Assembly (NCBI GenBank): GCA_944351415.1
Contig: CALVPQ010000004.1
Location: 86-64,085 of the forward strand
DNA length: 64,000 nucleotides
Direction: 5' to 3'
Source of the DNA: an uncultured Clostridia bacterium
Lineage (GTDB): Bacteria > Bacillota > Clostridia > Christensenellales > UBA1242
Numbering within the stretch: position 1 is the first letter of the stretch; each line of letters starts with the position of its first letter. Below are positions 1 through 64,000 of the stretch, in pieces. The translations under genes were made by a program, and so were the position numbers. A model generated the notes under the pieces. The model had not been told where the DNA came from. It was given only the letters and a program-made list of their open reading frames with translations, and did not search any database.

Positions 1-234
1 GTTGCACTTTTATTTTAAGAACATTAATAGTATATGCCTTTTTTATTTATTTGTCAATACTTTTTTATATTTATTTTGTAATTTTTTGTCATTTATATTT
101 TTTTCGTTTATATCTATAATAACAAAAACTTTAAATAAAATAGTGTAGAAGTTATTTAAAATTCTTCGTAATAAAAAAACTCCTATTATTTAATTGGAAC
201 TTATCAAACAATTAGGAGTTATTTAATATTTAAT

Positions 235-903
235 TTAACTGAATAAGTATATTGATATTACAAGCATTATTAAAGCAATATTTCTAAGTGTTGAACTTGT
301 GATTGAATTTGCCTTTCCCTCTTTTAAAAAATGAGCTAAAAATTCGCTTAAAAGCATTAGAGCCATCGACACAACCGCGATAATTGCACTGATTAAATGT
401 CTGGTTGTAAAAATGCTATTTATACCAAAACCTACACCCAAACCAAGTGCAATAAATATAAAGACTGTTGAAAGAAAATTAGACGCATTTTTATATTTTT
501 TTATAGCCCATATCATAAGCCCTAGCCCAACACCTAAAAGCAAGCCACCAACTAGTGCAAGCCAATTAAATTCAGCAAGTGACATAATGCCAAGAGCAAC
601 TGATAAATATATCAAAGCCTTACTTATTCCACTAAGCATAGTTTTTGCTTGAAGGTTTGAAATTTTGCTTGTTTGCAAACCTTCATAAAACATAAAGATT
701 GCCAGTGCTATTGTTATAAAAAGTGAAAAAGCATTTATAATTGATGTTAAGTTTATTGTTATCACCGCATAAATGAGCAAAAATAAGCCTGTGAGCGACC
801 TTACAATAAAACCTTGCCACTCACCCATATCTTGAAAAATCGCGTATAAAACGCACATTGCTAGGGTTACAACACCTATTAAAATAATTGGAAGCATTGT
901 CAT
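235..903 (-). CDS. polytopic membrane protein of unknown function (YhhN-like topology, tentative)
   Basis: 222-aa ORF with ATG start. Hydrophobic helices span the whole length. The overlapping + strand ORF 413..652 is shorter and looks like antisense noise. Confidence 0.6.
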   Translation of the reverse strand: MTMLPIILIGVVTLAMCVLYAIFQDMGEWQGFIVRSLTGLFLLIYAVITINLTSIINAFSLFITIALAIFMFYEGLQTSKISNLQAKTMLSGISKALIYLSVALGIMSLAEFNWLALVGGLLLGVGLGLMIWAIKKYKNASNFLSTVFIFIALGLGVGFGINSIFTTRHLISAIIAVVSMALMLLSEFLAHFLKEGKANSITSSTLRNIALIMLVISIYLFS

Positions 904-979
904 AACTATATTTTACCCTAAAAGTTTAATAAAACAAAACATTTTAAATAAATTTTTGAAAAATACACAAAATAATTTT

Positions 980-1537
980 ATGAAAATAGTAAAAGATATA
1001 TTTTTATATTTAAGTGCCTTTGTTCCTATGTATTTTTTGATATTAACAAGACTTATAATTGATATTATAAATGATAACCTTACTTTTAATGTGCTTAACT
1101 CACTTAATATTATTTTGTTAATCACACTGATAACTCTTGGCTCGGCTGGGCTTATTATAAATGTTTTTCATAGCAAAGACATAACAAAAGAGATAATTAT
1201 TCTTAAAAAACAAAATATAACTGATAGGCACTTTCTTGGCTATTTTTCTCTGTTTGTGCTTTTTGCCCTTCAGCTTGATGTTTCTTACGTTTGCGATTTT
1301 GTGCTGTTTGTTATAATCCTTATCTTTATTGGTATTGTGTATATACATAACTCCCTTTTCTACATAAATCCGCTGTTAAATATCTTGGGCTATAACTTTT
1401 ATAATATCGAATATCTTGAGGTTAAAAGCCAAAGACAGGAAGAAGGTAAAATTTTTTATAAAGGAGAGTTGAAGGTAAACCAGAATTATTTTGTTAAATT
1501 CAAAAATGGCAACTTTGCTTTTATTGATAGAAAATAA
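980..1537 (+). CDS. membrane protein of unknown function (about 4 TM helices plus small soluble C-terminal domain)
   Basis: ORF 956..1537. First ATG is at 980; TTG at 956 is also possible, and neither has a clear SD. Ends 60 nt before the next + strand gene. Confidence 0.55.
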   Translation: MKIVKDIFLYLSAFVPMYFLILTRLIIDIINDNLTFNVLNSLNIILLITLITLGSAGLIINVFHSKDITKEIIILKKQNITDRHFLGYFSLFVLFALQLDVSYVCDFVLFVIILIFIGIVYIHNSLFYINPLLNILGYNFYNIEYLEVKSQRQEEGKIFYKGELKVNQNYFVKFKNGNFAFIDRK

Positions 1538-1597
1538 TATAAACTCTTATTGCATAAAACTAAATTTTATGATACAATCATATCTAGGAGATTTATC

Positions 1598-2260
1598 ATG
1601 AGTAAATATTTAAAAAAATTTGACTTTTATAATATTGACAAACTTTTACAAGATAGCAAAATGCTTGCTTACTTAAAACAATTTAAAACTATTCAACAAA
1701 AATACGACCATACTTGTGGTCCTTGTTGTGCATTAATGGTTCTTCATTACTTTAAAGATAAACGCTTTGCCCTGACTGATGAAATTAAAATTGCAGATAT
1801 TATGGGAACTAAACCCTTTCCAATAGGAACTGACCTGCCGAATATTGTTAATTTCTTTAAAAATAATATAAATGAAGAAAAAATCTATAAAGTTATATCT
1901 TCTATTGAATATCCAAAAGATAAAGATGGTCTTTGTTTCTCTAGTTTTGATGATTTTAAGACTTTTGTTATCTCTAAACTAAAAAATAATACTCCAATAA
2001 TTGTTGAAAATGTTGATTATGGTGGGCATTATAAGGTTATCATCGGTTATGATTGTGTTAATGATAATTCTGAAGAAGATATGCTTATATTTGCTGACCC
2101 TTCTGATTTTAATGATGGTGATAGAGATGGCTATACAGTCTTCCCTGCTGAAAGATTTTTCTATATGTGGTTTGACGACCATTGCCTTAGTCCACAATAT
2201 CGCAAACAACCTTTCGTTGCTATTGAAAAAATAGAAAAAGATGAAGAAATTGAAAATTAA
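1598..2260 (+). CDS. papain-like cysteine peptidase, C39-like fold
   Basis: Cys context DHTCGPCCALMVLHYF and downstream GGHYKVIIGYD (His) resemble C39-like/BtrH-like peptidase domains. Start moved from 1550 to ATG 1598, which has AGGAG 7 nt upstream. Confidence 0.6.
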   Translation: MSKYLKKFDFYNIDKLLQDSKMLAYLKQFKTIQQKYDHTCGPCCALMVLHYFKDKRFALTDEIKIADIMGTKPFPIGTDLPNIVNFFKNNINEEKIYKVISSIEYPKDKDGLCFSSFDDFKTFVISKLKNNTPIIVENVDYGGHYKVIIGYDCVNDNSEEDMLIFADPSDFNDGDRDGYTVFPAERFFYMWFDDHCLSPQYRKQPFVAIEKIEKDEEIEN

Positions 2261-2261
2261 T

Positions 2262-2324
2262 AAAAAAGAGTTTACTAAAATCTTGAAAGTTTAGTTCCAC
2301 AGGTTTTAAGTTAAACTCTTTTTT
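2262..2324. terminator. bidirectional terminator between convergent genes
   Basis: AAAAAAGAGTTTA (2262-2274) pairs perfectly with TAAACTCTTTTTT (2312-2324). The A/T runs give a U-tract on both strands. The interior 37 nt is only weakly structured. Confidence 0.6.
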
Positions 2325-2340
2325 ATTAATTTTCACTGTT

Positions 2341-2955
2341 TTATTTTGAATTATCGGTATCGTTATTTTGAATTTTTCCTTTTTTTACTTTACTTAATAT
2401 TTTATTGACAACCTTATCATTAAACACTATATATTTATCCCAGAAAAATTCTGTTATAAAGTTTATCACCATCATTATAGCCTCTACTAAAAGTCCATTC
2501 CACCCTATAGCTTCAAGTGCATTACCGCCAAATACAGAAGCTGGAATATATGCCGCATAGTAGATTATAACAAGAATCATCGCTAGTGGCACATTGCTTG
2601 CTGATTTGAAGGTAAATTTGCGATTAAATGTGAAATTCCATATAACTGAAAGAGTGACTGATATAAGATGAGATGGCCACCATTCTAGCCAACCCGTCCA
2701 TTCATATAGCACTGAAAAAGATAAAAATTGAATTACACCTGCAGATATAGAAAAAGCAAGGAACTTTAAAAACTGAATAAATTGTTGTTTCTTGCTAAGT
2801 TCGCCTTCTTGCAAAGGAGTTGAAGAAGTTTCTTCAGACGAAATATCGCCTTCAATCGATGTTTCGCCTTTATTTATATTTTCATTGTTGTTTTCTTTGT
2901 AAGAACTATCTTCTTTAAATTGTTCTTGCTTTATTTTCTTATTATTTTCTTTCAT
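2341..2955 (-). CDS. GtrA-like family membrane protein with acidic low-complexity N-terminus
   Basis: 204 aa. The C-terminal 140 aa has four TM helices with a GtrA-like pattern (FLKFLAFSISAGVIQFLSFSVLYEW ... WNFTFNRKFTF). AAGGGA lies 6 nt upstream of the ATG. Confidence 0.7.
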   Translation of the reverse strand: MKENNKKIKQEQFKEDSSYKENNNENINKGETSIEGDISSEETSSTPLQEGELSKKQQFIQFLKFLAFSISAGVIQFLSFSVLYEWTGWLEWWPSHLISVTLSVIWNFTFNRKFTFKSASNVPLAMILVIIYYAAYIPASVFGGNALEAIGWNGLLVEAIMMVINFITEFFWDKYIVFNDKVVNKILSKVKKGKIQNNDTDNSK

Positions 2956-3270
2956 AACTATCCCTTAAATATACGTATTATTTATCCTATTACCTAGTAA
3001 AATTTTATAAATTTGTGCTTTTATAACTCATATAAAAAACTTAAATTAATGCTAAGCTCTGTTAAATTTAGTCTTATTAAACTTAACTAACGACAATAAT
3101 ATAACACATTTTTTGTTTTTTGACAACCATTCACAATATTTGCATTTTATTTTTTTAAAGACTATAGCTAATTTGGTAAATTGCTTGCTTTTTTCCTTAT
3201 ATTTATATATAATATATTATATATAATATATATAGAGTGAAAATGCTCTTTTTTAATTTAAGGAGATATT

Positions 3271-5400
3271 ATGGAACTTGAAAAAAATATAGATGAGCAA
3301 AAAACTAGCGAAACTGAAACTTCAGAAAATAAAAATGCAAGTGAAAATGAAAACTTAGGCGCAAATAGTTCTAGCGAAAACATAGAAAAAGTTGCAAATC
3401 AAGAAGATACCGAAAAGGAAAGCAAAGAAATCGGTCATTCTGATAAAAATGAAGATACTGATAAAGAAAGTAAGGAAATCGGTCATTCTGATAAGTATGA
3501 TGCTGGTGACATTCAAGTTCTTGAAGGGCTTGAGCCTGTTAGAAAACGTCCTGGTATGTATATCGGCTCAACAGACGAACATGGTCTTCATCATCTTGTG
3601 ACTGAAGTTGTTGATAACTCTATTGATGAAGCCCTTGCTGGATATTGCACTCAAATTGATGTTATTATCAATTTCGATGGTTCTTGTTCTGTTATTGATA
3701 ATGGTCGTGGTATTCCTACAGGTATTATTCCTAAGGAAGGCAAAAGTGCTGTGGAAGTTGTGCTTACAAAACTTCATGCTGGTGGTAAATTCGGTGGAGA
3801 GGGCTATAAAATCTCTGGTGGATTGCATGGCGTGGGTGTGTCTTGTGTGAATGCCCTTTCAAAATATATGAGAGCTGATGTCTATCAAAATGGACAACAC
3901 TATAAAATTGAATTCTCTAAAGGAAAGGTTATCTCTCCTCTTGAAGTTGTTGGAGCAACTGAAAGACGTGGGACAACCATAACTTTCCTTCCTGATGATG
4001 AAATCTTTGAAACAACAGTTTTCAACTTTGACACTATGAAAAACCGTTTCCGTGAAATCGCTTTCTTAAATAAAGGACTTGTGATTTCTCTTGAAGATAA
4101 ACGTGAGGGACAAGAAAGAAAAGAAACCTTTGAGTTTAAAGGCGGAATTATTGAATTTGTTGACTATATGAATAAAAATAGAGATACTCTTCTTTCAGCA
4201 CCTGTATACTTCAATAAATTCAACAGAAATTCAAAAGGCGAACTTGAAAATGAAATTGAGGTTTGTTTTCAATATAATGATGGATATAGTGAAGTCATAA
4301 ATGCTTATGCAAACAACATTAACACCGAAGAAGGCGGAACTCATCTTGATGGTTTTAAATCTGGTCTTACCAAGGTTATAAATGACTATGCTCTTGCAAA
4401 TAAAATTATCAAAGAAAATGAAAAACTTTCTGGTGATGATTGCCGAGAAGGTATCACTGCTGTTATTAGTGTTAAACTTAGAAATCCACAATTTGAAGGT
4501 CAAACTAAGACTAAGCTTGGCAACAGTGAAATGAGAAATATTGTTTATAAAGCTATGGTTGAAGAATTTGGTGACTATCTTGAAAATCACCCTGCCGAAG
4601 CCAAAAACCTTATTATGAAATCTATCACTGCTCAACGTGCAAGAGATGCTGCAAGAAATGCAAGAGAGTTGACAAGACGCAAAAGTGTGCTTGAAAGCAC
4701 TACCCTTCCTGGTAAACTTGCCGATTGTAGCGAGAAAAATCGTAAATTCTGTGAAATTTATATTGTTGAGGGAGATTCAGCCGGTGGAACTGCTAAGACT
4801 GGTAGAGATAGGCGTTTCCAAGCTATTTTACCACTTAGAGGTAAGATTTTAAATGTAGAGAAGGCTAGGCTTAATAAAATTTTAGAAAATAATGAAATTA
4901 AATCTATGATAACCGCTTTTGGTTGTGGTATTGGAAGTGAATTTAATGAAGATAAACTTCGTTATGACAAGATTATTTGTATGACTGATGCCGATGTTGA
5001 TGGTGCACACATAAGAATACTTCTTCTTACCTTCTTCTTCCGATATATGCGACCTCTTATTGAACATGGCCACGTGTATGCAGCAAAACCACCTCTTTAT
5101 AAAGTGACAAAAGGCAAGGAAGAACTTTATTTCTATTCTGATGAAGAACTTAATGCTTGGAAAGCAAATGGAAATGACCGTGGATACCCACAACAACGTT
5201 ATAAAGGTTTGGGAGAAATGGACGCTGACCAACTTTGGGAAACTACTATGGACCCTGAACACCGCATTCTTATACAGCTGACTATGGAAGATGCTATCGA
5301 AGCTGAAAAATATTTTAACGACCTTATGGGTGAAGATAGCGAGTTAAGACGTAAATTTATTGAAGAAAATGCTACCCTTGTTGATGACCTTGATATTTAA
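3271..5400 (+). CDS. gyrB: DNA gyrase subunit B
   Basis: [18 protein letters not shown], Toprim [44 protein letters not shown]. Carries an unusual ~75-aa acidic N-terminal extension. Confidence 0.97.
3403..3498 (+). repeat. in-frame 48-bp tandem duplication inside the gyrB 5' extension
   Basis: 3403-3450 and 3451-3498 encode [16 protein letters not shown] / [16 protein letters not shown] and differ at only a few nucleotides. Confidence 0.9.
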
Positions 5401-5420
5401 AAACATAAAAGGAGATGGTT

Positions 5421-5729
5421 ATGAAAGAAGAAGAGTATTACAAGATACTTTTAGATACCTTTGGACAAGAGATACAATTTCAATGCGCAATTGAAGAAAT
5501 GGGCGAATTATTGCAAGCTATATGCAAGTATAAACGTAAACTTGCAACAGGCGACAAACAAAAAATAGAAAAAGCTTTAGAAAATTTGCAAGAAGAAATT
5601 GCTGACGTAGCTATAAATATTGGTCAACTTTCATATATGTTTGGACAAGATAAAATTAATGAAATAAAACAATATAAACTAGATAGAGCTTTAAAAAGAG
5701 CTGAAAAGAAAAATATGGAAGAAAATTAA
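5421..5729 (+). CDS. small MazG-like nucleotide pyrophosphohydrolase domain protein
   Basis: 102 aa all-helical protein with EEMGELLQAI ... LQEEIADV (EExxE/ExxD-type MazG motifs). AAGGAG 5409-5414 is best spaced for ATG 5421; ATG 5415 is also in frame. Confidence 0.65.
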   Translation: MKEEEYYKILLDTFGQEIQFQCAIEEMGELLQAICKYKRKLATGDKQKIEKALENLQEEIADVAINIGQLSYMFGQDKINEIKQYKLDRALKRAEKKNMEEN

Positions 5730-6028
5730 AAAAATAAAAAAATTTATATTTTATAGATAATTTTTTAAAAAAATTATAAGCAAAATTATAAATAATAATT
5801 ATTTATTTTAATTATATAAAAAATATAAATTCTAATTATAAAATTATTTAAAAATCAATTATTTTAATAATTAAAAAATATTTTTATTAATAAAAAATCA
5901 TTAAAATAATTCATTTATAATTAATTTTTTATTATTTAATCTGACTTTAAATTAAATAAAAATAAATTTAATAATTTAAAATAAATTAAAAATAAATAAA
6001 ACTTAAATAAAATATAGGAGCAAAAAAA

Positions 6029-8644
6029 ATGGAGCATGAAAGCAGAAAGTCTTTGGAAGAAATTTTTCAAGACACAAAAGTTGAAAAAGTCGATACTGTA
6101 GACAACCTTAAAAAATCCTTTATTTCTTATGCTATGGCGGTTAATGTGTCTCGTGCTATTCCTGATGTGCGTGATGGACTTAAACCTGTGCATAGACGTA
6201 TTCTTTATGCCATGGGTGAGATGAATAACTTCTATGATAAGCCTACAAAAAAATGTGCTAGAATTGTCGGCGATGTTATGGGTAAATATCACCCACACGG
6301 TGATAGCTCAGTTTACGATGCTATGGTTCGTCTTGCACAAGATTTCTCTATAAGATACCCTCTTGTTGATGGGCAAGGTAACTTTGGCTCAGTTGATGGA
6401 GACCCACCTGCTGCTATGCGTTATACAGAAGCAAGACTTTCAAAAATTGCTGGGCTTATGCTTGAAGATATTGATAAAAATACAGTTGATTTTTATCCTA
6501 ACTTTGATAATACACTTATGCAACCTTCTGTGCTTCCATCAAAAATTCCTAATTTGCTTATAAATGGGTCTGATGGTATTGCAGTTGGTATGGCAACGAA
6601 CATTCCACCTCATAATCTTACCGAAGTTTTAAATGGTCTGCAAGCACTTATTGATAACCCTGACATTGATATTGATGAACTTATTAAAATTATCCCTGCT
6701 CCTGACTACCCTACAGGTGGAATCATTATGGGACGGGCTGCTGTTAAACATGCTTATAAAACTGGCCGTGGCGGAATTGTTGTTCGTGGCAGAGCTGAAA
6801 TTGAAGAAATGAATAATGGCAGAAGCCGAATTATTATTACAGAACTTCCATATCAGGTTAACAAAGCTCAGCTTATTATTCAGATGGCAGACTTAGTTAA
6901 AAATAAAAAACTTGATGGTATAAGTGATATTAAAGAAGAATCTGACCGCAAAGGTATGAGAATCGTTGTTGATATTAAAAAGGATTTTAATGCTCAGGTT
7001 GTGCTTAATTCTCTTTATAAACAAACTCAACTTCAAAAAAGTAGCGGTATAATCTTCCTTGCTCTTGTTAATGGCACTCCACGTATTTTAAACCTTAAAG
7101 AAATGCTTTACTACTATCTTGAACATCAAAAAGAAGTTTTAACTAGAAAAACTCAATATGAACTTGAAAAAGCAAAGGAACGTGAACACATTGTTAAAGG
7201 TCTTGTTATTGCACTTGCAAATATCGATGAAGTGATTGCAATCATTAAATCTTCTGATGATAAACAAGATGCATCTATAAAACTTACACAAAATTTTGAA
7301 CTTGACGAAATTCAGGCAAATGCTATACTTGAAATGAAACTTTCAAGACTTACCTCTCTTGAAGTTGAAAAATTAAATGAAGAGCTTCGCCAATTAGATG
7401 CACTTATTATTGACCTTGAAGATATACTTGCAACCCCTGCTCGTATTCTTAAAATTTTAAGAGATAATTTTGAAGAAATTAAAAATAAGTATGGTGACGA
7501 AAGAAAAACTGAAATCAGTCTTGATGCTGGTGGCATTGATATTGCAGACCTTATCGAAAAAGAAGATGTTGTTGTTTCTATGACTCATCAAGGCTATATC
7601 AAAAGAATGTCCACAAGCGAATATAAGTCTCAAAATCGTGGCGGTGTGGGCGTGACTGCGCATAAAACCAAAGAAGAAGATTATGTTGAAAATATGTTTA
7701 TCACAAATACTCATGATGACCTTCTTTTCTTTACAAATCTTGGACGTGTTTATTGCATTAAGGCTTATGAAGTGCCTGAAGCCCAAAAAACAGCAAAAGG
7801 TAGAGCTATAATCAACTTGCTTATGCTGAGTGAAGGTGAAAAAGTCACAACTATTATCCCTCGAAAAGATGGGGCTGAAGGCAATCTAATCATGGCGACA
7901 AAATTTGGTCTTATCAAGAAAACTAGACTTGAAGAATTTTCATCTATACGTAAGGTTGGGAAGAAAGCTATTCACCTGCTTGATAAAGACGAACTTATTG
8001 GTGTTGAAGTTTCTTCTGGACAAGATGACATCTTGATTGCTTCTCATGATGGAAAGGCTATACGTTTCAGCGAAACTGATGTGCGTAATATGGGAAGAAA
8101 TAGCCAAGGTGTGAGAAGTTTAAAACTTAGCGAAAATGACTATATTGTTGACATGGCAATTGTTAAACCTAATTCTCAAATTATAACTATTTCTGAAAAT
8201 GGTTATGGAAAACGAAGTGACGTTGAAGAATATAGGCTTCAAAGTCGTGGCGGTAAAGGTGTTAAAGCTGGTGTATTCAATCAAAAAACAGGCAAACTTG
8301 TGGCTTTAAAACAATCAATCCTTGATGATGATATTATGCTTATTGCTGATAATGGTGTGATTATAAGAACACCTGTTGAACAAATAAGTTCTCTTTCAAG
8401 AGTTAGTCAAGGCGTAAGAGTTATGAAGCTTAGAGAAGGAAGTAAAATTGTTGGCGTTGCACTTGCAAAAAAAGAGGATGAAAATAAAGACTTAGATGAA
8501 AATATTCAAAAACAAGAAATATCTGAAAGTGGAAATGTCGAAAATGAAAATAACTTGACAAATGATGAAAAAAATGATATTCTAAAGCATCAAAACAACA
8601 TTTCGCAAACTGAAGATAATTTTGATGATGAGCCTATCAAGTAA
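6029..8644 (+). CDS. gyrA: DNA gyrase subunit A
   Basis: [48 protein letters not shown], active-site [11 protein letters not shown]-terminal beta-pinwheel repeats and an acidic tail. Confidence 0.97.
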
Positions 8645-8701
8645 AATTTGAATACTACCCTATTATCTAATATGATTATTCAAGATTATAAACTGTTTGG
8701 G

Positions 8702-8796
8702 GAGCTGTGAAGCTAATTTTTAAAATAAATTTTAAAAATTATCAAAACAACTTGTTGTTTTGAAAGAAGCCGAGAGGCTTCTTAGCTTCACAGCTC
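8702..8796 (+). ncRNA. four-way-junction hairpin module (closing stem + 3 hairpins + T6); candidate structured RNA or branched terminator
   Basis: 14-bp closing stem GAGCTGTGAAGCTA/TAGCTTCACAGCTC. Inner hairpins at 8716-8739, 8742-8763 and 8764-8783 are all perfectly paired. TTTTTT follows. Confidence 0.5.
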
Positions 8797-8937
8797 TTTT
8801 TTATGGATTCAAATGACAAATCATTTTTACTATTTAAAGTTTTCATTAAAAAGCCAAACAAAAACAGTTCTTTATAGATAATTTCGTCAAAATCTACAAA
8901 TTCTAAATAAAATATTGTGAAGTAAGGGGGAAAAATT

Positions 8938-10995
8938 TTGGATATAAAAGAAAAAGAATATCTTTTAAAAACTTTAAAAGTTATTGACAAGAAAATAATT
9001 GAAAATAATGAGAAACTTAAAGCTGTTAGAACAAAACTTAAACTTGGTGTTAGCGACCTTGCAGAAAACTTCCATGATAAAGAAAGTGACCTTTCTTCTA
9101 TATATAGCAATTTGGCAGATATTGAATCACTTGAAGGAGAAATTTTTAAAGAAAGCAAAAAGTTAACACTTCAAAAACAACACCCATATTTTGCTCGTAT
9201 AGACTTTTTGCCAAATAATAGAAAAACTGTGCAAAAAGTATATATTGGCATTGGAAATCTTGTAGATGATAATAAATTATATGTTGCAGACTGGCGTGCC
9301 CCTATATCTTCTATGTATTATGATTTTAATCTTGGCCCAGCTAGTTTTAAAATTGGAAAAACTGAATATAGCGGACAGCTTCAACTTAAAAGGCAGTATA
9401 AAATAGAAGATGGACAACTTTTATCGTATTTTGACACAGATATAACGATAAATGATGAAATCTTACAGGAAATTCTTTCTCATAATGTGTCAGTAAAAAT
9501 GAAGCAAATTGTTTCTTCAATACAAAAAGAACAAAATGAAATTATGAGAAAGGATATTGGTGATAGTATGCTTGTGCAAGGTGTTGCAGGCTCTGGAAAA
9601 ACATCTATAGCCCTTCATAGAGCAGCTTATCTTCTTTATAAACATCGTGGACAAATCAAAAGTAAGGATATTTTAATTATTTCCCCTAATAACGTGTTCT
9701 CAAGTTATATATCCGAAGTTTTGCCACAACTTGGCGAAGATAATCTTGTTGAAACAACTTTTGCGCAAATTGCTAGAGCAGAACTTAAGCGCCCTATTCA
9801 ATCAAGGGAAAGTATGCTCGACGATATAGCAACAAACCCTAAACAAAGTTTGCTTGACGAAATTTCTTATAAATCTTCTTATGAATATCTTGATAGTTTG
9901 CTTAGATTTTTAAAAGGTCCTTTCCTTGAGACATTTACCCCACAAAATCTTTCTTATGTTGTTCGAGAAAATCTTGATAATAGTGTTGAAACAATAGACT
10001 TTCCTGCAGAGCAGACAAAAGAACTCTTTTTTAAAACATTTAAGGGTCTTGACCTTTATGAACGCATTAATAAAATTGCTTGGCAATATGCCATGGTTTT
10101 CACAGAAGAACGACATTACACAAAAGAGCAAAATAAAGCTCTGCGTGATAGATTTAAACGTATATTATATAAATTTTTACCTATTCGTGACGTTAATAAG
10201 ATTTTTGAAATTTTTATGGCAAGAGAAGGTTTTAAGGTAAGCAAAAAACCTAGCATAGATTATATTGATAAAGGCACATATCTTGCAATTAAATACTTCT
10301 TATATGGTTTTGACCATGACTTTTCAGCAAAATATCTTATAATTGATGAGATGCAAGACTTTACCCCTGTTGATATATATTTATTTAGAAAACTTTGGAA
10401 CTGCCCTTGCATTGTGGTTGGTGACGTTCATCAATGTATTGAAAAAAATCCAGCACCTGAATATCTGCAAATAACAGCAGACTTTTTAGGTTGCAGATTG
10501 CTTGAACTTAAGAAAACCTACCGCTCTACAAAGGAAATTGCTAAGTTTGCAAACAGTCTTATAGGACTTAATGATATTGAATTTGTTAACAGAAGCGGAA
10601 AAGAGCCTGTTTTATATAAAACAACAAATCAAGCAAATACAATTTTGAAGATTATAAACAAAGAATGTCAAGACTATGACCACATTGCTATAATATGCAA
10701 ATGCAACAAAGAAGCAATAGCCTTACACAAAGAACTTTCAAAACTTACTAATTGCACTCTTCTTAATGAACCAGAGGATTATAATAATAGAATACTTATA
10801 ACATCTTGTGCAACAGCAAAAGGTATTGAATTTGATGCTGTGATTATCCCTAATGCTGACAGTGAAAACTATAAAAATACTATAGATAAAAATATTATCT
10901 ATGTTTCTGCAACGAGAGCACTCCATAAGCTTTTCTTTGTTTGCCAAAAAGAGCAAAGCCATTTACTTAAAGATATTGACATAATAGAAGAATAA
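8938..10995 (+). CDS. helD: HelD-type (helicase IV-like) UvrD-family helicase
   Basis: QHPYFARIDF N-terminal signature, Walker A GVAGSGKTSIALHRAAYL, IIDEMQDF, C-terminal YVSATRALHKL. TTG start with AAGGGGG 8 nt upstream. Confidence 0.8.
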   Translation: MDIKEKEYLLKTLKVIDKKIIENNEKLKAVRTKLKLGVSDLAENFHDKESDLSSIYSNLADIESLEGEIFKESKKLTLQKQHPYFARIDFLPNNRKTVQKVYIGIGNLVDDNKLYVADWRAPISSMYYDFNLGPASFKIGKTEYSGQLQLKRQYKIEDGQLLSYFDTDITINDEILQEILSHNVSVKMKQIVSSIQKEQNEIMRKDIGDSMLVQGVAGSGKTSIALHRAAYLLYKHRGQIKSKDILIISPNNVFSSYISEVLPQLGEDNLVETTFAQIARAELKRPIQSRESMLDDIATNPKQSLLDEISYKSSYEYLDSLLRFLKGPFLETFTPQNLSYVVRENLDNSVETIDFPAEQTKELFFKTFKGLDLYERINKIAWQYAMVFTEERHYTKEQNKALRDRFKRILYKFLPIRDVNKIFEIFMAREGFKVSKKPSIDYIDKGTYLAIKYFLYGFDHDFSAKYLIIDEMQDFTPVDIYLFRKLWNCPCIVVGDVHQCIEKNPAPEYLQITADFLGCRLLELKKTYRSTKEIAKFANSLIGLNDIEFVNRSGKEPVLYKTTNQANTILKIINKECQDYDHIAIICKCNKEAIALHKELSKLTNCTLLNEPEDYNNRILITSCATAKGIEFDAVIIPNADSENYKNTIDKNIIYVSATRALHKLFFVCQKEQSHLLKDIDIIEE

Positions 10996-11058
10996 ATTTT
11001 TAAAATTTAGCTATTAAAATAAAAAAAATTACAAATTTCACCATAATTTTGATGGTTA

Positions 11059-11398
11059 TGTGGACAAAAATGTGGATAACCTTATAACATTTGTTTATAA
11101 TTATGCAAAATACCTTTTAAATTATATATAAAATAATAACTATATCAAAGTTTCAAATTTTATTAAAAAAATCAATTTTTAAAAGTCAAGAAAATTATTG
11201 CAGTTTTTACAACAATCTTTATAAAATTATTTTGAAATAAGTCTGATTTTAGTTGAAATCACGAAAAATTGATGTGGAAATGTGGATAACTTGCCATGTA
11301 TAACCCTCAAAATCGTCAAAATCCCCAATTTTGCATAAAAATTAATGCTTATGTATAATTATTTATATGTGGAAATGTGGATAACTTTTTGTGGATAA
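11059..11398. promoter_or_regulatory. DnaA-box cluster (oriC-like or DnaA-titrating region)
   Basis: Perfect TGTGGATAA (complement of TTATCCACA) at 11071, 11281, 11376 and 11390. Near-perfect boxes at 11059 (TGTGGACAA), 11273 and 11368 (TGTGGAAAT). All are in one orientation inside a 594-bp non-coding AT-rich gap. Confidence 0.75.
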
Positions 11399-11589
11399 CT
11401 GTATAGTCTTTCCCCTGCTTTTTTCGTAAAATTGCTAAATTTTTGCTAAAAACCTTTTTATTTTATTTTGACTTTTTATTTCTTTGTTTTATTATTTAGA
11501 TATATTATTTTGATTAATTAATAACTTTACTTTTTTCTTCAACTACATTTTATATCTATACTATAATTTATAATCAAAAAGGAGTATTT

Positions 11590-12903
11590 ATGAACGATAG
11601 AAAACTTATAACTCCACGAAAATTGTCGGGTTTTATGGAACTTCCACCCTACAAACAAGTGGTATTTGATAAGATGATTGAAAAAATAAAAAATGTTTAT
11701 CAGAATTTTGCTTTTATGCCACTTGATACACCTGTGCTTGAATATAGTGAAATTCTTATGGCTAAAAGTGGTGGTTCTATAGATAAAGAAGTTTATGCTT
11801 TTAAAAAAGGTGACACTGATATTTGTATGCGCTATGATTTGACAGTGCCACTTGCTAGATATGTTGCTATGAATGTTAACGAGATTGCTTTTCCCTTTAA
11901 GCGTTATCAAATAGGAAAGGTATATCGTGGAGAGAAGGCCCAAAAAGGTAGATTTAGAGAATTTTTGCAATGTGATGCTGATATTGTTGGATTTGATGAA
12001 CTTCCTATTGTTGCTGATGCTGAATGTCTTGCTATTGTTGATAAGGTCTTTAAAGCCCTTGAACTTAAAATTTTAAATCACATTTCAAATAGAAATATTC
12101 TTTTTGGATATTGTGAAGCCCTAGGATATAAAGATAAAACACAAGATATATTGACTATCCTTGATAAAATTGGCAAGATTGGAAAAGAAAATGCAATATT
12201 GGAACTTAATAGCCTAGGTGTTAGCATAGATGACTGCAATAATCTTATAATGCTTACTTTAAAAAATGGGAAATTTTGTGATGTTCTAGATGAAATTAAA
12301 GATTTGACGGATAACGAAACCTATCAAAAAGGTGTAAATGAACTTAGCGAAATTTATAAATATATGCAAGCTATGGGTGTTGATGAAAATTGCTATATTC
12401 TTGATGTAGGAGTTATTCGAGGACAAAATTACTATACAGGAACAGTTTTTGAAGCAATGATGCCAGAACACCCTGAATTTTTAACAGTTTGCGGTGGTGG
12501 AAGATATGATAATCTTGCTGGCTATTATACCGATAAAAAACTGCCTGGAGTTGGGCTTAGTATTGGTCTTACAAGACTCTTTGACCTTTTAGACCAAGCT
12601 GGACTTTTAACTGAGTATAAACTTACAAATATTGAACTTCAAATTATACCACTTGGTGACACCCTTTATGAATGTTTTAAACTTCAAAAGTTTTTCAGTG
12701 ACTTTCTTGTATGTGATGTTAATTATGAAAACCGCTCTTTTAAAGCTAAGATGAAAGAAGCAAATCGCAAACAAATCCCTTTTATCCTTATTGTTGGTGA
12801 AGATGAAATTAATAGTGGTTTGTATGCCTTAAAAGATATGAATAGTGGTCAACAATGGAATTTAGCAAAAGAAGATTGTCTGAAAAAAATCACTGAAAAA
12901 TAA
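11590..12903 (+). CDS. hisS: histidine--tRNA ligase
   Basis: Class II motifs RYDLTVPLARY, FKRYQIGKVYRGEKAQKGRFREFLQCDADIVG, GGGRYDNL, plus a C-terminal anticodon-binding domain. AAAGGAG SD. Confidence 0.93.
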   Translation: MNDRKLITPRKLSGFMELPPYKQVVFDKMIEKIKNVYQNFAFMPLDTPVLEYSEILMAKSGGSIDKEVYAFKKGDTDICMRYDLTVPLARYVAMNVNEIAFPFKRYQIGKVYRGEKAQKGRFREFLQCDADIVGFDELPIVADAECLAIVDKVFKALELKILNHISNRNILFGYCEALGYKDKTQDILTILDKIGKIGKENAILELNSLGVSIDDCNNLIMLTLKNGKFCDVLDEIKDLTDNETYQKGVNELSEIYKYMQAMGVDENCYILDVGVIRGQNYYTGTVFEAMMPEHPEFLTVCGGGRYDNLAGYYTDKKLPGVGLSIGLTRLFDLLDQAGLLTEYKLTNIELQIIPLGDTLYECFKLQKFFSDFLVCDVNYENRSFKAKMKEANRKQIPFILIVGEDEINSGLYALKDMNSGQQWNLAKEDCLKKITEK

Positions 12904-12912
12904 TTGTAATTT

Positions 12913-12946
12913 AAAAAAATTGACTTAAATAGTCAATTTTTTTTTA
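12913..12946 (+). terminator. intrinsic terminator of hisS
   Basis: AAAAAAATTGACT-TAAAT-AGTCAATTTTTTT perfect hairpin followed by a T-run. Confidence 0.8.
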
Positions 12947-13070
12947 TTTGGTTTTTATTCTCAGTTTTAAGTTATTGTTTTAGGTCGATTTTTGTTTTGG
13001 CTTACAGATGGTATTTTGGCAAACTATTTATTTGCTTGTAAAACATCTTGTTTTTGTATATAATATCTAT

Positions 13071-14909
13071 ATGAATGATAAAATACGTGAAAAACTTAAA
13101 CTTTTAACCACAAAACCTGGTGTTTACATAATGCGAGATAAAAATGGCAATGTTATCTATGTTGGCAAAGCAAAGAACCTTAAAAACAGGGTTAGTCAAT
13201 ATTTTAGAAACTCCCCTAAACAAGCAAAAGTTCAAGCAATGGTTGATAATGTTGATATATTTGACTACTTTATCACTATGAGCGAAATGGACGCCCTTGC
13301 ACTTGAAAGCAATTTAATAAAAAAATATCAGCCCTTTTATAATATACTTTTAAAAGATGGCAAACAATTTCCATACATTAAAATTGATATGAAAGAGCCT
13401 TTCCCTAAACTTGAAATAGTTAGAAAGGTTAAAAAAGATGGTGCTAGATATTTTGGTCCTTATTTTGCAGGTATTGATGCAAGAGAAATATTAAAAACTA
13501 TTAATTCTGCTTTCAAAATTAGAACTTGCAATCTTAAGATAACTGAAACCTCTATGGCAAAACGCGAGTGTTTAAACTATTCACTTGGACTTTGTTCCGC
13601 CCCTTGCACTAAACGTATAACAAAGGAAGATTACTTGAAAGAAATAGATAGAGTTATCAATTTTTTGAATGGAAATGATGAAGAAATTGAAGAAATTTTA
13701 ACAGAAAAAATGCAACAAGCAGCAAATAACGAAAATTTTGAAAATGCTATTCTTCTTCGCGATAGACTTAAGATGATAGCAAAATTAAAGCAACGTGTGG
13801 TTGCGAATTTACCTAAAGATGTTAGTAAAGATGTTTTTGCATATTATACTGATGGATTAAGTGGTGTTATCACTAATATGGTTGTGCGCGGTGGTAAAAT
13901 TCTTGGTATTATATCTTATCCTTGTCTTGATGCAGAGCTTGAAGAAGGACAAACTTTATTTAATTTCATCGTGCAATATTATCAAAATCTTCTTGTGCCA
14001 AATGAAATTATTTTATCGCATAATATTGAAGATAAAGAACTTTTATACGAATTTTTTAACAAAAAGGTTAATATTATCACAAATCCTCACGGAATTAATA
14101 AAAACTTGCTTGATATGGCTCTTGTTAATGCAAAAGAATACTTGAATAAGTATATTGAAAAAGAGAAACTTAAGTATAATAATACCCTTGGGGCTATTAA
14201 AAACTTACAAGAAAAGTTACAACTTCGAGAATTGCCTAAGCGCATGGAATGTTATGATATTTCAAATATTAGCGGGACTAATAAAGTTTGCTCTATGGTG
14301 GTTTTTAAAAATGGTGAAGCAAGCAAAAAAGACTATAGAAAATTTAAGATAAAAACTGTTAAGGGAGCAAATGATTTTGCATCACTTGCAGAAGCTTTGA
14401 CACGTCGTCTTAAAAGACTTATTGAACAAAATGGTGAAAGTTTTAAAGAAAAACCTAACCTTATTATCATTGATGGTGGAAAAGGACAAATCTCAACCTG
14501 TTATAACATTTTGAAAGAATTTAAACTAGACAATAAAATCGATATGATTGGACTGGCAAAGAAACAAGAGGAAGTGTTTTTCCCAGAACGCTCTCAACCT
14601 GTGCTTTTAAAACCTGGGAGTGTTGAGCTTAAACTTATACAACGAATAAGAGATGAAGCACATAGATTTGCTATAACCTATCATCGAGAACTTCGGACAG
14701 CCAAAATGACTAAGTCTGTGCTTGATGATATTCCAGGTATCGGACCTAAAAAACGTGATGCACTTCTTAGGGCCTTTGGCACAAGTGAAGAAGTTGCAAA
14801 GGCAAGTGTTGAACTTTTGCAAACTGTGCCTGAGATTTCTCCAGCACTTGCAAGCACAATTTTTAACTTTTTTCAACAACACCCTATCGATTATATAACT
14901 GAAGAGTAA
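13071..14909 (+). CDS. uvrC: excinuclease ABC subunit C
   Basis: GIY-YIG PGVYIMRDKNGNVIYVGKAKNLKNRVSQY, UVR domain, C-terminal HhH LDDIPGIGPKKRDALL. Start moved to ATG 13071 (MNDKIREKLK), the conserved N-terminus. Confidence 0.93.
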   Translation: MNDKIREKLKLLTTKPGVYIMRDKNGNVIYVGKAKNLKNRVSQYFRNSPKQAKVQAMVDNVDIFDYFITMSEMDALALESNLIKKYQPFYNILLKDGKQFPYIKIDMKEPFPKLEIVRKVKKDGARYFGPYFAGIDAREILKTINSAFKIRTCNLKITETSMAKRECLNYSLGLCSAPCTKRITKEDYLKEIDRVINFLNGNDEEIEEILTEKMQQAANNENFENAILLRDRLKMIAKLKQRVVANLPKDVSKDVFAYYTDGLSGVITNMVVRGGKILGIISYPCLDAELEEGQTLFNFIVQYYQNLLVPNEIILSHNIEDKELLYEFFNKKVNIITNPHGINKNLLDMALVNAKEYLNKYIEKEKLKYNNTLGAIKNLQEKLQLRELPKRMECYDISNISGTNKVCSMVVFKNGEASKKDYRKFKIKTVKGANDFASLAEALTRRLKRLIEQNGESFKEKPNLIIIDGGKGQISTCYNILKEFKLDNKIDMIGLAKKQEEVFFPERSQPVLLKPGSVELKLIQRIRDEAHRFAITYHRELRTAKMTKSVLDDIPGIGPKKRDALLRAFGTSEEVAKASVELLQTVPEISPALASTIFNFFQQHPIDYITEE

Positions 14910-15068
14910 ATTTTTTGTTTATAGAATTTAATTGTTTATGTAATTTTTATAAAAAAATTTTTATTTAAGTGGCTATTATAAAAATTTAGTCACTTTTTAT
15001 TTTTAAATATTTTAATTTTTGTTTGTAAAATACTTAAAAATTTGTATACTAAAAACGGAGGTTATAAT

Positions 15069-16214
15069 ATGAGAAAAATTACTATGGTTCAATATGGTTG
15101 TGGAAAAATGAGTAAATACACAATCAAATATGCACTTGAAAAAGGGGTTAAAATTGTTGGAGCATTTGACATTAACCCTGATTTAATAGGCAAAGATATT
15201 TCTGAAATTATTGGAAGTGACAAAAAACTTAATGTTAAAGTGCAAGATGCACGCGAATTTGATGAATTTTTGAAAACTCATGATGTTGATGTTGCAATTG
15301 TGACTACTACTAGCGTTTTCGCTGAAAACTACCCTATTTATGAAATTTGTGCTAAAAATGGTGTTAATGCAATTTCTACCTGTGAAGAAGCTTTTTATGC
15401 ACAAAATTCAAACCCTAAACTTACTAAAAAACTTGATAAACTTGCAAAAGAAACTGGTTGCACAATTTGTGGTAGCGGATACCAAGATGTGTTTTGGGGC
15501 AACCTTATAAGTGTTATTGGTGGAGCTACTCATAAGATTGTTAAAATCAAAGGTAAATCCAGCTATAACGTTGAGGACTATGGTATAAGTCTTGCTAAAG
15601 TCCACGGTGTGGGATTGACAAAAGAAGAATTTCAAAAAGAAATTTCTGACCCTGAAAATATTTCTGACGAAGAACTTAAAAAACTTATCAATGCCGGTAA
15701 ATTCGCCCCTTGTTATATGTGGAATGTGAATGGTTGGCTCTGTTCTAAATTAGGACTGCATGTTGTAAGACAAACTCAACGCTCTGTTCCTCAATTTGCA
15801 AAAGAAGACTTGCACTCTTCTACCCTTAATATGACTATTCCTAAAGGTTATTGCACTGGACTTAGTGCTGTTGTTACAACTGAAACTAAAGAAGGCACAA
15901 CAATTGTTAGTGAATGTATTGGCAAAGTTTATGGTCCAGATGATTATGACTGTAACGACTGGACAATTGAAGGCGAGCCTACAACTCGAGTTGTGATTGA
16001 AAGACCGTCAACAGCAGAACTTACTTGTGCAACAGTGATTAATCGTATTGTTGAAGTGTTGGTTGCTGAACCTGGCTATACAACCACTGAACAGATGCCT
16101 GAAAACATCTATAAGGCACATAATCTTGATAAATATATTGAAATTGTTGATATTTGTGAAGATGAAAACTGTGATGGTCATTGTAAGCATGAACATAATA
16201 ATAGTAGTAAGTAA
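15069..16214 (+). CDS. NAD(P)-binding DapB-like / 2,4-diaminopentanoate dehydrogenase-family oxidoreductase (tentative)
   Basis: Rossmann N-terminus MVQYGCGKMSKYTIKYALEKGVKIVGAFD. GGAGG SD upstream of ATG 15069. Cys/His-rich tail CEDENCDGHCKHEH. Confidence 0.55.
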   Translation: MRKITMVQYGCGKMSKYTIKYALEKGVKIVGAFDINPDLIGKDISEIIGSDKKLNVKVQDAREFDEFLKTHDVDVAIVTTTSVFAENYPIYEICAKNGVNAISTCEEAFYAQNSNPKLTKKLDKLAKETGCTICGSGYQDVFWGNLISVIGGATHKIVKIKGKSSYNVEDYGISLAKVHGVGLTKEEFQKEISDPENISDEELKKLINAGKFAPCYMWNVNGWLCSKLGLHVVRQTQRSVPQFAKEDLHSSTLNMTIPKGYCTGLSAVVTTETKEGTTIVSECIGKVYGPDDYDCNDWTIEGEPTTRVVIERPSTAELTCATVINRIVEVLVAEPGYTTTEQMPENIYKAHNLDKYIEIVDICEDENCDGHCKHEHNNSSK

Positions 16215-16309
16215 ATTTTTAACACATATATAGTTCAACACTCTTTTTAAAAAAATAAGTGCGGGAAAATAAATTTATCTATAAAGGAAGTTGGTGCGGG
16301 AAAAATAAG

Positions 16310-16402
16310 GCGATTGAAAGTGCACACAAATTTTTGTGTGCCAAAAAGCATTTGGCTTTTTGAAAAATTTTAAAGTTCCTTTAAAATTTTACTTTCAATC
16401 GC
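16310..16402 (+). ncRNA. four-way-junction hairpin module in the tmk leader; candidate structured RNA or branched terminator
   Basis: 12-bp closing stem GCGATTGAAAGT/ACTTTCAATCGC. Hairpins 16322-16341 (8 bp), 16342-16362 (8 bp) and 16364-16390 (12 bp) are all perfect. TTTTT follows. Confidence 0.5.
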
Positions 16403-16422
16403 TTTTTATAAAGGAGAAAAAT

Positions 16423-17061
16423 ATGAATAAAGGTTATTTTATTTCATTTGAAGGTGGAGAGGCTTGTGGGAAAAGCACACAAATAAAGATGCTTAAAGAT
16501 TATATCTCTTCACTTTCTCAAACAGATAAATTTTTATTTGTTAGAGAACCAGGCGGAACACCTTTAACAGAAGAAATAAGAAGGCTTATTTTAAATTATG
16601 AAATTGACAAACCACTCGAAATGACAGAGTTATTGTTATTTTGTGCTGCTAGAGTTGAAGATGTTGAAAAATGCATAAAACCTGCCCTAGCGCAAGGTAA
16701 AGTTGTTGTTGCAGACAGGTTTTATGATTCAACAATTGCATATCAAGGAATGGCACGGCAAATTATGAGCAGTGAAGATATACTTACACTTACAAAAAAA
16801 ATTATAGGCGATATTAAACCAGATTTAACGTTTTATCTTAAATTATCCCCAGAAGAAGCTTTTAAAAGAAAATTATCTATGAATGGAGAACTTGATAGAA
16901 TTGAAAAAGAAAGTATAGAATTTCACAGAGCAGTTGCAAAAGGATATGAACTTATTGCATCTATTGAAAAAGAAAGATTTTATGTGATTGATGCAAGTAA
17001 GCCATCAGATAAAATCTTTAATGAAATTATTAAAGTTTTAAAAAATAAAGATATTCTCTAA
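16423..17061 (+). CDS. tmk: thymidylate (dTMP) kinase
   Basis: P-loop ISFEGGEACGKSTQ, DRFYDSTIAYQG. AAGGAG sits 6 nt before ATG 16423. The 16336 ORF start lies inside the hairpin module and is rejected. Confidence 0.92.
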   Translation: MNKGYFISFEGGEACGKSTQIKMLKDYISSLSQTDKFLFVREPGGTPLTEEIRRLILNYEIDKPLEMTELLLFCAARVEDVEKCIKPALAQGKVVVADRFYDSTIAYQGMARQIMSSEDILTLTKKIIGDIKPDLTFYLKLSPEEAFKRKLSMNGELDRIEKESIEFHRAVAKGYELIASIEKERFYVIDASKPSDKIFNEIIKVLKNKDIL

Positions 17062-17062
17062 A

Positions 17063-17093
17063 AAAAACATTAAAATTAAATTTTAATGTTTTT
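17063..17093. terminator. bidirectional terminator (tmk / M16 peptidase gene)
   Basis: AAAAACATTAAAAT-TAA-ATTTTAATGTTTTT, 14 perfect bp. Confidence 0.7.
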
Positions 17094-18414
17094 ATTTATT
17101 TTTTAATTTAATTTTTTTACAATAGTTAGGATAATCAAACTCTCTATATTTTTCATCTTCTGTTATAACAACCATATTAGGTTTTTTGTTTATAATAAGT
17201 TTAAGTTTATCAATCACCTCTTGATATGTTATTGATTTATATAAATTTTCATAGTATTCATATTCTTTGTCGCCTAAAAGTGTGCCATATCTATCATAAG
17301 AACCATAATTTTTATCTGCCTGGTCATATATTCCAAGTTGGTCAAAATTAATATTACCTATAGTTCTAGTGATTTTTGTATCAAAACGATTTTGTGTTAT
17401 TTCACTAAATATAGAATTAATAAATTCAGGATAAACATCTAAAATTTTATCTACATTACTTTCTGAACATTGAACATTAAAAGAAAAATATGTTGTATCT
17501 ATATATTGATTATAACCGACCGAACAGCTATAGCACAGCTCATATTTTTGTCTAAAGAAGTTAAAGGCTGTTTCATTTAGTAAACCAGAAACTATTCTAT
17601 TTACTGCCGCCACCCTTCTATCATAATAAATGGTTTTTTCAGCTGTCTTTTCCAGTTTATAATCTAAACTTATCAACCCTTTACCCTTTTCATAAGGTTT
17701 AGAATAATAATAATTTGGTCCTTTATCCCCAATATTATCAAGTCTTGAAAAACCCTTTTTCCCTTGTGCTTTTATTCTCGTTGAAATATATTTATCTACA
17801 AGTGTTTCTACTTCATTTTTTGAAATATTGCCAACAACATTTACTATTAAGTTTTCTTTATTAATATATGTTTTAATGAATTTTTTTATATCGCTAAGGG
17901 TTATCTTTGATATACTTTCTATACTTCCAGCGGCTGAATATTCATGATTCCTTATTTCTTTATTTTTTGCCTGCTCCTTATCAAGAATAAGCCCTAGAAG
18001 CCCAGAATTAGTGCGTCTTCTTGTGTTTATTTCATCACTTATAATTCTGAACTCTGATTCAAATTCTTTTTGTGAATAGATTAAACTATCAAATGCTTCT
18101 GTCATTATATCAACCGCACCATCAATTTCTTTGCTTGTTGCAGATGCAACAAAAGTCATCTCATAGGTTGATGTGTATGCATTAAAGTATTGATATTTTC
18201 TACGCAGTTCCGTTCTTTCATCTCTTGTATGTTTTTTTGTGGAAAATCCCATTAAAACATGTTCACAAAAGTGAGCTAGTCCTGACTTGCCTAAAGTATC
18301 ATTATTAGAGCCTGCCTTAAAATGAAGTTCAAATATAACCCCTTTTATATTTGGTATATATTCACTTATTATTGTTATTCCGTCTTTACTTTTAAAAACT
18401 GTTTGTTCCATCAC
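17092..18414 (-). CDS. M16 (insulinase/pitrilysin) family zinc peptidase
   Basis: Inverted zinc motif HFCEH (HxxEH) near the N-terminus. 440 aa with the two-domain M16 layout. Confidence 0.8.
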   Translation of the reverse strand: MMEQTVFKSKDGITIISEYIPNIKGVIFELHFKAGSNNDTLGKSGLAHFCEHVLMGFSTKKHTRDERTELRRKYQYFNAYTSTYEMTFVASATSKEIDGAVDIMTEAFDSLIYSQKEFESEFRIISDEINTRRRTNSGLLGLILDKEQAKNKEIRNHEYSAAGSIESISKITLSDIKKFIKTYINKENLIVNVVGNISKNEVETLVDKYISTRIKAQGKKGFSRLDNIGDKGPNYYYSKPYEKGKGLISLDYKLEKTAEKTIYYDRRVAAVNRIVSGLLNETAFNFFRQKYELCYSCSVGYNQYIDTTYFSFNVQCSESNVDKILDVYPEFINSIFSEITQNRFDTKITRTIGNINFDQLGIYDQADKNYGSYDRYGTLLGDKEYEYYENLYKSITYQEVIDKLKLIINKKPNMVVITEDEKYREFDYPNYCKKIKLKNK

Positions 18415-18478
18415 AACCCCTTAAAACTAGTTAGAAAAATCACAAGATAAATCTTGTGACATCTCTTTGTATAACGAA

Positions 18479-18991
18479 TTATTCTTTGTCGCTATCATTT
18501 TTTAATTTTAAATTTGCTTTCTTTTGGAATTTTCCATCTTGTTTATAAACAACAAATTTTATATCCTGATTTTTGCTAAGTTCTTGAACCCTTGCAAGAG
18601 CTTCTTCTTTAGTTTTTTTACTATCAATAACTCTAGCGGCACCATCTTTCTTTATTTTCCACATTTTATCTTCTTTATCAAATACAACTCTATATACTGA
18701 TTTTTTTGCCTTTTTTTCAGGTTCTTGTTCATTTTGAACTGTTTTTGTTTCCTCTTTTTCTGCTTTCTTGGCAGTAGTTTTCTTAGATTCAGTTTTTGAT
18801 GATTCTACTGAAGTTTTTTCTGTAGATTTTGAAGCTGTGCTTTTAGTTTGCTTTGCTTTTTTTTCTTCACTATCTTTCACAGTTTCCTTTTCTTCTTTTG
18901 TAACTTCTTGTTTAGTTTCTTCTACTTTTTGCTCTTCTTGTTTTTTGTTCTCTTTTTCTTGAGCTTTTTTCTTTTTGCTAAATGGCCACAT
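18479..18991 (-). CDS. Lys/Glu-rich protein with C-terminal DUF2188-like domain
   Basis: 170 aa. A disordered KE-rich N-terminal 95 aa is followed by YRVVFDKEDKMWKIKKDGAARVIDSKKTKEEALARVQEL, typical of DUF2188. Confidence 0.65.
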   Translation of the reverse strand: MWPFSKKKKAQEKENKKQEEQKVEETKQEVTKEEKETVKDSEEKKAKQTKSTASKSTEKTSVESSKTESKKTTAKKAEKEETKTVQNEQEPEKKAKKSVYRVVFDKEDKMWKIKKDGAARVIDSKKTKEEALARVQELSKNQDIKFVVYKQDGKFQKKANLKLKNDSDKE

Positions 18992-19132
18992 AATATTTTC
19001 TCCTTTATATAATTTTTAATCTAATTTTATTATAACATTATTATTTTGTTTTTTCAATATTTTTTATTTATTTTATAAATAAAATTTTTATTTTTTTATT
19101 TTTTATGCTATTATATCCTTAAAGGAGATTTT

Positions 19133-20314
19133 ATGAAAAATATTGGAACTATTTCTTGGGGTATAAAAGCACCTATTATTAGACCAGGAGACGACCTTGT
19201 TGAAATCACTTGTGAAAGTGTTATGAAAGCCGTTAAAGAAGGGAAAATTAAGCTTAAAGATAAAGATATAGTGGCAGTTACCGAAGCTGTTGTTGCAAAA
19301 AGTCAGGGAAATTTTGCGACCGTTGATGATATTGCTAAAGATGTGCGTGAAAAAATGGGTGAAGGCACTATAGGTGTGATTTTCCCTATCCTTTCTAGAA
19401 ACCGTTTCTCTAATATTTTAAAGGGTATCGCAAGAGGCTGTGATAACTTGATTATTCAGCTTTCCTATCCTTTTGATGAAGTTGGAAACCCACTTGTTTC
19501 TATAGATAGATTATATGAGCTTGGCATTACAAACTTTAACAAAACTTACACAGAAAAGCAATTTTATAAAATCGTTGGAAAGATTGAACACCCTTTCACT
19601 GGGCTTGATTATATAGATGTATATAAAAAAATCTGTGGTGAAAATTGTAAGATAATTCTTTCAAATGACCCTACAACTATCCTAAAATATACAAAAAAAG
19701 TTATTTCTGCTGATATTCACTCTCGCCACAGAAATAAAGCTTTGCTTTTAAAACGTGGAGCAAAAAAAGTTATAACTCTTGATGAAATCCTTAATCATTC
19801 TGTTAATGGAAGTGGTTTTAATGAAGAGTTCGGAGTGCTTGGCTCTAATCTTTCAACTGATGAAAAACTAAAACTTTTCCCTAGAGACACCAAAACCTTT
19901 GTTAGTAAATTACAAAAAAGACTTTGTGAAGTGAGTGGTGTTAAAATGGAATGTATGGTGTATGGCGATGGAGCATTTAAAGACCCTGTCGGCGGAATTT
20001 GGGAACTTGCTGACCCTGTTGTTTCACCTGCATACACAGGTGGACTTGAAGGAACACCTAATGAAATTAAATTGAAATATGTTGCTGACAATCAAATTGG
20101 AGAACTTAAAGGTAAAGAAGCGGAAGAAGCTATAAAAGATATAATCACTAAAAAAAGTAAAAACTTAAAAAATCAAAGTGTTTCGCTTGGCACTACTCCA
20201 AGACGTTATACCGACCTTCTTGGCTCTCTTTCTGATTTAACAAGTGGAAGTGGCGACAAGGGCACACCTATAGTTTTGATAACAGGTTATTTTGATAACT
20301 ATGCTGATGAATAA
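19133..20314 (+). CDS. CofE-like (F420-0:gamma-glutamyl ligase family) protein
   Basis: N-terminal GIKAPIIRPGDDLVEI ... DKDIVAVTEAVVAKSQGN matches the CofE-fold signature found in about 400-aa Firmicute homologues. AAAGGAG SD. Confidence 0.6.
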   Translation: MKNIGTISWGIKAPIIRPGDDLVEITCESVMKAVKEGKIKLKDKDIVAVTEAVVAKSQGNFATVDDIAKDVREKMGEGTIGVIFPILSRNRFSNILKGIARGCDNLIIQLSYPFDEVGNPLVSIDRLYELGITNFNKTYTEKQFYKIVGKIEHPFTGLDYIDVYKKICGENCKIILSNDPTTILKYTKKVISADIHSRHRNKALLLKRGAKKVITLDEILNHSVNGSGFNEEFGVLGSNLSTDEKLKLFPRDTKTFVSKLQKRLCEVSGVKMECMVYGDGAFKDPVGGIWELADPVVSPAYTGGLEGTPNEIKLKYVADNQIGELKGKEAEEAIKDIITKKSKNLKNQSVSLGTTPRRYTDLLGSLSDLTSGSGDKGTPIVLITGYFDNYADE

Positions 20315-20318
20315 AATT

Positions 20319-20357
20319 AAAAAATCCATAAAGTAAATTACCCTTTATGGATTTTTT
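20319..20357. terminator. bidirectional terminator between convergent genes
   Basis: AAAAAATCCATAAAG (20319-20333) pairs with CTTTATGGATTTTTT (20343-20357), 15 perfect bp. Confidence 0.75.
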
Positions 20358-20377
20358 ATATAATTGAGATTTATTTT

Positions 20378-21055
20378 TTATGTCCACCCATCTGAATTTG
20401 ATTCTGAAATTATTTCTTGGCGCAAGCGTATGTATTCTTCATAGTCGATAACACCATTTTGATATAAACTTTTTGCATCTTTAAGTCTTCGATATTGTTC
20501 TGATGAATTGTCTATACGATTATAGTAAATTGCTCCATAGTCTGAACCAATACCTACAAAATAGCCAACAAATGTTAATATAACAAAAATAAACCCACCG
20601 AAGAAAAACTGAAGTATTGAAATGCCAACTATTAGCCAAACATGCTCTATAAGTTCTTCTTGATTATATTTTGCAAAATTTTTTACTTTAAGACCGACAA
20701 TAAAACCTATTATTCCAACCACTGAAACAATAATACAACTTACCAATATCTTAGTGCGATTTTCATCATAGTCATAAGATGAATCTTGGCGAAGTTCACC
20801 ACTTCTGATAGCAAATACAATACCTAAAATTGCCATAGAAAGCACACAAAGTATACCAAAAACTACAGAAAGATAGCCAGACCATAAAAACCACTTATTT
20901 TTTGAATTACCATTTTTATAGCGTGCAAAAACAGAGCTTGTGTATTTATCATCAATCTGCTCATCGAACTCTAAATCTTCTGGTTTTATATTTCTAGGAA
21001 TTGAATCTCTAAGTTCTTCCTTTGCCTCATCACTTAGCTTATACTTGTCTTCCAT
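20378..21055 (-). CDS. membrane protein with C-terminal SHOCT domain
   Basis: Four TM helices, then LKDAKSLYQNGVIDYEEYIRLRQEII (SHOCT-like). No SD; a consensus promoter abuts the ATG. Confidence 0.7.
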   Translation of the reverse strand: MEDKYKLSDEAKEELRDSIPRNIKPEDLEFDEQIDDKYTSSVFARYKNGNSKNKWFLWSGYLSVVFGILCVLSMAILGIVFAIRSGELRQDSSYDYDENRTKILVSCIIVSVVGIIGFIVGLKVKNFAKYNQEELIEHVWLIVGISILQFFFGGFIFVILTFVGYFVGIGSDYGAIYYNRIDNSSEQYRRLKDAKSLYQNGVIDYEEYIRLRQEIISESNSDGWT

Positions 21056-21062
21056 GATTTAT

Positions 21063-21091
21063 ATTATAGCATACTTTTTGCTATTTGTAAA
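21063..21091 (-). promoter_or_regulatory. sigma-A type promoter giving a probable leaderless mRNA
   Basis: On the - strand: TTTACA, 17 nt containing TGC (extended -10), TATAAT, 7 nt, then ATG (21055). Confidence 0.55.
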
Positions 21092-21103
21092 GACAATACT
21101 TTT

Positions 21104-22135
21104 TTAAACTGTTTTTCTCTCTCCCCTAAATTTGCAAAGATTTGTTAATACTTCATATTCTGTGCTTTCTATTATTGGTGCTAAATCGCTTGCATTATCC
21201 ATTATTAAAACACTGTCGCCTATTTTGCAATTTATATCTGTAACGTCCACCATAAAAGCGTCCATACAAATATTACCTGTTGAGTGCGCTTGTTTCCCAT
21301 TTATTTTAACAATCAACCTATTAGATAATTTTCGTGGCAAGCCATCACCATATCCAAGCGGTATTGTTGCTATGGTGATATTCTTCTGGGCTGTGTAGCC
21401 ACATAAATAGCCAACATGTTCGCCTTTACTTACCTGTTGAATATCAACTATTGTGCTTTCTATACTAAGCACCGGCTTTACAAATTCATTGCCATAACCA
21501 TAGACTTCAAGTCCTACCCTAAACATATCAACATTAAGCTCTTCAAAGATACTTCGTCCGCCCCCTACATGTTTAATAGTGTGCCACTCTTCTGGGATAA
21601 GCTTAGCAAGTTTAAAAAATAGTTCTTTTTGTTTTTCTGTATAATCTCTATCTGTGGTAAGTGAAGAAAAATGTGTGTAAATACCTGTAAGAGGGGTATT
21701 TTTCTTTTTTAAATATGAAATTATTTTTGTAAGCTCTTTTTCACTTTTAATGCCATATCTATTCATACCTGTATTTAAACAAAGATGCATTTTAGGTGTT
21801 AATTGATATTTTTCTGCTATTTTTATCATTCTTTTAGCATCTAAATATGAAAATAAAGCAAAAGAAACATCATTTTGCATGCAAATTCTATAATCTTCGC
21901 ATGCACCAAAGACTATTATATCCTTCTTTGTATATTTTCTTGCTAGCAAAGCTTCACTTTGATTTGATACACCAAAATAATCAATTTTATCGTTTAAAAT
22001 TGAAATTATTTCTTTCATTCCATGCCCATAGGCATCTGCCTTTATCATAACACATATCTTGTGTCCTGCAATTTCTTGTATTTTTTCAACATTATGAATT
22101 AAATTTTTGCTATTTAAAAAAATTTTTGAAAACAT
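21104..22135 (-). CDS. alr: alanine racemase
   Basis: PLP-lysine motif VMIKADAYGHG. C-terminal beta domain with conserved YGDG-like LGYGDGLPR. Confidence 0.9.
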   Translation of the reverse strand: MFSKIFLNSKNLIHNVEKIQEIAGHKICVMIKADAYGHGMKEIISILNDKIDYFGVSNQSEALLARKYTKKDIIVFGACEDYRICMQNDVSFALFSYLDAKRMIKIAEKYQLTPKMHLCLNTGMNRYGIKSEKELTKIISYLKKKNTPLTGIYTHFSSLTTDRDYTEKQKELFFKLAKLIPEEWHTIKHVGGGRSIFEELNVDMFRVGLEVYGYGNEFVKPVLSIESTIVDIQQVSKGEHVGYLCGYTAQKNITIATIPLGYGDGLPRKLSNRLIVKINGKQAHSTGNICMDAFMVDVTDINCKIGDSVLIMDNASDLAPIIESTEYEVLTNLCKFRGERKTV

Positions 22136-22210
22136 AACATTATATATTCTAAAAAATTATTTTATGTTTAAAAATTTTTAGATTTTATAAATAATAGTTG
22201 ACACAAAAAA

Positions 22211-22301
22211 GGTCTAGCAACCACACGCATGAAATGCGTGCAAAAACGCAGAATGCGTTTGGCAACTTTTGAATTTACTTCAAAAGTTGGGCTGCTAGAC
22301 C
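22211..22301 (-). ncRNA. four-way-junction hairpin module between ltaS-like gene and alr; candidate structured RNA or branched terminator
   Basis: Closing stem GGTCTAGCA/TGCTAGACC (9 bp, plus CC/GG after one A-C mismatch). Hairpins 22224-22240, 22244-22260 (both 7 bp, GAA loop) and 22263-22289 (11 bp). The T6 tract is on the - strand (22205-22210). Confidence 0.5.
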
Positions 22302-22374
22302 TGTGGAATGACTGAATTATTTATCATAATAAAATCAATTATAATCTCTTTTTATAACTTTTTTATAATCTAAG

Positions 22375-24396
22375 TTAAACATATTGTGAGCCAAGTTTTA
22401 TTGTTCCATTAATTCCATTTTCATAGATGATTTCAAGTTCTTCCTGACGTTTAAAAAACCTATTTGCATTTTTATTGAAATTTTCAATATCTTGGTCTGT
22501 TACATTATCGCCTACAATATAGATGTCAGTGATATTTAAACTATAAATATCTTCGGTAAACATTCCATTTAAGTGTGAAGCAAAGAAAGAATTTTTTATT
22601 TCTTCAGAGAAAATAGAAAATCCATACAATAAATTGGTATTTGAAGGGAGCCCATATACATCACATATTGTAGGAAGAACATCATAAGTGTTGCAGAATG
22701 TATCTATTATCTCACCTTCTCCTTGAGTAAGTTTAGGGCTATAGAGCATTAAAGGTATATTATAGGCAAAGGTTTCTTGAAAATCAGATTTTTCGATACC
22801 TTTAACTTTTAAACTTAAGTCATGATAATAGGCATTATGGTCAGCAAAAAGCAAAATTGATGTATCACTAGCTCTTCCACGTTCTTCAAGTTCTGATATA
22901 ATATTTGCCACTGTGTGGTCAAGGTCTATGAAGGCTGCCTTATAATAATAAAAATGTTTATAGTCACTTTCATCAGTTGGAATTGTGAAAGGTGTGTTTT
23001 CTTCAACCCATACAGAATACTCTTCAAAATTTTCATCATAAATTTGATAATATTCTTCGTAATAAGGATTCCTGTATGTATAAGGTCCATGTGTTGAGAT
23101 TGTTGCAAAGAAAGTTAAAAATCTATCGGTGTCTGGAATGATATAGTCCATTAAATTGGAAGAAAAATCTAAATCGGTAAACCATTTACCCCAGCCCTTT
23201 TGTTCTTGCTCGCCTGTGTAATCTTCAAGCATATACATATAATCAAAACCTAAACCACTTATATGAGTTACATCTCTATTATAAAAATCCCCTGTATTTT
23301 GGTGCACGTAGGTTGTGACAGTTTCTTCATCACTTGATGTTGCTTTAAATAATTTTGGAAGAGCATAATCAAAGTTATAGCCATTTTCTAATGCTTCTGT
23401 GATAGAAATGTTTCTTGGTGTTGAACCATTAAGAACTATACCTTCGCTATTATTTGTTCTATTTCTTGCATGAAAACCTGTGAAGGATATTGAATTATTG
23501 CCACTTGCAATAGAATATAGAGTTGGGGTATTGAATGGGTCTATCGCATACCAATCCATGCTTTCGCACAAAATTACGATTAAATTATCTCCATATAATG
23601 GAGCATCTGGATTTTCCGCTTGATAACCTTCATCTATAAAATTTTGATAAAAATCTTTCTCATTATTATCTGCTTCATTATGAAAAATCAAATTAAGCAC
23701 ACTCTTTGTGTAGAACCCATAGTTTCCAAATTTTTCAAAAGCATCAAGCTTAAATTGAAAGTTATTCCATAAATATTTATCACTGCTTTCAATTTCTGAC
23801 TGCCCAGGTTCTGTGTCGGCAAGTGTGTGCTCTTGTAGTCCAAATAAACCAAGACCCATGGACCAACATAGCACTGTAGTTGCAAGAACTATAACAGGCA
23901 TAGAAAAGTTTTTTATTGTGACTGTTTTTTTGTTCTTTTTTACTAGAATAACCCCAGTTACAACTATAACAACATAAATTGCAAAGTTTAAAAATACTCC
24001 ACCCCAGTCTATTACATCTGCAGTTATAGCTGAAGTAGCCTCACCGCCTAAATAAAATAAATCAAAAGATAAAATATCGCCAAAGATATTATACATTGTT
24101 GAGTTTGCAATATTTAAAGCACATTGTATAAACAATAAAAGGTAGTATAGAATTTGCATAGCTATTTTGTTATGCACAACATAAATTAAGCCTGCAAGCA
24201 TTAAAATAATTGCAAAGTCAAATAAAAAATATGATGGAAAAACCATTAACGAGCCTTCTGTATTTCTAAAGCCTAGATATAAAAAGTTAGCCATTTCAAA
24301 AATGATGGCAAAAAATATAAATAATGCAGGAAAAATAAAATTATTTGTTGATATTTCTTTCTCTTTGATTTTCATACTCACCTTTAGTTTATCCAT
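22375..24396 (-). CDS. LtaS-family sulfatase-domain protein (lipoteichoic acid synthase / phosphoglycerol transferase type)
   Basis: N-terminal 5-TM block followed by an extracellular sulfatase domain (LIVILCESMDWY, ISTHGPY, LFADHN). Start is uncertain: GTG 24423, ATG 24396 or ATG 24375. Confidence 0.8.
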   Translation of the reverse strand: MDKLKVSMKIKEKEISTNNFIFPALFIFFAIIFEMANFLYLGFRNTEGSLMVFPSYFLFDFAIILMLAGLIYVVHNKIAMQILYYLLLFIQCALNIANSTMYNIFGDILSFDLFYLGGEATSAITADVIDWGGVFLNFAIYVVIVVTGVILVKKNKKTVTIKNFSMPVIVLATTVLCWSMGLGLFGLQEHTLADTEPGQSEIESSDKYLWNNFQFKLDAFEKFGNYGFYTKSVLNLIFHNEADNNEKDFYQNFIDEGYQAENPDAPLYGDNLIVILCESMDWYAIDPFNTPTLYSIASGNNSISFTGFHARNRTNNSEGIVLNGSTPRNISITEALENGYNFDYALPKLFKATSSDEETVTTYVHQNTGDFYNRDVTHISGLGFDYMYMLEDYTGEQEQKGWGKWFTDLDFSSNLMDYIIPDTDRFLTFFATISTHGPYTYRNPYYEEYYQIYDENFEEYSVWVEENTPFTIPTDESDYKHFYYYKAAFIDLDHTVANIISELEERGRASDTSILLFADHNAYYHDLSLKVKGIEKSDFQETFAYNIPLMLYSPKLTQGEGEIIDTFCNTYDVLPTICDVYGLPSNTNLLYGFSIFSEEIKNSFFASHLNGMFTEDIYSLNITDIYIVGDNVTDQDIENFNKNANRFFKRQEELEIIYENGINGTIKLGSQYV

Positions 24397-24551
24397 TTTA
24401 TCTTCTAACTTACAATATAGCACTTATTATATTACAATTTGCTATAAAAGTAAATAAAAAAATATAAATATATAAAATATTTATACAAAAAATAAAATAA
24501 AAAAAACGTTCTTGTATATAACCTTATAAAAACGTTTTTTTTATTTTTAAA

Positions 24552-24887
24552 TTAAATTAAACAAAGTGGAACTATTATTCCGGCAATAACAATAAGCAAG
24601 CAAATAACATAAAGCACTTTCCAAACAACTTGCTTTGACCTTACATAACGCCATGCTAAAATTGCAACAATAACTATCATTATTGCGGTTGCAATACCTT
24701 GTAAAGCTTTTATTGCAGTGTTAAGTGAGTTTGCATTAATTGCAGACAAAATAAGTGATACTGCATATAAAACTGTTACGGCTACTATTGTCCAGAATGA
24801 TATTTTATTAAGTCCCCAAAAATTGCTCTTCTTTGAACTTGATGATGAGCTTGAACTCTTTGAAGATGATGATTTCTTAGTTGCCAT
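24552..24887 (-). CDS. small membrane protein with poly-Ser N-terminus
   Basis: 111 aa. MATKKSSSSKSSSSSSSSKKS followed by three TM helices. Confidence 0.55.
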   Translation of the reverse strand: MATKKSSSSKSSSSSSSSKKSNFWGLNKISFWTIVAVTVLYAVSLILSAINANSLNTAIKALQGIATAIMIVIVAILAWRYVRSKQVVWKVLYVICLLIVIAGIIVPLCLI

Positions 24888-24980
24888 TTATTTATCCTCC
24901 TAGCATGCATTATACTATTATTTATTTTAGTTGTCAATTTATTGTTATATTTTCTTATTAAATTTTTTAAAATATTATTT

Positions 24981-25202
24981 TTAAGGCTCTTTTTTTATCT
25001 CAATTATTTTGTCACTATACATTATTAAATATGGTATGTATTCTTCCCATCTATAACTTCTTATCGGCATGGGGCGATGATTAGAAAAATATAATACTAG
25101 AGCAGGTTTTATTCCATTATAATTATCAACAAATCGGTAGCCAACAAGCCTACCAGACATAATTAGTTTTTTAATTTCAGCATGATAATTATAATAACTC
25201 AT
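24981..25202 (-). CDS. hypothetical small protein
   Basis: 73-82 aa ORF (ATG 25202 or TTG 25229), no SD, no recognisable motif. Confidence 0.4.
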   Translation of the reverse strand: MSYYNYHAEIKKLIMSGRLVGYRFVDNYNGIKPALVLYFSNHRPMPIRSYRWEEYIPYLIMYSDKIIEIKKEP

Positions 25203-25256
25203 AATAAAATAGTATTGTTTAATTTTCAAAAAATATTAATTAAATAGCATTTTCCC

Positions 25257-26063
25257 CTAACCTAAAGCAATATCCAAAACCATCATAAGCACAAAACCAA
25301 CTATAAAACCACACGGGCCAATATTCCCTGAGTGTGAATTTTTAGCATCTGGCAAAAGTTCTTCTGCAACCACAAAAAGCATTGCTCCTGCTGAAAAAGA
25401 TAGAAGCCAAGGCATCAAATTTGATAAAACCTTCGCTAGATAAATTCCAACCACAGCCATAACAGGCTCAACAAGGCCACTGAAAGTGCCAAAGAAAAAT
25501 GCCTTTTTACTTGAACCAAGTTGTTCTTTCATTGGAAGACTGATTGCCACCCCCTCGGGTAAATTTTGAAGACCTATACCAATAGCAAGCCATAAAGCCG
25601 AGTAAAAAGCAGATGTATCCCCTAAGATAAAGGCATTTCCAAAAGCAAGCCCAACTGCCAATCCTTCTGGAATATTATGCAACGTGACAGCAAGAAAAAG
25701 TTTCGTCGATTTGCTTAGTCCATGCTTCTTTTGAAAAAATTCTTTATTTTGAATATCATTTTTTTCTTTTTTTAAAAAATATGGTATAATTTTATCCATT
25801 ATAATCAAAAACAAACACCCTAAAATTATACCAATAGCCGCTGGTAAAAAATTAAGTTTGCCCATTTGTGAAGATTGTTCAATAGAGGGTAATAGCAGTG
25901 ACCAAACAGAAGCCGCTATCATAACACCTGAAGCGAAGCCTAAAAATAGACTTTTTAGCTTTTCGCTTACCCTTCTTCTAAACAAAAACACAACTGTAGA
26001 ACCTAAGGTTGTCATTAAAAATATAAAAGATATACCTAAAATCGTCAGTGTTAAACCATTCAC
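25257..26063 (-). CDS. zupT: ZIP-family divalent metal (zinc) transporter
   Basis: HNIPEGLAVG and LQNLPEGVAISLP signatures, 8 TM helices. GTG start with AAAGGA upstream. Confidence 0.85.
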   Translation of the reverse strand: MNGLTLTILGISFIFLMTTLGSTVVFLFRRRVSEKLKSLFLGFASGVMIAASVWSLLLPSIEQSSQMGKLNFLPAAIGIILGCLFLIIMDKIIPYFLKKEKNDIQNKEFFQKKHGLSKSTKLFLAVTLHNIPEGLAVGLAFGNAFILGDTSAFYSALWLAIGIGLQNLPEGVAISLPMKEQLGSSKKAFFFGTFSGLVEPVMAVVGIYLAKVLSNLMPWLLSFSAGAMLFVVAEELLPDAKNSHSGNIGPCGFIVGFVLMMVLDIALG

Positions 26064-26256
26064 TTTTTATCCTTTTCGCACTTCCCCCATTATCAATATA
26101 AAATATTTTAGATAAAAGTGTGAAAAATTTTTAAATTTGAGAAATTTAATTGCAATTTTATCTTTAAAACCTTTTTTATAAAAAAACTTACACAAAAATT
26201 ATTGTGTAAGCTTTTTTAAATATTTTATATTTCTATTTTATTGTAGTTTAATAAAC

Positions 26257-29200
26257 TTATTTTTCAGATTTTGAAGCTTCATAAAATTTCTTCTGAGCAT
26301 TAATTGCTTTTACTATACTGTTGATAACCTTATTTTTATTAAGCCACCAATCACGACTCCATACCCTTATAATTTTCCAACCACGAGATTCAAGAAATTT
26401 ATTGCGGTATACGTCGCGTTCCATAATTGAATCACTGCTTTTGAATGCTGCATAGTCACATTCTATACCTAAAAGGTATCTATCAATATTCTTGTCATAA
26501 ACGGCAAGTGAAAGTTTATAATCTGTGCTACCTAAGTTTGTTTCAACGCTATAACCAAGCTTTGTAAGCTCATCTTTTATATATTTCTCAAGATTATTTT
26601 CAACAATAACATCATTTGTTTCTGGCAAGGCAGGTTTAAAACTATTTAAAACATATTCTGCTTCCTTATATTTCTTGTTGGATATTGCTCTAACATATTT
26701 AAGATAACTCTTAAAAATCTTAGGTCCCGCATTCTTTGTGCCTTCAACAGCAAGTTCTTCTGGTTCTATACTTGTGACGACATATATTTTCTCTTTTGCA
26801 CGAGTGATTGCAACGTTAAGTCTATTTTCGCCACCTTCAACTGAAAGTGGACCAAAGTGAGCAACAACCTTGCCATACTCATTTCTTGCATAACCTATTG
26901 AAAAAATGATTATATCACGTTCATCACCTTGAACATTTTCAAGATTTTTAATAAATATTGATGTGTCTTCCCCATTTTCCTTTCTATTTTGCTCTCTGAT
27001 GTATGCATCGCGGAAAGCGGTGTCTTTATGACATTCTTTATCTATAGCATCTTCTATAGCATTTTCTTGCTCTGTATTAAATGTTATAATACCAATAGAA
27101 CTTTTATTTCTCTTATTTTTTATTAGTTTTTTAAGTAGTGTTACAATAGCCTGAGCCTCTTCCTCATTGTGGCGATTAATCCACTTGCCATTGACCTTTA
27201 TTCTTTCAATTGGTTTATTGCCAACATTTTTTGATATATTAGGTGCAATTTGAAGTTTACCATCATAGAAGGCATAGTTTGAGAAGTTTATAAGCTCTTC
27301 ATTTTTACTTCTATAGTGATATGTTAGGTTTGTGCTTGTATAACGAGAAGTTGCAAGGTCTAGTAAACTTTCAACTTCGAGAGCTGCCTGTGTTGCAAGG
27401 TCAATATCGTCATCACTATCATTGCCAAGGTATCTTTTCATAAAGGTTGCTGTTGGGCGGAGCTGTTTAGAGTCCCCTGCGACAACAATAAATTTTCCCC
27501 TATATATTGTTGGAAGTGTGTTTTCTATAAATACCTGACTGGCTTCATCAAATAAAATTATATCAAACATATTCCGTTTAAGAGGAAATATTGTTGAAAC
27601 ACTCTCTGGTGATAAAAGCCAACATGGGAATAATTTAAGAAGATAATCTCCATAAAGTTCCATCATCTTACGAACTGGCATAAGTGCCTGTTGTTTTGTG
27701 ATTTGATATAGATAATTTTTATTATCAGGGTCGCTATTAAAATGTTCCACATAATCACTTTTAAACTTATCAATTGCTATTTCGCTTGATATACGTTTTT
27801 CATCTGCTTTTAAAGACATAATTCTGTTACGTATATTCTCAAAATCAATAATCTTTGAAAGTTTTTCTTTGTTAAGTTCTTCATAGGTTACTGCTTCATG
27901 ATATATTCTTATCTCTAATATTCTGCCAACAATATCTTGAAATTGCCTTAAATTCTTAGAATTTGTAAAGGCAAAGTTAAGAATGGTTTTTTCATCATCT
28001 GTAAGCCCCTGAAGTGAAACATTAACATCACGAATTTCAACATAATCATCAAGAGCATTCAATAGTAACTTTAAGAAAATTGTGTTGCCGTTGACAATAT
28101 TATCAACAGTCATTAGGTATCCTTTTCTATCAAGAACTTTCTCAAGTAAAGAATAATTGCTTATATAATTTTTTATATCATTTAAAGTGCTTTCAAATTG
28201 AGATGCAATCTCTTTTTCCTTCTTGTTTAAGTTATATTTAACAAATGGATAAGCTGGGAATAGAACTTTTGACCAATTTAATGCTTTATGCAACTTTGGA
28301 TAGTCTATTTTTGAAATCATTTTTACAAGCGGTTTGGTGTTTTTGCTGTCTTCTATATCATTTTCAAGCATATATACCATAAGTTGTCTTGCATGTGGGT
28401 GTTTTGCTGTGTCAAAAGGTATAATTGTTTTTTGAATAAGTCCATTTAGATAAGTTTTCATCTGATTGATAACATGAATATCAACATCTGCCCTGATATG
28501 GTCAATAAGTGGATTTGTCTTCTTTAGTTGTATATATCTATAATAAAGTGCTGCCTTATTCTTCTCTTTTATAACTCTGATTGTTTGATAAAGATGTTTG
28601 TAGTCCATCTTCATTATTTCATGATTTTTTAGCATAAGTTTATAAAGCACATAGTCGTTGCTTGTTTTGCCAATTCTAGCAGAATTTGCATACATCTCTT
28701 GCAGTGTTAGCCCAAATGGAGTTTTTGTGAAAAGTGTGTCTGATATAACCTGCAATTCTTCCACTTCTTTTTGAATATTTTTCTCGACAATGGCATACTC
28801 ATCATTTTCTTCTCTGGCATGATATGAACCCATTAAGGCTTGATGCATTTTATTGCAACGTTCATAAAATTCCACCTTATTCTTTTCTGCATCTGTTATA
28901 AACATACATTTTGAATTTAAGGTTTTAAGACGGTTAAATACAACGTCGAGCGCAGCCTTTTTTTGAGATACAACAAGCACTCTTTTATTTTTACAAAGTG
29001 CATCAGAGATGATATTAACAATAGTTTGTGATTTACCTGTTCCTGGTGGACCATATATGACCAAATTGCCAGATTGGTTAAGTTTTGCAATCGCATTTTC
29101 TTGAGCATAGTCAAGGTCGTTTATTGTATATACCCTAGGGTCAATCTTTTTAAGTTTCTTGCTTTGCTTGCCTTGAAGAAGCTGGTCAATCGCTTCGCTT

Positions 29201-30084
29201 GTTAATCTCTTCTTCTCGAGAAGAGAGTAATCATTATATATTGCGTTTGCAAGTGGAAATCTTCCTATAACACAAGTATTAACAATTTTTAAACCATCAT
29301 CTTTAAAAGATGGTTCTTTTATGCTATCAAACCTAACAAGACCTTTATTTGCTTTTTTAAAGTCGTAATCAAACTTAAAGCCGTAAGCTGAAAGATAATC
29401 AAGAACATCTGCTATATTTTTTAATTTATAATCAACAAGGTTATCAAACTCTGTAATAAGCCCCTCATAATTAATGCGATGTTCTTTAGCATAAGCAAGT
29501 AAAAGCACCTTATTAATTTGAATAAGCTCATCATGTTTTGCCTCTATTGATACCGTTTGGTCATCTTCAATATTGATTGTGACAGGGAAAAGTATAAGTG
29601 GACCTTTGATTTGAATATCTTTGCTAAGTTGCCCTACAACAAAAGGATAGCCAATAAACATTTCATATCGGCCTGTTTCTTTTGCGAACTCTTCAATCTC
29701 TCTCTTCAAAGCCTTAAGCTGGTTTACTTGTGAAAGCAGAAGCTTTTTCATTTCTTCCTTCTTTACCCTTTCACGACGAAGGTTCTCACTTCTCTGTTCT
29801 TCAGTTGACATTCCTTTTGTGTCTACAAAAGAAGCTTTAATCTTTGTTTCAAGATTAAAATTTTTTGCAAGTCGTTGCTTTGTATCTTTTCTTATTAATG
29901 CATAGCTTGAACGTTTGCCCTTCCAAAGAAATGTAAGAAATTCATCAAGTTCGTCAGCATCATCTCCTATTACCGCACCAATATCATAGGCATATTTTTT
30001 GCTTAGATTTTTTGAATACAAACTTCGGTTTTTTCCGCTTATTTCTATAAGTCTTTCTTTATAATATGTATAAATTGATTTCAT
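26257..30084 (-). CDS. DUF4011-type SF1 (Upf1/DNA2-like) helicase fused to a C-terminal PD-(D/E)xK (DUF559/Vsr-like) nuclease domain
   Basis: GYPFVVGQL...PLILFPV (DUF4011-like), Walker A IYGPPGTGKSQT, ILFDEASQV, VVAGDSKQLRPT, YHYRS, VQGDERDIIIFS, RLNVAITRAKEKIYVV. Tail is LGIECDY...RDVYRNKFLESRGWKIIRVWSRDWW. Start set to ATG 30084 (GGAAGAG SD) to avoid overlap with rnhB. Confidence 0.8.
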   Translation of the reverse strand: MKSIYTYYKERLIEISGKNRSLYSKNLSKKYAYDIGAVIGDDADELDEFLTFLWKGKRSSYALIRKDTKQRLAKNFNLETKIKASFVDTKGMSTEEQRSENLRRERVKKEEMKKLLLSQVNQLKALKREIEEFAKETGRYEMFIGYPFVVGQLSKDIQIKGPLILFPVTINIEDDQTVSIEAKHDELIQINKVLLLAYAKEHRINYEGLITEFDNLVDYKLKNIADVLDYLSAYGFKFDYDFKKANKGLVRFDSIKEPSFKDDGLKIVNTCVIGRFPLANAIYNDYSLLEKKRLTSEAIDQLLQGKQSKKLKKIDPRVYTINDLDYAQENAIAKLNQSGNLVIYGPPGTGKSQTIVNIISDALCKNKRVLVVSQKKAALDVVFNRLKTLNSKCMFITDAEKNKVEFYERCNKMHQALMGSYHAREENDEYAIVEKNIQKEVEELQVISDTLFTKTPFGLTLQEMYANSARIGKTSNDYVLYKLMLKNHEIMKMDYKHLYQTIRVIKEKNKAALYYRYIQLKKTNPLIDHIRADVDIHVINQMKTYLNGLIQKTIIPFDTAKHPHARQLMVYMLENDIEDSKNTKPLVKMISKIDYPKLHKALNWSKVLFPAYPFVKYNLNKKEKEIASQFESTLNDIKNYISNYSLLEKVLDRKGYLMTVDNIVNGNTIFLKLLLNALDDYVEIRDVNVSLQGLTDDEKTILNFAFTNSKNLRQFQDIVGRILEIRIYHEAVTYEELNKEKLSKIIDFENIRNRIMSLKADEKRISSEIAIDKFKSDYVEHFNSDPDNKNYLYQITKQQALMPVRKMMELYGDYLLKLFPCWLLSPESVSTIFPLKRNMFDIILFDEASQVFIENTLPTIYRGKFIVVAGDSKQLRPTATFMKRYLGNDSDDDIDLATQAALEVESLLDLATSRYTSTNLTYHYRSKNEELINFSNYAFYDGKLQIAPNISKNVGNKPIERIKVNGKWINRHNEEEAQAIVTLLKKLIKNKRNKSSIGIITFNTEQENAIEDAIDKECHKDTAFRDAYIREQNRKENGEDTSIFIKNLENVQGDERDIIIFSIGYARNEYGKVVAHFGPLSVEGGENRLNVAITRAKEKIYVVTSIEPEELAVEGTKNAGPKIFKSYLKYVRAISNKKYKEAEYVLNSFKPALPETNDVIVENNLEKYIKDELTKLGYSVETNLGSTDYKLSLAVYDKNIDRYLLGIECDYAAFKSSDSIMERDVYRNKFLESRGWKIIRVWSRDWWLNKNKVINSIVKAINAQKKFYEASKSEK

Positions 30085-30184
30085 GCTTCTCTTCCTGTTT
30101 CCGTAAATTTTTATATATATATATTTTAACAAAAAAAATAAATATTTCAATATAAAAGCTAAATTTATTTTAATTATTTTTAAA

Positions 30185-30775
30185 TTATTTTTCAACAAAT
30201 TTTTTTATAAAAGTTTGTCGATGTATTTCACAGCTTCCATACTTTTTTAATGCTTCAATATGTTCCTTTGTTCCATAGCCATTATTTTTTGCAAAATTAT
30301 ATTCAGGATATATATTTGATAATTCTTTCATAAGTCTATCTCTATGCACTTTAGCGAGAATTGAAGCGGCTGCAATGTTATAACTGAGAGCATCACCATG
30401 GATTATATTTTCTTGTGGCAAATTAGTTTCTATTTTTACAGCATCAATTAAAACTATTTCAGGTGTTACAGATAAATTCTCAAGTGCTTTTTTCATTCCA
30501 AGTTTCGTGGCATTTAATATATTTATATCATCTATTATTTTTTCATCTATCTCAACTACTTTATAAGAAAGTGCAATAGAAACTATCTTTTCGTAAAGCT
30601 CTTCTCTTTTTTTCTGGCTAAGTTTTTTGCCGTCGTCTATTCCTTCTATAATTTTTTCGTCGCTTAGTGGCATTATAACACAAGCACACACAACAGGACC
30701 TGCAAGTGGTCCTCGCCCTGCTTCGTCAATTCCTGCTATAATTTTCCCCTGATATTTTCTTTCGTAGTCTAGCAT
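30185..30775 (-). CDS. rnhB: ribonuclease HII
   Basis: GIDEAGRGPLAGPVV active-site motif, 196 aa. Confidence 0.92.
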   Translation of the reverse strand: MLDYERKYQGKIIAGIDEAGRGPLAGPVVCACVIMPLSDEKIIEGIDDGKKLSQKKREELYEKIVSIALSYKVVEIDEKIIDDINILNATKLGMKKALENLSVTPEIVLIDAVKIETNLPQENIIHGDALSYNIAAASILAKVHRDRLMKELSNIYPEYNFAKNNGYGTKEHIEALKKYGSCEIHRQTFIKKFVEK

Positions 30776-30858
30776 TTTTCACCTTTTTAAAATTATAACA
30801 AATTTACATTATCTTAACAAACTTATATAAGAAAATATTTTTAAGTTGTAAAAATTTA

Positions 30859-30887
30859 TTGCATATTTAGAAAATTTATGATATAAT
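30859..30887 (+). promoter_or_regulatory. sigma-A type promoter upstream of tRNA-Arg
   Basis: TTGCAT, 17 nt, TATAAT with TG at the extended -10 position (ATGATATAAT). About 125 nt upstream of the tRNA 5' end. Confidence 0.6.
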
Positions 30888-31016
30888 ACAAAGGCAGAGT
30901 TTGAAAAAGAAATTTATCAGTTATTTAAGTTTTTATTATAGATTTAGAAATTTAATTTATAGCTAACTATCATAATTTGTTTTCAAATTCTTCATACCTT
31001 CTTTTATTTTTTTTCT

Positions 31017-31093
31017 GCGCCGCTAGCTCAGCTGGATAGAGCGTTCGTCTACGGAACGAAAGGTCAGGGGTTCGAATCCCTTGCGGCGCACCA
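31017..31093 (+). tRNA. tRNA-Arg (anticodon ACG) with encoded CCA
   Basis: GCGCCGC-TA-GCTC-AGCTGGATA-GAGC-G-TTCGT-CTACGGA-ACGAA-AGGTC-AGGGG-TTCGAAT-CCCTT-GCGGCGC-A-CCA, a full 77-nt cloverleaf. Confidence 0.95.
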
Positions 31094-31118
31094 TCTTGAC
31101 TGCGTCTTGCAGTCTTTT
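31078..31118 (+). repeat. direct repeat copy 1 (tRNA 3' end + terminator, 41 nt)
   Basis: CCCTTGCGGCGCACCATCTTGACTGCGTCTTGCAGTCTTTT, identical to 31226-31266. Confidence 0.95.
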
Positions 31119-31122
31119 TTTT
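31098..31122 (+). terminator. intrinsic terminator after tRNA-Arg
   Basis: GACTGC-GTCTT-GCAGTC followed by T8. Confidence 0.8.
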
Positions 31123-31225
31123 AGGGATTCGAACCAAGGTTCGCCCGTCCCGGCGGGGTGAAAATCTCTTTCACCCGTCTTTGGCTAAAAACTTGGACAC
31201 CGCCAAGTTTTCTTTACGCGTCGAC
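31123..31225. other. GC-rich structured insert bracketed by the tRNA-end direct repeats
   Basis: About 50% G+C in a roughly 30% G+C background. Starts with AGGGATTCGAACC, an inverted copy of the tRNA T-arm. Hairpins GGGTGAAA/TTTCACCC (31156-31176) and AAAACTTGG/CCAAGTTTT (31188-31211). Ends in ACGCGTCGAC. Confidence 0.6.
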
Positions 31226-31266
31226 CCCTTGCGGCGCACCATCTTGACTGCGTCTTGCAGTCTTTT
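31226..31266 (+). repeat. direct repeat copy 2 (orphan tRNA 3' end + terminator)
   Basis: Identical 41 nt, 148 bp downstream of copy 1. No matching 5' acceptor strand upstream, so it is not a functional tRNA. Confidence 0.95.
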
Positions 31267-31426
31267 ACAAAAAAATAATTCCATCATTTTTTATCGGAAT
31301 TATTTTTTTATTCATTAAAATTATTTTTTATATGACTTTATTCTCTTATATTTAAAAAATTTAAAATTTATTTAATTACTTTTTAAAAATTTTATATTTG
31401 TTATCCTTTTTTTTAAAAAAATACTC

Positions 31427-32302
31427 TTAAACTTCATTTTTATTCTGCATTTCCATACTTGCTTTTATTCTATCCTTATAATCTTTTGCATAATGTGAAA
31501 TAGCTTTTTCAAATTCTTGTTCGTTTATTTTGCCAGCCCTAAACAGCTCTAGTTCTTTGCAAGCGAGAAGTCCATTTTGTTTTTCAAATTCCTTTACAAG
31601 AATAGAACACTCAAGCAAAGAGTCAAATGTTCCTGTATCCAAATACTTACACTCATCAGGAAGTATGCATACCTTCGCTTTTTCACTTTTAACATAATCT
31701 TGAATAACATCTGTAAATTCATATTCACCGCGTGGAGATTTTTGCAGTGTCTCAATCTTTTTCATTGCCATATTATCACAAATGTATAACCCAACTGCAG
31801 CATAATTTGTTTTTGGTTTTGAAGGTTTTTCTTCTATGCCAATAATTTTATAATCTTGAGAAAATTCTACAACTCCAAAACGTTGTGGGTCTGATACCTG
31901 TTTTGCAAAAAGCGTCATACCTTGATTTTCTTTTATCGCTTGTTTTAATAGGCTACCCATATCTTTCATAACAAAAATATTATCACCAAAGAGCAATACA
32001 AAATCGTCATCTTTTACAAATTTCTTTGCATACTTAATGGCATTTGCTGTTCCTAGTGCCTGTTTTTGAATATAAAGTTTAACCTTCCCTTTATAAATTT
32101 CGTTATCAAACAACTCTTTAAAAGTTTTATAATCTTTCTTATTGCATACTATTGCTATATCCTCTATCCCTGCCCCAAATAATAGTGATATGCCATAGTC
32201 AATCATTGGCTTGTCATATATTGGAACTAGCACTTTCCCATAACAATCTGTGATTGGTTTTAATCGTGTTGCATTTCCTGCTGTTAAAATAATTGCTTTC
32301 AT
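31427..32302 (-). CDS. sugar-phosphate nucleotidyltransferase (RmlA/GalU-like)
   Basis: MKAIILTAGNATRLKPIT...KVLVPIYDKPMIDY N-terminal signature, 291 aa. Confidence 0.8.
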   Translation of the reverse strand: MKAIILTAGNATRLKPITDCYGKVLVPIYDKPMIDYGISLLFGAGIEDIAIVCNKKDYKTFKELFDNEIYKGKVKLYIQKQALGTANAIKYAKKFVKDDDFVLLFGDNIFVMKDMGSLLKQAIKENQGMTLFAKQVSDPQRFGVVEFSQDYKIIGIEEKPSKPKTNYAAVGLYICDNMAMKKIETLQKSPRGEYEFTDVIQDYVKSEKAKVCILPDECKYLDTGTFDSLLECSILVKEFEKQNGLLACKELELFRAGKINEQEFEKAISHYAKDYKDRIKASMEMQNKNEV

Positions 32303-32456
32303 AATACTATATCTCCTATTTGATATTATTCTAGCATGAAATATATTTTTTTAAAAATAAAAGAACGATTTTATAAATTATTTTTCTTTATTTTTATTTG
32401 TGAAATAAATTTTTTTATGGTATATATATAATAACAGCTTAATTAAGTGAGGTTTT

Positions 32457-33104
32457 ATGAAATATATTTGCAAAATTTGTGGTTTTATTTATGACGACAA
32501 TAAAGAAAAAGTGCCATTTGAAAAATTACCTGATGATTGGGTTTGCCCTGTATGCGGTGCACCAAAAGCATTGTTTGAAGTGCTTGAAGAAAATGACAAG
32601 GCAAAAAAAGATGTTGCCGAAAAGATTGAAATCAAAGAAAATGATGATATGCAAAAGTTATCTATTGCTGAAATGTCAGCACTATGTTCAAATCTTGCAA
32701 GAGGTTGTGAAAAACAATACAAGTTTGAAGAAATGGAACTTTTTAACACCCTTGCCGATTATTTTTCTTCAATTGCACCTGCCGAACAAAATGCAAGTGT
32801 TGAAAACATCACAAAGCTTATAAATGCTGACCTTGAAAGTGGATTTAGCGATGTTGATGAAAATGCAAAAAATGCAAACGACCGTGGAGCACTTAGAGTT
32901 AAGGTTTGGAGTGAAAAAGTGACAAATATGCTTAAAAGCATACTTGAACGATACCAAAAAGAAGGCGATAATTTTCTGAAGGATACAAATGTTTGGGTTT
33001 GCACTATCTGTGGCTTTGTCTATATTGGAGATAAACCACCAGAAATTTGCCCTGTTTGCAAAGTGCCGAACTGGAAATTTGAAAAGATTAAAGGGAGGGC
33101 TTAA
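32457..33104 (+). CDS. protein with N- and C-terminal rubredoxin-type Cys4 domains flanking a helical middle domain
   Basis: [12 protein letters not shown]...[10 protein letters not shown] and [25 protein letters not shown]. Stop lies 1 nt before the next start (translational coupling). Confidence 0.75.
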
Positions 33105-33105
33105 T

Positions 33106-34305
33106 ATGAAAAAGTTTGTAGCTGTTAGAAATTTAAGACTTTGCACTAAGGATTGTTTATGTTTGTATGTTTGCCCTTATGGAGCAACTGACACAGAAAA
33201 TAGTGTGATTGACGTTGAAAAATGTGTTGGCTGTGGTGTTTGTGCCAAAGCCTGCCCTAGCAAAGCAATTTCGATGGTGCCAATTGAACTTCCACCACAA
33301 CAGAAAAAAAATGAAAAAGTTGTAAATTCACTTAACAAACTTGTTAAAAATAAAGTTAAAGTGGAAAATATGGCAAAACAGATAGCAGAAAATACCGATA
33401 ATGATAATCTATATAGACTTATGAAAGCTTTTGAAAAATCTAGTAGGTTTATGGCAGAGGACCTTATAAGAGAAGCCGGATATATGCTTCCACAAAGCAA
33501 AAATACACACGATTTTCTTAAAAGTATGATAGACAATCCGCCTAGCAGCAATTTCCCTATTGAAGTTGCAAATAAAATACTTGAAAAACTGCCTTGCAAT
33601 GAGGAAAACACAGAAGAAAATGTTGATTTAAATAAAAAGGAGAAAAATATGAAAAAATATAAATGTAAAATTTGTGGAGAAATTTTTGAAGTTGAAGATG
33701 GAAAGGAACCTGTTTGCCCAGTATGCAAGGCGACAGGCAATAATTTAGAACTTATTGAAGAAAAAAAGATAAATAAATATGCAGGAACTGAAACAGAAAA
33801 GAATCTTCAAACTGCTTTCGCTGGTGAAAGCCAAGCAAGAAATAAATACACTTTCTTCTCTTCTGTTGCAAAAAAAGAGGGCTATGAACAAATTGCCGCA
33901 CTATTTTTAAAAACCGCTGAAAACGAAAAAGAACATGCAAAAATGTGGTTCAAAGAACTTAATGGAATTGGTGATACTGCTGAAAATCTTGAAGCGGCTG
34001 CCGATGATGAAAACTATGAATGGACTGATATGTATGATGGTTTTGCAAAGACAGCTGAAAAAGAAGGCTTCCCTGAACTTGCAGCAAAATTCCGTCTTGT
34101 TGCAGCCATCGAAAAACATCACGAAGAACGATACCGTGCACTTCTAAGAAATGTTGAACTGAAACAAGTGTTTGAAAAATCAGAAGTAAAAATTTGGGAA
34201 TGTAGAAATTGTGGACATATTGTTGTTGGAACAAAAGCTCCTGAAATTTGCCCTGCCTGCAATCACCCTCAAAGTTTCTTTGAAGTATGTGCAGAAAACT
34301 ATTAA
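33106..34305 (+). CDS. multidomain rubrerythrin: 4Fe-4S ferredoxin domain, linker, rubredoxin-like domain, diiron ferritin-like domain, C-terminal rubredoxin domain
   Basis: [12 protein letters not shown]; [18 protein letters not shown]; [35 protein letters not shown]; [31 protein letters not shown] before ATG 33106. An internal AAGGAG+ATG lies at 33649. Confidence 0.85.
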
Positions 34306-34332
34306 AATTATATGAAATTCCTTACAAACTTT

Positions 34333-34359
34333 AGATGGACTTAAATGTCCATCTTTTTT
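34333..34359 (+). terminator. intrinsic terminator of the rubrerythrin gene
   Basis: AGATGGAC-TTAAAT-GTCCATCT followed by T5. Confidence 0.8.
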
Positions 34360-34392
34360 ATAGTTTTTTATTTTTTATAACAAAAAATAAAG

Positions 34393-34493
34393 GGGCGAGT
34401 TTGCAAAAAAACTCAACAGAGTTTTTTTAGGCAAAACCTGTTTTGCCTTTAAAAGTTAAATGCTACCAGCATTTAACTTTTGCAAACTCGCCC
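34393..34493. ncRNA. four-way-junction hairpin module lying between two independent terminators; candidate structured RNA
   Basis: Closing stem GGGCGAGTTTGC/GCAAACTCGCCC (12 bp, extendable to 16). Hairpins 34405-34428 (10 bp), 34429-34448 (8 bp) and 34451-34481 (14 bp) are all perfect. A T-rich tract lies on the - strand side. Confidence 0.5.
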
Positions 34494-34610
34494 ACTCCAT
34501 ATCCCTCCGCTTATATATTGTTTATGAAAATATATTTTTGATTTAAAATTTATCATTAAAATTTGCCTTTTTTTTAAATTTTAAATGTATATTCTTTAAA
34601 TAATCTATTA

Positions 34611-34641
34611 AAAAAAGAAGATTGGTTGAATCTTCTTTTTT
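34611..34641. terminator. bidirectional terminator downstream of the MBL-fold gene
   Basis: AAAAAAGAAGATT-GGTTG-AATCTTCTTTTTT, 13 perfect bp. Confidence 0.75.
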
Positions 34642-34660
34642 ATAAATTTAAAATTTTAAT

Positions 34661-35794
34661 TTATAACCAAGCAGAAGGACAAATTCGATTATTTTTAAAC
34701 CAATCAGTGTCTTTAAGTTTAAGGTCGCTATCACTAAACTCAAGTTTTATAGTATTGCCAGAAACAATAAAAACTATATTGCCATTCATTGGTTTAACCG
34801 TGCCGAGAGATGAAAAGTCGCTTTTATCAACATAATTATCTACCATAGATGTGACATAAACATTATCTGTGTATGGTGCAACATTATCAATAAACTCCTG
34901 TGTTGGAAATTGGTTTTCAGAGGTATCAGTATATTCGCTTGTTCCGGCACAGCAGCACACAAATACATATTCTGGAGTGATTGTTTCCATAAGCATAGGA
35001 CAGCTTGAAGTTTTTGAGCCATGATGCCCTGCCTTATAAAGCACACAGTGTGGAAGTCCGCCATGATTTTCGGCATAATATTCAACAAGTCTTTCTTCAC
35101 CACGTTCTTCAAGGTCTCCTGTGAAAAGATAGTGATTATCACCTTGATTTATCATAACACATACTGAGTAATCATTCTCTCCTGAAGACTGAGTGTTTTC
35201 GTAATAATAGTTATATAAAATTTCAAGTTCAACATCATTTGAGAGTTGAATAATTCGGCTTGCTCCATTTTCGTTATTATAACATTCAAGTGCCGTCCAG
35301 TGATTTGCACCATCTGCTATTTCTTGCTCGCGAGCTTCATAGTATTTACCAACAACAGTTCTTTCTGTTGCTGTGCTGTTTGTAAGTGGGAAATCTATAA
35401 TATTTTCCACTTTATAATAATCAAATATTCCTACCCTTCCGGCTTCGCTATAGAAAGCAGAAATATGGTCTTCATGACCGTGGGTTGCAATTACATATTC
35501 GAGAGTGTTGTCGATGACATATTTGTCAACGTAGCTTATAATTGTTGAAGCTGAATCATTGCGAGAACCTGCATCAATCAATATATCATTTTCTCCACAT
35601 TTTATATAAACACTATCGCCTGTATACTTATTCCCAAGTTGCAAAAAATGTATTGATAAATCACCACTTATAAAGGTTTCTGTTAAAGGCTTATTTATAA
35701 TAAAAACATTAACAGCAAAACCACCAACAAAACCAATTGCAAGTATAATTATGACAAGGAATAATCCACCTATCCACTTAAATACTTTCATCAT
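34661..35794 (-). CDS. membrane-anchored MBL-fold metallo-hydrolase (ComEC C-terminal domain-like)
   Basis: N-terminal TM helix. HxHxDH motif ATHGHEDHI, later GHHGS. Confidence 0.75.
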   Translation of the reverse strand: MMKVFKWIGGLFLVIIILAIGFVGGFAVNVFIINKPLTETFISGDLSIHFLQLGNKYTGDSVYIKCGENDILIDAGSRNDSASTIISYVDKYVIDNTLEYVIATHGHEDHISAFYSEAGRVGIFDYYKVENIIDFPLTNSTATERTVVGKYYEAREQEIADGANHWTALECYNNENGASRIIQLSNDVELEILYNYYYENTQSSGENDYSVCVMINQGDNHYLFTGDLEERGEERLVEYYAENHGGLPHCVLYKAGHHGSKTSSCPMLMETITPEYVFVCCCAGTSEYTDTSENQFPTQEFIDNVAPYTDNVYVTSMVDNYVDKSDFSSLGTVKPMNGNIVFIVSGNTIKLEFSDSDLKLKDTDWFKNNRICPSAWL

Positions 35795-36143
35795 TCGCCT
35801 CGCTTTCGGCTTCTATAACTATCACTCTATAACGTTCTATACCGCGGTATCTTATATCATCAACTGTATATTTTATGTAGTATGTTCCTTCAGTAGTATA
35901 ATCAATATTTGGTTCACTTACTATCTTTGAAGAAACATCTCTGCCAAAAGAAATAGCTCTTGCACCTTCATCTTGGTAAGTTTCGCCTAAACTTAATGTG
36001 ATGGTTTGAGCTCCGATAACCTCAAAAACATCGTTGCGTGTGATATAATTTGCCGTAAAAAAACCTGCCACAGCCCCTAGAGCTATTAACACAATAATTA
36101 CAAATAAACCTATCCTTTTCTTTTTTGTTTTTCCTTTTGCCAT
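35778..36143 (-). CDS. membrane-anchored protein with Ig-like (DUF5011-type) domain
   Basis: N-terminal TM, then ITLSLGETYQDEGARA...TEGTYYIKYTV. Overlaps the downstream gene by 17 nt (operon). Confidence 0.6.
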   Translation of the reverse strand: MAKGKTKKKRIGLFVIIVLIALGAVAGFFTANYITRNDVFEVIGAQTITLSLGETYQDEGARAISFGRDVSSKIVSEPNIDYTTEGTYYIKYTVDDIRYRGIERYRVIVIEAESEANDESI

Positions 36144-36158
36144 TTTTCCCCTTAAAAC

Positions 36159-36536
36159 TTAATTACTCCATACTCCATGAAGATTGCATATTGAATAAAC
36201 TTTTTCTAAGCTTTCATCTGCTGCAAGTGAAAAAGTTGTTTCTGGCTTATCACCTGGGATAAACTCTCTTACATAGTAACCCTTATCCGTTAAAATAATT
36301 ATATGTGAAATATAATGTTCTGTTGTCATTGGGTGTTCAACTTCTCCAACTTTTACAGTTATAACATTGTTTTCTTGCTTTACAACTGGAACATGTTTTT
36401 CCACCGCTGCATCAACGGAATTAACGTTGATTTCTTGCATCATCTGCCCGCAACAAAAGACAGGAACTTTTTTATCTACAAGTTTTATTACAACATTTCC
36501 ACATACATTACATCTTAAAAAAACTAATTTTTTCAT
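36159..36536 (-). CDS. dfx: desulfoferrodoxin (superoxide reductase)
   Basis: N-terminal desulforedoxin Cys motif CNVCGNVV...FCCG. Centre II EKHVPVV...HPMTTEHYISH...CNLHG. Confidence 0.88.
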   Translation of the reverse strand: MKKLVFLRCNVCGNVVIKLVDKKVPVFCCGQMMQEINVNSVDAAVEKHVPVVKQENNVITVKVGEVEHPMTTEHYISHIIILTDKGYYVREFIPGDKPETTFSLAADESLEKVYSICNLHGVWSN

Positions 36537-36719
36537 ACTTTCTCCTTTTAAATAAATACAAACTTCACAAGTAAAAATTATATGTTTTGTTTAATGTTTG
36601 CTTAGACTAATTATACCATACAGGGAATAAATTGGCAAAATGATTTTATAAAAAACCATCTTACTTTTTTATTTGACAAATTGTATTATATATATCATAA
36701 TATACTTAAGGAGTTGTTT

Positions 36720-37151
36720 ATGGAAGAAAAGAAAAAAACAAAACGCATAAGTGGATTTTGGATTGCAAGAATAATCGCAATACTTTTGCTTGCTGGTGGG
36801 CTTTGTATGATTATAATAAATTCAGTCAATAGTGAAGAGTCGCCTGCACTGATTATATGTGGTTGTTTTTGCATTCCTATTGGATTTATGGTGCTGATAT
36901 TTAGTTTACTTCCAGCTATACAAAAAGGCATGATAAAACTTAATAAACATATTGTGGAAGAAAATAAAGAAGATTTGCAAGACTTATCTACAGCGCAAAG
37001 CGAAATCTTGAGTGAAGGAGTGAAAAATTTATCTAAAGCTGCCACAGAAGGAGTTCAAGATGCTAAGGATAAAAAGTTTTGTATGTATTGTGGCAAACAA
37101 ATAAATAATGATAGCAAATTCTGTTCATACTGCGGAAAAGAACAAAAATAA
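36720..37151 (+). CDS. membrane protein with C-terminal zinc-ribbon
   Basis: AAGGAG 6 nt before ATG 36720. Two TM helices. FCMYCGKQINNDSKFCSYCGKEQK. Confidence 0.65.
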   Translation: MEEKKKTKRISGFWIARIIAILLLAGGLCMIIINSVNSEESPALIICGCFCIPIGFMVLIFSLLPAIQKGMIKLNKHIVEENKEDLQDLSTAQSEILSEGVKNLSKAATEGVQDAKDKKFCMYCGKQINNDSKFCSYCGKEQK

Positions 37152-37177
37152 ATATAAAGAATATAAAAAAAATTTTT

Positions 37178-37204
37178 AAAATAGGGTTTTCTAACCCTAT
37201 TTTT
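37178..37204. terminator. bidirectional terminator
   Basis: AAAATAGGGTT-TTCT-AACCCTATTTT. Confidence 0.7.
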
Positions 37205-39386
37205 ATATTTCTATTGCCTTATTAATATTATCTGGCACTTCTCTATGTTGCAACTTTGTTGCTTTTAATATAAATTGGCAAGTGATAATTTTTTGCCTTT
37301 TTAAGGTAAAAATATGGTTATTTAATTTATAAGTTAAATCACTAGTATTATATTTGCAGGTATTACAGCTACTATACAGGTGCTCTTTGTATGGGCAATG
37401 TTTAAAATACATAAGTTCTGGATAATAATCTTCTAAGCAATATAAATTCACTCCACTATTTTTTATAGTTTCTATATCAAAATCTTCTTTTGATAAAACT
37501 ATGTTTTTATAGCCTTGCTCTGCATAATATTTAACCACATAACTATTAAACACATTCATATTGCTTCCTATAATTATCTTTGATTTTTCACAAAACTCTA
37601 GTGCATAATAATTATTTGCAACAATTCCCCAATTTTTGCAATAAGATATTATATTTTTAAGGACAGTTATCTCATTTTCAACCGCCATAACAGGAAGAGA
37701 AAGATAAACTTCTAAATTTTTATATTTTTCATAAAGTTCTTTTATAGTATTTAAAGTGAAATTATAAGGTTTATAAATTAATAAATAATCATTTATATTA
37801 TCAATATTATCTAGTTTATTAAAATTATCAAAAATTAAAATATTTTTATTTTTATTATTTTTATCAATTATTTCTATATTTTTTTCAATATATTTTGATT
37901 TTTCATTTAATTTATTTATTTTATTATAATTTTCTATTATTTTATTTTTTAATTTTTCAAGTCCAACTCTTCGCAACTCATTTAATTGTGATTTTGTAAG
38001 AAAAATATCTTCTATATCCAACTTTAAAGAATTTAGAGCAAAATAAACCCCCATTTTTGAAAGCTGTTCAAAACAATCATTATAAGTTAAAGGTGATGTT
38101 TTGGCTTGAGGTGCTAAAAATTCACTTTCAATTATGATATTAGAGCCACTAGCGGAGAGTTTTAATTTGACCTTTTCTCCGACCTTTGCAACAAGTAAAG
38201 CATCTACTTTTATTTTCTTTGTTTTATCTAAATATTTTTTTTCAAAATCACTATCAACAACTAATCTTACTTCGCTTTGCTCTGGTATATTAGTGGTTGT
38301 TGTTGCAAGATATAGCTTATCTGATAGTTTTTTTATATCAACCAAAGTGATTATCCCTTGTTCCATGTTATCCTTAAAAAACTTAACGACATCTCCACGT
38401 TCTAGTTTATGACCGGACTGAATAGTTATTTCATTAAATTTTTTACCCTTTTTAAATGTAATCACCTTCCCAATTTCTATACCTATATGATTTTGTGCAT
38501 AAGGATATATAATTTTCTCATCTAAAAAATAACCGTTTATAAAATTTCCACGATTATATACCTTCATTAGCGAATTTATATCATCACTTGTATATTTAAA
38601 GTTATTATCAATCGCCCTTCGGTATATGTTTGTTGAAACTGCAACATAAGCCTCTCGCCTTGCCCTGCCTTCTATTTTAAAACTTGAAACACCGCACTGC
38701 GCAAGTTGTTTTAAAGTTTTTAGCATACAAAAATCTTTTGTGCTTAAAAGATAACCCTGCTTGTTTTTATTATTATTCTCAAGTTCATATTTAAGGCGAC
38801 AAAATTGTTTACACTTTCCCCTATTGCCACTGCTATTTGCAAGCAAAGAGCATAGGTAACAATTCCCTGAAAATGCAACACAAAGTGCACCTTGCACAAA
38901 ATATTCAATCTCAATATTTGAATTTTGGCTTATTCGATTTATTTCGCTCAGTGGTGTTTCCCTTGCAAGCACAACTCTAGAAAAACCTAACCTTTCTATG
39001 GCTTTGACCCCTTCTATATTTTCAATACCCATCTGTGTGCTTGCATGAAGTTCAATATTTGGAAAATGCCATCTTAAAAAATAGCAAAGCCCTATATCTT
39101 GAACAATAAAAGCATCAACACCGACATCTAGTGCAAATTTAACATTTTTTAGAACTTCTTCAAATTCGCTATCTTTAATTAATGTATTTAATGTTAAATA
39201 AACCTTAGTATTATAAAGATGAGCAAATTCTACGGCATCTTTCAAGTTATCTATGGTGAAGTTTTCTATATTTCCCCTTGCGCTATAGCTATTTAAACCT
39301 AAATAAACAGCATTTGCACCATTATATACTGCACATTTTAAACTTTCAAAATTCCCAGCCGGTGATAATAATTCTAAATTTTTCAT
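37203..39386 (-). CDS. peptidase U32 family protein (long form)
   Basis: MKNLELLSPAGNFESLKCAVYNGANAVYLG is the canonical U32 N-terminus. Start set to ATG 39386; the 75-aa upstream extension of the ORF overlaps the divergent lipoprotein gene and is rejected. Confidence 0.85.
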   Translation of the reverse strand: MKNLELLSPAGNFESLKCAVYNGANAVYLGLNSYSARGNIENFTIDNLKDAVEFAHLYNTKVYLTLNTLIKDSEFEEVLKNVKFALDVGVDAFIVQDIGLCYFLRWHFPNIELHASTQMGIENIEGVKAIERLGFSRVVLARETPLSEINRISQNSNIEIEYFVQGALCVAFSGNCYLCSLLANSSGNRGKCKQFCRLKYELENNNKNKQGYLLSTKDFCMLKTLKQLAQCGVSSFKIEGRARREAYVAVSTNIYRRAIDNNFKYTSDDINSLMKVYNRGNFINGYFLDEKIIYPYAQNHIGIEIGKVITFKKGKKFNEITIQSGHKLERGDVVKFFKDNMEQGIITLVDIKKLSDKLYLATTTTNIPEQSEVRLVVDSDFEKKYLDKTKKIKVDALLVAKVGEKVKLKLSASGSNIIIESEFLAPQAKTSPLTYNDCFEQLSKMGVYFALNSLKLDIEDIFLTKSQLNELRRVGLEKLKNKIIENYNKINKLNEKSKYIEKNIEIIDKNNKNKNILIFDNFNKLDNIDNINDYLLIYKPYNFTLNTIKELYEKYKNLEVYLSLPVMAVENEITVLKNIISYCKNWGIVANNYYALEFCEKSKIIIGSNMNVFNSYVVKYYAEQGYKNIVLSKEDFDIETIKNSGVNLYCLEDYYPELMYFKHCPYKEHLYSSCNTCKYNTSDLTYKLNNHIFTLKRQKIITCQFILKATKLQHREVPDNINKAIEI

Positions 39387-39501
39387 ATATACTATAATAA
39401 AACATTTAATATATTTTTTCAAGTAATCAAAGATAGTTATCAATTTTAATTGACAAAATAATCTTTTAATGCTATTCTTTTTATAGTATAGGAGGGAAAA
39501 T

Positions 39502-40506
39502 ATGAAAAAATCTTTAAAAGCTTTAGCTCTTGGTCTTGCCATTGTTCCTTGCGCACTTGTGATGACAGCTTGTGGCGGAGATGGTGAAATTAAAATTGAT
39601 ACCCAGGGCAATTACATTAAAGCGGAAACAACCGAGTATGCAAATGTTCTTACAGACCTTCAAGATAGAGGACTTTCTGTTGAAGATATTGCACGCGGTG
39701 CTAGACTTACGTTAGATGTTGATGCTGATATTAATATGGCTGGGTCAATAATGAATGTTGCTATATCATCTAATAACTACTTTAAAAATAATTCAGAAAA
39801 TGGTGCTTTAGACATTTCAAAGTTCGATGTATTAAGTGAAAATGAAATTGCATTAGATTTGCCTTATTTAGAAGAACCAATATCTGGCAGTGGTATGGCT
39901 AATATGTATATGACTGGTGGAACATTATTTGCTGACCTTACTGGGGTTGAAGATGTTTTTACAGATATTGATTTAGACTTGCCAAGCTTTAAATTTAGCC
40001 AAAGCTTACTAGAAGGAGAAACAGGTGGCGAAACAACAACACCTGAAGACTCTACAACTGAAACACCTAGTTTCAATCTTGTAGACTTGCTTGAATTTTT
40101 CCCTGAAACATCTTATGGCGAAGGATTCTTAATTGAGACAAGCGAAGATGGAGAAGATTATAAAGTTAGAGTTACTCTTAATGGAACTTATATGACAAGT
40201 TATATTAATGGTATGCTTTCTCAAGATGAGGCAGAACCAGATATAGTATTTAACTCAATTGGTGATATTGTTATTTATGCAGTTTGTGATGCTGACGGAC
40301 TTGTTGGATTAAATGTTACAGGTAGTGTTGATGTTACAATAAATATTACCTATGCTGAGGACCAACCTGCTATTCCTATTACAATTTCTGGTGATATGGA
40401 ACTTAGCATGACTGGATATGATGGAAATGTTGATTTCCCAAATGGTCTTAACGCAGAAAACTACCCTGTTTTAGATGAAACAGAAGGTGGAATTTCAGTT
40501 CAATAA
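39502..40506 (+). CDS. lipoprotein of unknown function
   Basis: Signal peptide with lipobox LVMTAC followed by GGDG. GGAGGG SD. Acidic Thr/Glu-rich mature part. Confidence 0.75.
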   Translation: MKKSLKALALGLAIVPCALVMTACGGDGEIKIDTQGNYIKAETTEYANVLTDLQDRGLSVEDIARGARLTLDVDADINMAGSIMNVAISSNNYFKNNSENGALDISKFDVLSENEIALDLPYLEEPISGSGMANMYMTGGTLFADLTGVEDVFTDIDLDLPSFKFSQSLLEGETGGETTTPEDSTTETPSFNLVDLLEFFPETSYGEGFLIETSEDGEDYKVRVTLNGTYMTSYINGMLSQDEAEPDIVFNSIGDIVIYAVCDADGLVGLNVTGSVDVTINITYAEDQPAIPITISGDMELSMTGYDGNVDFPNGLNAENYPVLDETEGGISVQ

Positions 40507-40524
40507 ACTTAAAATTAAACCTAT

Positions 40525-40552
40525 AACATGGACAAAAACGTCCATGTTTTTT
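40525..40552 (+). terminator. intrinsic terminator of the lipoprotein gene
   Basis: AACATGGAC-AAAAAC-GTCCATGTT followed by a T-run. Confidence 0.8.
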
Positions 40553-40705
40553 ATTGATATATCCCTTTATATTTTATGCTTTTTTACTGGTATATCCTTT
40601 AATATTCTATGTTTTTATTGATATGCCATTTGTATGCTGTGTTTTCTATTGGTATGTTCTTTGATAATCTATATTTTTTATTGATATATCTCTTAATATA
40701 ATAAA
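40547..40705 (+). repeat. five degenerate ~32-bp tandem repeats (iteron-like)
   Basis: Units start at 40547, 40580, 40612, 40642 and 40674. Core is TTTTTTATTGATATATCC.TTAATATTCTATG, with TTATTGATAT / TTACTGGTAT / CTATTGGTAT variants. Confidence 0.85.
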
Positions 40706-40768
40706 AAATTGGTAACTTTGGTATTAAAAAATTAAAAATGGGGAAACTCTTTTTTGGAGGAATTATTT

Positions 40769-42019
40769 ATGAATTTTAACCCTTTTTTAGTTAAGCCGAA
40801 AAAAATTGAAAACATAGTTATGAATTTTAAAATGCTTGCACCAAAACCTTATAACATAAATGAAGTTGACCCTTACACTCGTGTGAGATGCATACTTATG
40901 AATGGCACTGAGTATGAAGCTGTGTGGTCAAAACACCATCTTAATAGGCATTGTGGAAATAATGATATAAGGCGAGCTGTTGGTTTTATTAGAAATTGTG
41001 AACAGCAACAACAAAAACTTATCTCCGCCCTAAAACCTGTTGATGAAAATTTATTACAGACAACTTTAGGCTACGAGCAATTGGCTGTGGATTTGACTGC
41101 AATCCTTGCACAAAGACAAACAAATGGTTTTGTTAAAAATGCACTAGACTTTGCCCTTCTTGAAGATTTTGACCATCTTTATAGGTATGCAAATCTTCTT
41201 GAAACTGACATGGGTGAACATGCTGAAAAATATATTGGCTCTTACACAGAAATAATGCCTGGCAGACCGACAGTTGCCCATCATCGTCACCCCTTTGACA
41301 ATATAAAAAAGCCTATAAGTAACATTTCTGCTGACCCAATCACAAAATGTGACGTTTCTATTATCACTGCAGCTGAACAACAGACGATGAATTATTATAT
41401 GAATTTAGGGGCTTTTTATAAAAACCAAAAAGGGCGAGAAATATACAGCGAAATTGCTATGGTTGAAGAAGAACACGTTTCTCAGTATGGTTCGCTTATT
41501 GACCCTTCTATGACTATACTTGATGACCTTTTAATGCACGAATACATTGAATGTTATCTCTATTTTTCTATGTATAATGATGAAATTGATAATCATATTA
41601 AACAAATTTGGGAGATGCTTTTTGAACAAGAGATTTCTCACCTGCATTATACACTTAAACTGGTTCAAAAATATGAGAATAAAGATTGGTTTGATGTGAT
41701 ACCTGGTGGAGATTTCCCAGAACTTATTGCATTTTCACCACAAAAAGAATATGTTAGAAAAGTTCTTGGTGAAACGGTTTGTTTGACATCTAACCTTGAA
41801 AATTATTGTGAAGTTAACAAGCTGTCAGATAATGCACTATTCTTTGAATATCAAAAGAAAGCCATAAAAGATTGCTCAGTTATGCCATCTCATCTTGTGA
41901 TTGAAGAGCATATAAAACAATTTAAAACCGACTATAGATTAGAAGATAAGGAGCACCCCATTAAGAGTTTAAGAAATAGAAAGGAGGATAATATAAATAT
42001 TGGAAGAGAAAAAAAATAA
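40769..42019 (+). CDS. ferritin-like superfamily protein (putative diiron, repeated ExxH motifs)
   Basis: GGAGG 8 nt before ATG 40769. EDFDH, EEEH and EQEISH motifs spaced as in diiron-carboxylate four-helix bundles. No closer family recognised. Confidence 0.5.
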   Translation: MNFNPFLVKPKKIENIVMNFKMLAPKPYNINEVDPYTRVRCILMNGTEYEAVWSKHHLNRHCGNNDIRRAVGFIRNCEQQQQKLISALKPVDENLLQTTLGYEQLAVDLTAILAQRQTNGFVKNALDFALLEDFDHLYRYANLLETDMGEHAEKYIGSYTEIMPGRPTVAHHRHPFDNIKKPISNISADPITKCDVSIITAAEQQTMNYYMNLGAFYKNQKGREIYSEIAMVEEEHVSQYGSLIDPSMTILDDLLMHEYIECYLYFSMYNDEIDNHIKQIWEMLFEQEISHLHYTLKLVQKYENKDWFDVIPGGDFPELIAFSPQKEYVRKVLGETVCLTSNLENYCEVNKLSDNALFFEYQKKAIKDCSVMPSHLVIEEHIKQFKTDYRLEDKEHPIKSLRNRKEDNINIGREKK

Positions 42020-42099
42020 GACTGAATACAGAATGTATTTAGTCTTTTTTATTATAAAAAAAATATTTATCAAAAAAATACAAGGTTAACCTTGTATTT

Positions 42100-43551
42100 T
42101 TAAAATAAAGAAGATAAAAGTCTCATAACAGCTTGAAGCATTTTTGTTATCCATCTCTTTTTCTTAAAAAATTCACTATTTACTTCTTGTGAATTTTTTA
42201 TATCCTCAGCAAAAATATTTTCATAAGCTTTATTTAAGTCTTCAGAATATATAATCATAGTGTCTTCAAAATTTAATCCAAAAGAACGATTATCGGTATT
42301 GCAAGTTCCAATAGAAAGTTTGTTACTATCAACTAAAATAGTTTTACTATGCAAAAAGCCATTATATAAATAGACTTTTACACCTAAATCTGCCACTTCT
42401 TTTAAATAGGATAATGTGGCTAGATATACTGTTTTTTTATCTGGAATATTTGGAACCATAACCCTAACATCAATTCCACTTTTTACAGCTATGCGAAGAG
42501 CGGCAAAGAAAACATCATCTGGAATAAAATATGGGGTTTGGATATACACTCTTTTTTTTGCATTTACAATCATTTTGATAAAGGTTTCTTTTATCTTTTG
42601 AATTTGACTGTCTGGTCCCGATGTTACAAATTGAACTGTGGCATTTCCGCAAATTCTAGGACTTGGGAAATAGCCATTTTCTAAATACAATTTCGGCGGT
42701 GTGTTATCGTTTGTGCAATAACGCCAATCATCTAAGAAACTGTTTTGAAGAGCATAAACACCACTACCTTCTATCCTTATATGAGTATCTCGCCATAGTT
42801 TAATTCTTTTATCAAGTCCAAGATGGTCATCACGTATATTTATACCACCAGTATAACCAATTTTCCCATCAATAACCACTATCTTTCTGTGATTACGGTA
42901 GTTAAGTTTTAAATTAAAGTTTCGTATATGAAATAATGGTGGAAAAAATTCACCCACTTGCCCACCAGCTTTTTTAAGTTTTTTAAAAAAACGTCGTGGT
43001 GCTTTTCTTGAACCTATTGAGTCGTATATTAATTTAACATCAATACCTTCTTTTGCACGTTTGCAAAGAAGCTCCATCACCTGCTTCCCTGTTTTATCGT
43101 CTGCAAAGATATAATACTGAATATTGATAGATTCTCTTGCATTTAAAATATCTTCTTTTAAGGCATCTATTTTATCTTTTCCATTTGTGAATATTTTTAT
43201 ATCATTCCCTGGACTAGGATAGGAGCCAAAAGAATAACATAGTGCCACAAGCTCTTGGTCATCTTTTAAAATGCCATCAAGTTTTGCCTCTTCAAGAGTT
43301 TGTATCCCATCAATATTTCTTATTATATCACGTTCTAAAATTGACTTCTTCTTAATCATTCGACGTGTAGTTACACTTAAGCCACTTCCAAAAACAACAT
43401 ATAAAAGAAAGCCAAATATTGGTAAAAAAGTTAAAACCGTAAGCCAGGCAATAATGTTCTCTGGCTTACGTTTTTCGTAAAACACCATACCTATTGAAAG
43501 GAGAAAATTGATGCATACAATAACTGTGAAACTTATTGTAAACCAATTCAT
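42100..43551 (-). CDS. cls: cardiolipin synthase
   Basis: Two N-terminal TM helices. Two HKD motifs, NHRKIVVIDG and LHSKTILVD. Confidence 0.92.
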   Translation of the reverse strand: MNWFTISFTVIVCINFLLSIGMVFYEKRKPENIIAWLTVLTFLPIFGFLLYVVFGSGLSVTTRRMIKKKSILERDIIRNIDGIQTLEEAKLDGILKDDQELVALCYSFGSYPSPGNDIKIFTNGKDKIDALKEDILNARESINIQYYIFADDKTGKQVMELLCKRAKEGIDVKLIYDSIGSRKAPRRFFKKLKKAGGQVGEFFPPLFHIRNFNLKLNYRNHRKIVVIDGKIGYTGGINIRDDHLGLDKRIKLWRDTHIRIEGSGVYALQNSFLDDWRYCTNDNTPPKLYLENGYFPSPRICGNATVQFVTSGPDSQIQKIKETFIKMIVNAKKRVYIQTPYFIPDDVFFAALRIAVKSGIDVRVMVPNIPDKKTVYLATLSYLKEVADLGVKVYLYNGFLHSKTILVDSNKLSIGTCNTDNRSFGLNFEDTMIIYSEDLNKAYENIFAEDIKNSQEVNSEFFKKKRWITKMLQAVMRLLSSLF

Positions 43552-43594
43552 ATTTCCTCCTTTTAATAATGTATGTTTTTTATATTTTTAACTT

Positions 43595-46500
43595 TTATCC
43601 ATTATAATCGGTATCCCAACTTAAGTTTAGTGTGCCAAGGGTTAGTAAACCAGATGCATCGCTATCGTTATTTATATCCCTATCTGTTCCTGAAACTTTC
43701 ATTCTGATTATAATCTTTATATATTGGTCATAAGTGAATGAATCAAAGAATGTGATTGTTCCTGCTGCGTCTACTTCCGCATTACCAGAAGCACCATCAG
43801 TTGCATCAAGTGTGAAAGTAAAGTAGTTTGTATAATTTGCTATGTCTTGAGGGTTATCTCTGTTAACATCAAGATTGCTATTTGCATATAGTAGACTGAA
43901 AGCATCACCCCAACCAAGCTTTGTAATTGTAGAAGTTCTGCTTCCTTCACCGCCATCTAAGGTTACGAATGGAATAATTTCTAAAGTTGATTCACGTTGA
44001 AGAGCATAGTATTTGCCAGTTACAAAATAGTTCTTAGATACTCTATAGTTGAATGGAGTGTCTGTGCCCTGTCCGCCAAAATCTATACTTACAATATAAT
44101 ATTTTCTTACATTATAGTATTGTCTAGCTTCCAGTAAAGATGCATTTTCAACATAAATAATATCATCTTTAATTGAAGTTATGCTTATTCTGTCTGCATC
44201 AGCAGCTGTCAGGCTTGTGCTACCAGTTTCATTATCAGTAGTTTGTGAACCATCTGTATTATCAGTTTTGTCTTCTACAAGATTTATAGCAAACGTTTCA
44301 CTATCTTCTGGTAGATATACGTTATATTGATAGTATGATGTTGAAACTATTTCTTCATTAATATCATCAGCGGTATTATAAACATAATAGAATGTTGCAT
44401 TTTGGTCACGTGGAATAATCTCTAATTCATCACCAATTTTAATATTTGTTCTTAGGTATTGAGATATAGAAATGTAAACCGTTCTTGCCCAACTATATCC
44501 TGTGTTATTAATATTTACAATAGCTGGAGTATCGTTATAACGTTCTTTCTCGCCGTCGCCATCAGTATCTCTATACAAATACAATTCAAAGTTTGTTAAA
44601 CGGCCACCGCTTACTAAAACTTCAAGCGTATCATTAATAAAACTAAATTCTATACCATCAGAATTTTCAAGGTCTTCGCCACCACTCATTATATCAAATT
44701 CATCAATTAAAGTAAAGGCTTCTCCATCACGGACAGGTGCTTGTTCTTCCTCAAGAATTGATACTTCTCTTGTGATTGTAACGTTTACCTTTAAATCGTA
44801 ATACTCAATTACACCATTGTTATTATATTCAAGTCTAACAACCATCTGAGCATCTGCGGTATTGCTTTCTTCAAATAAATCAGTGTTTTCAATACGTGGA
44901 ACTTGGAAAGGTAGATATTCCTGACCTGCTACAACATTTGGCTGTTCTGCATCGCTTCCTGGATTTCTATAAGGGTCTCTAAGTGCAGTAAGCCCATTGA
45001 AAACAGTCTCTCCGCCACCCACTTCATTTGAACTTGTTATAGTGGCAAGTGTGTAACCCGTTGTTCCACTTCTTGTTTGTATTGTTGTCTGCTGTTCTGT
45101 TGTGTCTGATTCTTCTGTTGAAAGTTGTGTTTCTGTGTCTGTATCTCCAGTTAAAACTGGTGCTTCTGTTGGTTCTATTGGACTATTAATAATTGGGTTG
45201 TCTTCCATATCATAGAACATGATTGAATCTACAGATATATAGTTTAGCATAGGCACTTCAAAATATTCTTCATCTTCTGAAAGATTTGGCCATTTTGCAA
45301 GATTTTCATCAACTTCTATTGTATAGCCACCTTCCTGTTTTGCAACTAATCCACTATCCGTGATTGATGTTGGGTCTGAACTGAATAGATAAGCCTCTAT
45401 GCCTGTGATTTCAATAAGTTCAACTGTGCCATCAACATCTTCTGGTGGATAAGTTTGTGCATTGATATAGTAGCTACTGCTATCATTATTACCGCCTTCT
45501 TCTATTTGAACACTAAGAAGTTCATATTGTGCACCAAAATCAAGATAGCCAAGTTCGGTAAGTGCAATAGTATCCGCATTTATTTCAGGAGGTGAATATG
45601 AAGACTGCAAACTGAAATATAGAATATAAGTGAAACCATAAGGGTCTACTGCTTCAATATAATAGTATTGAGTTCCAAAAATAACTTCTTTTACAGAATT
45701 AAACGTTGTATTTTGACCTTCTCTGAGTGTATAGGTTTTGCTATTTTCATCATATATCCAAACCCTATCATCAGCAGTGCCTTGTATTATTGCATTTAAG
45801 TCTTCGCCTAATTTTTGCCCTACATTTGTTTCATTATTGTATTCAACACCTTCTATTGTTGAACCTGGAACATTCATTGTGATTGTAAAGTTTGAAGTTG
45901 CAAGTTCTACCGATGTGTTTTCACCATTTGTATGTCTTACTGAAACATGACCTTCTTGACCTTCTGTAAGTGAGTCTGAATCTGTTAGTGTGAAGCTTGA
46001 ATATACATTTTGACCATCAACTGTGATAAGGCTGGCAATATTGTATACATTACCCTCGTTTGAAACTACTGCACTATTTGTATCAACTTCTACAATATTT
46101 CCGCCATAAGTTATTTGATAGTCTGGAACTATTTTTACAACAATATAAAATTCTTTTTCATAGCTTACCGAGCTATCTTTTATAGGAACAGAGTATGTGA
46201 GTCTTGTGAGAACAAAATCACCTTGATTATCTGCTCCAAGTGGCAATAACCTATAGTCATAAGCATATTGCCCTGCATTTAGAATAGCAGATGAGAAGAG
46301 ATAGACATATCTATTTGTTCCATCACTATTAGCTTCAATACTGAAGCCCTCGCTTGCAATACCATAAGTTGAAATATATCCATCAAGAATTGCAACTAGC
46401 TCGGTATCATTTTCGTCTATATCTGATACGTTATTTCTGCTTTTATAATTAACACTTTCAAATGTTAAAGTTGCTCTGTCTGCACCAAAGTCACCTTCAA

Positions 46501-49500
46501 TAATATATTCCCCTGTTGTTGGGTGGCGAACACCAAAGAGTTCAACCATGCTTTGTATTTCATAGTTTACTTCAAGTTCAATATAGTTATATAAACTTGA
46601 AATTTCTGCATCTACTGCAATATCAATACTTGGCATAAAATAATAGTTTAATGATAAATCCAAAATATTATTTGTGCTACCATCATCTTTATCAATTCCT
46701 TGTGTTCCATTGCCCTCAGTGTTATTAAATACAGGTATGAAGTTTATTGTATCTTCTATATAATTTTCAAAATCAAAGCCTGATAGTGCAATTCCATAGT
46801 AACTATAAGCAATAGGCTCACCATTTGCTCCACCATATAGAAGTTGGATTCTGTTTGTTAGAGCTATACTTGAGAATATTGATTGATTTGAATCACTATT
46901 TGCAAGTTCTCTAATATCCGCAAATGTTGCATCTTGTGTTGTTATAGTTTCCCCTGCTGTTACTTTGGAGATTATTCCATCTGTTCCAACAGTAAGCATA
47001 TTTTCTTCAAAGAGTAAAACTTCATAGGTTCCAACATAGACAAAATTGCTTCCATCTGTATTTGCCATACTGTAGCCAAGGTCTAAGTTTGCTATTTGCC
47101 CTGAATAACTTGAATCTATATATTGTGGATATGATGCATAGAATTTTATGCTTTCATCTGTGCTATAGCCACTTCTTTCAGCAAATACAACATAATACGA
47201 ACCTTGTGCTGTTACTTCATTGCTAAATATCACACTTGCCATTCTGTTTTGGCTAAATAATCCATCTGTTGAAGTTTTATCAACGTATATTGTTTCGTAA
47301 TTTACAAGTGTTTGGTTGCCACCTTCATCAGAATAAGTTCCGCTTGCAATATTGGCACTTACATAATTTATTTGGGCAACAACAGAATTTGTAAGAATAT
47401 AAACAGTATAGTCACAAGAAACTTCTTGATAAGTTATTCTGAATGTTACATAAGAATCAGTTCCATTATCATTGAATATAATTTCATTGCTACCTGATAC
47501 TGACGTAAAGGTGCCACGTCTAAATGTGATATTTTCATCAAGCCCTATCTCACTGCTTGGCAAGTAGTTCGAATAGCTAGTTACGTTATCTCCATTTATT
47601 TCGCTGTAGACACTTGCATTTGCCATTGAAAGAACTGTGATTGAAAGGTTTTCGTTATTTATTTCGGCTGGTGCGTTATTATATACAGCACTTCCTTCCA
47701 AAATCTCGCCTTGCATAATTGTGATTCTGTTAACATTGCCTTCAGAATTATTAAATGCTGGCTTATGGAATATAAAGTCTGTAAGAATATTTGTAAAGCC
47801 TGTGCCATCATCTATAAATTCTCTTGTTAATTCTTCCCCGTTAGGTGAAGGATAATTTGCTTCTAAAGAAACACTCTTATATACGTTAAATGAGAATGTG
47901 ATTGTGAATGTTTGATATACCACAGCTGATAAGTCTGAATTAGAATTATAGTTAAAGTATAATGAAACAATCATATTTACATCAACACTTGTGTCGCTTG
48001 CAATATAGTCTGTATGAATTGTTGTGCCTTCTATTGATACAAATGCTGGGCTTGAAGATGAGCCATTATATACAACGTTTGTATTGCCATAGCTATATTT
48101 AACACTAAATATACCATCTTCATCTATTATTAAATCTTCTCCTGCAAGAACAACTCCACCGTTTGCACTTGTTCTATATACAACGTTTTGCCCTAGAGTT
48201 AAGTTTGTGGTGAATGTGAAGTTTTGACCGTCATAAATACCACCTCTGAATGTGATTGTGAAACTGAGAGTTATATTATAACTTCTGATAAGGTCAGCAA
48301 CAATAAATGTTGAATTTCCATCAAATACTATAAAGTCTGTGCCATCAAAACCATTTATATCTTGGGTTGAACTTGTTATCGAATCTAGTGTTATAGTATA
48401 ATCACTTCCTGAAAGTGAGGTTTCTTCACCATTAAGTCTGATGTTGAATATATCTGTAAATTCATAAGAGTTTCCACCTGCAAGAGTATTATTATCTACC
48501 TTAACATCATAACTTGCAGTTGCATCTATATTTATTATAAGTGTTGCAAGATAACCTTGTTCTGTGTAGAGTGTGAACTCTATCTGTCTGTCGCTTGATA
48601 TATAATTTGCAAAAGTGATTGTGAATAAACCTTGATTTGCTTGAGATGAATCGTAAGTGAAAGATTCAACTGCTGATTCTACATTCAAGCCTATTTCTTG
48701 ATTTTCAGCACGTTCACCAGTCATTGAAATTTGAAGTATATCCCATACTTCTGTATAGCTTTGGGCAGAACCAGTGATATAACCTTCAAGCAATCTTATA
48801 TCCATAGATAATGTTCTATTATCTGATGATGCAATACTTTCTCTAGTAATATCCCAAGTATAAATTTCATTGTTTGAATCAGTTATAACTGTAGAGTTGC
48901 CTTCTTCAAATCTTACTGAATAATTATAGGTTGTGGTATTAAGAATAAAAGTATAGTATTGTTCGCCACCAATAACCGCTAAATCATCATCTTGAGCACC
49001 ACCTTGATAGCTGTGTTTAATGTTAATTGTGATTTGCTCACTGGTGTAGGCTGTGTAATACATCTGAGAATAGTCATCTGAGAAATAAATTCGTATATAA
49101 TTTGACCAAGTTTCTTCGCTAAAATAAGGGTTTTCACCAACAACAACACTTTCAACTTCATTAACGTAGCTTAAATCAGAGAAAACTCTTGTGCCATTGT
49201 ATATAAAGCTACCTTCACCTGTAATTATTTTGATTGTAAGAATATCGTCTGTTGCAATTTCAAAATTTTCAGTTGAATCAGGAGCTTCAGCTGCTTCCAA
49301 AGCTTCAGCAAAAACTTCTTCTAAATCAATAATTCTTTCATCTTCTGAAATGGTGACAAATTGAGCATCTGTTTTGAGTTCGCCATTGCTGTTATATAAA
49401 GCAAACCATACCTGCATTTCACTGTCTGGGATTACTTGAAGCTCTGTTATAGTGGTTTGAACTGTGTTTATTTCAGTTTCATTATACCTTATTTCTCCTG

Positions 49501-52500
49501 CACCTGAAATGCTTCTTATTGTGAATCTATCACCCCTTTCAACATCACCAAAGAGAGCTGTGAGGTCTATTGTTTTATCAAGTGTTGTGATTGTTATAAG
49601 TTGTGGCTGGCCATTAATCTCATCAGAACCATCTATTGGTGTTATTAGAACTGTCATATCACTTGTTACAGACACATCTAATGTGGTTATGATTTGTTCT
49701 TCACCACCTTCAACACCTTCGGTTCCTATTGAGTCTATTGTTATATTTCCATTTACTAAATTGCTATTGATTAAAGGTATTTGTTTTGTGATATTAAATC
49801 TCTTTTGATTTTCATTTAATGTTGTTGCACCAAATACATTATCAAGTTCCACCATATTTTCACTGTCGACATCACTTTCTAAAAATTCTGAATTTCCATT
49901 ATAGCCATAGACAGAATTATCAACAATAACGTCTGGAATGACTTTGAGAACATAATAGAATTCTCGACTGTCGCTTGAATTTGAAATTGTGTATCTTAGT
50001 GCCAAATAGAAGTTATCCATAGTGCTTGTAAGGTGATTAAGAGAAAGCTCTGCCACCCTTTCATAAACACCACTTTCAACTTGTTGTGTTTCTATAGAAA
50101 TTAATTTTTCAATTTCAGAATTTGCTTGAACCGAACCTGTTGTGTCTACAGGATAATAATCTACACTTATTGAAAAACTTGGATTTGAAAGCATATATAA
50201 GCCATTTGACAACTCTTCTCCAAAGGTATATTCACTTAAAATTTGTGTTACCTGACCTGCGGATACTGTGTCGTATATTCCATTTTCTATAAGTGTATTA
50301 GGTTCAGTCATTGCAGTTGCAAGTTTATCTGCATTATCAACTCCGCTTTCATAATTTACATAATCAAAACCAATAGATGAAATTATGATTGGCACATACA
50401 TTACTGCAATAGTTCCAGGGAACTCTGGTTTTTCACCATTGTTTTCATTATCTGAGCCAAAGTATACAACCATAAATAATTCTTCGCCATCAAGACCTTG
50501 GAATAATCTATTGCTTGAATTTCTTGTTGTAAGCCTTGTTCCTGTTAATGAAACAGCCATTCCTGTTTCATCTTCAACAATATGCCCTGTTGAATCGTAG
50601 GTTACACCTAAATAATTAGTGGTTGATTCTGCATTGCCTGATGTTGAGTATGTTCTTAAGTTGCCATAAATATTAAATCCATTATTTTCAGTTGTTCTTA
50701 CAAAATCATCATTTAAGAACCATGTTCCTTCTTGAAGCATGATATATTCAGTTGAACCTATATTTTGAACTTCTGCCTTTATATTATAGTCAGAATCATA
50801 AGATATAAGTGATGCTATATATTCATAAAGGTCAAAATTATCGCCTTCACTATTTGTATATAATCTTATTTTGATTTCAATAGAGCCAAGTTCCACTCTG
50901 TTTATTATAGTGTTATTAGCCCCACGAACTAAATAATTAATATATAGTGTTGTGGTAAGTTCAGTTGTGTTATAGTCGAATACAAAGAAAGCATCTTCAC
51001 TCTTTGTTATGTTTCCGTTTTCATAAACTAAATAATCTGAGAATACATATTCCACATCAATTCCGGTAATAGCCGTATCGACTTCGCTTCCACCAGCTGT
51101 TGACATTCTACGCAGGCTTACAAAATCAGATTCAACATAGTTTGTTCCACTATTTATTATATAGTAAACATTTTGTTGGTCGTATATAGCAAGGTCTCGC
51201 GTTACAACAAAACTTATTGTTATGCTTAATGTGAAGTTATTATCACCATCTGGAGCAAAGATTACTGAGTATGTTTGAGATGGCTCATTCCAAAAATCTT
51301 CAAATATTATCGTTCCAGCTGAAATTGTTTCATCTCCCATTGCGTAGTCTTTTACATAGAAAATTCCTACATAAGATGTTGCACTTTCTTCTAGAATATA
51401 ATTATTTCCACTTCTTACAATATAATAGAGTGATTCGCCATCATCATAGAGTGAAGCCAAAGAATTATCATAAGCTTGTGACAAGCTGTTTAGATAATTA
51501 TTTGTTACAGTATTTTCAAGTTCTAGTGAAGCACTTGCATATAAGGTTTCACCATTATTTGGATAATTTTGTGATGAAACTGATACGTTTGGCAAAAGGG
51601 TTAAGCTTAATGTTGAACTAATTGCCCCATTTTCGCCAGTATCTGAAATGGTAAATCTTATTATATGGTCTACTGAAAAATCTTTATTAATTAAAATACT
51701 TGTGATTGATTGACCACTTAAGGCTGCTCTTATTGATGCTGCAGTGCCATCTAGCCCTGATATTATACCCGTCTCACTATAAAGTGTAAGCATTCCATCA
51801 TATCCAAAAAGGTCTTCAATCATCTCATCGGTTATAGTGCTATCATTTAGATATTGTTGGCTGAATTGGAAACGAATATTGTTATATTGTGTTCTATTTT
51901 CATCTTCGCCAATATAAAATCTTGCAAGTGTGTGAAGATTGATAACATCTATAGCACCATCTGATTTTGCACCATACTTACTTACTGCAATATTTGAAAT
52001 ATCTGGTTCTTCTGTATAGTTATCGTTTGTAAATGGGTCAAGTGAATCTGTGCTTTCAGCATAAGTGATACCAACAGAAGAAATATTTAAGGTCATAAGT
52101 TGCCCATGAGTTAAACTTGTTGCATTGCCATCTATACTTTCAAGTGCAAGAGAAACAACAGCACCTTGGGCTTGTCTAAATGTGAAAGTCTGTCCGTTTA
52201 AGTTGATTGCATCGGTTGAACCACTTTCAATTATAAATCTCCACTCTCCAGCAAGAGTATCTGTTCTTTGTTTTTGGTCTGTTATAGTTACATAACTGTT
52301 ATCAACACCAAGAAGCCTAGTTAAAAGTTCGGATACACTTGTAAGTTGAGTTATTTCAAGACTGATAGTTGTTGTGAAATTACCGCTTGCATTTAAAATT
52401 TGATTTACATAGATGGTGTCTTGCCCTGTTATAAAATTGTTATAATCATAAGCACCTTCTGGGGCAATTTCAATATTTGTTGCCACTGGGCTATAAATAC

Positions 52501-54829
52501 AAATATCTGTATCAACTGGAACATCTGCCACCCAATCAATATTTGAATCGTCGTCATTGTTGTAGTTTAATATAAATTGATATATGTATATACCATTTGA
52601 AATTTCAATATTCATACCTGTATTTACGTTGATTTGATATTCAAGCATTCCTTCGCCTGTTGTTCCATCAACGGTAAATTCTCTGCCTGCTATAGAGAAA
52701 TATGATGTTATATCTGTGTTTTGTGTGCTTCTAATTATAAGACTGATATGATTATTATCAAGTTCTTCTTGGAATACAGAAACAGATTCTGCATTTACCC
52801 TAAATGCCACGCTGATTGTTTGTGTTGCACCTTGATTTATAGCAATTTCACCATTTACTTCTTGGAAAGCGCTTGTATCAATTCCACCAGCTTGAACTGA
52901 ATCTTGATAAAGTGATTTTTCGCAATTTACGGTTATATACTCATTGCACATCATGGCTATGCGATATGTTCTGTTACCACTTTGGTCTTCTTCATAAACA
53001 GGAATACCATTTTCTGTTACAACAGTTGCATAATATAATCTAAATGTTCCTGTGTTTTGAAGTGTGAGCGTGCTTCCATTTATTGCAAAGAGCATAAGAT
53101 TATCAATATCAGTTGAATAATAGCCTGTTAAGTTATAATTATATCCTGTTGCACCAATTATTGTATCTACAGTTGGAACGAGAGCATCTTTTTCACCCTC
53201 TCCAAAGTATGCAAAGAACACATAATCTTTATAAATATTATCTGTTGGGATTGAAACAAGTTCATCTAAATTAATTGTATATGGATTGATGCTTCCATCA
53301 GGGTTATAGTTAAGCATAACATTAATATCACTTGAATCAGCCCAAGAAATTTCTGATTCTGTGTGTTCTTCAACTGATAATGTAAATTCGTATATCAAAG
53401 AAGGTGTGCCAAATAATGAATAACCTCCATCTTCAGTTTCAATTAAAAGAACAACACTTACATTTATATTTGCATCTTGAAGTGATAATAAATCCCAATA
53501 ACCATAGTTCAAATTTGAAACGTTTGAGAATGGCATATAGTAGTATGTTCCATCTATTTCTACCCTTTCTCCACCACTTACAGTTAAGAAAGTATTATTA
53601 CCTATGGTTGGGTCGCCTTCATTATATTCAAATGAAAGAGCTATATTTGAAAGCATATTTTCAATAATGGCACCTGATGTTGAATAGACATTGACTCCTA
53701 AAAATTCAGCATTTAAGTCGTATAGATATTGATTAATATAAAGTCTCATTGTGCTGTCTGGATTCATTGAAATTGATGAACCTGCTTTGCTTACTGTGAA
53801 ATTATATACACTTGCTGCACCTATTCTTATATTTAATTGTGAAGAAACATCGGTGGTGGTTGGTGAATCCAGATACCCTAAAACTTGAGAATAGAAAAGT
53901 TCATCTTCTGAAGTTGTATACCGATTTTCTATTGCTTTTTGTGTTGCTGCATCTTGGAAAGTATAACCCATTAGTGTTATATTATCAATTGCTTGATTCC
54001 CTGCAATAAAGCTTACTTCATATCTTCCATCATATCTTGTTGCAAGGTCACTTGAAACTACGTTTAATGGCTGGTAGTAGGCATGTTTAACACGTCTGTT
54101 ATCCTCAGTAATTGAAAGATTATCTATATCACTATAGATATATTCACTTTTTGATGGATAGAAGATGGTATCAAGGGTGAATGCCTCGCCTGTTACAATT
54201 TGGTTTGTTGTTTCGCCGACTGAGTTGATTGCCACGGTCTCTGTCATGTAAACAGGAACGTCTACTGCTATTTGTAAAGAAATTCGGGATAGCATATTAT
54301 ATTCACTTTCTGCTTGTAGTGTGGAAATTCCGCCAACAATCCATTGAATAGATTGACCATAAGCATCAAGGATTTCATTGCCTTCACTATCAACAAGATA
54401 GTTATCTCTTATAAGCAAAACAGTGAAAGGTTGCCCAAGAGTGACAACTTCTGGAACTTGTATAATTCCATTGTCTATGTATATAACACCATTGTCATCT
54501 TCAGTTGTGTTTGGTTGAGAAATGTTTGGAAATGAAAGTGTGACTGCTGTTTCTGTGACAGGGTTTGTTGATGTTGTTATTGTTAAAGTAAAATCATCTA
54601 CTACTTCAAGTTGCCCTGTGGCTTGGTTATATAATTCTTCATCATAAGAAAAAGTTATATTCTCTGGATTTATAACCCTCTCTTCAAAACCGCCTGCAAG
54701 ATAAACGCCTAGCACCGTAATGCCAGATATAACGCCAACACCTGCAATAACTAATATAAGAGTGAGCCACAGTGGCCATTTTCTGCCACCAGTTTTCTTT
54801 GCTTTCTTTTCTTTTTTCAATCTTTTCAT
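43595..54829 (-). CDS. giant (3744 aa) membrane-anchored extracellular protein, unknown function
   Basis: Single uninterrupted 11,235-nt ORF. GGTGAGGTG SD. Basic N-terminus plus one TM (WPLWLTLILVIAGVGVISGITVLGVYLAGGF). The rest is T/S/N/Y/I/D/E-rich and beta-looking, with no LPXTG. Confidence 0.85.
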   Translation of the reverse strand: MKRLKKEKKAKKTGGRKWPLWLTLILVIAGVGVISGITVLGVYLAGGFEERVINPENITFSYDEELYNQATGQLEVVDDFTLTITTSTNPVTETAVTLSFPNISQPNTTEDDNGVIYIDNGIIQVPEVVTLGQPFTVLLIRDNYLVDSEGNEILDAYGQSIQWIVGGISTLQAESEYNMLSRISLQIAVDVPVYMTETVAINSVGETTNQIVTGEAFTLDTIFYPSKSEYIYSDIDNLSITEDNRRVKHAYYQPLNVVSSDLATRYDGRYEVSFIAGNQAIDNITLMGYTFQDAATQKAIENRYTTSEDELFYSQVLGYLDSPTTTDVSSQLNIRIGAASVYNFTVSKAGSSISMNPDSTMRLYINQYLYDLNAEFLGVNVYSTSGAIIENMLSNIALSFEYNEGDPTIGNNTFLTVSGGERVEIDGTYYYMPFSNVSNLNYGYWDLLSLQDANINVSVVLLIETEDGGYSLFGTPSLIYEFTLSVEEHTESEISWADSSDINVMLNYNPDGSINPYTINLDELVSIPTDNIYKDYVFFAYFGEGEKDALVPTVDTIIGATGYNYNLTGYYSTDIDNLMLFAINGSTLTLQNTGTFRLYYATVVTENGIPVYEEDQSGNRTYRIAMMCNEYITVNCEKSLYQDSVQAGGIDTSAFQEVNGEIAINQGATQTISVAFRVNAESVSVFQEELDNNHISLIIRSTQNTDITSYFSIAGREFTVDGTTGEGMLEYQINVNTGMNIEISNGIYIYQFILNYNNDDDSNIDWVADVPVDTDICIYSPVATNIEIAPEGAYDYNNFITGQDTIYVNQILNASGNFTTTISLEITQLTSVSELLTRLLGVDNSYVTITDQKQRTDTLAGEWRFIIESGSTDAINLNGQTFTFRQAQGAVVSLALESIDGNATSLTHGQLMTLNISSVGITYAESTDSLDPFTNDNYTEEPDISNIAVSKYGAKSDGAIDVINLHTLARFYIGEDENRTQYNNIRFQFSQQYLNDSTITDEMIEDLFGYDGMLTLYSETGIISGLDGTAASIRAALSGQSITSILINKDFSVDHIIRFTISDTGENGAISSTLSLTLLPNVSVSSQNYPNNGETLYASASLELENTVTNNYLNSLSQAYDNSLASLYDDGESLYYIVRSGNNYILEESATSYVGIFYVKDYAMGDETISAGTIIFEDFWNEPSQTYSVIFAPDGDNNFTLSITISFVVTRDLAIYDQQNVYYIINSGTNYVESDFVSLRRMSTAGGSEVDTAITGIDVEYVFSDYLVYENGNITKSEDAFFVFDYNTTELTTTLYINYLVRGANNTIINRVELGSIEIKIRLYTNSEGDNFDLYEYIASLISYDSDYNIKAEVQNIGSTEYIMLQEGTWFLNDDFVRTTENNGFNIYGNLRTYSTSGNAESTTNYLGVTYDSTGHIVEDETGMAVSLTGTRLTTRNSSNRLFQGLDGEELFMVVYFGSDNENNGEKPEFPGTIAVMYVPIIISSIGFDYVNYESGVDNADKLATAMTEPNTLIENGIYDTVSAGQVTQILSEYTFGEELSNGLYMLSNPSFSISVDYYPVDTTGSVQANSEIEKLISIETQQVESGVYERVAELSLNHLTSTMDNFYLALRYTISNSSDSREFYYVLKVIPDVIVDNSVYGYNGNSEFLESDVDSENMVELDNVFGATTLNENQKRFNITKQIPLINSNLVNGNITIDSIGTEGVEGGEEQIITTLDVSVTSDMTVLITPIDGSDEINGQPQLITITTLDKTIDLTALFGDVERGDRFTIRSISGAGEIRYNETEINTVQTTITELQVIPDSEMQVWFALYNSNGELKTDAQFVTISEDERIIDLEEVFAEALEAAEAPDSTENFEIATDDILTIKIITGEGSFIYNGTRVFSDLSYVNEVESVVVGENPYFSEETWSNYIRIYFSDDYSQMYYTAYTSEQITINIKHSYQGGAQDDDLAVIGGEQYYTFILNTTTYNYSVRFEEGNSTVITDSNNEIYTWDITRESIASSDNRTLSMDIRLLEGYITGSAQSYTEVWDILQISMTGERAENQEIGLNVESAVESFTYDSSQANQGLFTITFANYISSDRQIEFTLYTEQGYLATLIINIDATASYDVKVDNNTLAGGNSYEFTDIFNIRLNGEETSLSGSDYTITLDSITSSTQDINGFDGTDFIVFDGNSTFIVADLIRSYNITLSFTITFRGGIYDGQNFTFTTNLTLGQNVVYRTSANGGVVLAGEDLIIDEDGIFSVKYSYGNTNVVYNGSSSSPAFVSIEGTTIHTDYIASDTSVDVNMIVSLYFNYNSNSDLSAVVYQTFTITFSFNVYKSVSLEANYPSPNGEELTREFIDDGTGFTNILTDFIFHKPAFNNSEGNVNRITIMQGEILEGSAVYNNAPAEINNENLSITVLSMANASVYSEINGDNVTSYSNYLPSSEIGLDENITFRRGTFTSVSGSNEIIFNDNGTDSYVTFRITYQEVSCDYTVYILTNSVVAQINYVSANIASGTYSDEGGNQTLVNYETIYVDKTSTDGLFSQNRMASVIFSNEVTAQGSYYVVFAERSGYSTDESIKFYASYPQYIDSSYSGQIANLDLGYSMANTDGSNFVYVGTYEVLLFEENMLTVGTDGIISKVTAGETITTQDATFADIRELANSDSNQSIFSSIALTNRIQLLYGGANGEPIAYSYYGIALSGFDFENYIEDTINFIPVFNNTEGNGTQGIDKDDGSTNNILDLSLNYYFMPSIDIAVDAEISSLYNYIELEVNYEIQSMVELFGVRHPTTGEYIIEGDFGADRATLTFESVNYKSRNNVSDIDENDTELVAILDGYISTYGIASEGFSIEANSDGTNRYVYLFSSAILNAGQYAYDYRLLPLGADNQGDFVLTRLTYSVPIKDSSVSYEKEFYIVVKIVPDYQITYGGNIVEVDTNSAVVSNEGNVYNIASLITVDGQNVYSSFTLTDSDSLTEGQEGHVSVRHTNGENTSVELATSNFTITMNVPGSTIEGVEYNNETNVGQKLGEDLNAIIQGTADDRVWIYDENSKTYTLREGQNTTFNSVKEVIFGTQYYYIEAVDPYGFTYILYFSLQSSYSPPEINADTIALTELGYLDFGAQYELLSVQIEEGGNNDSSSYYINAQTYPPEDVDGTVELIEITGIEAYLFSSDPTSITDSGLVAKQEGGYTIEVDENLAKWPNLSEDEEYFEVPMLNYISVDSIMFYDMEDNPIINSPIEPTEAPVLTGDTDTETQLSTEESDTTEQQTTIQTRSGTTGYTLATITSSNEVGGGETVFNGLTALRDPYRNPGSDAEQPNVVAGQEYLPFQVPRIENTDLFEESNTADAQMVVRLEYNNNGVIEYYDLKVNVTITREVSILEEEQAPVRDGEAFTLIDEFDIMSGGEDLENSDGIEFSFINDTLEVLVSGGRLTNFELYLYRDTDGDGEKERYNDTPAIVNINNTGYSWARTVYISISQYLRTNIKIGDELEIIPRDQNATFYYVYNTADDINEEIVSTSYYQYNVYLPEDSETFAINLVEDKTDNTDGSQTTDNETGSTSLTAADADRISITSIKDDIIYVENASLLEARQYYNVRKYYIVSIDFGGQGTDTPFNYRVSKNYFVTGKYYALQRESTLEIIPFVTLDGGEGSRTSTITKLGWGDAFSLLYANSNLDVNRDNPQDIANYTNYFTFTLDATDGASGNAEVDAAGTITFFDSFTYDQYIKIIIRMKVSGTDRDINNDSDASGLLTLGTLNLSWDTDYNG

Positions 54830-55211
54830 TTAAGGCACCTCACCTTCAAAATTGTATTACAATTATATTATAAATTTTTACCACAAAAAAGGCAAATAAA
54901 TTTTGCTTTTTCTTATAGTTTTATATAGTTTTAATAAACTATTATTTATTATAATTATTTAGGGCAAAAATATTTAAAAATTTAAAAATATTAAAAATAA
55001 GATTTTTATCATTTTTTATTAAATAAAAGTAGAAATTTTTATTAAAAATAGAATTTTTTATTAATTTTTATTAATTTTTTTATTTTTTTTAAAAAAATTT
55101 TAGAATTAATTTAATTTTAATATTTTCAAGTATTTTATTTCCTAAATCACTTTTTGTTGACATACACAAATTTTTCAATTATAATTAACTAAATTTAAAG
55201 GAGATTATTTT

Positions 55212-56804
55212 ATGATACAAGTTAGTAATGTGTCTTTAGCATTTGGCGGAAGAGTGCTTTATAAAGAAGTAAATTTAAAATTCACAAAAGGTAATTGTTA
55301 TGGCATAATTGGAGCAAATGGGGCAGGAAAATCAACCTTTCTTAAAATCTTGACTGGTGAAATTGAACCAAATACTGGTGAAATTTTTATTACACCTGGA
55401 GAAAGAATGAGTGTGCTTGCACAAAACCAGAATGCTTATGATAATGAAACAGTGCTTGATAGTGTTCTTCTAGGTCATAAAAGGCTTATGGAAGTGCAAA
55501 AAGAAAAAGATGCACTTTATGCAAAGCCTGATTTTACGGAAGAAGATGGATTAAGAGCTGGTGAACTTGAAACAGAATTTGCCGAACTTGGCGGTTGGGA
55601 AGCTGAAAGTGAAGCTAAAACCCTGCTTCAAAGCCTTGGAATCAGCGAGGATTTATTCTATACTCTTATGAAAGATGTTGACCCTAAAGAAAAAGTTAAA
55701 GTTTTGCTTGCACAAGCACTTTTTGGCAACCCTGATATTCTTGTTCTTGACGAGCCAACAAATAACCTTGACTTCAAAACTGTTAGATGGCTTGAAGATT
55801 TCCTTCTGGGTTTTGAAAATATTGTTATAATTGTTTCGCATAACCGTCACTTTTTAAATAAAGTCTGCACTCATATTTGTGATGTTGATTATGGAAAAAT
55901 CAATATGTATATTGGAAACTATGATTTCTGGTATGAATCAAGTCAGCTTATTCTTCGCCAGATGAAAGACCAAAATAAAAAAGCAGAACAACGAGCAAAA
56001 GAACTTAAAGAATTTATTGCGAGATTCTCAGCAAATGCTTCAAAGTCTAAACAGGCAACAAGCCGAAAACGTGAACTTGAAAAATTAACTATTGAAGATA
56101 TAAAACCTTCATCGAGAAAATACCCATATATCAACTTTGAATATACTCAAGAAATTGGCAAAGAAGTTTTAAAAGTTGAGGGCTTAAGCAAAGCTGGAAT
56201 GTTTAAAAAATTAAATTTTAACATAGAAAAAGGGCAAAAAGTGGCTTTTTTTGCGAAAAATAGTCAAGTTTTAACCACATTATTCAATATTATCTTAGGA
56301 AATGAAAAACAAGACAGTGGAAATGTGTTTATTGGAAAGACTATAAAAATTACCAACCTGCCTCAAAATAATAATGAGTATTTTGAGGGAAACACAAGTT
56401 CTATTGTGGATTGGCTTAGACAATACTCTAAAGACCAAAATGAAACATATATACGAAGTTGGCTTGGAAGAATGCTATTTACAGGTGAAGAAAACTTAAA
56501 ACCTGCAAATGTGCTTTCTGGTGGTGAACGTGTGAGGTGTATGCTTGCAAAAATGATGCTTGAACAAGGCAATCTTCTAATATTTGATGAGCCAACAAAC
56601 CATCTTGACCTTGAAAGTATTACTGCACTAAATAAAGGTATGCAAAACTTTCGTGGAAATATTTTATTTGCAACACACGACCAAGAAATTATTGAAACTG
56701 TTGCAAATAGAATTATTGATATTATTGATGAAAACCATTATAATGATTTTACTGGAACTTATGAAGAATACTTAAATTGGCTTGAAAAAAATAGCAAAAA
56801 ATAA
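55212..56804 (+). CDS. ABC-F family ATPase (YbiT-like), second P-loop degenerate
   Basis: GANGAGKST, LVLDEPTNNLD, inter-domain ARFSANASKSKQATSRKRE, LSGGERVR, LIFDEPTNHLD, no TM domain. The second Walker A position reads AKNSQVLTT. Confidence 0.88.
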   Translation: MIQVSNVSLAFGGRVLYKEVNLKFTKGNCYGIIGANGAGKSTFLKILTGEIEPNTGEIFITPGERMSVLAQNQNAYDNETVLDSVLLGHKRLMEVQKEKDALYAKPDFTEEDGLRAGELETEFAELGGWEAESEAKTLLQSLGISEDLFYTLMKDVDPKEKVKVLLAQALFGNPDILVLDEPTNNLDFKTVRWLEDFLLGFENIVIIVSHNRHFLNKVCTHICDVDYGKINMYIGNYDFWYESSQLILRQMKDQNKKAEQRAKELKEFIARFSANASKSKQATSRKRELEKLTIEDIKPSSRKYPYINFEYTQEIGKEVLKVEGLSKAGMFKKLNFNIEKGQKVAFFAKNSQVLTTLFNIILGNEKQDSGNVFIGKTIKITNLPQNNNEYFEGNTSSIVDWLRQYSKDQNETYIRSWLGRMLFTGEENLKPANVLSGGERVRCMLAKMMLEQGNLLIFDEPTNHLDLESITALNKGMQNFRGNILFATHDQEIIETVANRIIDIIDENHYNDFTGTYEEYLNWLEKNSKK

Positions 56805-56869
56805 CTTTGCTATTTTTTATATTTTTAAGGAAAATACAACCTTTTTTAAAAAAAATAAGCTTTTATACA

Positions 56870-56907
56870 AAAAAAGATGCAAAATTATAATGATTTGCAT
56901 CTTTTTT
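56870..56907. terminator. bidirectional terminator
   Basis: AAAAAAGATGCAAA (56870-56883) pairs with TTTGCATCTTTTTT (56894-56907). Confidence 0.75.
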
Positions 56908-56918
56908 ATTATATTAAT

Positions 56919-57518
56919 TTATCTACCCATAGAAAAACAATCTTCATCTTCGCGTTCTTCATATTTTCTTTCTTTCTTTTTTGGCAGTGGTTCTTTTAAT
57001 TGATTTACTGAGTCTTTTATCTCGCTAATAATTGTTTTGTGTGTAGGTTCCATATTCACTGCACTTGTTATCCCTTTAGCAACACCAATACCTATCCCTG
57101 TGATTGTTGTGATGCCACTTAATAGTTTAAGACCTAAAATGTTATCGCGGTCTTTTAATATGGCTGGGGATTGAGAAGTATTATATAATTTCTCTTCGAT
57201 ATTGCTTTCACTTGATGAAATATCTTCTATTAAAGCATCATATCTCTCTTGAAATTCTGCTGTTGATATTTCCCCTTTTCTATAAGCTTCCTCAAGATTT
57301 ATTAGTGTTGCCTTCAATCCTTCTACTCTTAACTCTTCTTGTTCTCTTAGTTCTTCAAAATTTTCTGAAGAATAGAATTCAGCCTTAGATTTATTTTCCA
57401 AAACTGCTGACCCAACAGCACAGCCAACACCAGATGCAATAAAGAATGAGCCAAGTCCGAGAAGAGCGGATAAGCCCACAATTTTAAGACCTCTTTTAAC
57501 TTTTTTGATTATACTCAT
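56919..57518 (-). CDS. membrane protein with coiled-coil and Gly-zipper segment, unknown function
   Basis: AAGGAG SD. N-terminal TM, EELREQEELRVEGLK coiled coil, GITTITGIGIGVAKGITSAV. Confidence 0.6.
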   Translation of the reverse strand: MSIIKKVKRGLKIVGLSALLGLGSFFIASGVGCAVGSAVLENKSKAEFYSSENFEELREQEELRVEGLKATLINLEEAYRKGEISTAEFQERYDALIEDISSSESNIEEKLYNTSQSPAILKDRDNILGLKLLSGITTITGIGIGVAKGITSAVNMEPTHKTIISEIKDSVNQLKEPLPKKKERKYEEREDEDCFSMGR

Positions 57519-57667
57519 AATATCTTCTCCTTTAAAAAATCAAGACTTTCTTAAAGTCTTGACTTTAATTTCAACACTTTAAAAAGCGAGTTTTATATAT
57601 TCTTGCGTCTTTAAAACATTGTAAAAATTAAAATATACAACTTTTATATAACTATTATTAAAATAGC

Positions 57668-58675
57668 TTATTGATTTTCAATATCCTCGTCATGAGAACT
57701 TTTTGTAGAACCATATACTTTATTTACTTTAAGCTTATCTTTGCGAGCATAGCCTATTTTGTTGGCAAGTTCTTCGCCGTTCTTTACAAACTTAACAATC
57801 ATAGAAAGTTCGTAAATATTTTCTATTCTTGGAGTGACAGTTTTTATATCTTTTCCTTTATTTAAAGCATCAATAAGCTGGATAACTTTAAGTAAGCTAC
57901 GTTTTGCTCCGCTTTCCATAGTTTTCTTGTCTACACCTTTATCCCAACCAAAAGATGCTTGAAGATTGTTATAGTCTTCTAAATACTCAACAACACTCTT
58001 GCTCCATTCACTATGTAGACTTTGTGGTATAACTTTTTTACCACGAGCTATAATTTCTTCTATGCTAATTTCTCCATTTTCTTGAAGTCTTTTCTTTCTA
58101 TTAACACTATTGCTAGCATAGAACTTATCATATTTAGCTTTATCTTTTTGAGACATTCCATAAACTTTTGCATAAATTGTTTCAACTGTGTCAAACTTTG
58201 TGAATACACAGGCATCATTAAGTCTGTAAAAAACATTATTTCCTTCTGCTTGTTCTTTGCGGAAATCTTTAATAAAGTCTGCTAAGCTTCCTTCAAATTG
58301 TTTATCAGTGGCATTTAACATTGTAAGTGCATTTTTATAGCATCTTACAATACGTTCGTCACGACCTAACCCTTCTCCAAAGTTTTGTAAAACTGAAACA
58401 GCCTTTTCAGCTATTCCTAAACAAGTTTCTTTATAATCTCCTGGAAGTTGGTAATAATTTGCATGTAAAACATCTACTTCCCAATTATCATTAACTTTTC
58501 TATAAACTGATGGAACAAATGCAGTTTTACTGCCAAACTGTGCATCAAGGCTTGCAACAGAGTTTGCATCTTTTACTACAAACCATCTTGGTTCGTCGTT
58601 AAGTATTGCTAGAATATCTCTTTTCCATTCTTCATGTTCTTGAAATGCAATATTTTCTAATAATTTATTATCCAT
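57668..58675 (-). CDS. hypothetical cytoplasmic protein
   Basis: 335 aa, AAGGGGAG SD, hairpin plus T-run downstream (57540-57565 on the - strand). No motif recognised. Confidence 0.65.
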   Translation of the reverse strand: MDNKLLENIAFQEHEEWKRDILAILNDEPRWFVVKDANSVASLDAQFGSKTAFVPSVYRKVNDNWEVDVLHANYYQLPGDYKETCLGIAEKAVSVLQNFGEGLGRDERIVRCYKNALTMLNATDKQFEGSLADFIKDFRKEQAEGNNVFYRLNDACVFTKFDTVETIYAKVYGMSQKDKAKYDKFYASNSVNRKKRLQENGEISIEEIIARGKKVIPQSLHSEWSKSVVEYLEDYNNLQASFGWDKGVDKKTMESGAKRSLLKVIQLIDALNKGKDIKTVTPRIENIYELSMIVKFVKNGEELANKIGYARKDKLKVNKVYGSTKSSHDEDIENQ

Positions 58676-58769
58676 AATTCACTCCCCTTTATTTTTTAAA
58701 GTTATAACTTAATTATAGTCTGATTTGTTAAAATGTCAATACCAAAATAAAAAAATTATCCGCTTTTTG

Positions 58770-58797
58770 TTGACTTTTATTTTTATTTTACTATAAT
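58770..58797 (+). promoter_or_regulatory. promoter of the glyQS T-box leader
   Basis: TTGACT, 16 nt, TATAAT. Confidence 0.6.
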
Positions 58798-58802
58798 AAT
58801 TA

Positions 58803-58993
58803 TTGTTATGGCGATGATGGAATTGGCAACTCCTGAGCTAAACGCTTGTCGGCGTAAAGACAAAATAAGGTGTTAGACTTTTAAAACTTCTATAATTTGT
58901 TTATATTGGATTTAATAAGTTTAACATGAATTAGGGTGGAACAGCGAAATACAGTATTATCGCCCCTATGCATGAACTGCATGGGGCTTTTTT
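58803..58993 (+). promoter_or_regulatory. T-box riboswitch leader (glycine specifier)
   Basis: AATTAGGGTGGAACAGCG (58929-58946) fits the T-box consensus AAnnnGGGTGGtACcGCG. Terminator GCCCC-T-ATGCA/TGCAT-GGGGC plus T6 (58962-58993). Candidate GGC specifier at 58825-58827. Sits upstream of glyQS. Confidence 0.85.
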
Positions 58994-59099
58994 ATTAAAT
59001 AATACTAAATTTAAGCTAATGCACTACCAAAACCCTAATTTTATAGTAAAAATATTAAAAACTAAAAACTTTATAGAAATTTTTGTTAAGGAGAAAAAA

Positions 59100-60503
59100 A
59101 TGAAAGAAGAAAAAAAAGTTGAAACTATCAAAAATGAACTGACTATGGATAAAATCGTTAATTTATGCAAAAACCGAGGATTTGTTTTTCCCGGTAGTGA
59201 AATCTATGGCGGATTTGCTAACACTTGGGATTTTGGACCTGTTGGAGTTGAGTTAAAAAACAATATTAAACGTGCTTGGTGGAAGAGATTTGTTCAAGAA
59301 TCTCCGAACACTTATGGTGTTGATGCTGCCATTCTTATGAACCCACGTGTGTGGGAGGCAAGTGGCCACGTGGCAAGTTTTGGCGACCCTAAAATGGACT
59401 GCAAAAAATGCAAACAACGTTTTAGAGCAGATACTCTTGTTGAGGCGCATAGCAAAGGCAGTGTTTCTGCTGAGGCTATGACAGATGAACAACTTGAGGC
59501 ATATATTAATGAACATCATATTTGCTGTCCACATTGTGGTGGCTTTGATTGGACCCCAATACGTAAATTCAATCCTATGTTTATAACATCTCGTGGAACA
59601 CTTGAGGCCGATGCTGATAAGGTTTATCTTCGCCCTGAAACCTGCCAAGGCGAATATGTGAATTTCTTAAACGTTCAACGCACAACAAGGGCTAAAGTTC
59701 CTTTTGCAATTGCTCAAATAGGAAAATCTTTTAGAAATGAGATAACCCCTGGAAACTTTCTTTTTAGAACTATTGAATTTGAACAGATGGAACTTCAAAT
59801 GTTCTGCAAAGAAGAAAATTCTATGGATACTTACAATAACTATAAAGAAAGAGCACTTGAATTTGTTCAAAATTTAGGTTTGGAAGCTGAAAATTTACGT
59901 TTTCACGACCATGACAAACTTGCACACTATGCAAAGGCGGCTTGTGACATTCAATATAACTTCCCTATTGGTTGGCAAGAGCTTAACGGAATACATCATC
60001 GTGGCACTTGGGATTTATCTCGTCATCAAGAATACTCTGGCAAAAATATGCAATATGTTGACCCATTTACTAACGAAAAGTATATACCTAATGTTATTGA
60101 ATATTCTATCGGAGCTGATAGGTTGACGCTTGCCATTCTTTGCGGGGCTTATGAAGAAGAAAGCCTAGAAAATGGGGAAACAAGAGTTGTTATGCACTTC
60201 CACCCTGCAATCGCCCCTTATAAAGTTGCAATTTTGCCACTTCAAAAGAACCTTTCAGAAAAAGCCAAAGAAGTTTATAGCAGGCTTTCAAAAGAATTTA
60301 TGTGCGACTATGACGAAGCAGGTTCTATTGGTAAGCGTTACCGCAGACAAGATGAGATTGGAACACCTTTCTGTGTGACTATAGACTTTGAAACACTAGA
60401 AAACAATACTGTTACCATTCGCGACAGAGATAGTATGGAACAGGTAAGACTTAATATTGACGAACTTGTGGACTATGTTGAAAAACGCATTAAATTTGAA
60501 TAA
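59100..60503 (+). CDS. glyQS: glycine--tRNA ligase (homodimeric type)
   Basis: NRGFVFPGSEIYGG, LRPETCQG, FRNEITPGNFLFRTIEFEQMELQ, GADRL. AAGGAG before ATG 59100; the upstream part of the ORF covers the T-box terminator and is rejected. Confidence 0.93.
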   Translation: MKEEKKVETIKNELTMDKIVNLCKNRGFVFPGSEIYGGFANTWDFGPVGVELKNNIKRAWWKRFVQESPNTYGVDAAILMNPRVWEASGHVASFGDPKMDCKKCKQRFRADTLVEAHSKGSVSAEAMTDEQLEAYINEHHICCPHCGGFDWTPIRKFNPMFITSRGTLEADADKVYLRPETCQGEYVNFLNVQRTTRAKVPFAIAQIGKSFRNEITPGNFLFRTIEFEQMELQMFCKEENSMDTYNNYKERALEFVQNLGLEAENLRFHDHDKLAHYAKAACDIQYNFPIGWQELNGIHHRGTWDLSRHQEYSGKNMQYVDPFTNEKYIPNVIEYSIGADRLTLAILCGAYEEESLENGETRVVMHFHPAIAPYKVAILPLQKNLSEKAKEVYSRLSKEFMCDYDEAGSIGKRYRRQDEIGTPFCVTIDFETLENNTVTIRDRDSMEQVRLNIDELVDYVEKRIKFE

Positions 60504-60513
60504 ATCTTCAATT

Positions 60514-60541
60514 AAAAAAAGAGCCGAACGGCTCTTTTTTT
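60514..60541. terminator. bidirectional terminator
   Basis: AAAAAAAGAGCC-GAAC-GGCTCTTTTTTT. Confidence 0.85.
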
Positions 60542-60552
60542 GAGAATAAATT

Positions 60553-61527
60553 CTAAGCAACAATTTCAGGTGCCCCTGCGGTAGTAAAATCAATTGTTAT
60601 ATCTGAAGTTATTTCTATAACACCTGTTGAAATACTTGAACTAAGGATATATTCTTGTTCATAAATGGTAAATTGAGGATAATCTCGTGCGAGTGCAAAA
60701 GGCATAATTGATGATTGTGAACGAATTGCCCCCGCTCTCCAAATTTCAATTGTTGAAACATTGTATAGAACTAAGCTTACATCTTCGTTTGTTGGAGTAT
60801 CACCAGCGGCTTCCCAAAAGTTATTTTCTTCTCCATTATTTATTGCAAAATATGTGTCACCCTGCCAGCCTGAAGCATTTTCATAATTTAATGTTACAGT
60901 ATAGCCGTTTTGTGCAAGGCTAAGTGTGATTGGAATATTAAAATTAGAAATAGATGCCGATTTATTTGCATTGACGATGTGGAATGTTACACGATAGGTT
61001 GCATAAGATGCTGAACCTTCTGTTTTTGCATTAAGTGAAGTGGATATTGCATCATCAGTGGTGCCAGTTGATGTGTATGTGATAGAAGCGGTTGGCGAAT
61101 CTGAAACAGCAGCATTTTCAAAAACTTCTATTTTCATTGTGGCATTATCAAAGGTGCCAACAAAAGTATTTGAAATATCTGCATTTAGTACTTGCTCTGT
61201 GTGATTGTTTGTGATTGTAAATGTGATTGTTAAATCTTCGCCTTTTTGGTTAAATTGAAGTTGTAAATCTGTCCATGTTGCAAGTTCAGCAGTTCCATCA
61301 TTTTCGGCATCAAATGTTATTTCTTGCATCTTTGATGCTGCATTGGCAAGTGTTCCGCCAGATAACTCCCCTTCCGAAATTGTTGCTTGAACATCAGTTG
61401 CTTTAAAAGAAATTGAACCACCAATATTTAGCATGATATTTTGTGCTGCAAGCACACCCATTATAAACATTGAAGCAACCAAAATAAATGCACCAATTGT
61501 TGAAATTAATTTCATTTTTAAACTCAT
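60553..61527 (-). CDS. secreted or membrane-anchored protein of unknown function
   Basis: AAGGAG SD. N-terminal signal/anchor KLISTIGAFILVASMFIMGVLAAQN. Thr/Ala/Asn-rich, beta-looking mature part. Confidence 0.65.
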   Translation of the reverse strand: MSLKMKLISTIGAFILVASMFIMGVLAAQNIMLNIGGSISFKATDVQATISEGELSGGTLANAASKMQEITFDAENDGTAELATWTDLQLQFNQKGEDLTITFTITNNHTEQVLNADISNTFVGTFDNATMKIEVFENAAVSDSPTASITYTSTGTTDDAISTSLNAKTEGSASYATYRVTFHIVNANKSASISNFNIPITLSLAQNGYTVTLNYENASGWQGDTYFAINNGEENNFWEAAGDTPTNEDVSLVLYNVSTIEIWRAGAIRSQSSIMPFALARDYPQFTIYEQEYILSSSISTGVIEITSDITIDFTTAGAPEIVA

Positions 61528-61571
61528 TGTTAAATCTCCTTTTATTTTTTTATTTTGACTTTTATAGTATA

Positions 61572-61608
61572 CTAGACATTTTGTCTAGTGTCAAGATATT
61601 TTGTCTAG
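61572..61608. promoter_or_regulatory. two operator-like sites in the divergent XRE promoter region
   Basis: CTAGACATTTTGTCTAG (perfect 6-bp arms, 61572-61588) and CAAGATATTTTGTCTAG (61592-61608), centres 20 bp apart. Confidence 0.55.
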
Positions 61609-61627
61609 TTTTGGATAAAATTTATTT

Positions 61628-61834
61628 ATGGACAAAATATTCTGTGATAATTTGAAATATTTAAGGAAAGATATAGGTTTAACACAAAAGCAGGTTGCTG
61701 AAAAATTGGGGGTTGTTGAAAGTTGCTACGCAAACTGGGAGCAAGGAAGAACCGAACCTTCAATTGCTATGCTTAGAAAATTATCTATAATCTTTAAGGT
61801 TAGTATAGATGAAATGATAAATAATGTTATTTAA
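61628..61834 (+). CDS. XRE-family helix-turn-helix transcriptional regulator
   Basis: LRKDIGLTQKQVAEKLGVVESCYANWEQGRTEPSIAMLRKLSIIF, 68 aa. Confidence 0.85.
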   Translation: MDKIFCDNLKYLRKDIGLTQKQVAEKLGVVESCYANWEQGRTEPSIAMLRKLSIIFKVSIDEMINNVI

Positions 61835-62048
61835 TTTTATACAAAATAACAAACCTAAAATCTATAATTATTATACTTTATTAAGATTTTATGTTACAAA
61901 AATACAATATAAAAAATATAGCAACTTTATATTATTAAAAATTAGTTTTCAAATTTTAAAATTTTCTATAAAAAAAGTATCATGTTAAAAATGAATTATA
62001 TTGGTATTCATTCTTTATTACATGATACATTTTTTTATGTTATAAACT

Positions 62049-62765
62049 TTAGTCCCGTCTTGTCCACATAAGGAGCAAGAATAAAAATCTTAAAAAATAT
62101 GCCATTGAAACTAGGAGTGATGCAACATAAGTTAGAGCTGCAGCATTGAGCACTTTATCTGTGGCTTGAACTTCGCTATCACTTGTGCAACCAAGCTTTA
62201 TAAGCATATCTTTTGCACGTGATGATGCATTCACTTCAACTGGAAGTGTAACAAGATTTGCAACCACGGCAACCGCATACAAAGCAACCGAAATATAGAT
62301 AACAAGACTGCCAGCTATACTAACTAAAAACACTTGAAGAAGTATACCAACTATCAAAAGTGGCATAAGCATTTTAGAAACAACATTACTCACCTTGACT
62401 ACCATCTGTCTTGTCTTAAATGGTGCATAATTTTCAGCATGTTGAAGTGCATGCCCAAACTCGTGAGCAACAATTGCTTGAGCAGCAATTGATGTTGAAT
62501 TAAAATTTTCTTGTGAGATATTTATGCTTCTATCAGTTGGGTCGTAGTGGTCAGTTAACCTTCCACTGCACTGCCTTACCATCAAATTTAAGTTATAATC
62601 TGATGATAATTTTTCAGCAAGTTCTGCACCAGTCATTGTAAGAGAAGATAGTTTTTCTTTATTTTCTTCATAAGCACTATTTACCTTTGTTTGGGCAACA
62701 AGTGCAATAATTATAGAAATTAAAATCACCACTCCTGAAACAATATATCCTATATAATAACCCAT
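62049..62765 (-). CDS. membrane zinc metallopeptidase (YugP/Zn_peptidase_2-like)
   Basis: HEFGHALQH (HExxH) between TM helices. AAGGAG SD. Confidence 0.8.
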   Translation of the reverse strand: MGYYIGYIVSGVVILISIIIALVAQTKVNSAYEENKEKLSSLTMTGAELAEKLSSDYNLNLMVRQCSGRLTDHYDPTDRSINISQENFNSTSIAAQAIVAHEFGHALQHAENYAPFKTRQMVVKVSNVVSKMLMPLLIVGILLQVFLVSIAGSLVIYISVALYAVAVVANLVTLPVEVNASSRAKDMLIKLGCTSDSEVQATDKVLNAAALTYVASLLVSMAYFLRFLFLLLMWTRRD

Positions 62766-62935
62766 TTTTTTCTCCTTAAAATATTATTTTTTTATTTTTA
62801 ATATATTTTAATATATTTTTATATATTTTTTTAATTTTTTATTTATTTTTTATTTTTTTATTTATTTTTATTTTTTTATTTATTTTTTTTATAAATTAAT
62901 CTATATCAGATTATTTTTTTGATAATTAAATAAAA

Positions 62936-63646
62936 TTAAAATAATTTTGATTTTTTTGATAATGTAGTCCAGCCCAAAATTAATCTTAAGAAGTCTGCCC
63001 AATAGGTAAGCCTTGCATCTTTTAAAAATCTCTTTGCCTTTTTAAGTTCGCCTTCTGAAAGATACTCTTCAAGCATCTTTATAGCTTTTTTTGATGCATC
63101 TTTTTCTATAGAAATTGTTAAAAGTTTATTAAAAAGTGCAAGCAAAAATATTCCAGCACTACAACCAAGAAGTATAAGCCCTAAGTTGAATAATTCATCT
63201 CCAAAAAAAAGTAAAACCACACCTGCAATTATAAGAAGTGGCAAAAATATCCCAAGAATTTTACCAAGTCCTCTTAAAAAATGCAAACGTTTAAGTTTTC
63301 CACCCTCTTTATCTTGCTTTGCATGCCCTAATTCGTGTGCAATTATTGATATTGAGGCTATTGAGTTTTTATTTAAAGTGTTTGTTGATAAAAATAATTT
63401 ACCTTTACTATAAGCATCACCTGCAAGCTGAGAGATTTGAATAAATTGAAGTTTTCCATCAAAATCATTATTATTGATGTAGTTTATAAAATCATAAATA
63501 GTTAAGTCTTCTCTTAGATAAACCTTATCAAGTTCTTGATAACGTTGCAAAAACCTATCGTAAGCAAAATTCGCTATTGCGAGTAAGAAGCATATCAAAA
63601 CAGCAAATGCTATCACCGCTATAATAATTATCCATGTTGTGCTCAT
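62936..63646 (-). CDS. membrane zinc metallopeptidase paralogue (YugP-like)
   Basis: HELGHAKQD (HExxH) with the same TM/HExxH/TM layout as 62049..62765. No clear SD. Confidence 0.75.
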   Translation of the reverse strand: MSTTWIIIIAVIAFAVLICFLLAIANFAYDRFLQRYQELDKVYLREDLTIYDFINYINNNDFDGKLQFIQISQLAGDAYSKGKLFLSTNTLNKNSIASISIIAHELGHAKQDKEGGKLKRLHFLRGLGKILGIFLPLLIIAGVVLLFFGDELFNLGLILLGCSAGIFLLALFNKLLTISIEKDASKKAIKMLEEYLSEGELKKAKRFLKDARLTYWADFLRLILGWTTLSKKSKLF

Positions 63647-63754
63647 ACTATTATTTTATATTTTTTTGTAGTTTTTATCAAGTAAATGATGGTTTTTTTA
63701 ATAAAATGATTATAAAACACTATATTTTGTCTATAAAAATATACATTTAATAAA

Positions 63755-64000
63755 TTATGTTATTAAAACGACAGTTGTGCCTTCTTGCAAACTTGTGCCT
63801 GCGGGTGGAAGCTGAGAAACAATATACTCACCTTCGCCATCAAGTTCATAATATAATCCTAGATTTTTTAAAGTTACTGCAGCTTCTGTAAGGCTTAGTC
63901 CCACAACATTTGGCATATCAACATAAACAAGCTGCACACTTTCATCTTGTTTTGGCTCGTTTAGATAGTCAAACAAGTTGCTAAATACTATTTTCCCATA
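63755..64000 (-). CDS. C-terminal PASTA-domain fragment of a penicillin-binding protein or Ser/Thr kinase (5' end outside the window)
   Basis: MPNVVGLSLTEAAVTLKNLGLYYELDGEGEYIVSQLPPAGTSLQEGTTVVLIT is a PASTA repeat. The frame stays open to the window edge (YGKIVFSN...). Confidence 0.8.
   Translation of the reverse strand, partial: YGKIVFSNLFDYLNEPKQDESVQLVYVDMPNVVGLSLTEAAVTLKNLGLYYELDGEGEYIVSQLPPAGTSLQEGTTVVLIT

Follow-up and report, generated by a model that had tools for sequence, protein, structure and literature searches.

Four sites in a 64,000-nucleotide stretch of DNA from an uncultured Clostridia bacterium (the window) carry perfect four-helix junctions, and comparison with related genomes shows that these elements are kept at orthologous loci in many species through compensatory changes. 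With moderate and evenly balanced confidence, we read the window copies as branched intrinsic terminators, or 3'-end caps, that would work as sense-strand RNA, the first of them also serving as an attenuator of helD; the class as a whole probably spread in the manner of REP/MITE-like repeats.

Anatomy and context of the four window copies

Member 1 (8702 to 8796) consists of a closing helix of 13 to 14 bp that encloses three perfect hairpins separated by linkers of 0 to 2 nt, with a run of six T's after it (Table 1). A single nucleotide, T8783, is common to hairpin 3 and the closing stem. The arms and coordinates of member 1 proposed in a first-pass annotation of this DNA are all present and correct to the base, and at the three further sites for which it claimed a like architecture the sequences agree with that claim.

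Folding against dinucleotide-shuffled controls under RNA and ssDNA parameters, a check that the annotation had proposed, confirmed the junction at all four sites. With RNAfold, the four-way junction is both the minimum free energy (MFE) structure and the centroid at every site and on both strands, with energies of -42 to -57 kcal/mol (z = -7.5 to -10.6), and 0 of 200 dinucleotide shuffles match the stability of the four sites. The ssDNA parameters return the same four-way-junction folds (z about -10 to -11). The helices are perfect, as had been stated, but the accompanying statement that the family is free of wobble pairs has to be amended: the sense (minus) strand of site 3 has two G-U pairs.

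Such structures stand out in this sequence, whose G+C content is about 31%. Two detectors, one combining a perfect closing stem with RNAfold and the other based on RNALfold, return the same four outliers in the 64 kb, plus a tRNA. Where closing-stem words occur by chance in unrelated genomes (about 107 occurrences), they enclose three hairpins in no case. A terminator scan bears out the view that the ordinary terminators of the window are single hairpins, and these simple terminators are likewise perfect palindromes.

All four copies lie 58 to 168 nt from the preceding stop codon and have at least six T's within the 9 nt after the closing helix; the T-tract is on the strand of the upstream gene at 4 of 4 sites, as the annotation had it. 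Member 2 lies between a 2,4-diaminopentanoate-dehydrogenase-like gene, whose stop is 96 nt away, and the tmk start codon, 15 nt away; member 3, upstream of alr, is separated by 73 nt from the stop of the preceding LtaS-like sulfatase-family gene; and member 4 sits between convergent genes, 168 nt past the stop of a gene encoding a metallo-beta-lactamase (MBL)-fold protein. Inside member 2, a match to TTGAAA-16-TAAAAT (16360 to 16387) is a possible tmk promoter, a candidate limited by the fact that promoter-like matches reach only about 1.5 times the chance level in this AT-rich DNA.

Table 1. Positions of the four junction elements, of the parts of member 1, and of the surrounding helD features in the window
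Feature	Position	Strand	Evidence or remarks
helD promoter-like site TTGACA-17-TATTCT, TG-extended, within the gyrA 3' end	8555..8583	+	Aligns with TTGACT-17-TATAAT of L038 and L057
helD leader, conserved start ATCAAAACAACATTT, a repeat of the hairpin 2 5' arm	8590..8604	+	Alignment A2
Member 1 closing helix, 5' arm GAGCTGTGAAGCTA	8702..8715	+	Sequence, fold
Member 1 hairpin 1, 11 bp, all A/T	8716..8739	+	Sequence kept across species
Member 1 hairpin 2, TCAAAACAAC/GTTGTTTTGA	8742..8763	+	Mostly conserved; compensatory changes
Member 1 hairpin 3, AAGAAGCC-GAGA-GGCTTCTT, GNRA loop	8764..8783	+	Always pairs; sequence swapped in most lineages
Member 1 closing helix, 3' arm TAGCTTCACAGCTC	8783..8796	+	Sequence, fold
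T6 tract immediately 3' of the member 1 closing helix	8797..8802	+	Sequence
helD, TTG start, ribosome-binding site AAGGGGGAAA at 8924-8934	8938..10995	+	NCBIfam HelD_BACSU
Member 2 with T5	16310..16407	+	Element 16310-16402; orthologue L201 19685-19773
Member 3 with T-tract	22204..22302	-	Element 22210-22302; orthologues L201 12018-12107, L202 12052-12146
Member 4 with T-tract CTTTATTTTTT	34379..34493	-	Element 34393-34493; homologous to K and J of L038 and to ERZ1090861 copies

Authenticity of the sequence

The window copies have no mismatches and look designed, and the annotation had left room for an assembly artefact, a synthetic insertion, or a very recent origin. The window's gyrA protein is unchanged on contigs of three independent metagenome assemblies, the DNA of which is 99.95 to 99.99% identical to the window. 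L078, L079, and L080 contain site 1 with its flanks exactly; site 2 and its flanks are exact in L078 and L079, the two that reach it; and the intergenic region of site 3 is identical in L302 and L303, the latter being a Logan assembly of a separate run. The elements are also identical among five same-species assemblies. The same sequence is therefore present in at least four independent assemblies, made from different samples with different assemblers, which excludes an artefact or synthetic insertion; more than 15 species hold diverged orthologues. A very recent origin is excluded as well. We regard the probability that the elements are an assembly artefact or synthetic insertion as negligible.

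Conservation and covariation

In orthologues of site 1, the closing-stem core CTGTGAAG/CTTCACAG is invariant across 12 species (alignment A1); it differs, with compensation, in L002 and L004. Hairpin 1 (ATTTTTAA...) is nearly invariant and hairpin 2 (ATCAAAAC...) is mostly conserved, while hairpin 3 is of unrelated sequence in most lineages with its pairing always kept. Because the hairpins shift register, MAFFT with RNAalifold recovered only the closing helix from the orthologues, and this procedure was replaced by a covariance-model-guided alignment with a per-helix parse. In the model-guided alignment of ten site-1 orthologues, 22 of 37 pairs have changed on both sides, as against only 5 to 9 two-sided pairs in slid controls, in which the partner is moved by 1 to 3 columns; this alignment is fitted to the structure and leans toward it, and each sequence also folds perfectly alone. 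None of 500 shuffles attains any of five covariation measures. The two nearest genomes contain orthologues of sites 2 and 3, in which the differences are compensated.

The structure-selected family that the annotation proposed is real, as seen both in the compensatory changes in 22 of 37 pairs and in the topology at orthologous loci. Its description of the members as unrelated in sequence holds roughly, and within the window only, where the four copies are mutually dissimilar. Under a covariance model of the site-1 orthologues, site 2 reaches 51.9 bits and site 3 reaches 36.6 bits, and site 4 has clear homologues in K and J, two elements that L038 carries at another locus (z of 10 to 13). No motif common to all members was found. 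Of 81 loops, 75 are of the minimal 3 to 4 nt.

These patterns bear on the possibility that the elements are a neutral by-product of mutation, in which template switching during replication makes or re-perfects palindromes inside terminator loops and the inner hairpins have no function. Such a process would suit the perfectly Watson-Crick arms with their minimum loops, the new palindromes nested in hairpin loops in L010, the wholesale replacement of hairpin 3, and the fact that the simple terminators of the window are perfect palindromes too. It is at odds with the hairpin count, which is exactly three in all of more than 40 elements, and with their near-zero linkers, with the persistence of the architecture at orthologous sites, and with the retention of the sequences of hairpins 1 and 2 over species whose gyrA is only about 77 to 93% identical, and we consider it very unlikely.

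Distribution in the clade

The closest gyrA relatives of the window are metagenome-assembled genomes (MAGs) of uncultured gut Clostridia, up to 93% identical, and at least 15 related species have the same architecture in the interval that separates gyrA from the following gene. The annotation had named, as grounds for giving up the family, a lack of further copies together with a lack of conservation at orthologous loci; further copies exist, and the topology is kept at orthologous loci. Element density in the clade is roughly 1 per 12 kb, as estimated from the window, L201, L202, and L204, and the L010 genome has three more copies in 22 kb. The strong matches (more than 40) always contain exactly three hairpins and in no case two or four, from detectors that accepted two or more.

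Outside the clade, the detector found no AT-rich perfect junctions in 0.86 Mb of unrelated prokaryotes and 1.09 Mb of other gut Firmicutes (e.g., Lachnospiraceae and Oscillospiraceae). All perfect junctions within the scanned sets came from members of the clade, including the L010 genome, and the sole other three-branch matches in the outside sets were GC-rich repeats of Xanthomonadales. A search of genome contigs with the closing-stem pattern GCTGTGAAG-N55-85-CTTCACAGC returned mostly chance matches, which were reused as a negative control, along with two new orthologues, L083 and L180. An exact 42-mer of member 1 had no match among 185k species genomes, because the representative genomes belong to different species, and the pattern of the site-4 family had no match in viral contigs. 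For site 4 itself, an exact-protein look-up of the adjacent MBL-fold protein gave no record, and no orthologue of the site was recovered among rubrerythrin neighbors; L204 has two junction elements, of unrelated sequence, after its MBL-fold orthologue.

The working molecule

A closing helix is meaningful only in a single strand, be it RNA or ssDNA, and both strands fold in both chemistries. Two biases separate the strands. Among 21 elements oriented by gene or by T-tract, in which 840 pairs are Watson-Crick, there are 13 G-U pairs on the sense strand and 2 on the antisense strand (binomial P of about 0.007, with events that are not fully independent), and GNRA tetraloops occur 5 times on the sense strand and not at all on the antisense strand. 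These biases favor sense-strand RNA, which we infer to be the working molecule. At the same time, G-U pairs make up only 1.5% of pairs, which is very low for an evolved RNA. The low incidence of G-U pairs and the equal folding of both strands also fit a DNA-level constraint or arm-to-arm correction, and correction at the DNA level, for example, by template switching between the arms, may contribute to the perfection of the pairing.

Evidence for and against termination

The elements occur in two contexts. Class 1 takes in the four copies of the window and their orthologues, together with the elements E, G, and n9 of related genomes, all of which lie 8 to 168 nt after a stop codon; the 9 nt that follow their closing helix contain at least 5 to 7 T's, on the preceding gene's strand. 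Every orthologue of sites 2 and 3 has a T-tract, and the arrangement of T-tract and upstream gene recurs at E, G, and n9, which are independent sites. We estimate the chance that four random intergenic sites would all show the class 1 layout at about 1e-4. Class 2, in which the T-tract is missing, is made up of the J, K, and M multicopy types, L035, L040, and the orthologue in L057; its members sit in long intergenic regions or leaders, some of them between divergent genes.

G+C content within the element peaks in the closing helix, where G/C pairs form a clamp beside the T-tract, and all four window copies have a GC-rich stem followed by a U-rich tract (at least 5 U's in about 8 nt). They differ from intrinsic terminators, which have a short loop (about 3 to 10 nt), in that the "loop" is a three-hairpin junction of 65 to 75 nt, and a consensus terminator scan does not report the closing helices. 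To our knowledge, a branched "loop" of 70 nt has never been shown to support intrinsic termination. Also against a role in termination, about half of the independent loci in related genomes are without a T-tract, and the copies between divergent genes have nothing there to terminate. The evidence favors a terminator or RNA role for the window copies.

If the window copies are terminators, the three inner hairpins would fold during transcription and so bring the halves of the closing helix together, and this helix with its U-tract would then act like the stem of an intrinsic terminator, giving the terminated RNA a 3' end that is very stable and resists exonucleases. In origin, the elements were probably palindromic repeats that spread in the REP/MITE manner, with copies at gene ends then being kept as terminators.

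Member 1 in the helD leader

The first-pass annotation placed member 1 after gyrA. That placement is correct but incomplete, as the element also sits in the 5' leader of helD, downstream of the helD promoter; the C-terminal tail of the window's gyrA reads through this promoter, and the element therefore follows gyrA as well. Member 1 is about 110 nt downstream of the promoter and 135 nt ahead of the helD start. The gene product matches NCBIfam HelD_BACSU with 445 bits (cut-off, 419); HelD is an RNA polymerase-recycling motor that rescues stalled RNA polymerase. The promoter and the start of the leader are conserved in the window, L038, and L057, and L038, the closest relative, is without member 1. 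Of 15 site-1 orthologues, 9 have a T-tract; the one in L057 does not. The T-tract runs right up to the helD ribosome-binding site in L006, L007, L008, and L046, and L008 has kept the closing helix and T-tract with decayed interior hairpins.

Member 1 would halt read-through from gyrA and, because it lies between the helD promoter and ribosome-binding site, would also attenuate transcription of helD, freeing a leader RNA of about 210 nt. An efficient terminator at this position would silence helD, such that termination would have to be partial or conditional. An 11-mer of the leader, ATCAAAACAAC, equals the 5' arm of hairpin 2 and was considered as an antiterminator, but this candidate was rejected in that the repeat is not conserved in L007 and L046; the repeat is possibly a trace of origin only. 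Features of a riboswitch were not found: the junction has at most 2 unpaired nucleotides, the loops are variable and of 3 to 4 nt, and the ensemble holds no competing structure.

Inverted interiors and multicopy subfamilies

In L002 and L004, the three hairpins are in reversed order relative to helD and the T-tract, and among J-type copies that share asymmetric flanks, the interior is found in either orientation. Both orientations are thus encountered between species and between paralogous copies, with no difference among the five identical same-species assemblies. The window proteins include no invertase, which an invertible promoter switch (inverton) would have nearby. The tolerance of inversion argues against functions that depend on hairpin order.

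Inversion also weighs against the view that the elements are RNAs bound by protein or processed by RNase, in which coaxially stacked perfect helices of about 22 to 24 bp would be a substrate for RNase III or a junction-binding protein and, within leaders and trailers, would set mRNA half-life, or would free a stable small RNA. This view gains from the presence of elements in 5' leaders (that of helD, upstream of gyrA in L040, and, for the M type, about 50 nt past a strong promoter) as well as at 3' ends, from the conservation of the closing-stem core and hairpins 1 and 2 of the helD element beyond the needs of pairing, and from the constant three hairpins with 0- to 2-nt linkers that yield a perfect four-helix junction. 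Yet conserved unpaired nucleotides of the kind that specific recognition would use are almost absent, the members have no motif in common, and no candidate partner protein emerged. We consider this explanation unlikely.

In metagenome sample ERZ1090861, contigs of similar coverage carry J-type copies with "GCGAATG" closing stems, at least 8 in number. Related M-type copies are also on contigs of similar coverage, and copies are often paired, 200 to 430 nt apart. Part of the multiplicity of the J and M types comes from paralogous genes with shared upstream regions. Viewed as terminal inverted repeats, the arms of the closing helix are 12 to 32 bp long. Visual inspection of flanks showed no evident target-site duplications, no clean example of an empty site came to light, and the roughly 40 window proteins contain no transposase, recombinase, or HUH/Y1 family in Pfam.

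Such copies raise the alternative that the elements are selfish or mobile DNA, a MITE- or REPIN-like repeat whose folded ssDNA is recognized by a structure-specific transposase or recombinase and whose terminator activity is incidental. It would explain why sequence-related copies occur at nonorthologous loci (site 4 versus K and J of L038), the J-type copies of ERZ1090861, the tandem pairs, and the inversion of the interior between same-flank copies and between species; variation in presence and absence among close relatives, as with member 1 in L038, the equally good fold of ssDNA, and the near absence of G-U pairs point the same way. On the other side, besides the lack of matches to the enzyme families and of evident target-site duplications, the four window copies are single-locus elements with long vertical inheritance and a conserved closing-stem sequence, paralogous genes with shared upstream regions explain some of the multicopy cases, and the G-U and GNRA biases favor one strand. 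On balance, we find mobile DNA a doubtful explanation, one that partly overlaps the terminator reading as an account of origin.

Comparison with known systems

A search of Rfam, one of the checks that the annotation had suggested, was run and assigned the elements to no family. Apart from tRNA, there was no match at the gathering score over the whole window or at an E value of ≤1 over bases 1 to 40000, nor, among related loci, at the gathering score in 11 loci or at an E value of ≤1 in L298 (1800 to 2700); all Rfam searches returned only tRNAs and one chance HrrF match. Identity with tRNA or another cloverleaf was rejected: ARAGORN and Rfam find only a tRNA-Arg (31017 to 31093), and the elements have arms of 8 to 14 bp and loops of 3 to 4 nt, unlike the 7-bp acceptor stem and D, anticodon, and T arms of a tRNA. 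Our literature search on four-way-junction, branched, or cloverleaf terminators, on MITEs with such a fold, on template-switch palindromes, and on helD leaders found nothing matching.

With intrinsic (Rho-independent) terminators, bidirectional perfect-palindrome terminators included, the elements share a GC-rich helix, a U-tract immediately behind it, and a place soon after the stop codon of the upstream gene and on that gene's strand, and the position of member 1 in the helD leader is the layout of an attenuator. They differ in that a three-hairpin junction of 65 to 75 nt takes the place of the 3- to 10-nt loop, which is why standard terminator finders miss them, and in that about half of the related elements have no U-tract.

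The REP, BIME, and REPIN sequences of enterobacteria and pseudomonads, which act as mRNA stabilizers or terminators, are similarly intergenic palindromic repeats, common at gene 3' ends, sometimes tandem or inverted and specific to a clade. REPs, however, are single imperfect hairpins of 20 to 40 nt with a GTAG/CGTC head and a RAYT transposase gene, whereas the elements are four-way junctions of 90 to 130 nt with no genome-wide consensus, and the window has no RAYT (Y1/HUH) gene. MITEs such as Correia/CREE, RUP, BOX, and ERIC, which can carry or abut promoters and terminators, resemble the elements in having terminal inverted repeats, a length of about 100 to 150 bp, an intergenic location, and multicopy subfamilies in related genomes. 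In contrast to MITEs, the elements have no parent insertion sequence (IS) among the roughly 40 proteins of the window, each window copy has a sequence of its own, and the structure is kept by compensation rather than decaying; nor do we know of a MITE described as folding into a three-hairpin junction.

Integron attC sites are comparable in that they work as a single strand in folded form and conserve their structure with sequence left largely free. They are, however, single bulged hairpins with R and L boxes and extrahelical bases, associated with cassettes and an IntI gene, whereas the elements have perfect helices without bulges and housekeeping genes as neighbors.

Overall, the elements resemble intrinsic terminators, REP/BIME repeats, and structured MITEs, and the defining feature of each (the short loop, the REP head and RAYT, and the parent IS, respectively) is missing. 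In the literature searched, the four-armed junction shape is undescribed for terminators or for bacterial repeat elements. The nearest report is that of palindromic candidate structured RNAs from human microbiomes, which are 80 to 132 nt long, can fold on either strand, and for the most part have predicted terminators within them (Fremin & Bhatt 2021, PMC8040213); the named examples there are mostly from Bacteroidetes, and the text includes no four-way-junction class or Clostridia clade.

Significance

We tentatively raise the possibility that the elements form an undescribed class defined by a perfect four-helix junction and not by sequence, in which compensation or conversion from arm to arm operates across the clade, the interior flips by way of the closing inverted repeat, and copies spread to new loci. 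Were this so, the elements would be either the first natural branched intrinsic terminators and attenuators or a mobile element recognized by its structure, with a junction-specific enzyme.

If the closing helix terminates transcription, then intrinsic termination tolerates a large, folded, branched "loop" of a kind that terminator predictors exclude, and terminators would be underannotated in AT-rich uncultured bacteria. The elements offer a clean natural example of conservation confined to structure, in which hairpins are replaced and the interior is inverted with the junction being kept, and they are useful for studying whether perfect palindromes are maintained by selection or by template-switch correction. 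They might also find use as compact, very stable RNA end caps in synthetic biology and as lineage markers for this gut clade. For the bacterium itself, the location of member 1 in the leader of helD suggests a testable feedback between structures that are hard to transcribe and the supply of HelD.

Surroundings of the junctions in the window

Directly upstream of gyrA lies a spacer of approximately 260 bp that consists almost entirely of A+T and is rich in repeats and palindromes. At the other end of the gene, the promoter and leader of helD are read through by the C-terminal tail of gyrA. Unlike the window, both the closest relative (L038) and a further contig (L057) have a gyrA with a terminator of its own, and in each, gyrA and helD are separated by an additional 189-amino-acid (aa) gene encoded on the opposite strand.

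The four-way junction preceding tmk (member 2) has two copies of the direct repeat GTGCGGGAAAA(T)AA immediately upstream. Within this junction is a promoter-like TTGAAA-16-TAAAAT directed toward tmk, the TAAAAT of which belongs to hairpin 3, in its conserved 3' arm; the match could be a promoter borne by the element or could have arisen by chance.

Other features of the window and its species

Four perfect DnaA boxes (TTATCCACA), along with one further box containing a single mismatch, cluster in the helD-hisS intergenic region, all on the minus strand. Throughout the window, there are 43 matches with one or no mismatch, versus 22 expected. This cluster is a candidate oriC-like region or, alternatively, a candidate DnaA-regulated region.

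A 3,744-aa open reading frame (ORF) had no Pfam match at an E value of ≤1e-5. DUF4011 occurs together with helicase (AAA_11/AAA_12) and nuclease (MTES_1575) domains in a 1,313-aa protein that may have a role in defence or repair. In an independent assembly of the window's species (L078), the stretch just upstream of the window contains genes with a rolling-circle replication initiator domain (REP_ORF2-G2P) and a Kiwa defence domain (KwaA).

Junctions and repeats in other genomes

A strong promoter, TTGAYR...GCGGGGGGGG-TATAMT, whose spacer contains a G-run, recurs in related genomes, and at some loci only, an M-type four-way junction is situated about 50 nt downstream. The genes that follow there are paralogous, beginning "MSLKVKLISCISLF...". 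A dispersed repeat of some 330 to 400 bp has the J-type junction as its core and conserved flanks, with the 19-mer CCGTCGAACATTTGGTTCG recurring at module boundaries. The pattern scan also returned GC-rich, three-branch structured repeats from Xanthomonadales/Lysobacterales genomes, with GCTGTGAAG...CTTCACAGC as an inner hairpin; these constitute an unrelated family.

Locations of features in the window and in other genomes
Source	Position (strand)	Feature
Window	5741-6001	A+T spacer
Window	8555-8644	gyrA C-terminal tail across helD promoter and leader
Window	11059-11398 (-)	DnaA-box cluster
Window	16259-16305	Direct repeat
Window	16360-16387	Promoter-like match
Window	26257-30198 (-)	1,313-aa protein
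Window	43595-54829 (-)	3,744-aa ORF
L078	1186-2154 and 4952-5509	REP_ORF2-G2P and KwaA genes
L284	5182-5975	G-run promoter
L288	7144-8156	G-run promoter
L192	1-165	G-run promoter
L038	7400-7470	G-run promoter
L038	7532-7918	J-type repeat
L290, L291, L292, L298		J-type repeat
L086	5922-6015	GC-rich repeat
L183	5647-5735	GC-rich repeat
L081, L104, L135, L136		GC-rich repeat
L010	6636-6781	Site-1 orthologue

In L010, the counterpart of the gyrA-helD junction (site-1 orthologue) is enlarged to 146 nt, the extra length being palindromic sequence nested within the hairpin 2 and hairpin 3 loops; it is an example of growth via loop insertion.

Follow-up and report, generated by a model that had tools for sequence, protein, structure and literature searches.

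A GC-rich base that abuts the U-tract is the hallmark of a terminator stem, and operational definitions of intrinsic terminators admit loops of 3-10 nt and stems of 4-17 bp. Other extragenic elements are palindromic as well. The REP/BIME elements of Enterobacteria stabilise the upstream mRNA, attenuate transcription and bind gyrase, and REPs share one consensus across the genome and have a link to RAYT transposases. In turn, the attC sites of integrons are folded palindromes of 60-140 nt with a conserved structure and a free sequence, some of them with branched variable terminal structures; they carry conserved R and L boxes and extrahelical bases, belong to cassette arrays located beside the integrase, and act as single-stranded DNA.

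In Clostridia, there are experimentally characterised cases in which internal terminators or 3′ stem-loops determine the stoichiometry of an operon, and in some of the internal terminators and stem-loops of selective RNA processing and stabilisation (SRPS) described in cellulolytic species the A- and U-tracts pair with each other (PMC9045158, PMC4423207). Furthermore, “clusters of hairpins” past stop codons have been proposed to terminate jointly (Gupta and Pal, 2021; PMC8355165). In the full-text literature that we searched, no description of closed multi-branch terminators, or of elements matching the one considered here, was found. Here we describe a four-way junction located just upstream of tmk, in a stretch of 64,000 nt from an uncultured Clostridia bacterium (hereafter, the window), and the class of elements to which it belongs.

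The junction between the dehydrogenase-like gene and tmk

The initial annotation of the window had described this element, called module 2, with a closing stem whose arms span 16310-16402. All the coordinates that it gave for the module agree with the sequence and with folding, and the proposed four-way-junction topology is recovered exactly by both the minimum free energy (MFE) and the centroid RNA folds (RNAfold). The module comprises 93 bases, in which a 12-bp closing stem encloses 69 nt that correspond to three perfect hairpins (8, 8 and 12 bp), and it is followed by TTTTT (Table 1). Its RNA fold has a predicted free energy of -44.9 kcal/mol, compared with -18.4 ± 3.1 in 200 dinucleotide shuffles, none of which was as good (0/200; z = -8.6), and the fold obtained with DNA parameters is identical. 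In the DNA fold, the A-tract that precedes the closing stem pairs with the TTTTT that follows it, the minus side having 7 T in 9 positions, so that the two flanking tracts lend the module the look of a bidirectional terminator.

Table 1. Positions of module 2 and its parts, of the adjacent genes and signals, and of the other modules in the window.
Feature	Coordinates	Strand	Basis or remark
Upstream gene, 381-aa NAD-dependent dehydrogenase-like protein (“DapB-like” in the initial annotation)	15069-16214	+	Pfam PF19328
Two GTGCGGGAAA copies, direct repeat 35 nt apart, just 5′ of module 2	16259-16268, 16294-16303	+	motif count
A-tract GAAAAA, 4 nt 5′ of the closing stem; T-tract on the minus strand	16300-16305	+	sequence
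Closing stem, 5′ arm GCGATTGAAAGT	16310-16321	+	sequence, folding, detector
Hairpin 1, GCACACAA-ATTT-TTGTGTGC, 8 bp	16322-16341	+	folding
Hairpin 2, CAAAAAGC-ATTTG-GCTTTTTG, 8 bp	16342-16362	+	folding
Junction A, sole unpaired junction nucleotide	16363	+	folding
Hairpin 3, AAAATTTTAAAG-TTC-CTTTAAAATTTT, 12 bp	16364-16390	+	folding
Closing stem, 3′ arm ACTTTCAATCGC, ending in ...CAATCGC	16391-16402	+	sequence, folding, detector
T-tract TTTTT, directly 3′ of the GC-rich stem base; proposed termination point	16403-16407	+	sequence
tmk SD AAGGAG	16411-16416	+	unpaired in predicted fold
tmk start ATG	16423-16425	+	unpaired in predicted fold
Module 1, 57 nt past the gyrA stop, then TTTTTT	8702-8796	+	widest orthologue set
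Module 3, between minus-strand genes (sulfatase-family gene, alr)	22210-22302	-	T-tract on minus strand
Module 4, between convergent genes	34393-34493	-	T-tract CTTTATTTTTT on minus strand

The possibility of a spike-in or assembly artefact was ruled out. The exact tmk protein occurs on 10 contigs, and in the six loci that were examined among them (ENA and Logan assemblies) module 2 is base-for-base identical (6/6); its presence on six independent metagenome contigs indicates that it is real sequence of an uncultured organism.

Concerning its genomic context, the protein encoded upstream matches the Pfam family PF19328 (DAP_DH_C) with 31.1 bits, for a cut-off of 23.3, and the orthologues of its gene (68-92% identity) adjoin uvrC. 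The stop codon of this gene, at 16214, is separated from the module by 95 nt. Downstream, the product of tmk corresponds to the Pfam family Thymidylate_kin (1.9e-44), and the tblastn alignments begin at its residue 1. The initial annotation had also placed the AAGGAG 8 nt past the stem, which the sequence confirms, and had considered a start at 16336 as spurious, which is upheld as well: the GTG found there only extends the frame upstream, and the alignments of the homologues begin at the ATG at 16423.

A promoter-like site was sought between the stop codon at 16214 and module 2, and none was found; thus, the statement that the module is embedded in the tmk leader is not supported. The sole promoter-like match near tmk lies within the module itself. 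It is a sigma-70-like TTGAAA-16-TAAAAT (16360-16387, scoring 10/12), whose first hexamer (16360-16365) spans the 3′ end of hairpin 2 and the start of hairpin 3, and whose -10 hexamer (16382-16387) belongs to hairpin 3. A start from this match would fall in the 3′ closing arm, about 28 nt 5′ of the tmk ATG. In the orthologues, the -10, located in the well-conserved 3′ arm of hairpin 3, is kept, whereas the -35 hexamer is not. Transcription of tmk from this site is a possibility raised by the motif match.

The direct repeat that precedes the module deserves mention. The motif GWGCGKGARA has three matches in the window for 0.24 expected, and the two GTGCGGGAAA copies are kept as GAGCGGGAAA and GAGCGTGAAA in L007 and as GAGCGTGAGA in L008, two of the nearest species, and are absent from the third, L009. 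Their membership in the element is uncertain; they could bind a protein, or be left over from something else.

Two further observations concern the neighbouring genes. The tail of the dehydrogenase-like protein (16150-16211 in the window) is rich in Cys, His, Asp and Glu and very variable in length among species (L021, L022, L031, L032), and the “gap” sequences downstream of the gene in these four loci are in fact GC-rich coding repeats; the tail may be a metal-binding extension. On the other side, tmk converges with an M16-peptidase gene, and the 30 nt that separate the two are filled by an AT-only perfect hairpin, AAAAACATTAAAAT-TAA-ATTTTAATGTTTTT (17063-17093), which looks like a bidirectional terminator almost devoid of G and C, of the kind that GC-dependent scanners miss. 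Since the gene pair is already served by this hairpin, the idea that module 2 stops antisense transcription coming from the convergent peptidase gene is not needed and was rejected.

Comparison with RNA databases yielded no match at the gathering threshold of Rfam 15 anywhere near the modules. The best sub-threshold candidate, RF01742 (lactis-plasmid RNA; 32.1 bits for a gathering value of 70), is on the opposite strand and has a different topology, and module 1 gave different weak matches, also below threshold and discordant in topology. ARAGORN detected no tRNA or tRNA-like gene in the module. A metagenome pattern scan based on the closing-stem arms (GATTGAAAGY-N55-85-RCTTTCAATC) was discarded because the pattern is too short: its 120 matches were all unrelated palindromes, many of them from one repeat family in one sample, with neither four-way junctions nor orthologues among them. 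In the Ga0126336 contigs (L087, L090, L091, L095 and others), there is an abundant and unrelated family of near-perfect long palindromes of 80-105 nt (GATTGAAAGCTGACGTTTCGAGCGTTAGCCCTTCGTC...), probably a dispersed repeat of some other organism.

A class of modules and its evolution

The initial annotation grouped module 2 with three other modules of the window, and this membership stands, given that all of them fold alike, with z values from -6.8 to -12.2 for the three sisters. Our own detector, run over the 64 kb, reports exactly these four modules. Module 3 is less perfect in fold than the others. Module 4 serves the minus-strand gene, the plus-strand gene having its own simple terminator at 34333-34354. 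The further claim that module 2 shares no sequence with its sisters was accurate only in part: it stands for modules 1 and 4, since their similarity to module 2 is not distinguishable from that of structure-preserving shuffles, and it has to be softened for module 3. Modules 2 and 3 agree in register at about 40 of 55 positions, with a score of 20 compared with 9.3 ± 1.9 for structure-preserving shuffles (0/200 as good). Among the remaining pairs, modules 1 and 3 are weakly above such shuffles and modules 1 and 4 are not; the closing stems differ completely.

Only about nine simple terminator-like hairpins exist in the window, so the four modules represent a sizeable share of its candidate transcript ends. 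Just 3′ of a tRNA gene (31017-31090), the terminator-like hairpin GACTGCGTCTTGCAGTC, with a T-run after it, occurs twice in identical form, 148 nt apart (31098-31114 and 31246-31262). Elsewhere in the window, a single ORF on the minus strand (43595-54829) encodes a giant protein of 3744 aa.

The search was extended to 80 loci that surround uvrC in GTDB species representatives; these are without exception metagenome-assembled genomes (MAGs) of uncultured gut Clostridia from human, mouse, rabbit, deer and rumen samples. We looked for closing stems with an interior tiled by perfect hairpins, and then folded the candidates. Together with the window, these loci yielded about 25 non-redundant modules, with a median length of 92 nt, a median closing stem of 11 bp (range 7-13) and 0-4 junction bases. 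The number of hairpins is exactly three in nearly all of them, with very few weak exceptions, and neither convincing three-way nor any five-way junctions were found among the modules of the window and the 80 loci. When the same pipeline was applied to controls, 615 kb of unrelated metagenome DNA gave one unrelated match and 680 kb of Markov-shuffled clade DNA gave none. Pairing across the modules is 99% Watson-Crick (1062 pairs, versus 8 G.U), and both strands are almost equally stable. Counts of strand asymmetry favour the sense strand (G.U 10 versus 4, GNRA loops 4 versus 0), in numbers too few to separate RNA from DNA. The same architecture is present 3′ of unrelated genes, such as gyrA, a sulfatase-family gene and an MBL-fold gene. 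Altogether, the modules apparently constitute a class of branched terminator-like elements, undescribed so far, in uncultured gut Clostridia.

Not every member follows the common pattern. The modules at L015 3824, L015 17648, L033 15718, L071 1618 and L014 12462 have no T-tract, and the family formed by L007 9645 and L008 9641 is located in a divergent promoter region instead of after a gene, with an outer stem extended to about 26 bp. There is weak sequence relatedness between non-orthologous modules of different genomes, as between L007 9645 and L014 12462. At L007 9628-9780 (about 9625-9775 in L008), a larger nested palindrome of -98.9 kcal/mol can be seen, in which a four-way junction lies inside the extended and bulged outer stem and is followed by a further GC-rich hairpin; this divergent intergenic region adjoins a minus-strand gene (L007 8581-9579) that is absent from the window.

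Among relatives, the distance between the dehydrogenase-like gene and tmk ranges from 3 to 257 nt, and an orthologue of module 2 exists only in the three nearest species (L007, L008 and L009, whose Tmk is 78-82% identical), in all of which the four-way junction is perfect (3/3). In the RNAalifold analysis of the four sequences, at least 7 of the 37 pairs of module 2 were changed on both sides, and one G.U intermediate is present. MAFFT and RNAalifold alignments put the replaced hairpins out of register, and single-sequence folds were therefore used as a check; they reveal that the apparently “broken” pairs are alignment artefacts and that every orthologue is perfectly paired.

The changes are distributed over the whole structure. 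The closing stem is identical in L007 and one pair longer in L008; in L009, two of its pairs are altered on both sides in a compensatory manner, G-C having become C-G and T-A having become C-G. In hairpin 1, GCACACAA of the window is matched in L007 and L008 by GCACGC/GCGTGC, a compensated change from A-T to G-C, and in L009 its place is taken by an unrelated perfect hairpin, AACTTGTCT/AGACAAGTT. The basal pair of hairpin 2 is C-G in the window, G.U in L007, A-T in L008 and G-C in L009, and the loop-proximal pair of hairpin 3, the arm with the best sequence conservation, is G-C in the window and in L007 and A-T in L009. The T-tracts of the orthologues are TTTT, TTTT and (ATG)TTTTT. To judge from these comparisons, selection is acting on the fold of the module, the junction being perfect in the three species despite the turnover of its sequence.

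Module 1 extends this picture, as it is kept in at least eight further species, with double changes in 9 of 23 scored pairs. In L010 (5363-5454) and L011 (5498-5584), the interior of the module scores 14-27 as reverse complement versus 5-13 in the forward direction. The six other orthologues align forward with each other in all but one weak pair, comparisons of the L016/L010 type aside. The module has thus been inverted in one lineage, with the closing stem and the T-tract unchanged. In the orthologue of L060 (about 3636-3790), the middle hairpin has grown to about 60 nt and the third hairpin is enlarged, but GGGCTGTGAAG/CTTCACAGCCC still close the module, with TTTT after them. Moreover, the presence or absence of modules varies among close relatives.

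Termination and the competing explanations

We favour the view, with a rough probability of 0.55, that module 2 is a branched intrinsic terminator and 3′-end protector situated between the DAP-dehydrogenase-like gene and tmk. The proposal of the initial annotation that it ends the upstream transcript is supported by the GC-rich stem base followed by a T-tract, by the position past the stop codon and by the plain terminators of relatives. Most modules lie 14-100 nt past a stop codon, and several start 14-31 nt past one. Their closing stems have 54% GC, and the outermost 4 bp 73%, whereas the inner hairpins, with 33%, are at the level of the genome (34%). Of 19 co-directional cases, 15 have at least five T within the 9 nt after the stem when the upstream gene's strand is read, versus 2 on the other strand, where composition predicts 3.1. 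The T-tract is on the upstream-gene strand at about 6 of 8 independent loci (P about 4e-4), and all four modules of the window obey the rule, modules 1 and 2 on the plus strand and modules 3 and 4 on the minus strand. In more distant relatives, both the site 3′ of gyrA and the one that separates tmk from the dehydrogenase-like gene show an ordinary hairpin with a T-tract or no spacer at all.

Module 2 presents the GC-rich stem base immediately before a T-tract on the transcribed strand, and lies downstream of a stop codon where a transcription unit would end, but it is not the simple short-looped hairpin of the usual definition. Consensus terminator scanners report only its inner hairpin 2, or nothing, so that modules 1 and 2 are missed as units. 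This is the first point against the branched terminator: a branched “loop” of about 70 nt is outside every operational definition. The second is that, with 99% Watson-Crick pairing and almost equal strands, there is little strand-specific RNA signal beyond the T-tract. Furthermore, several modules lack that tract, and the L007 9645/L008 9641 family is in a divergent promoter region.

The terminator would probably be leaky, given that the tmk SD is only 8 nt away and that no promoter-like site precedes the module. The same tight packing, with the next SD 8-10 nt away, is seen in L028, L029 and L030; modules squeezed in this way between co-directional genes must let transcription pass unless a promoter overlaps them. 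In the mechanism that we envisage, the three pre-folded hairpins would stand in for the usual terminator loop of 3-8 nt. The polymerase would transcribe the 5′ arm of the closing stem, and the three hairpins would then fold in turn, bringing the closing arms together; as the 3′ arm emerges, the 12-bp closing stem would zip against the U-tract, releasing some fraction of the transcripts. The perfect four-helix junction so formed, whose helices do not exceed 12-14 bp and whose free energy is about -41 to -45 kcal/mol, would leave a compact, exonuclease-resistant 3′ end. The transcripts that read through would carry the junction 8 nt 5′ of the tmk SD, where it could be an intercistronic stabiliser, and tmk would be expressed through this read-through or from a promoter overlapping hairpin 3. 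The structure of module 2, its upkeep through compensatory changes, its place in the class and its terminator-like position and composition are demonstrated by the sequences; it is from these features that we infer termination, leakiness and stabilisation.

Some of the same features have led us to consider that the element could exist at the level of DNA, as a structure-conserved analogue of REP/BIME or MITE-like repeats which would have acquired terminator activity only as a secondary exaptation, or would lack it. The nested inverted repeats would arise, and remain perfect, by DNA processes such as hairpin-templated repair, template switching or recombination of one closing arm with the other, and the element may act as a cruciform or Holliday-junction mimic, as a protein-binding site or as a supercoil sink. 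The pairing, Watson-Crick in 1062 cases and G.U in 8, the equal folding of both strands and the identical DNA fold would be expected from such an element, and the inverted interior of module 1 in L010 and L011 with respect to six other orthologues points in the same direction, as do the weak relatedness of non-orthologous modules (2 and 3; L007 9645 with L014 12462), the modules in non-terminator contexts or without a T-tract, and the differences in module presence between close relatives.

Nevertheless, no common terminal or core consensus, and no terminal repeats shared within the genome as in REP/BIME or MITE-like families, were found, most paralogue pairs amounting to structure-preserving shuffles. 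A strand-specific T-tract and a GC-rich stem base are unexpected for a purely DNA element, and the G.U intermediate and the GNRA loops, confined to the sense strand, argue against it too, in small numbers. No target-site duplication is visible at the borders of module 2. Orthologues persist at the same site, with compensatory changes, across species of about 70-90% protein identity, which implies purifying selection on pairing and not a recent insertion. A DNA-level origin, or a dual function, is unlikely in our opinion, and is kept alive by the near-pure Watson-Crick pairing, the strand symmetry, the missing T-tracts, the divergent family, the weak similarities and the inversion.

Termination could also be dispensed with altogether if the module were a pure RNA processing or stability “punctuation” in the operon of uvrC, the dehydrogenase-like gene and tmk. 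It would then block 3′-to-5′ exonucleases for the upstream cistron and, after endonucleolytic cleavage, 5′-to-3′ decay for tmk, setting the ratio of the two mRNAs as in SRPS. The intercistronic position of module 2 and of the modules of L028, L029 and L030, where a promoter could not be fitted in ahead of the next SD, the recurrent spacing of 7-10 nt between stem and SD, and the very stable and compact fold would all suit this role, for which there is a precedent in Clostridia, where the free energy of 3′ stem-loops is tied to transcript ratios (PMC4423207). Yet the enrichment of T-tracts and the GC-rich base are specific to termination and superfluous for an exonuclease block, module 4 lies between convergent genes with no cistron downstream of it, and canonical terminators occupy the same sites in more distant relatives; we thus consider this explanation rather improbable.

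A more radical conception, to which we grant a similarly low credence, is that these clade-wide, perfect four-helix-junction elements are selected for shape alone, tolerate inversion and are read by a dedicated factor, either as RNA or as extruded DNA, termination at the T-tract being one facet of their activity. In the RNA form, they would be a new transcript-boundary or processing signal; in the DNA form, a Holliday-junction mimic, a supercoil sensor or a recombination site.

That the module is an independent small RNA gene, about 95-100 nt long, with the four-way junction as its entire body and its own U-tract as its end, seems very improbable. The compact and stable structure, ending in a terminator-like stem and a U-tract, and the TATAAT-like hexamers located 10-15 nt upstream of some modules (L028, L029 and module 1) are in its favour; against it, some modules start 14-20 nt past a stop codon, no promoter motif is shared at a consistent upstream distance, for which reason the idea was downgraded, and the sequence turns over completely, which leaves no conserved single-stranded seed or binding surface.

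Finally, the stronger proposal of the initial annotation, in which a regulatory leader (a riboswitch, an attenuator or a protein-binding switch) would gate tmk, can draw on the closeness of the SD (8 nt) and on the conserved GTGCGGGAAA pair as a conceivable protein-binding site, but it is largely refuted on sequence grounds and hardly credible: the SD and the start codon are unpaired, the SD belonging to neither of the two coinciding folds (MFE and centroid), no alternative fold is predicted, a single unpaired junction base leaves no ligand pocket, neither an Rfam family nor an upstream promoter-like site was encountered, and an architecture shared after unrelated genes is not gene-specific. 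The conserved unpaired core and the mutually exclusive alternative fold that distinguish riboswitches and attenuators are not seen, and the sequence turns over freely among orthologues. Lacking support for gating, any effect of module 2 on tmk would be exerted only through termination efficiency or transcript stability.

Significance and relation to described systems

If the modules do terminate transcription, the definition of intrinsic terminators would extend to a closing stem and U-tract with a pre-folded “loop” of about 70 nt, and such elements would escape every current predictor and every Term-seq filter built on loops of 3-10 nt; this may account in part for the shortage of terminators in AT-rich, uncultured Firmicutes. 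Three hairpins giving a fully stacked four-helix junction would be a natural design rule, which attains about -40 to -55 kcal/mol at 31-34% GC with helices that are all too short for RNase III or palindrome instability, and could be useful for synthetic insulators. In turn, their inversion-tolerant evolution, of structure and not of sequence, would offer a clean test case for RNA- versus DNA-level selection on palindromes. The architecture of the modules is striking, rule-bound and apparently undescribed, and their function is likely an ordinary one.

The integron attC sites resemble the modules in that structure is kept while sequence is free. Unlike them, the modules are fully paired, with T-tracts, and are scattered among housekeeping genes: neither boxes with extrahelical bases nor a cassette array were observed, the stems have no bulges, and every neighbouring gene (gyrA, uvrC, tmk, alr) has an SD of its own. 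REP/BIME elements are the nearest counterpart at the DNA level, as extragenic palindromes after genes and between cistrons, in either orientation and with roles at the DNA and RNA levels, but the modules share an architecture and almost no sequence.

Among the proposed terminators, the hairpin clusters of Gupta and Pal are open tandem arrays whose frequency drops with the number of hairpins, whereas the modules are fixed at three hairpins, enclosed by the stem that bears the U-tract (PMC8355165). The internal terminators and SRPS stem-loops of cellulolytic Clostridia are, like the modules, stable structures between co-directional genes, associated with partial termination, upstream protection or both; in contrast, they are single stem-loops, some with internal loops, and none has been described as a closed multi-branch junction (PMC9045158, PMC4423207).

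The closest likeness is with canonical and bidirectional intrinsic terminators, with which the modules have in common the GC-rich base before a T/U-tract, the location shortly past a stop codon and the exchangeability at orthologous sites, to which module 2 adds its flanking A- and T-tracts. The difference resides in the three complete hairpins (about 70 nt) that occupy the place of a loop of 3-10 nt, and in the failure of standard scanners to report them. The element is most fittingly placed among intrinsic terminators and 3′ stabilisers, as an architectural variant that is new, specific to a clade of low-GC gut Clostridia and widespread in it.

What the first reader, a model, noticed from the sequence alone, without database searches (positions are those of the whole stretch)
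22205..22301. Four-way-junction hairpin module 3 between the LtaS-like gene and alr (minus-strand orientation)
The closing stem is GGTCTAGCA (22211-22219) with TGCTAGACC (22293-22301), extended by CC/GG across one A-C mismatch. The hairpins are CACGCAT-GAA-ATGCGTG (22224-22240), AAACGCA-GAA-TGCGTTT (22244-22260) and CAACTTTTGAA-TTTAC-TTCAAAAGTTG (22263-22289). The T6 tract (22205-22210, read on the - strand) follows the module in the direction of the flanking genes. The first two hairpins share the CGCA/TGCG core and a GAA loop, which hints at internal duplication. The module is clearly more GC-rich than its surroundings.
Basis: seen in the sequence. Interest (0 to 1): 0.8.

Follow-up and report, generated by a model that had tools for sequence, protein, structure and literature searches.

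The report
Four-way-junction terminator-like RNA module
Between a cell-wall gene and the alanine racemase gene of an uncultured gut Clostridia bacterium lies a 91-base element that folds into a perfect four-armed RNA junction followed by a run of U; it is conserved in sister species and most likely stops transcription in an unusual, branched way.

Summary
On the minus strand, 22301-22211 folds into a 12-bp closing helix that encloses three perfect hairpins, followed directly by U6 (MFE -52.7 kcal/mol, z = -8.3).

It is not a one-off. The four most stable 110-nt windows of the whole 64-kb window share this architecture (8702-8796 +, 16310-16402 +, 22211-22301 -, 34393-34493 -) but have no sequence similarity to each other. 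Each lies downstream of a same-strand gene and is followed by a T-run.

Orthologues of this module occur in two sister species (LtaS 83% and 76% identical). They keep the junction through compensatory changes and keep T6 unchanged, while the flanks have diverged. More distant relatives (LtaS 56-71%) have a 35-92 nt ltaS-alr spacer and no module. Further non-homologous modules occur elsewhere in the lineage. A C. acetobutylicum control has none, and neither do shuffled sequences at comparable energies.

There is no Rfam match, and I found no description in the literature.

Best reading: a lineage-specific, branched intrinsic terminator that also forms a stable 3' end. It is a new variant of a known kind. 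This is unproven without 3'-end mapping. One sibling ends 16 nt before the tmk start codon, which argues against fully efficient termination there.

The parts
22375..24423 (-). Upstream gene: LtaS-like sulfatase-family membrane enzyme (stop codon at 22375-22377)
   Evidence: Pfam PF00884 Sulfatase, E = 2.8e-23. There are 107 homologues with a graded series of identities.
22302..22374 (-). 73-nt AT-rich spacer (18% G+C) between the ltaS-like stop codon and the module; not conserved in orthologues
   Evidence: 5' flank 26-42% identical between species. Prefix folding shows only a weak AU hairpin here.
22290..22301 (-). 5' arm of closing helix P1 (RNA 5'-GGUCUAGCAGCC)
   Evidence: Two P1 pairs show changes on both sides in the orthologues.
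22263..22289 (-). Hairpin P2 (transcribed first): 11 bp, loop GUAAA
22244..22260 (-). Hairpin P3: 7 bp, loop UUC
22223..22241 (-). Hairpin P4: 8 bp including a terminal G.U, loop UUC
   Evidence: Two pairs show changes on both sides in the orthologues.
22211..22222 (-). 3' arm of closing helix P1 (RNA 5'-GGUUGCUAGACC); contains the G.U that reads as an A-C mismatch on the plus strand
   Evidence: Closing the helix adds about -21 kcal/mol during the last 12 nt transcribed.
22205..22210 (-). U6 tract directly abutting P1
   Evidence: It is 100% conserved in three species, while the next 15 nt are 20-43% identical.
22136..22204 (-). 69-nt spacer to alr (11% G+C). It has a TATAAT-like box 3 nt before the ATG and no Shine-Dalgarno sequence, so it may hold alr's own promoter.
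   Evidence: the box is kept even in relatives that lack the module. The consensus scan gives only a 9/12 match, 22220->22191.
21104..22135 (-). Downstream gene: alanine racemase (alr)
   Evidence: Pfam PF01168 and PF00842
8702..8796 (+). Sibling module M1, 55 nt after gyrA, followed by T6; same architecture, unrelated sequence
   Evidence: An identical copy is present in an assembly from another sample (L018).
16310..16402 (+). Sibling module M2 between a DAP-dehydrogenase-like gene and tmk, followed by T5. The tmk Shine-Dalgarno sequence starts 3 nt after the T-run, and a promoter-like TTGAAA-16-TAAAAT lies inside the module.
   Evidence: The orthologue L001 19685-19773 shows compensatory changes in P2 and P3.
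34393..34493 (-). Sibling module M4, about 100 nt after a simple terminator of an MBL-fold hydrolase gene, followed by CTTTATTTTTT

Best explanation
The element acts as RNA on the minus strand, in the 3' untranslated region of the LtaS-like gene. It is a branched intrinsic (Rho-independent) terminator that also forms a stable transcript 3' end.

Proposed mechanism: as RNA polymerase transcribes it, the three inner hairpins fold one after another. This brings the two 12-nt arms of the closing helix next to each other across a junction with only four unpaired bases. When the 3' arm emerges, the 12-bp G+C-rich helix zips up directly against the U6 tract, as the stem of an ordinary terminator does, and the transcript is released. 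What remains is a compact, fully paired four-way junction at the 3' end, which should resist 3' exonucleases. The result is that ltaS-like transcription is insulated from alr.

Shown: the structure, its conservation with covariation, the invariant U-tract, its position and orientation, and the existence of a lineage-specific class of such modules. Inferred: termination itself, its efficiency, and 3'-end protection.
For: 1. Structure. The fold is a clean 4-way junction, z = -8.25. The four lowest-energy 110-nt windows of the 64-kb window all have this architecture.

2. Conservation. Orthologues lie downstream of the same gene in L001 (LtaS 83% identical) and in L002/L014 (76%). RNAalifold recovers the same junction. 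98% of cells are paired. Six pairs changed on both sides, against 2.3 +/- 1.1 in shuffles (2/500 reach the observed value) and 0-1 in slid controls. The module is 68-77% identical between species, the flanks 20-43%, and the T6 100%.

3. Terminator grammar. The helix abuts U6. Prefix folding shows the hairpins forming in sequence with no competing structure, and the closing helix adds -21 kcal/mol in the last 12 nt. No other terminator-like hairpin exists in the ltaS-alr spacer.

4. Orientation. All four window modules, and L012a, L016a and L017a, lie downstream of a same-strand gene. All have a T-run on that strand, though in L016a it is weak. L012a starts 20 nt and L016a 7 nt after a stop codon.

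5. Strand. The wobble pairs are G.U on the sense strand (A-C on the other strand), and the sense strand folds better.

6. Not chance, and not general to low-GC genomes. An inverted-repeat-seeded scan of 277 kb of this lineage found 12 three-hairpin modules, against 1.7 per shuffle replicate. Two-hairpin modules were not enriched (2 found, one of them M3 misfolded on the plus strand, against 2.3 per replicate). Across 192 kb of C. acetobutylicum pSOL1 (31% G+C) there was no clean module.
Against: - There are no RNA 3'-end data, so termination is inferred.
- The 'loop' closed by the terminator helix is 67 nt. This is outside the 3-8 nt of canonical terminators, and the simple terminator scan does not call it.
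- Sibling M2 ends 16 nt before the tmk start codon, with the Shine-Dalgarno sequence right after the T-run. In relatives without the module the two genes are 11 nt apart. M2 must therefore either leak or carry an internal promoter; a TTGAAA-16-TAAAAT match lies inside it.
- M4 follows a simple terminator rather than replacing it.
- L016b has no T-run on either strand.
- The stems are almost perfectly Watson-Crick, so the fold is also available to single-stranded DNA (z = -9.1). The G.U strand bias rests on few pairs.
- Covariation rests on only three species.
Confidence: 0.6

Rival explanations
1. It is an intercistronic or 3'-UTR RNA stability or processing element that does not terminate efficiently. 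It would work like REP/BIME elements in E. coli operons: the junction blocks 3'-5' exonucleases or sets a processing site, and so tunes the ratio of upstream to downstream gene expression within a still polycistronic transcript.
For: M2 and M3 sit between genes that are 11 nt and 35-92 nt apart, and probably co-transcribed, in relatives that lack the modules. M2 leaves only 16 nt before the tmk ATG. The stability is very high (-41 to -53 kcal/mol).
Against: The T-run that directly abuts the closing helix is invariant in the orthologues while the flanks diverge. A pure exonuclease barrier has no need for it. L012a, L016a and M1 sit at plain gene ends.
Confidence: 0.17
2. It is a stand-alone small RNA gene of about 100 nt with its own promoter. 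The closing helix plus U-tail is simply its terminator, and the junction has a function of its own, for example as a protein decoy or scaffold.
For: M4 lies about 100 nt beyond a separate simple terminator of the upstream gene. The spacers of 55-92 nt upstream of M1-M3 could hold AT-rich promoters.
Against: The sequence upstream of M3 is not conserved between species (26-42% identity). L012a and L016a begin 20 nt and 7 nt after a stop codon, leaving no room for a promoter. No loop or junction nucleotides are conserved within or between modules, so there is no recognisable binding surface. There is no Rfam match.
Confidence: 0.08
3. It is a DNA-level element: a structure-defined mobile or recombination-prone unit (like a MITE or REPIN, or the target or product of a junction- or hairpin-specific enzyme). 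Any terminator activity would be incidental.
For: - The modules were gained in a narrow clade at sites that are compact in relatives.
- Non-homologous modules occupy the orthologous 3' end of the MBL gene in the window and in L016.
- L017a and L006a are 87% identical over exactly the 91-nt module, with unrelated flanks. L006a lies between an integrase gene and tRNA-Arg, whose 3' halves are duplicated there in an att-like manner.
- L016b is flanked by 67-nt tandem repeats that copy its 5' arm.
- The fold is equally available to ssDNA.
Against: There is no sequence similarity among modules within one genome and no extra copies in about 330 kb. No target-site duplications are visible at the helix ends. 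Orientation follows the upstream gene and a T-run is kept, which a DNA-only element has no need for. There is no match in phage records or viral contigs.
Confidence: 0.1
4. It is a chance accumulation of palindromes in AT-rich intergenic DNA with no function.
For: AT-rich spacers are full of inverted repeats.
Against: z = -8.25. Conservation with compensatory changes. A 7-fold excess over shuffles that is specific to exactly three hairpins. No clean module in a same-GC control replicon.
Confidence: 0.02

Closest known systems
Canonical intrinsic (Rho-independent) terminators
   Same: A G+C-rich helix directly followed by a U-tract, downstream of a gene and in sense orientation. The helix forms only when its 3' arm is transcribed, just before the U-tract.
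   Different: Instead of a 3-8 nt loop, the helix closes a 67-nt insert made of three perfect hairpins, a four-way junction with 0-4 unpaired bases. Simple-hairpin terminator scans miss it. Ordinary simple terminators coexist with it in the same genome.
Tandem or multi-hairpin terminator classes (the 'V-', 'U-' and 'X-shaped' classes of the WebGeSTer classification; recalled from my own knowledge)
   Same: Several hairpins are clustered at a gene's 3' end. Many of the inner hairpins here have an A-rich 5' arm and a U-rich 3' arm, like small bidirectional terminators.
   Different: In those classes the hairpins are independent and lie side by side. Here they are enclosed by a long-range closing helix that itself carries the U-tract, and the number of hairpins is always three.
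REP/BIME/REPIN, BOX, ERIC and Correia-type intergenic repeats
   Same: Highly structured intergenic or intercistronic elements at gene 3' ends. They can stabilise upstream mRNA or terminate transcription, and they are gained and lost between close relatives.
   Different: Those are sequence families with many similar copies per genome. The modules here share architecture but no sequence, and no associated transposase was seen.
tRNA / tRNA-like cloverleaf
   Same: Topology: one closing helix plus three hairpins.
   Different: The helices are 7-15 bp with 3-5 nt loops and there are no conserved tRNA nucleotides. ARAGORN and the Rfam tRNA model do not call it.

Membership tests
Intrinsic (Rho-independent) terminator | Stable G+C-rich helix immediately upstream of a U-rich tract | tested here: met
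   A 12-bp P1 (7 G-C, 4 A-U, 1 G.U; duplex -21 kcal/mol) abuts U6. The U6 is invariant in three species.
Intrinsic (Rho-independent) terminator | Simple stem-loop with a short (about 3-8 nt) apical loop | tested here: not met
   P1 closes a 67-nt three-hairpin insert. The consensus terminator scan finds 0 sites in 20000-25000.
Intrinsic (Rho-independent) terminator | Located downstream of a gene, in sense orientation | tested here: met
   It lies 73 nt after the ltaS-like stop codon on the same strand. The same holds for the sibling modules.
Intrinsic (Rho-independent) terminator | Transcript 3' ends map in the U-tract, and termination occurs in vitro without Rho | not testable with these tools
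Dispersed intergenic repeat (REP/REPIN/MITE-like) | Multiple copies with sequence similarity in one genome | tested here: not met
   blastn-short of M1-M4 against the window and all loci finds only self and orthologue hits. Only 74 kb of this genome was available.
Dispersed intergenic repeat (REP/REPIN/MITE-like) | Terminal inverted repeats with target-site duplication, or an associated RAYT or transposase | tested here: inconclusive
   The closing helix is a 12-bp inverted repeat, but no direct repeats flank it. Transposase genes were not searched genome-wide.
tRNA / tRNA-like element | Recognised by tRNA covariance or heuristic models | tested here: not met
   ARAGORN finds only tRNA-Arg at 31017-31093. 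Rfam RF00005 matches only there.
Riboswitch / regulated attenuator | Conserved unpaired nucleotides that form a binding pocket, and a mutually exclusive antiterminator | tested here: not met
   There are four or fewer unpaired junction bases and the loops are not conserved. Prefix folding shows no alternative structure. No Rfam match at E <= 10.
Any curated RNA family (Rfam 15) | Covariance-model match | tested here: not met
   Nothing at the gathering threshold in the window except the tRNA. The 21800-22700 region gives only chance-level hits, E = 3.5-7.6.

The most novel reading that the evidence does not exclude
The modules are a lineage-specific family defined by architecture alone: exactly three hairpins in a clamped, fully paired four-way junction. 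They are actively generated, replaced or moved between loci, for example by a junction- or hairpin-specific enzyme or by template-switching. They are then kept because they terminate or insulate transcription. In short, they would be a structural, sequence-free kind of mobile terminator.

Observations that this reading would explain:
- recent gains inside formerly compact gene pairs;
- non-homologous modules at an orthologous site;
- an 87%-identical module in unrelated flanks next to an integrase/tRNA-Arg site;
- enrichment of three-hairpin but not two-hairpin forms.
Probability: 0.12. Interest if true: 0.85.

Novelty: new variant of a known kind. Interest (0 to 1): 0.55.

Why it matters
Models and predictors of intrinsic termination assume a simple hairpin with a short loop.

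A conserved class in which the terminator helix is closed over a pre-folded three-hairpin junction would have three consequences:
- It would show that RNA polymerase can be released by a long-range helix.
- It would mean that terminator annotation misses a share of sites in some uncultured gut Clostridia. Here that share is about 4 modules beside roughly 5-10 plausible simple terminators in 64 kb.
- It would offer compact, very stable insulator parts for low-GC hosts.

The modules also record recent rewiring of operons, because ltaS-alr and DAP-DH-tmk were compact pairs in relatives. The unexplained preference for exactly three hairpins, and the turnover of modules between loci, are open questions that could be tested directly.

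Tried and rejected
- Rfam at gathering and at E <= 10: nothing.
- tRNA-like: rejected.
- Dispersed repeat: no similarity among modules.
- Phage or viral origin: no blastn match of M3 or L017a in 50,697 phage records, and a 30-base pattern from L017a/L006a found nothing in IMG/VR.
- The metagenome scan with the LtaS alignment returned only an unrelated 43%-GC contig (L003). This wasted that cap.
- Small ORFs across the module: only 20-28 codon ORFs, so a peptide gene was not pursued.
- Internal duplication of two hairpins: not conserved in the orthologues.
- Literature: five full-text searches found no description. The terms combined intrinsic or Rho-independent terminator with four-way junction, branched, multi-stem, cloverleaf and multiple hairpins. 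The 2026 metagenome terminator paper PMC13613805 does not mention branched forms.
- The first T-run-anchored detector was too loose and missed M4 and L016a. I replaced it with an inverted-repeat-seeded scan.
- I did not build a covariance model, because MAFFT cannot align the non-homologous modules by structure.

Full report
**Observation.** Every coordinate and string in the finding is exact.
- Read on the minus strand, which is the sense strand of both flanking genes, the RNA is: 5'-GGUCUAGCAGCC (P1 5' arm, 22301-22290); hairpin P2 (22289-22263, 11 bp); CC; hairpin P3 (22260-22244, 7 bp); UU; hairpin P4 (22241-22223, 8 bp); GGUUGCUAGACC (P1 3' arm, 22222-22211); then U6 (22210-22205).
- The A-C mismatch noted on the plus strand is a G.U wobble on this strand.
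- The MFE is -52.7 kcal/mol, against -23.4 +/- 3.6 for 200 dinucleotide shuffles (z = -8.25, none as good). The plus strand gives -49.5 and a less regular fold.
- The module is 45% G+C in spacers of 11% and 18%.

**It is one of a class.**
- A sliding MFE scan of the whole window, both strands, put four windows at the top, and all four have the same architecture: 8702-8796 (+, after gyrA), 16310-16402 (+, after a DAP-dehydrogenase-like gene), 22211-22301 (-), and 34393-34493 (-, after an MBL-fold hydrolase gene).
- Each has a 12-15 bp closing helix, exactly three perfect hairpins, 1-4 unpaired junction bases, a total length of 91-101 nt, and a T-run directly after the closing helix on the strand of the upstream gene.
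- They share no sequence. blastn-short finds only self-hits and orthologues.
- Ordinary simple hairpin terminators also exist in the window, for example 34333-34354, 40525-40548, 42018-42046 and 31098-31114. The junction modules are therefore a second type, not the only one.

**Organism and flanking genes.** The upstream ORF is a sulfatase-family LtaS-like protein and the downstream ORF is alanine racemase. The nearest genomes are MAGs labelled 'uncultured Clostridia bacterium'. The window is 31% G+C.

**Conservation of this module.**
- Downstream of the orthologous LtaS-like gene, L001 (83% protein identity) and L002/L014 (76%) carry the same element.
- RNAalifold on the four sequences returns the same four-way junction.
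- On that structure 98% of cells are standard pairs. Six pairs have changes on both sides, spread over P1, P2 and P4. This compares with 2.3 +/- 1.1 in column shuffles (2/500 reach six) and 0-1 when the partners are slid by 1-3 columns. Only three species contribute, so this is supportive rather than conclusive.
- Between species the module is 68-77% identical and the flanks 20-43%, but the T6 is identical.
- Module M2 also has an orthologue in L001 (19685-19773), with compensatory changes in P2 and P3.

**Gain in a narrow clade.**
- In relatives whose LtaS-like protein is 56-71% identical (L004, L006, L008, L010, L011, L012), the ltaS-alr spacer is only 35-92 nt and has no module. In L006 and L008 the DAP-DH and tmk genes are 11 nt apart.
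- A TATAAT-like box a few bases before the alr ATG, with no Shine-Dalgarno sequence, is kept in all of these genomes. So alr probably has its own promoter whether or not the module is present. The consensus scan itself gives only weak matches in 22136-22204.

**The class elsewhere in the lineage.** An inverted-repeat-seeded scan of 277 kb (window plus non-redundant loci) found 12 three-hairpin modules with E <= -25 kcal/mol (M3, misfolded into two branches on the plus strand, is not among them).
- L012 6046-6158 starts 20 nt after a glycosyltransferase stop codon and has a long T-run.
- L016 7891-8006 starts 7 nt after the MBL gene stop codon. This is the orthologous position to M4, but the sequence is unrelated and the T-run is weak.
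- L016 8222-8340 has no T-run.
- L017 11220-11305 (-) lies 85 nt after a DUF2201 gene and is followed by T5.
- L006 1515-1596 is also one of the 12.
- Two of the 12 are doubtful: L006 1515-1596 is weak (-27.2 kcal/mol), and L012 11107-11230 lies inside a called gene and may be a false positive.
- Block shuffles gave 1.7 such hits per replicate. Two-hairpin modules were not enriched (2 observed, one of which is M3 misfolded on the plus strand, against 2.3 per replicate). The excess is therefore specific to exactly three hairpins.
- As a real-genome control, 192 kb of C. acetobutylicum pSOL1 (30-31% G+C) gave no clean module. It gave one imperfect three-branch fold inside a coding region.
- The 74 kb available for this species hold four modules.

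**Mechanism.**
- Folding successive 5' prefixes of the transcript shows P2, P3 and P4 forming one after another with no competing structure.
- P1 then forms in the last 12 nt and lowers the energy by about 21 kcal/mol, right at the U-tract.
- This is the grammar of an intrinsic terminator, except that the loop is a pre-folded three-hairpin junction.
- I therefore read the element as a branched intrinsic terminator that leaves a very stable 3' end and insulates alr from ltaS-like transcription.
- Shown: the structure, conservation, U-tract and orientation. Inferred: termination, its efficiency and 3'-end protection.

**Caveats.**
- M2's T-run is followed after 3 nt by the tmk Shine-Dalgarno sequence and after 16 nt by the ATG, in both species. 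tmk therefore needs either read-through or a promoter inside the module.
- A TTGAAA-16-TAAAAT match lies in P3/P4 of M2. P4 and P1 of M2 are almost invariant between the species, whereas P2 and P3 covary. This is compatible with an embedded promoter, but it is not evidence for one.
- M4 follows a separate simple terminator.
- L016b has no T-run.
- The helices are nearly all Watson-Crick, so single-stranded DNA would fold the same way. The G.U strand bias is small.

**Signs of turnover.**
- L017a and L006a are 87% identical over exactly the 91-nt module, with unrelated flanks.
- L006a sits between an integrase gene and tRNA-Arg(acg), whose 3' halves are duplicated there. L017 has the same tRNA 8.5 kb away.
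- L016b is preceded by two 67-nt tandem repeats that copy its 5' arm.
- These points, together with the non-homologous modules at the MBL 3' end, keep a DNA-level or mobile reading alive. However, there are no within-genome sequence families, no target-site duplications, and no phage or viral matches.

**Comparison with what is known.**
- There is no Rfam family, and the element is not tRNA-like.
- Five full-text searches found no description of four-way-junction or branched terminators. A 2026 metagenome-scale terminator study does not mention them.
- It works like an intrinsic terminator and meets the helix-plus-U-tract and position criteria, but it fails the simple-loop criterion.
- It resembles REP/BIME-type elements in position and possible stabilising role, but it is not a sequence family.

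**Verdict.** This is a real, conserved, lineage-specific structural class. It is most likely a new variant of the intrinsic terminator. Interest is moderate (0.55). There is a smaller chance (about 0.12) that it is a structure-defined element that spreads or is generated actively.

Noticed in passing
window 31017-31266: tRNA-Arg(acg) at 31017-31093 has its own terminator (31098-31122). The tRNA 3' end plus terminator (about 31079-31117) is repeated at about 31226-31266, after a 110-nt G+C-rich stretch. This looks like an att-like remnant of an integrative element. Relatives L006, L008 and L017 carry the same tRNA, and in L006 it lies next to an integrase gene.
   Followed up: partly
window 22110-22160 (minus strand); also L001 12160-12200, L002 12180-12215, L004, L006, L012: The alr start region has no Shine-Dalgarno sequence. 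It has a TATAAT-like box 3-5 nt before the ATG and a conserved inverted repeat (GAGAAUAU...AUGUUCUC) that spans the start codon. It is conserved even in relatives with a 35-nt ltaS-alr spacer. It could be a leaderless mRNA, a start-codon-sequestering hairpin or an operator.
   Followed up: no
window 16360-16426: A promoter-like TTGAAA-16-TAAAAT lies inside module M2, and the tmk Shine-Dalgarno sequence starts 3 nt after M2's T-run. This may be a composite of a terminator and an embedded promoter. P4 and P1 of M2 are nearly invariant between the window and L001, while P2 and P3 covary.
   Followed up: partly
window 34500-34660 (minus strand): The MBL-fold gene has its own simple terminator (about 34641-34610). 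Module M4 lies about 100 nt further on and is preceded by GGAGGG-N4-ATG, which opens a 14-codon mini-ORF running into the module.
   Followed up: no
L006 1515-1596 and L017 11220-11305: The same 91-nt module (87% identity) occurs in two genomes with unrelated flanks. In L006 it lies between an integrase gene and a tRNA-Arg with duplicated 3' halves.
   Followed up: partly
L016 8090-8340: Two 67-nt tandem repeats (94% matches) copy the 5' flank and 5' arm of a four-way-junction module (8222-8340). That module has no T-run on either strand.
   Followed up: partly
L011 18028-18332 (minus strand): In this relative the DAP-DH-tmk spacer is 293 nt, G+C-rich and full of GCGAGCG-type repeats. It folds at -91 kcal/mol and is a different kind of insert at the site where the window has M2.
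   Followed up: no
all modules (for example window 34393-34493, 16340-16361; L012 6046-6158): Most inner hairpins have an A-rich 5' arm and a T-rich 3' arm, so each looks like a small bidirectional terminator. The modules could have arisen by clamping tandem terminator hairpins together.
   Followed up: no
window 43595-54829 (minus strand): A giant 3744-aa ORF. Its orthologues in L015, L017 and L019 have no Pfam hit on record.
   Followed up: no

Follow-up and report, generated by a model that had tools for sequence, protein, structure and literature searches.

A conserved, structured element that ends in a copy of the tRNA-Arg 3' end, a candidate trailer RNA in uncultured Clostridia

Directly behind a tRNA-Arg gene of an uncultured Clostridia bacterium lies an element of ~119 nt (31123-31241, + strand). 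It most likely represents a functional small RNA of a type not described before, rather than the decaying scar of a mobile element. Judging from its sequence and predicted fold, we put at about even the chances that it belongs to the tRNA-Arg transcription unit as a non-coding RNA element with conserved sequence and structure. All coordinates refer to the 64,000-nt stretch of DNA that was analyzed (the window), and the features of the locus are collected in Table 1.

The duplicated tRNA 3' end and its insert

The 41-mer CCCTTGCGGCGCACCATCTTGACTGCGTCTTGCAGTCTTTT occurs in two exact copies offset by 148 nt (repeat search), with no third copy in the window and none expected from shuffled sequences. 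A reading made from the sequence alone (the sequence-only reading) had described these copies as the 3' end of the tRNA with its terminator, repeated at 31078-31118 and 31226-31266, and as lacking a 5' tRNA half the second time. Both observations hold: neither ARAGORN, whose search of the window returned a single tRNA and no tmRNA, nor a permissive scan against Rfam detects a tRNA at the second copy. The T-arm sequence of tRNA-Arg upstream of the repeat is GGTTCGAAT, and an empty site would read GGTTCGAAT, a single repeat, ACAAAAAAATAATTCC.

Between the copies lie 107 nt (31119-31225) without a gene, the open reading frames that overlap the region being shorter than 60 aa and spurious in appearance. 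The G+C content of this insert is 51.4%, against 31.3% for the window and 11-17% for the adjoining intergenic DNA, in agreement with the ~50% and ~30% of the sequence-only reading, which was also correct in that the insert starts with an inverted copy of the T-arm: GGTTCGAATCCCT (31069-31081) and AGGGATTCGAACC (31123-31135) are complementary over all 13 nt. The palindromes ACGCGT and GTCGAC, which had been placed back to back at the end of the insert, are present but overlap by two bases within ACGCGTCGAC (31216-31225), and GCGTCG more plausibly forms the 5' side of a fourth hairpin, whose partner CGGCGC lies in the second copy of the tRNA end. The A+T hairpin beyond that copy is probably the terminator of the convergent NTP_transferase gene; it lies outside the conserved block described below, in the portion that does not align with the second species.

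A collapsed or chimeric repeat would be conceivable in a metagenomic contig, and short-k-mer assemblies do break at this repeat, the remaining Logan contigs terminating within the 41 nt or at their end. However, the arrangement is identical in six independent assemblies of six samples made with different assemblers, five of them from ENA (ERZ28615211, ERZ24773279, ERZ24773471, ERZ28614600 and ERZ28614541) and one from Logan (ERR4096283), and a second species holds a diverged, collinear version. The metagenomes behind these contigs include ERR4096308 and ERR4096283. The earlier concern over a mis-assembly is thus not borne out, and we regard the probability of an artefact as negligible.

Table 1. 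Positions of the features at the tRNA-Arg locus, in window coordinates.
Feature	Position	Strand	Basis
Likely promoter of the tRNA-Arg unit: TTGCAT, 17-nt spacer, TGaTATAAT (extended -10)	30859-30887	+	Sequence reading
tRNA-Arg(ACG) with encoded CCA	31017-31093	+	ARAGORN; Rfam tRNA model, 64.2 bits
Repeat copy 1: tRNA positions 61-76, terminator-1 hairpin, TTTT	31078-31118	+	Exact 41-nt repeat
Terminator 1: GACTGC-GTCTT-GCAGTC, then T8	31098-31122	+	Terminator scan
H1: GGGAU/GUCCC around CGAAC-CAAG-GUUCG; unpaired CCC	31123-31151	+	MFE and consensus fold
H2: GGCGGG(G)UGAAA / UUUCACCCGUC, loop AUCUC	31152-31179	+	Alignment, consensus fold
H3: AAAACUUGG-ACACCG-CCAAGUUUU, then CUUU	31188-31211	+	Fold
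H4 and 3' tail: GCGUCG-ACCCCUUG-CGGCGC-ACCA	31218-31241	+	Consensus fold
Repeat copy 2: tRNA positions 61-76 and exact copy of terminator 1 (stem 31246-31262, then TTTT)	31226-31266	+	
Perfect 14-bp A+T hairpin, situated between copy 2 and the NTP_transferase stop codon	31269-31309	.	Inverted repeat

Conservation and folding of the insert

Carriers of the element are known in two species, that of the window, which is uncultured, and a second one (L012), in which the gene order matches (NTP_transferase, copy 2, insert, tRNA-Arg, RNase HII, helicase). Between the two, the proteins of the flanks are ~80% identical and four-fold degenerate sites 46-49% identical (31% expected by chance), whereas identity reaches 97% in the tRNA and 92.5% in the insert, or 96% without the H2 loop; the terminator-1 region stands at ~77%. 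Alignable sequence stops one base past the second CCA, and farther out the flanks of the two species no longer align. The comparison shows the insert to be under purifying selection of about tRNA-like strength; as a description of its present state, the suggestion, made from the sequence alone, that an integrative element was excised or decayed here and left a scar is not supported.

The same pattern largely refutes an ancient tandem duplication of tRNA-Arg in which the second copy is degenerating and the insert is its 5' remnant. Such an event would account for the GCGTCG before copy 2, which matches the start of the L012 tRNA (GCGTCGC...) over six bases and would then mark a deletion of positions 7-60, and a related genome does carry the same arrangement, as the sequence-only reading had envisaged for this case. 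The degeneration that it envisaged is missing, with 96% conserved outside one loop; moreover, the 107 nt cannot be aligned to the tRNA except for the inverted 13-mer, and ARAGORN and the Rfam tRNA model are blank in the insert on both strands at E values up to 10. A duplication of this kind is very improbable.

Nor does the insert match a known family of non-coding RNA, as had been considered. Scans against Rfam 15, run permissively on 1.3 kb and on 176 nt and at gathering score on the whole window, returned the tRNA only, with other scores at chance level (at most 14 bits, against gathering scores of 40-80 bits), and the tRNA and tmRNA models gave no match in 31095-31270 at E values up to 10. 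A tRNA on the - strand, a tmRNA and a tRNA with a long variable arm were rejected as candidates, there being no cloverleaf and no model match.

The minimum-free-energy (MFE) fold of the + strand (119 and 120 nt) contains the same four hairpins in the window and in L012, with z = -3.55 and -3.72, respectively, whereas the - strand reaches z = -0.93 and -1.39 and its fold is not shared. The three hairpins named in the sequence-only reading are all part of the MFE fold of the window, and the 148-nt unit as a whole folds at -55.6 kcal/mol (z = -4.3), which none of 200 shuffles equaled. All eight differences within the insert fall in a loop, a linker or a T-run, or turn G-C into G-U. In H1, where the inverted 13-nt T-arm copy supplies the 5' strand, one G-C pair has become G-U in L012, such that pairing is preserved solely on the + strand; in H2, four of the five loop bases differ and none of the 22 stem positions has changed; H3 is unchanged; and a U-G pair of H4 in the window is U-A in L012. 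Read on the - strand, three G-U pairs of the window become A-C mismatches. The substitutions are all structure-compatible; that they are one-sided, with no double compensatory change between the two sequences, counts against an RNA.

In H4, an acceptor-like microhelix, the second copy of tRNA positions 61-76 provides the 3' strand, and both species thereby possess an acceptor-stem mimic ending in NCCA (GCGUCG-ACCCCUUG-CGRCGC-ACCA). Position 69 of the tRNA reads G in the window, in the gene and in copy 2 alike, and A at both places in L012. The hairpin has 6 bp and an 8-nt loop, inside which the 3' strand of the T-stem is located, and a T-arm or elbow mimic stacked on H4, which would make a minihelix of ~12 bp, is absent. 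Enzymes acting on tRNA normally recognize the 12-bp acceptor/T minihelix, which so short a hairpin imitates poorly, an observation that speaks against an RNA.

The hairpins could also act as DNA, in that the inner stem of H1, H2 and H3 would form a cluster of protein-binding palindromes beside the tRNA 3' end, for example the accessory or decoy sites of a recombinase, or a single-strand origin from a rolling-circle plasmid. Both H2 (arms of 8 bp, spacer N5) and H3 (arms of 9 bp, spacer N6) are inverted repeats without a mismatch, and the spacer of H2 varies between constant arms; palindromes with free spacers resemble the sites of dimeric DNA-binding proteins, which again speaks against an RNA. 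Rolling-circle replicons carry structured, strand-specific single-strand origins, and an element with a rolling-circle-type Rep integrates at the tRNA in other samples. However, the outer stems require G-U (G-T) pairs, which exist on one strand only, the genes on both sides are convergent and leave no promoter to regulate, and blastn found no plasmid or phage record that is similar. A single-strand origin in a chromosome would be without obvious selective value, yet conservation across the species extends to the linkers. We consider a function at the DNA level quite improbable.

Mobile DNA at the tRNA and searches for further copies

The geometry of the repeat is that of a site for integration. 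At class II (T-loop) sites, a direct repeat extends from the T-loop/T-stem to the CCA, as described in a passage of PMC1762012 that cites Williams 2002, and the tRNA segment repeated here has the same extent. The insert could accordingly be a relic or miniature derivative of a tyrosine-integrase element at the T-loop/3' end of the tRNA, in which positions 61-76 represent attL and attR and ~107 nt are left, either as a cis-mobilisable mini-element or by mere inheritance. That mobile DNA uses this tRNA is clear: a Rep-encoding element is inserted in it in L004 and L005, and in another lineage a broken tRNA-Arg lies beside a replacement tRNA-Arg. The view of the tRNA as an integration target therefore stands, but not with respect to the 41-nt repeat, because the element seen in L004 and L005 occupies the anticodon loop and not the T-loop.

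The occupancy of the site in relatives also bears on a relic. In the more distant L017, whose NTP_transferase is 69% identical, the tRNA is the same in 77 of 77 positions and is followed by a plain terminator, with the insert absent and the context inverted. Relatives with an NTP_transferase identity of 69-73% have the tRNA inverted and no insert, and the relative at 84% has different genes downstream. Site-spanning contigs of the window species and L012 are all occupied, and the Logan RNase HII contigs from the L012 group and from the group to which L020, L022 and L042 belong all end at the anticodon loop, short of the insert.

A tRNA free of the insert in L017 agrees with a relic as well as with a trailer RNA. 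The insert contains neither an integrase nor any other gene, neither a full-length element nor a second copy turned up in any collection searched, and G+C-rich hairpins with strand-specific G-U pairs are atypical of the arm sites of integrases. With neutral sites near saturation, a scar inherited passively should have decayed in step with the flanks instead of being conserved at the level of the tRNA. Excision would in addition be physically hard, since the circle of 148 bp (~125 bp in L012) is close to the persistence length of DNA, which is ~150 bp. A relic is possible, but we hold it to be unlikely; an integrase-mediated origin followed by domestication is compatible with the explanation that we favor, a trailer RNA.

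Within the window, a search allowing 3 mismatches and blastn-short found no other copy of the insert, and a covariance model (R1) applied to the window and 17 related loci recovered the known copies only. IMG/VR was scanned with exact words from blocks of the insert (four scans), from the junction of the Rep element (one) and, as peptide patterns, from the Rep protein (one), with nothing returned beyond chance matches in G+C-rich contigs; protein scans of IMG/VR with the flanking genes found nothing. Among GTDB genomes, the 20-mer CCCGTCCCGGCGGGGTGAAA had a single chance match, without extension, in a Rhizomicrobium assembly; this 20-mer spans a C/T difference between the two species, such that relatives resembling L012 escape the scan. 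A 21-mer common to both species had two chance matches in JGI metagenomes, blastn against phage and plasmid collections gave no similarity, and we found no literature on the sample accessions. The search for other copies or full-length elements with an integrase, proposed at the outset, was therefore negative in the collections scanned, at the limited sensitivity of exact words (18-26-mers), and a miniature tRNA-targeting element, one of the original explanations, is not supported, no second copy having been found in the window, the 17 loci or these scans of GTDB, JGI, IMG/VR, phages and plasmids.

Other candidates were also rejected. A T-loop intron, a fragment of a group II intron, an integron attC site and an IS200/IS605-type element have no supporting features. 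The same applies to an invertible segment between the 13-nt inverted repeats, inversion of which would destroy the tRNA. A further idea, dropped as well, was that the insert belongs to the attachment region of the Rep element, which is known from one of its two junctions. As for a MITE or an IS200/IS605-derived element, the insert is single-copy in the 64 kb and the related loci, and its flanks are the 16-41-nt tRNA repeat.

A candidate trailer RNA and its relation to known systems

The block at 30859-30887, which we infer to be the promoter of the tRNA-Arg unit, is kept in L012, and the intergenic DNA around it is not. Terminator 1 folds at -9.2 kcal/mol in the window (z = -3.9), whereas its homologue in L012 has decayed (-1.5 kcal/mol, z = +0.3). 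Because this terminator, with its T8, lies between the tRNA and the element, and no promoter of the element's own was recognized, transcription of the element would depend on read-through, a point against an RNA; as a terminator, the first hairpin is of moderate strength in the window and decayed in L012. With that hairpin lost, the tRNA and the element of L012 look like one transcription unit, and a strong terminator follows directly after the second CCA; terminators occupy this place in both species but are not homologous to each other. A small RNA gene with its own terminator, among the explanations first proposed, is favored by the fold, which is conserved and confined to the + strand, by substitutions that all preserve it and by the non-homologous terminator behind the second CCA of L012; its terminator is a copy of terminator 1 in the window but not in L012, and its expression is predicted from sequence. 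H3, which could be a weak terminator, is followed by UUUUCUUU, and the two together could end transcription ahead of H4, an observation that counts against an RNA reaching the second CCA.

As a trailer RNA, the element would be reached by transcription that starts at the tRNA promoter and continues through the first hairpin, and it would be cleaved off the tRNA; its 3' end would be matured at the second CCA by the enzymes of tRNA 3'-end maturation and repair, yielding a stable small RNA with a tRNA-like terminus. The CCC in H1, the CCCC in the loop of H4 and the 13-nt complement of the T-arm are candidate surfaces for pairing. The arrangement probably arose in the common ancestor of both species, through partial duplication or site-specific insertion at the tRNA 3' end, and it is as an origin, but not beyond that, that the tRNA-derived rearrangement of the sequence-only reading may apply. 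In L012 the repeat comprises only 16 nt, equivalent to tRNA positions 61-76; these 16 nt are common to both species, and the 41-nt repeat is, as read from the two loci, specific to the window lineage, where a later extension would have copied terminator 1 to the second position.

Functional small RNAs from the trailers of tRNA operons are established, for example the 3'ETS of glyW-cysT-leuZ (bioRxiv 10.1101/2021.04.25.441314). Like the 3'ETS of E. coli, the element is situated directly 3' of a tRNA on the same strand and in the same apparent transcription unit, is non-coding and conserved, and by analogy would require release from the tRNA precursor by processing. Whereas the 3'ETS is a short, Hfq-dependent sponge without a copy of the tRNA acceptor end, the element measures ~119 nt, has four hairpins, and ends in the duplicated 3' strand of the tRNA with its CCA; the two have no sequence or Rfam relationship.

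Mimicry of tRNAs is known from bacterial Y RNAs (PMC4201824). In common with viral TLS, mascRNA-type RNAs, YrlA-type Y RNAs and tmRNA, the element is a (predicted) non-tRNA transcript that ends in a stem and ACCA, and by analogy with such tRNA-like 3' ends could be handled by tRNA 3'-end enzymes. However, the imitation in those RNAs extends to the whole L-shape or at least to the acceptor/T-arm minihelix, and the element has a 6-bp stem with no T-arm mimic; unlike theirs, its mimic is a literal copy of the 16 terminal bases of the neighboring tRNA and changes with that tRNA. From this one might postulate a new kind of bacterial RNA, a trailer RNA that carries a literal tRNA acceptor strand with CCA and co-evolves with the tRNA, which on sequence grounds we think a doubtful proposition. 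Such an RNA could undergo tRNA-like maturation and repair, and could act as a decoy or competitor where enzymes, toxins or functions of mobile elements recognize the 3' end of tRNA-Arg, or could act instead through its 13-nt T-arm complement.

The resemblance to the attL/attR-flanked elements of tyrosine integrases at class II sites, and to derivatives of these that lack an integrase, lies in a repeat from the tRNA T-loop/T-stem to the 3' end around foreign-looking DNA of different composition, at a tRNA that is a proven target of mobile DNA in the clade. Unlike those elements, the 107 nt are geneless and single-copy, have no full-length relative that we could find, and possess a strand-specific structure under selection. 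This calls for caution in annotation, as direct repeats of tRNA 3' ends are routinely called integration scars, and here the sequence that they flank is under selection. If the RNA is real, it would add a new type to the few functional RNAs known from tRNA-operon trailers and would be a rare case of a chromosomal bacterial RNA with an acceptor end taken from one particular tRNA, offering a testable instance in which the processing and repair of tRNA 3' ends may have been co-opted to stabilize or direct another RNA.

The duplicated tRNA-Arg end and its surroundings

The 41-mer CCCTTGCGGCGCACCATCTTGACTGCGTCTTGCAGTCTTTT begins within the tRNA-Arg gene (anticodon ACG; detected by ARAGORN and, with 64.2 bits, by the Rfam tRNA model) and occurs in two exact copies spaced 148 nt apart, so that the duplication of a tRNA 3' end plus terminator reported by the sequence-only reading is real. 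Shuffles expect no match to it, and there is neither a third copy nor a similar sequence elsewhere in the 64 kb. In copy 1, tRNA positions 61-76 (the 3' strands of the T-stem and acceptor stem, then ACCA) are continued by a terminator hairpin with TTTT behind it. At copy 2 neither ARAGORN nor a permissive Rfam scan found a tRNA, and the 5' half is therefore absent there.

The 107-nt insert between the copies has a G+C content of 51% (window, 31%; adjoining intergenic DNA, 11-17%). It opens, after TTTT, with AGGGATTCGAACC, a perfect reverse complement of T-arm bases 31069-31081, and contains no credible ORF. The hairpins named in the sequence-only reading are present in the minimum-free-energy fold of the 148-nt unit (z = -4.3), but the palindromes ACGCGT and GTCGAC, described there as back-to-back, share two bases (ACGCGTCGAC). 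Because five independent ENA assemblies and a Logan assembly, from different samples, contain the identical arrangement, the mis-assembly that could have undone these observations is dismissed: the arrangement is no assembly error, and the probability left to an artefact is negligible. That the insert is a degenerating tandem tRNA is very improbable, as ARAGORN and the permissive Rfam scan detected no tRNA or tmRNA signal within it.

No integrase or other mobile-element gene lies near the tRNA-Arg locus in the window. The likely promoter block upstream of the tRNA is kept in three contigs of relatives (L012, L022 and L041), the DNA around it is not conserved, and the window's leader between promoter and tRNA exceeds that of L012 by about 70-95 nt. 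Directly downstream of the RNase HII gene is that of a 1313-aa helicase-nuclease with DUF4011, the superfamily-1 helicase domains AAA_11 and AAA_12, and a C-terminal restriction-endonuclease-like domain, MTES_1575; this pairing is kept in all close relatives (L012, L020, L039, L041).

Features of the tRNA-Arg locus and its flanks (window coordinates)
Feature	Position	Strand	Remarks
Weak covariance-model match	18555-18648	+	11 bits, E = 0.22, 33% G+C
DUF4011/AAA_11/AAA_12/MTES_1575 helicase-nuclease	26257-30198	-
A+T-rich intergenic stretch	30100-30199		G+C 6-9%
RNase HII gene	30185-30775	-	divergent from tRNA
Promoter	30859-30887	+	good extended -10: TTGCAT, 17 nt, TGaTATAAT; ~130 nt upstream of tRNA
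tRNA-Arg	31017-31093	+
41-nt repeat, copy 1	31078-31118
First-terminator hairpin	31094-31122		-9.2 kcal/mol
Insert	31119-31225
Element (~119 nt)	31123-31241	+
Hairpin H1	31124-31151	+	5' strand is the inverted T-arm copy; CCC unpaired
Hairpin H2	31152-31179	+	stem invariant, loop variable
Hairpin H3	31188-31211	+	identical in L012; then CUUU
Hairpin H4	31218-31237	+	GCGUCG, loop ACCCCUUG, CGRCGC, then ACCA
41-nt repeat, copy 2	31226-31266
Perfect 14-bp A+T hairpin	31269-31309		between copy 2 and NTP_transferase stop codon
A+T-rich intergenic stretch	31300-31399		G+C 6-9%
NTP_transferase gene	31427-32302	-	convergent on tRNA

Conservation in a second species

Contigs of relatives were reached via homologues of both flanking proteins. 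One of these, L012, encodes an NTP_transferase and an RNase HII that are 81% and 80% identical to those of the window, and therefore represents another species. The genes follow the same order as in the window, and between them L012 carries, collinear with the window, a 16-nt tRNA-end copy, the insert, the hairpin region and tRNA-Arg.

Identity between the window and L012
Region	Identity
tRNA-Arg	75/77 (97%)
Insert, whole	99/107 (92.5%)
Insert minus H2 loop	98/102 (96%)
First-terminator region	~23/30 (77%)
Four-fold degenerate sites, both flanking genes	46-49% (chance, 31%)
Flank past second CCA	not alignable

Judged from this alignment, the insert is conserved far above neutral DNA, as the passively decaying scar of an integrative element that had been proposed would not be; the scar reading is not supported, and it is the comparison with relatives that decides this question. 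Identity is uneven along the block, the terminator region being lower, and this speaks against a recent transfer of the block as a whole. We thus consider it unlikely that the insert is a miniature element or an integration relic without RNA function: the conservation speaks against a relic, and no other copy of the insert, as a miniature element might have left, was found in the window, the fetched loci, or phage and plasmid records, nor by exact words in IMG/VR, JGI metagenomes and GTDB genomes, although absence from these collections is weak evidence, since the scans match exact words only and the GTDB word spanned a base that is variable between species.

Elsewhere in the clade the locus is arranged in other ways. 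In L016 and L017 (NTP_transferase 69-73% identical), tRNA-Arg adjoins the NTP_transferase gene in the opposite orientation, and in L017 an identical tRNA (77/77) is followed by a plain terminator, without the insert; a relative that is closer by its NTP_transferase (84%) has unrelated genes downstream. The element is therefore confined, as far as seen, to two species groups. Across the clade, the downstream side of NTP_transferase is variable (L016, L017, L013, L014), with tRNA-Arg either way round or other small genes, including one with an ASCH domain, and a rearrangement breakpoint lies at the same position as the insert.

A fold on the tRNA strand

RNAalifold, applied to the plus-strand sequences of the window and L012, predicted four hairpins (H1-H4). 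Four of the eight differences between the two inserts fall in the 5-nt loop of H2 and none at its 22 stem positions; three others lie in linkers or the T-run, and the last turns a G-C pair of H1 into G-U. In H4, one pair is U-G in the window and U-A in L012. On the minus strand, these wobble changes in H1 and H4, together with the window's three G-U pairs, would become A-C mismatches. Folded alone, the plus strand (119 and 120 nt) adopts the same structure in both species (z = -3.55 and -3.72), whereas the minus strand (z = -0.93 and -1.39) has no common fold. There are no double compensatory changes in the element between the two sequences, and structural support comes from substitution placement and strand asymmetry in these two sequences, not from covariation statistics. 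Because of this placement and asymmetry, the constrained molecule is predicted to be single-stranded, with the polarity of the tRNA. That the palindromes instead act as DNA, as protein-binding sites or a plasmid single-strand origin, is quite improbable, given a common fold on the plus strand only.

At permissive thresholds, the insert, which the sequence-only reading had suggested comparing with Rfam, matched no Rfam family on either strand. The weak match elsewhere in the window to a covariance model made from the element itself is most likely due to chance.

From repeat to candidate small RNA

L012 repeats exactly 16 nt, tRNA positions 61-76, up to CCA, and the sequences after its two copies are unrelated; alignable sequence between L012 and the window ends one base past the second CCA. 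An acceptor pair of the tRNA is compensated, being C4-G69 in the window's tRNA and T4-A69 in that of L012, and in both species base 69 of copy 2 matches that of its own tRNA, suggesting that the two evolve in concert or share a constraint. H4 has kept its 5' strand, GCGTCG, which pairs with both forms of copy 2. On these comparisons, the second tRNA-end copy is part of the conserved unit.

The first hairpin is predicted to be a good terminator in the window and a decayed one in L012 (5304-5334; -1.5 kcal/mol, z = +0.3). Its changes in L012 include one compensated pair (G-C to A-U) and another that gives C-A on the plus strand and U-G on the minus strand. Behind its second CCA, L012 has a strong terminator, GCAAGCG...UGCUUGC followed by U6, which shares no homology with that of the window; given this and the decayed first hairpin, tRNA and element look in L012 like one transcription unit ending after the second CCA. 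Since a homologue of the first terminator, though degenerate, follows the L012 tRNA, the second terminator of the window most plausibly arose later by copying of the first, probably through a conversion tract, and the 41-nt repeat would be an ancestral repeat of 16 nt that was lengthened in this lineage.

The tRNA does attract integrating DNA, as had been surmised from the repeat, but the site actively used is its anticodon loop and not the position of the repeat. In two contigs of the window's species from other samples, L004 (5257-6995) and L005, which both end within the inserted element, the 148-nt unit is intact and tRNA-Arg is split in its anticodon loop (about 31046 in the window) by an element encoding a Rep protein (PF23343, REP_ORF2-G2P) that is about 30% identical to Rep of 1.5-2.5-kb rolling-circle plasmids of Firmicutes (Ruminococcus, Staphylococcus). 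In a third species group (L020 1913-2083, L022 1-100, L042 1-120), the tRNA-Arg by RNase HII breaks off after its anticodon loop. Some 35 nt further along lies another tRNA-Arg(ACG), different and complete, which looks like a replacement carried in by an inserted element. RNase HII of this group is 83% identical to the window's, and past the break lies foreign T-arm-like sequence lacking the acceptor 3' strand. In Logan contigs from two species groups and several samples, the very first bases are CGTAGAC, the anticodon loop (position 1 of L002, L038 and L041; L040 starts two bases further in); this marks an assembly-graph branch point and suggests a widespread occupied/unoccupied polymorphism. 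In the usual scheme, as outlined in PMC1762012, the anticodon loop is the class I integration site and the T-loop class II. A class II integration could have created the ancestral 16-nt repeat; this bears on the origin of the repeat, not on its present function.

Comparison of the two species, which are uncultured, low in G+C and, to judge from Spo0A in a relative, probably Firmicutes, shows at the tRNA-Arg locus a structured sequence that spans about 119 nt, is strand-specific and is evidently under purifying selection. Its end coincides with a copy of the CCA end of the tRNA, and each species has a terminator behind it. A small RNA with its own terminator, one of the possibilities first raised, is the best-supported reading in view of the conserved strand-specific fold and the terminator after the second CCA. 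Functional RNA cut from a tRNA trailer has a precedent in the 3'ETS of leuZ in E. coli (bioRxiv 10.1101/2021.04.25.441314), and tRNA-like parts have precedents in tmRNA and in bacterial Y RNAs (as outlined in PMC4201824); the element fits the sequence definition of none of these. Transcription would run from the tRNA promoter through the first hairpin, which would leak in the window and no longer work in L012; endonucleolytic processing would separate the element from the tRNA, and tRNA-finishing exonucleases together with CCA-repair activity would trim the element's 3' side back to the microhelix H4-ACCA, yielding a stable small RNA. Candidate interaction surfaces are the T-arm complement of 13-14 nt and two unpaired C-rich stretches, CCC of H1 and CCCC of the H4 loop. 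With confidence evenly balanced, we propose that the element may be a non-coding small RNA of unusual design, derived from the tRNA-Arg locus.
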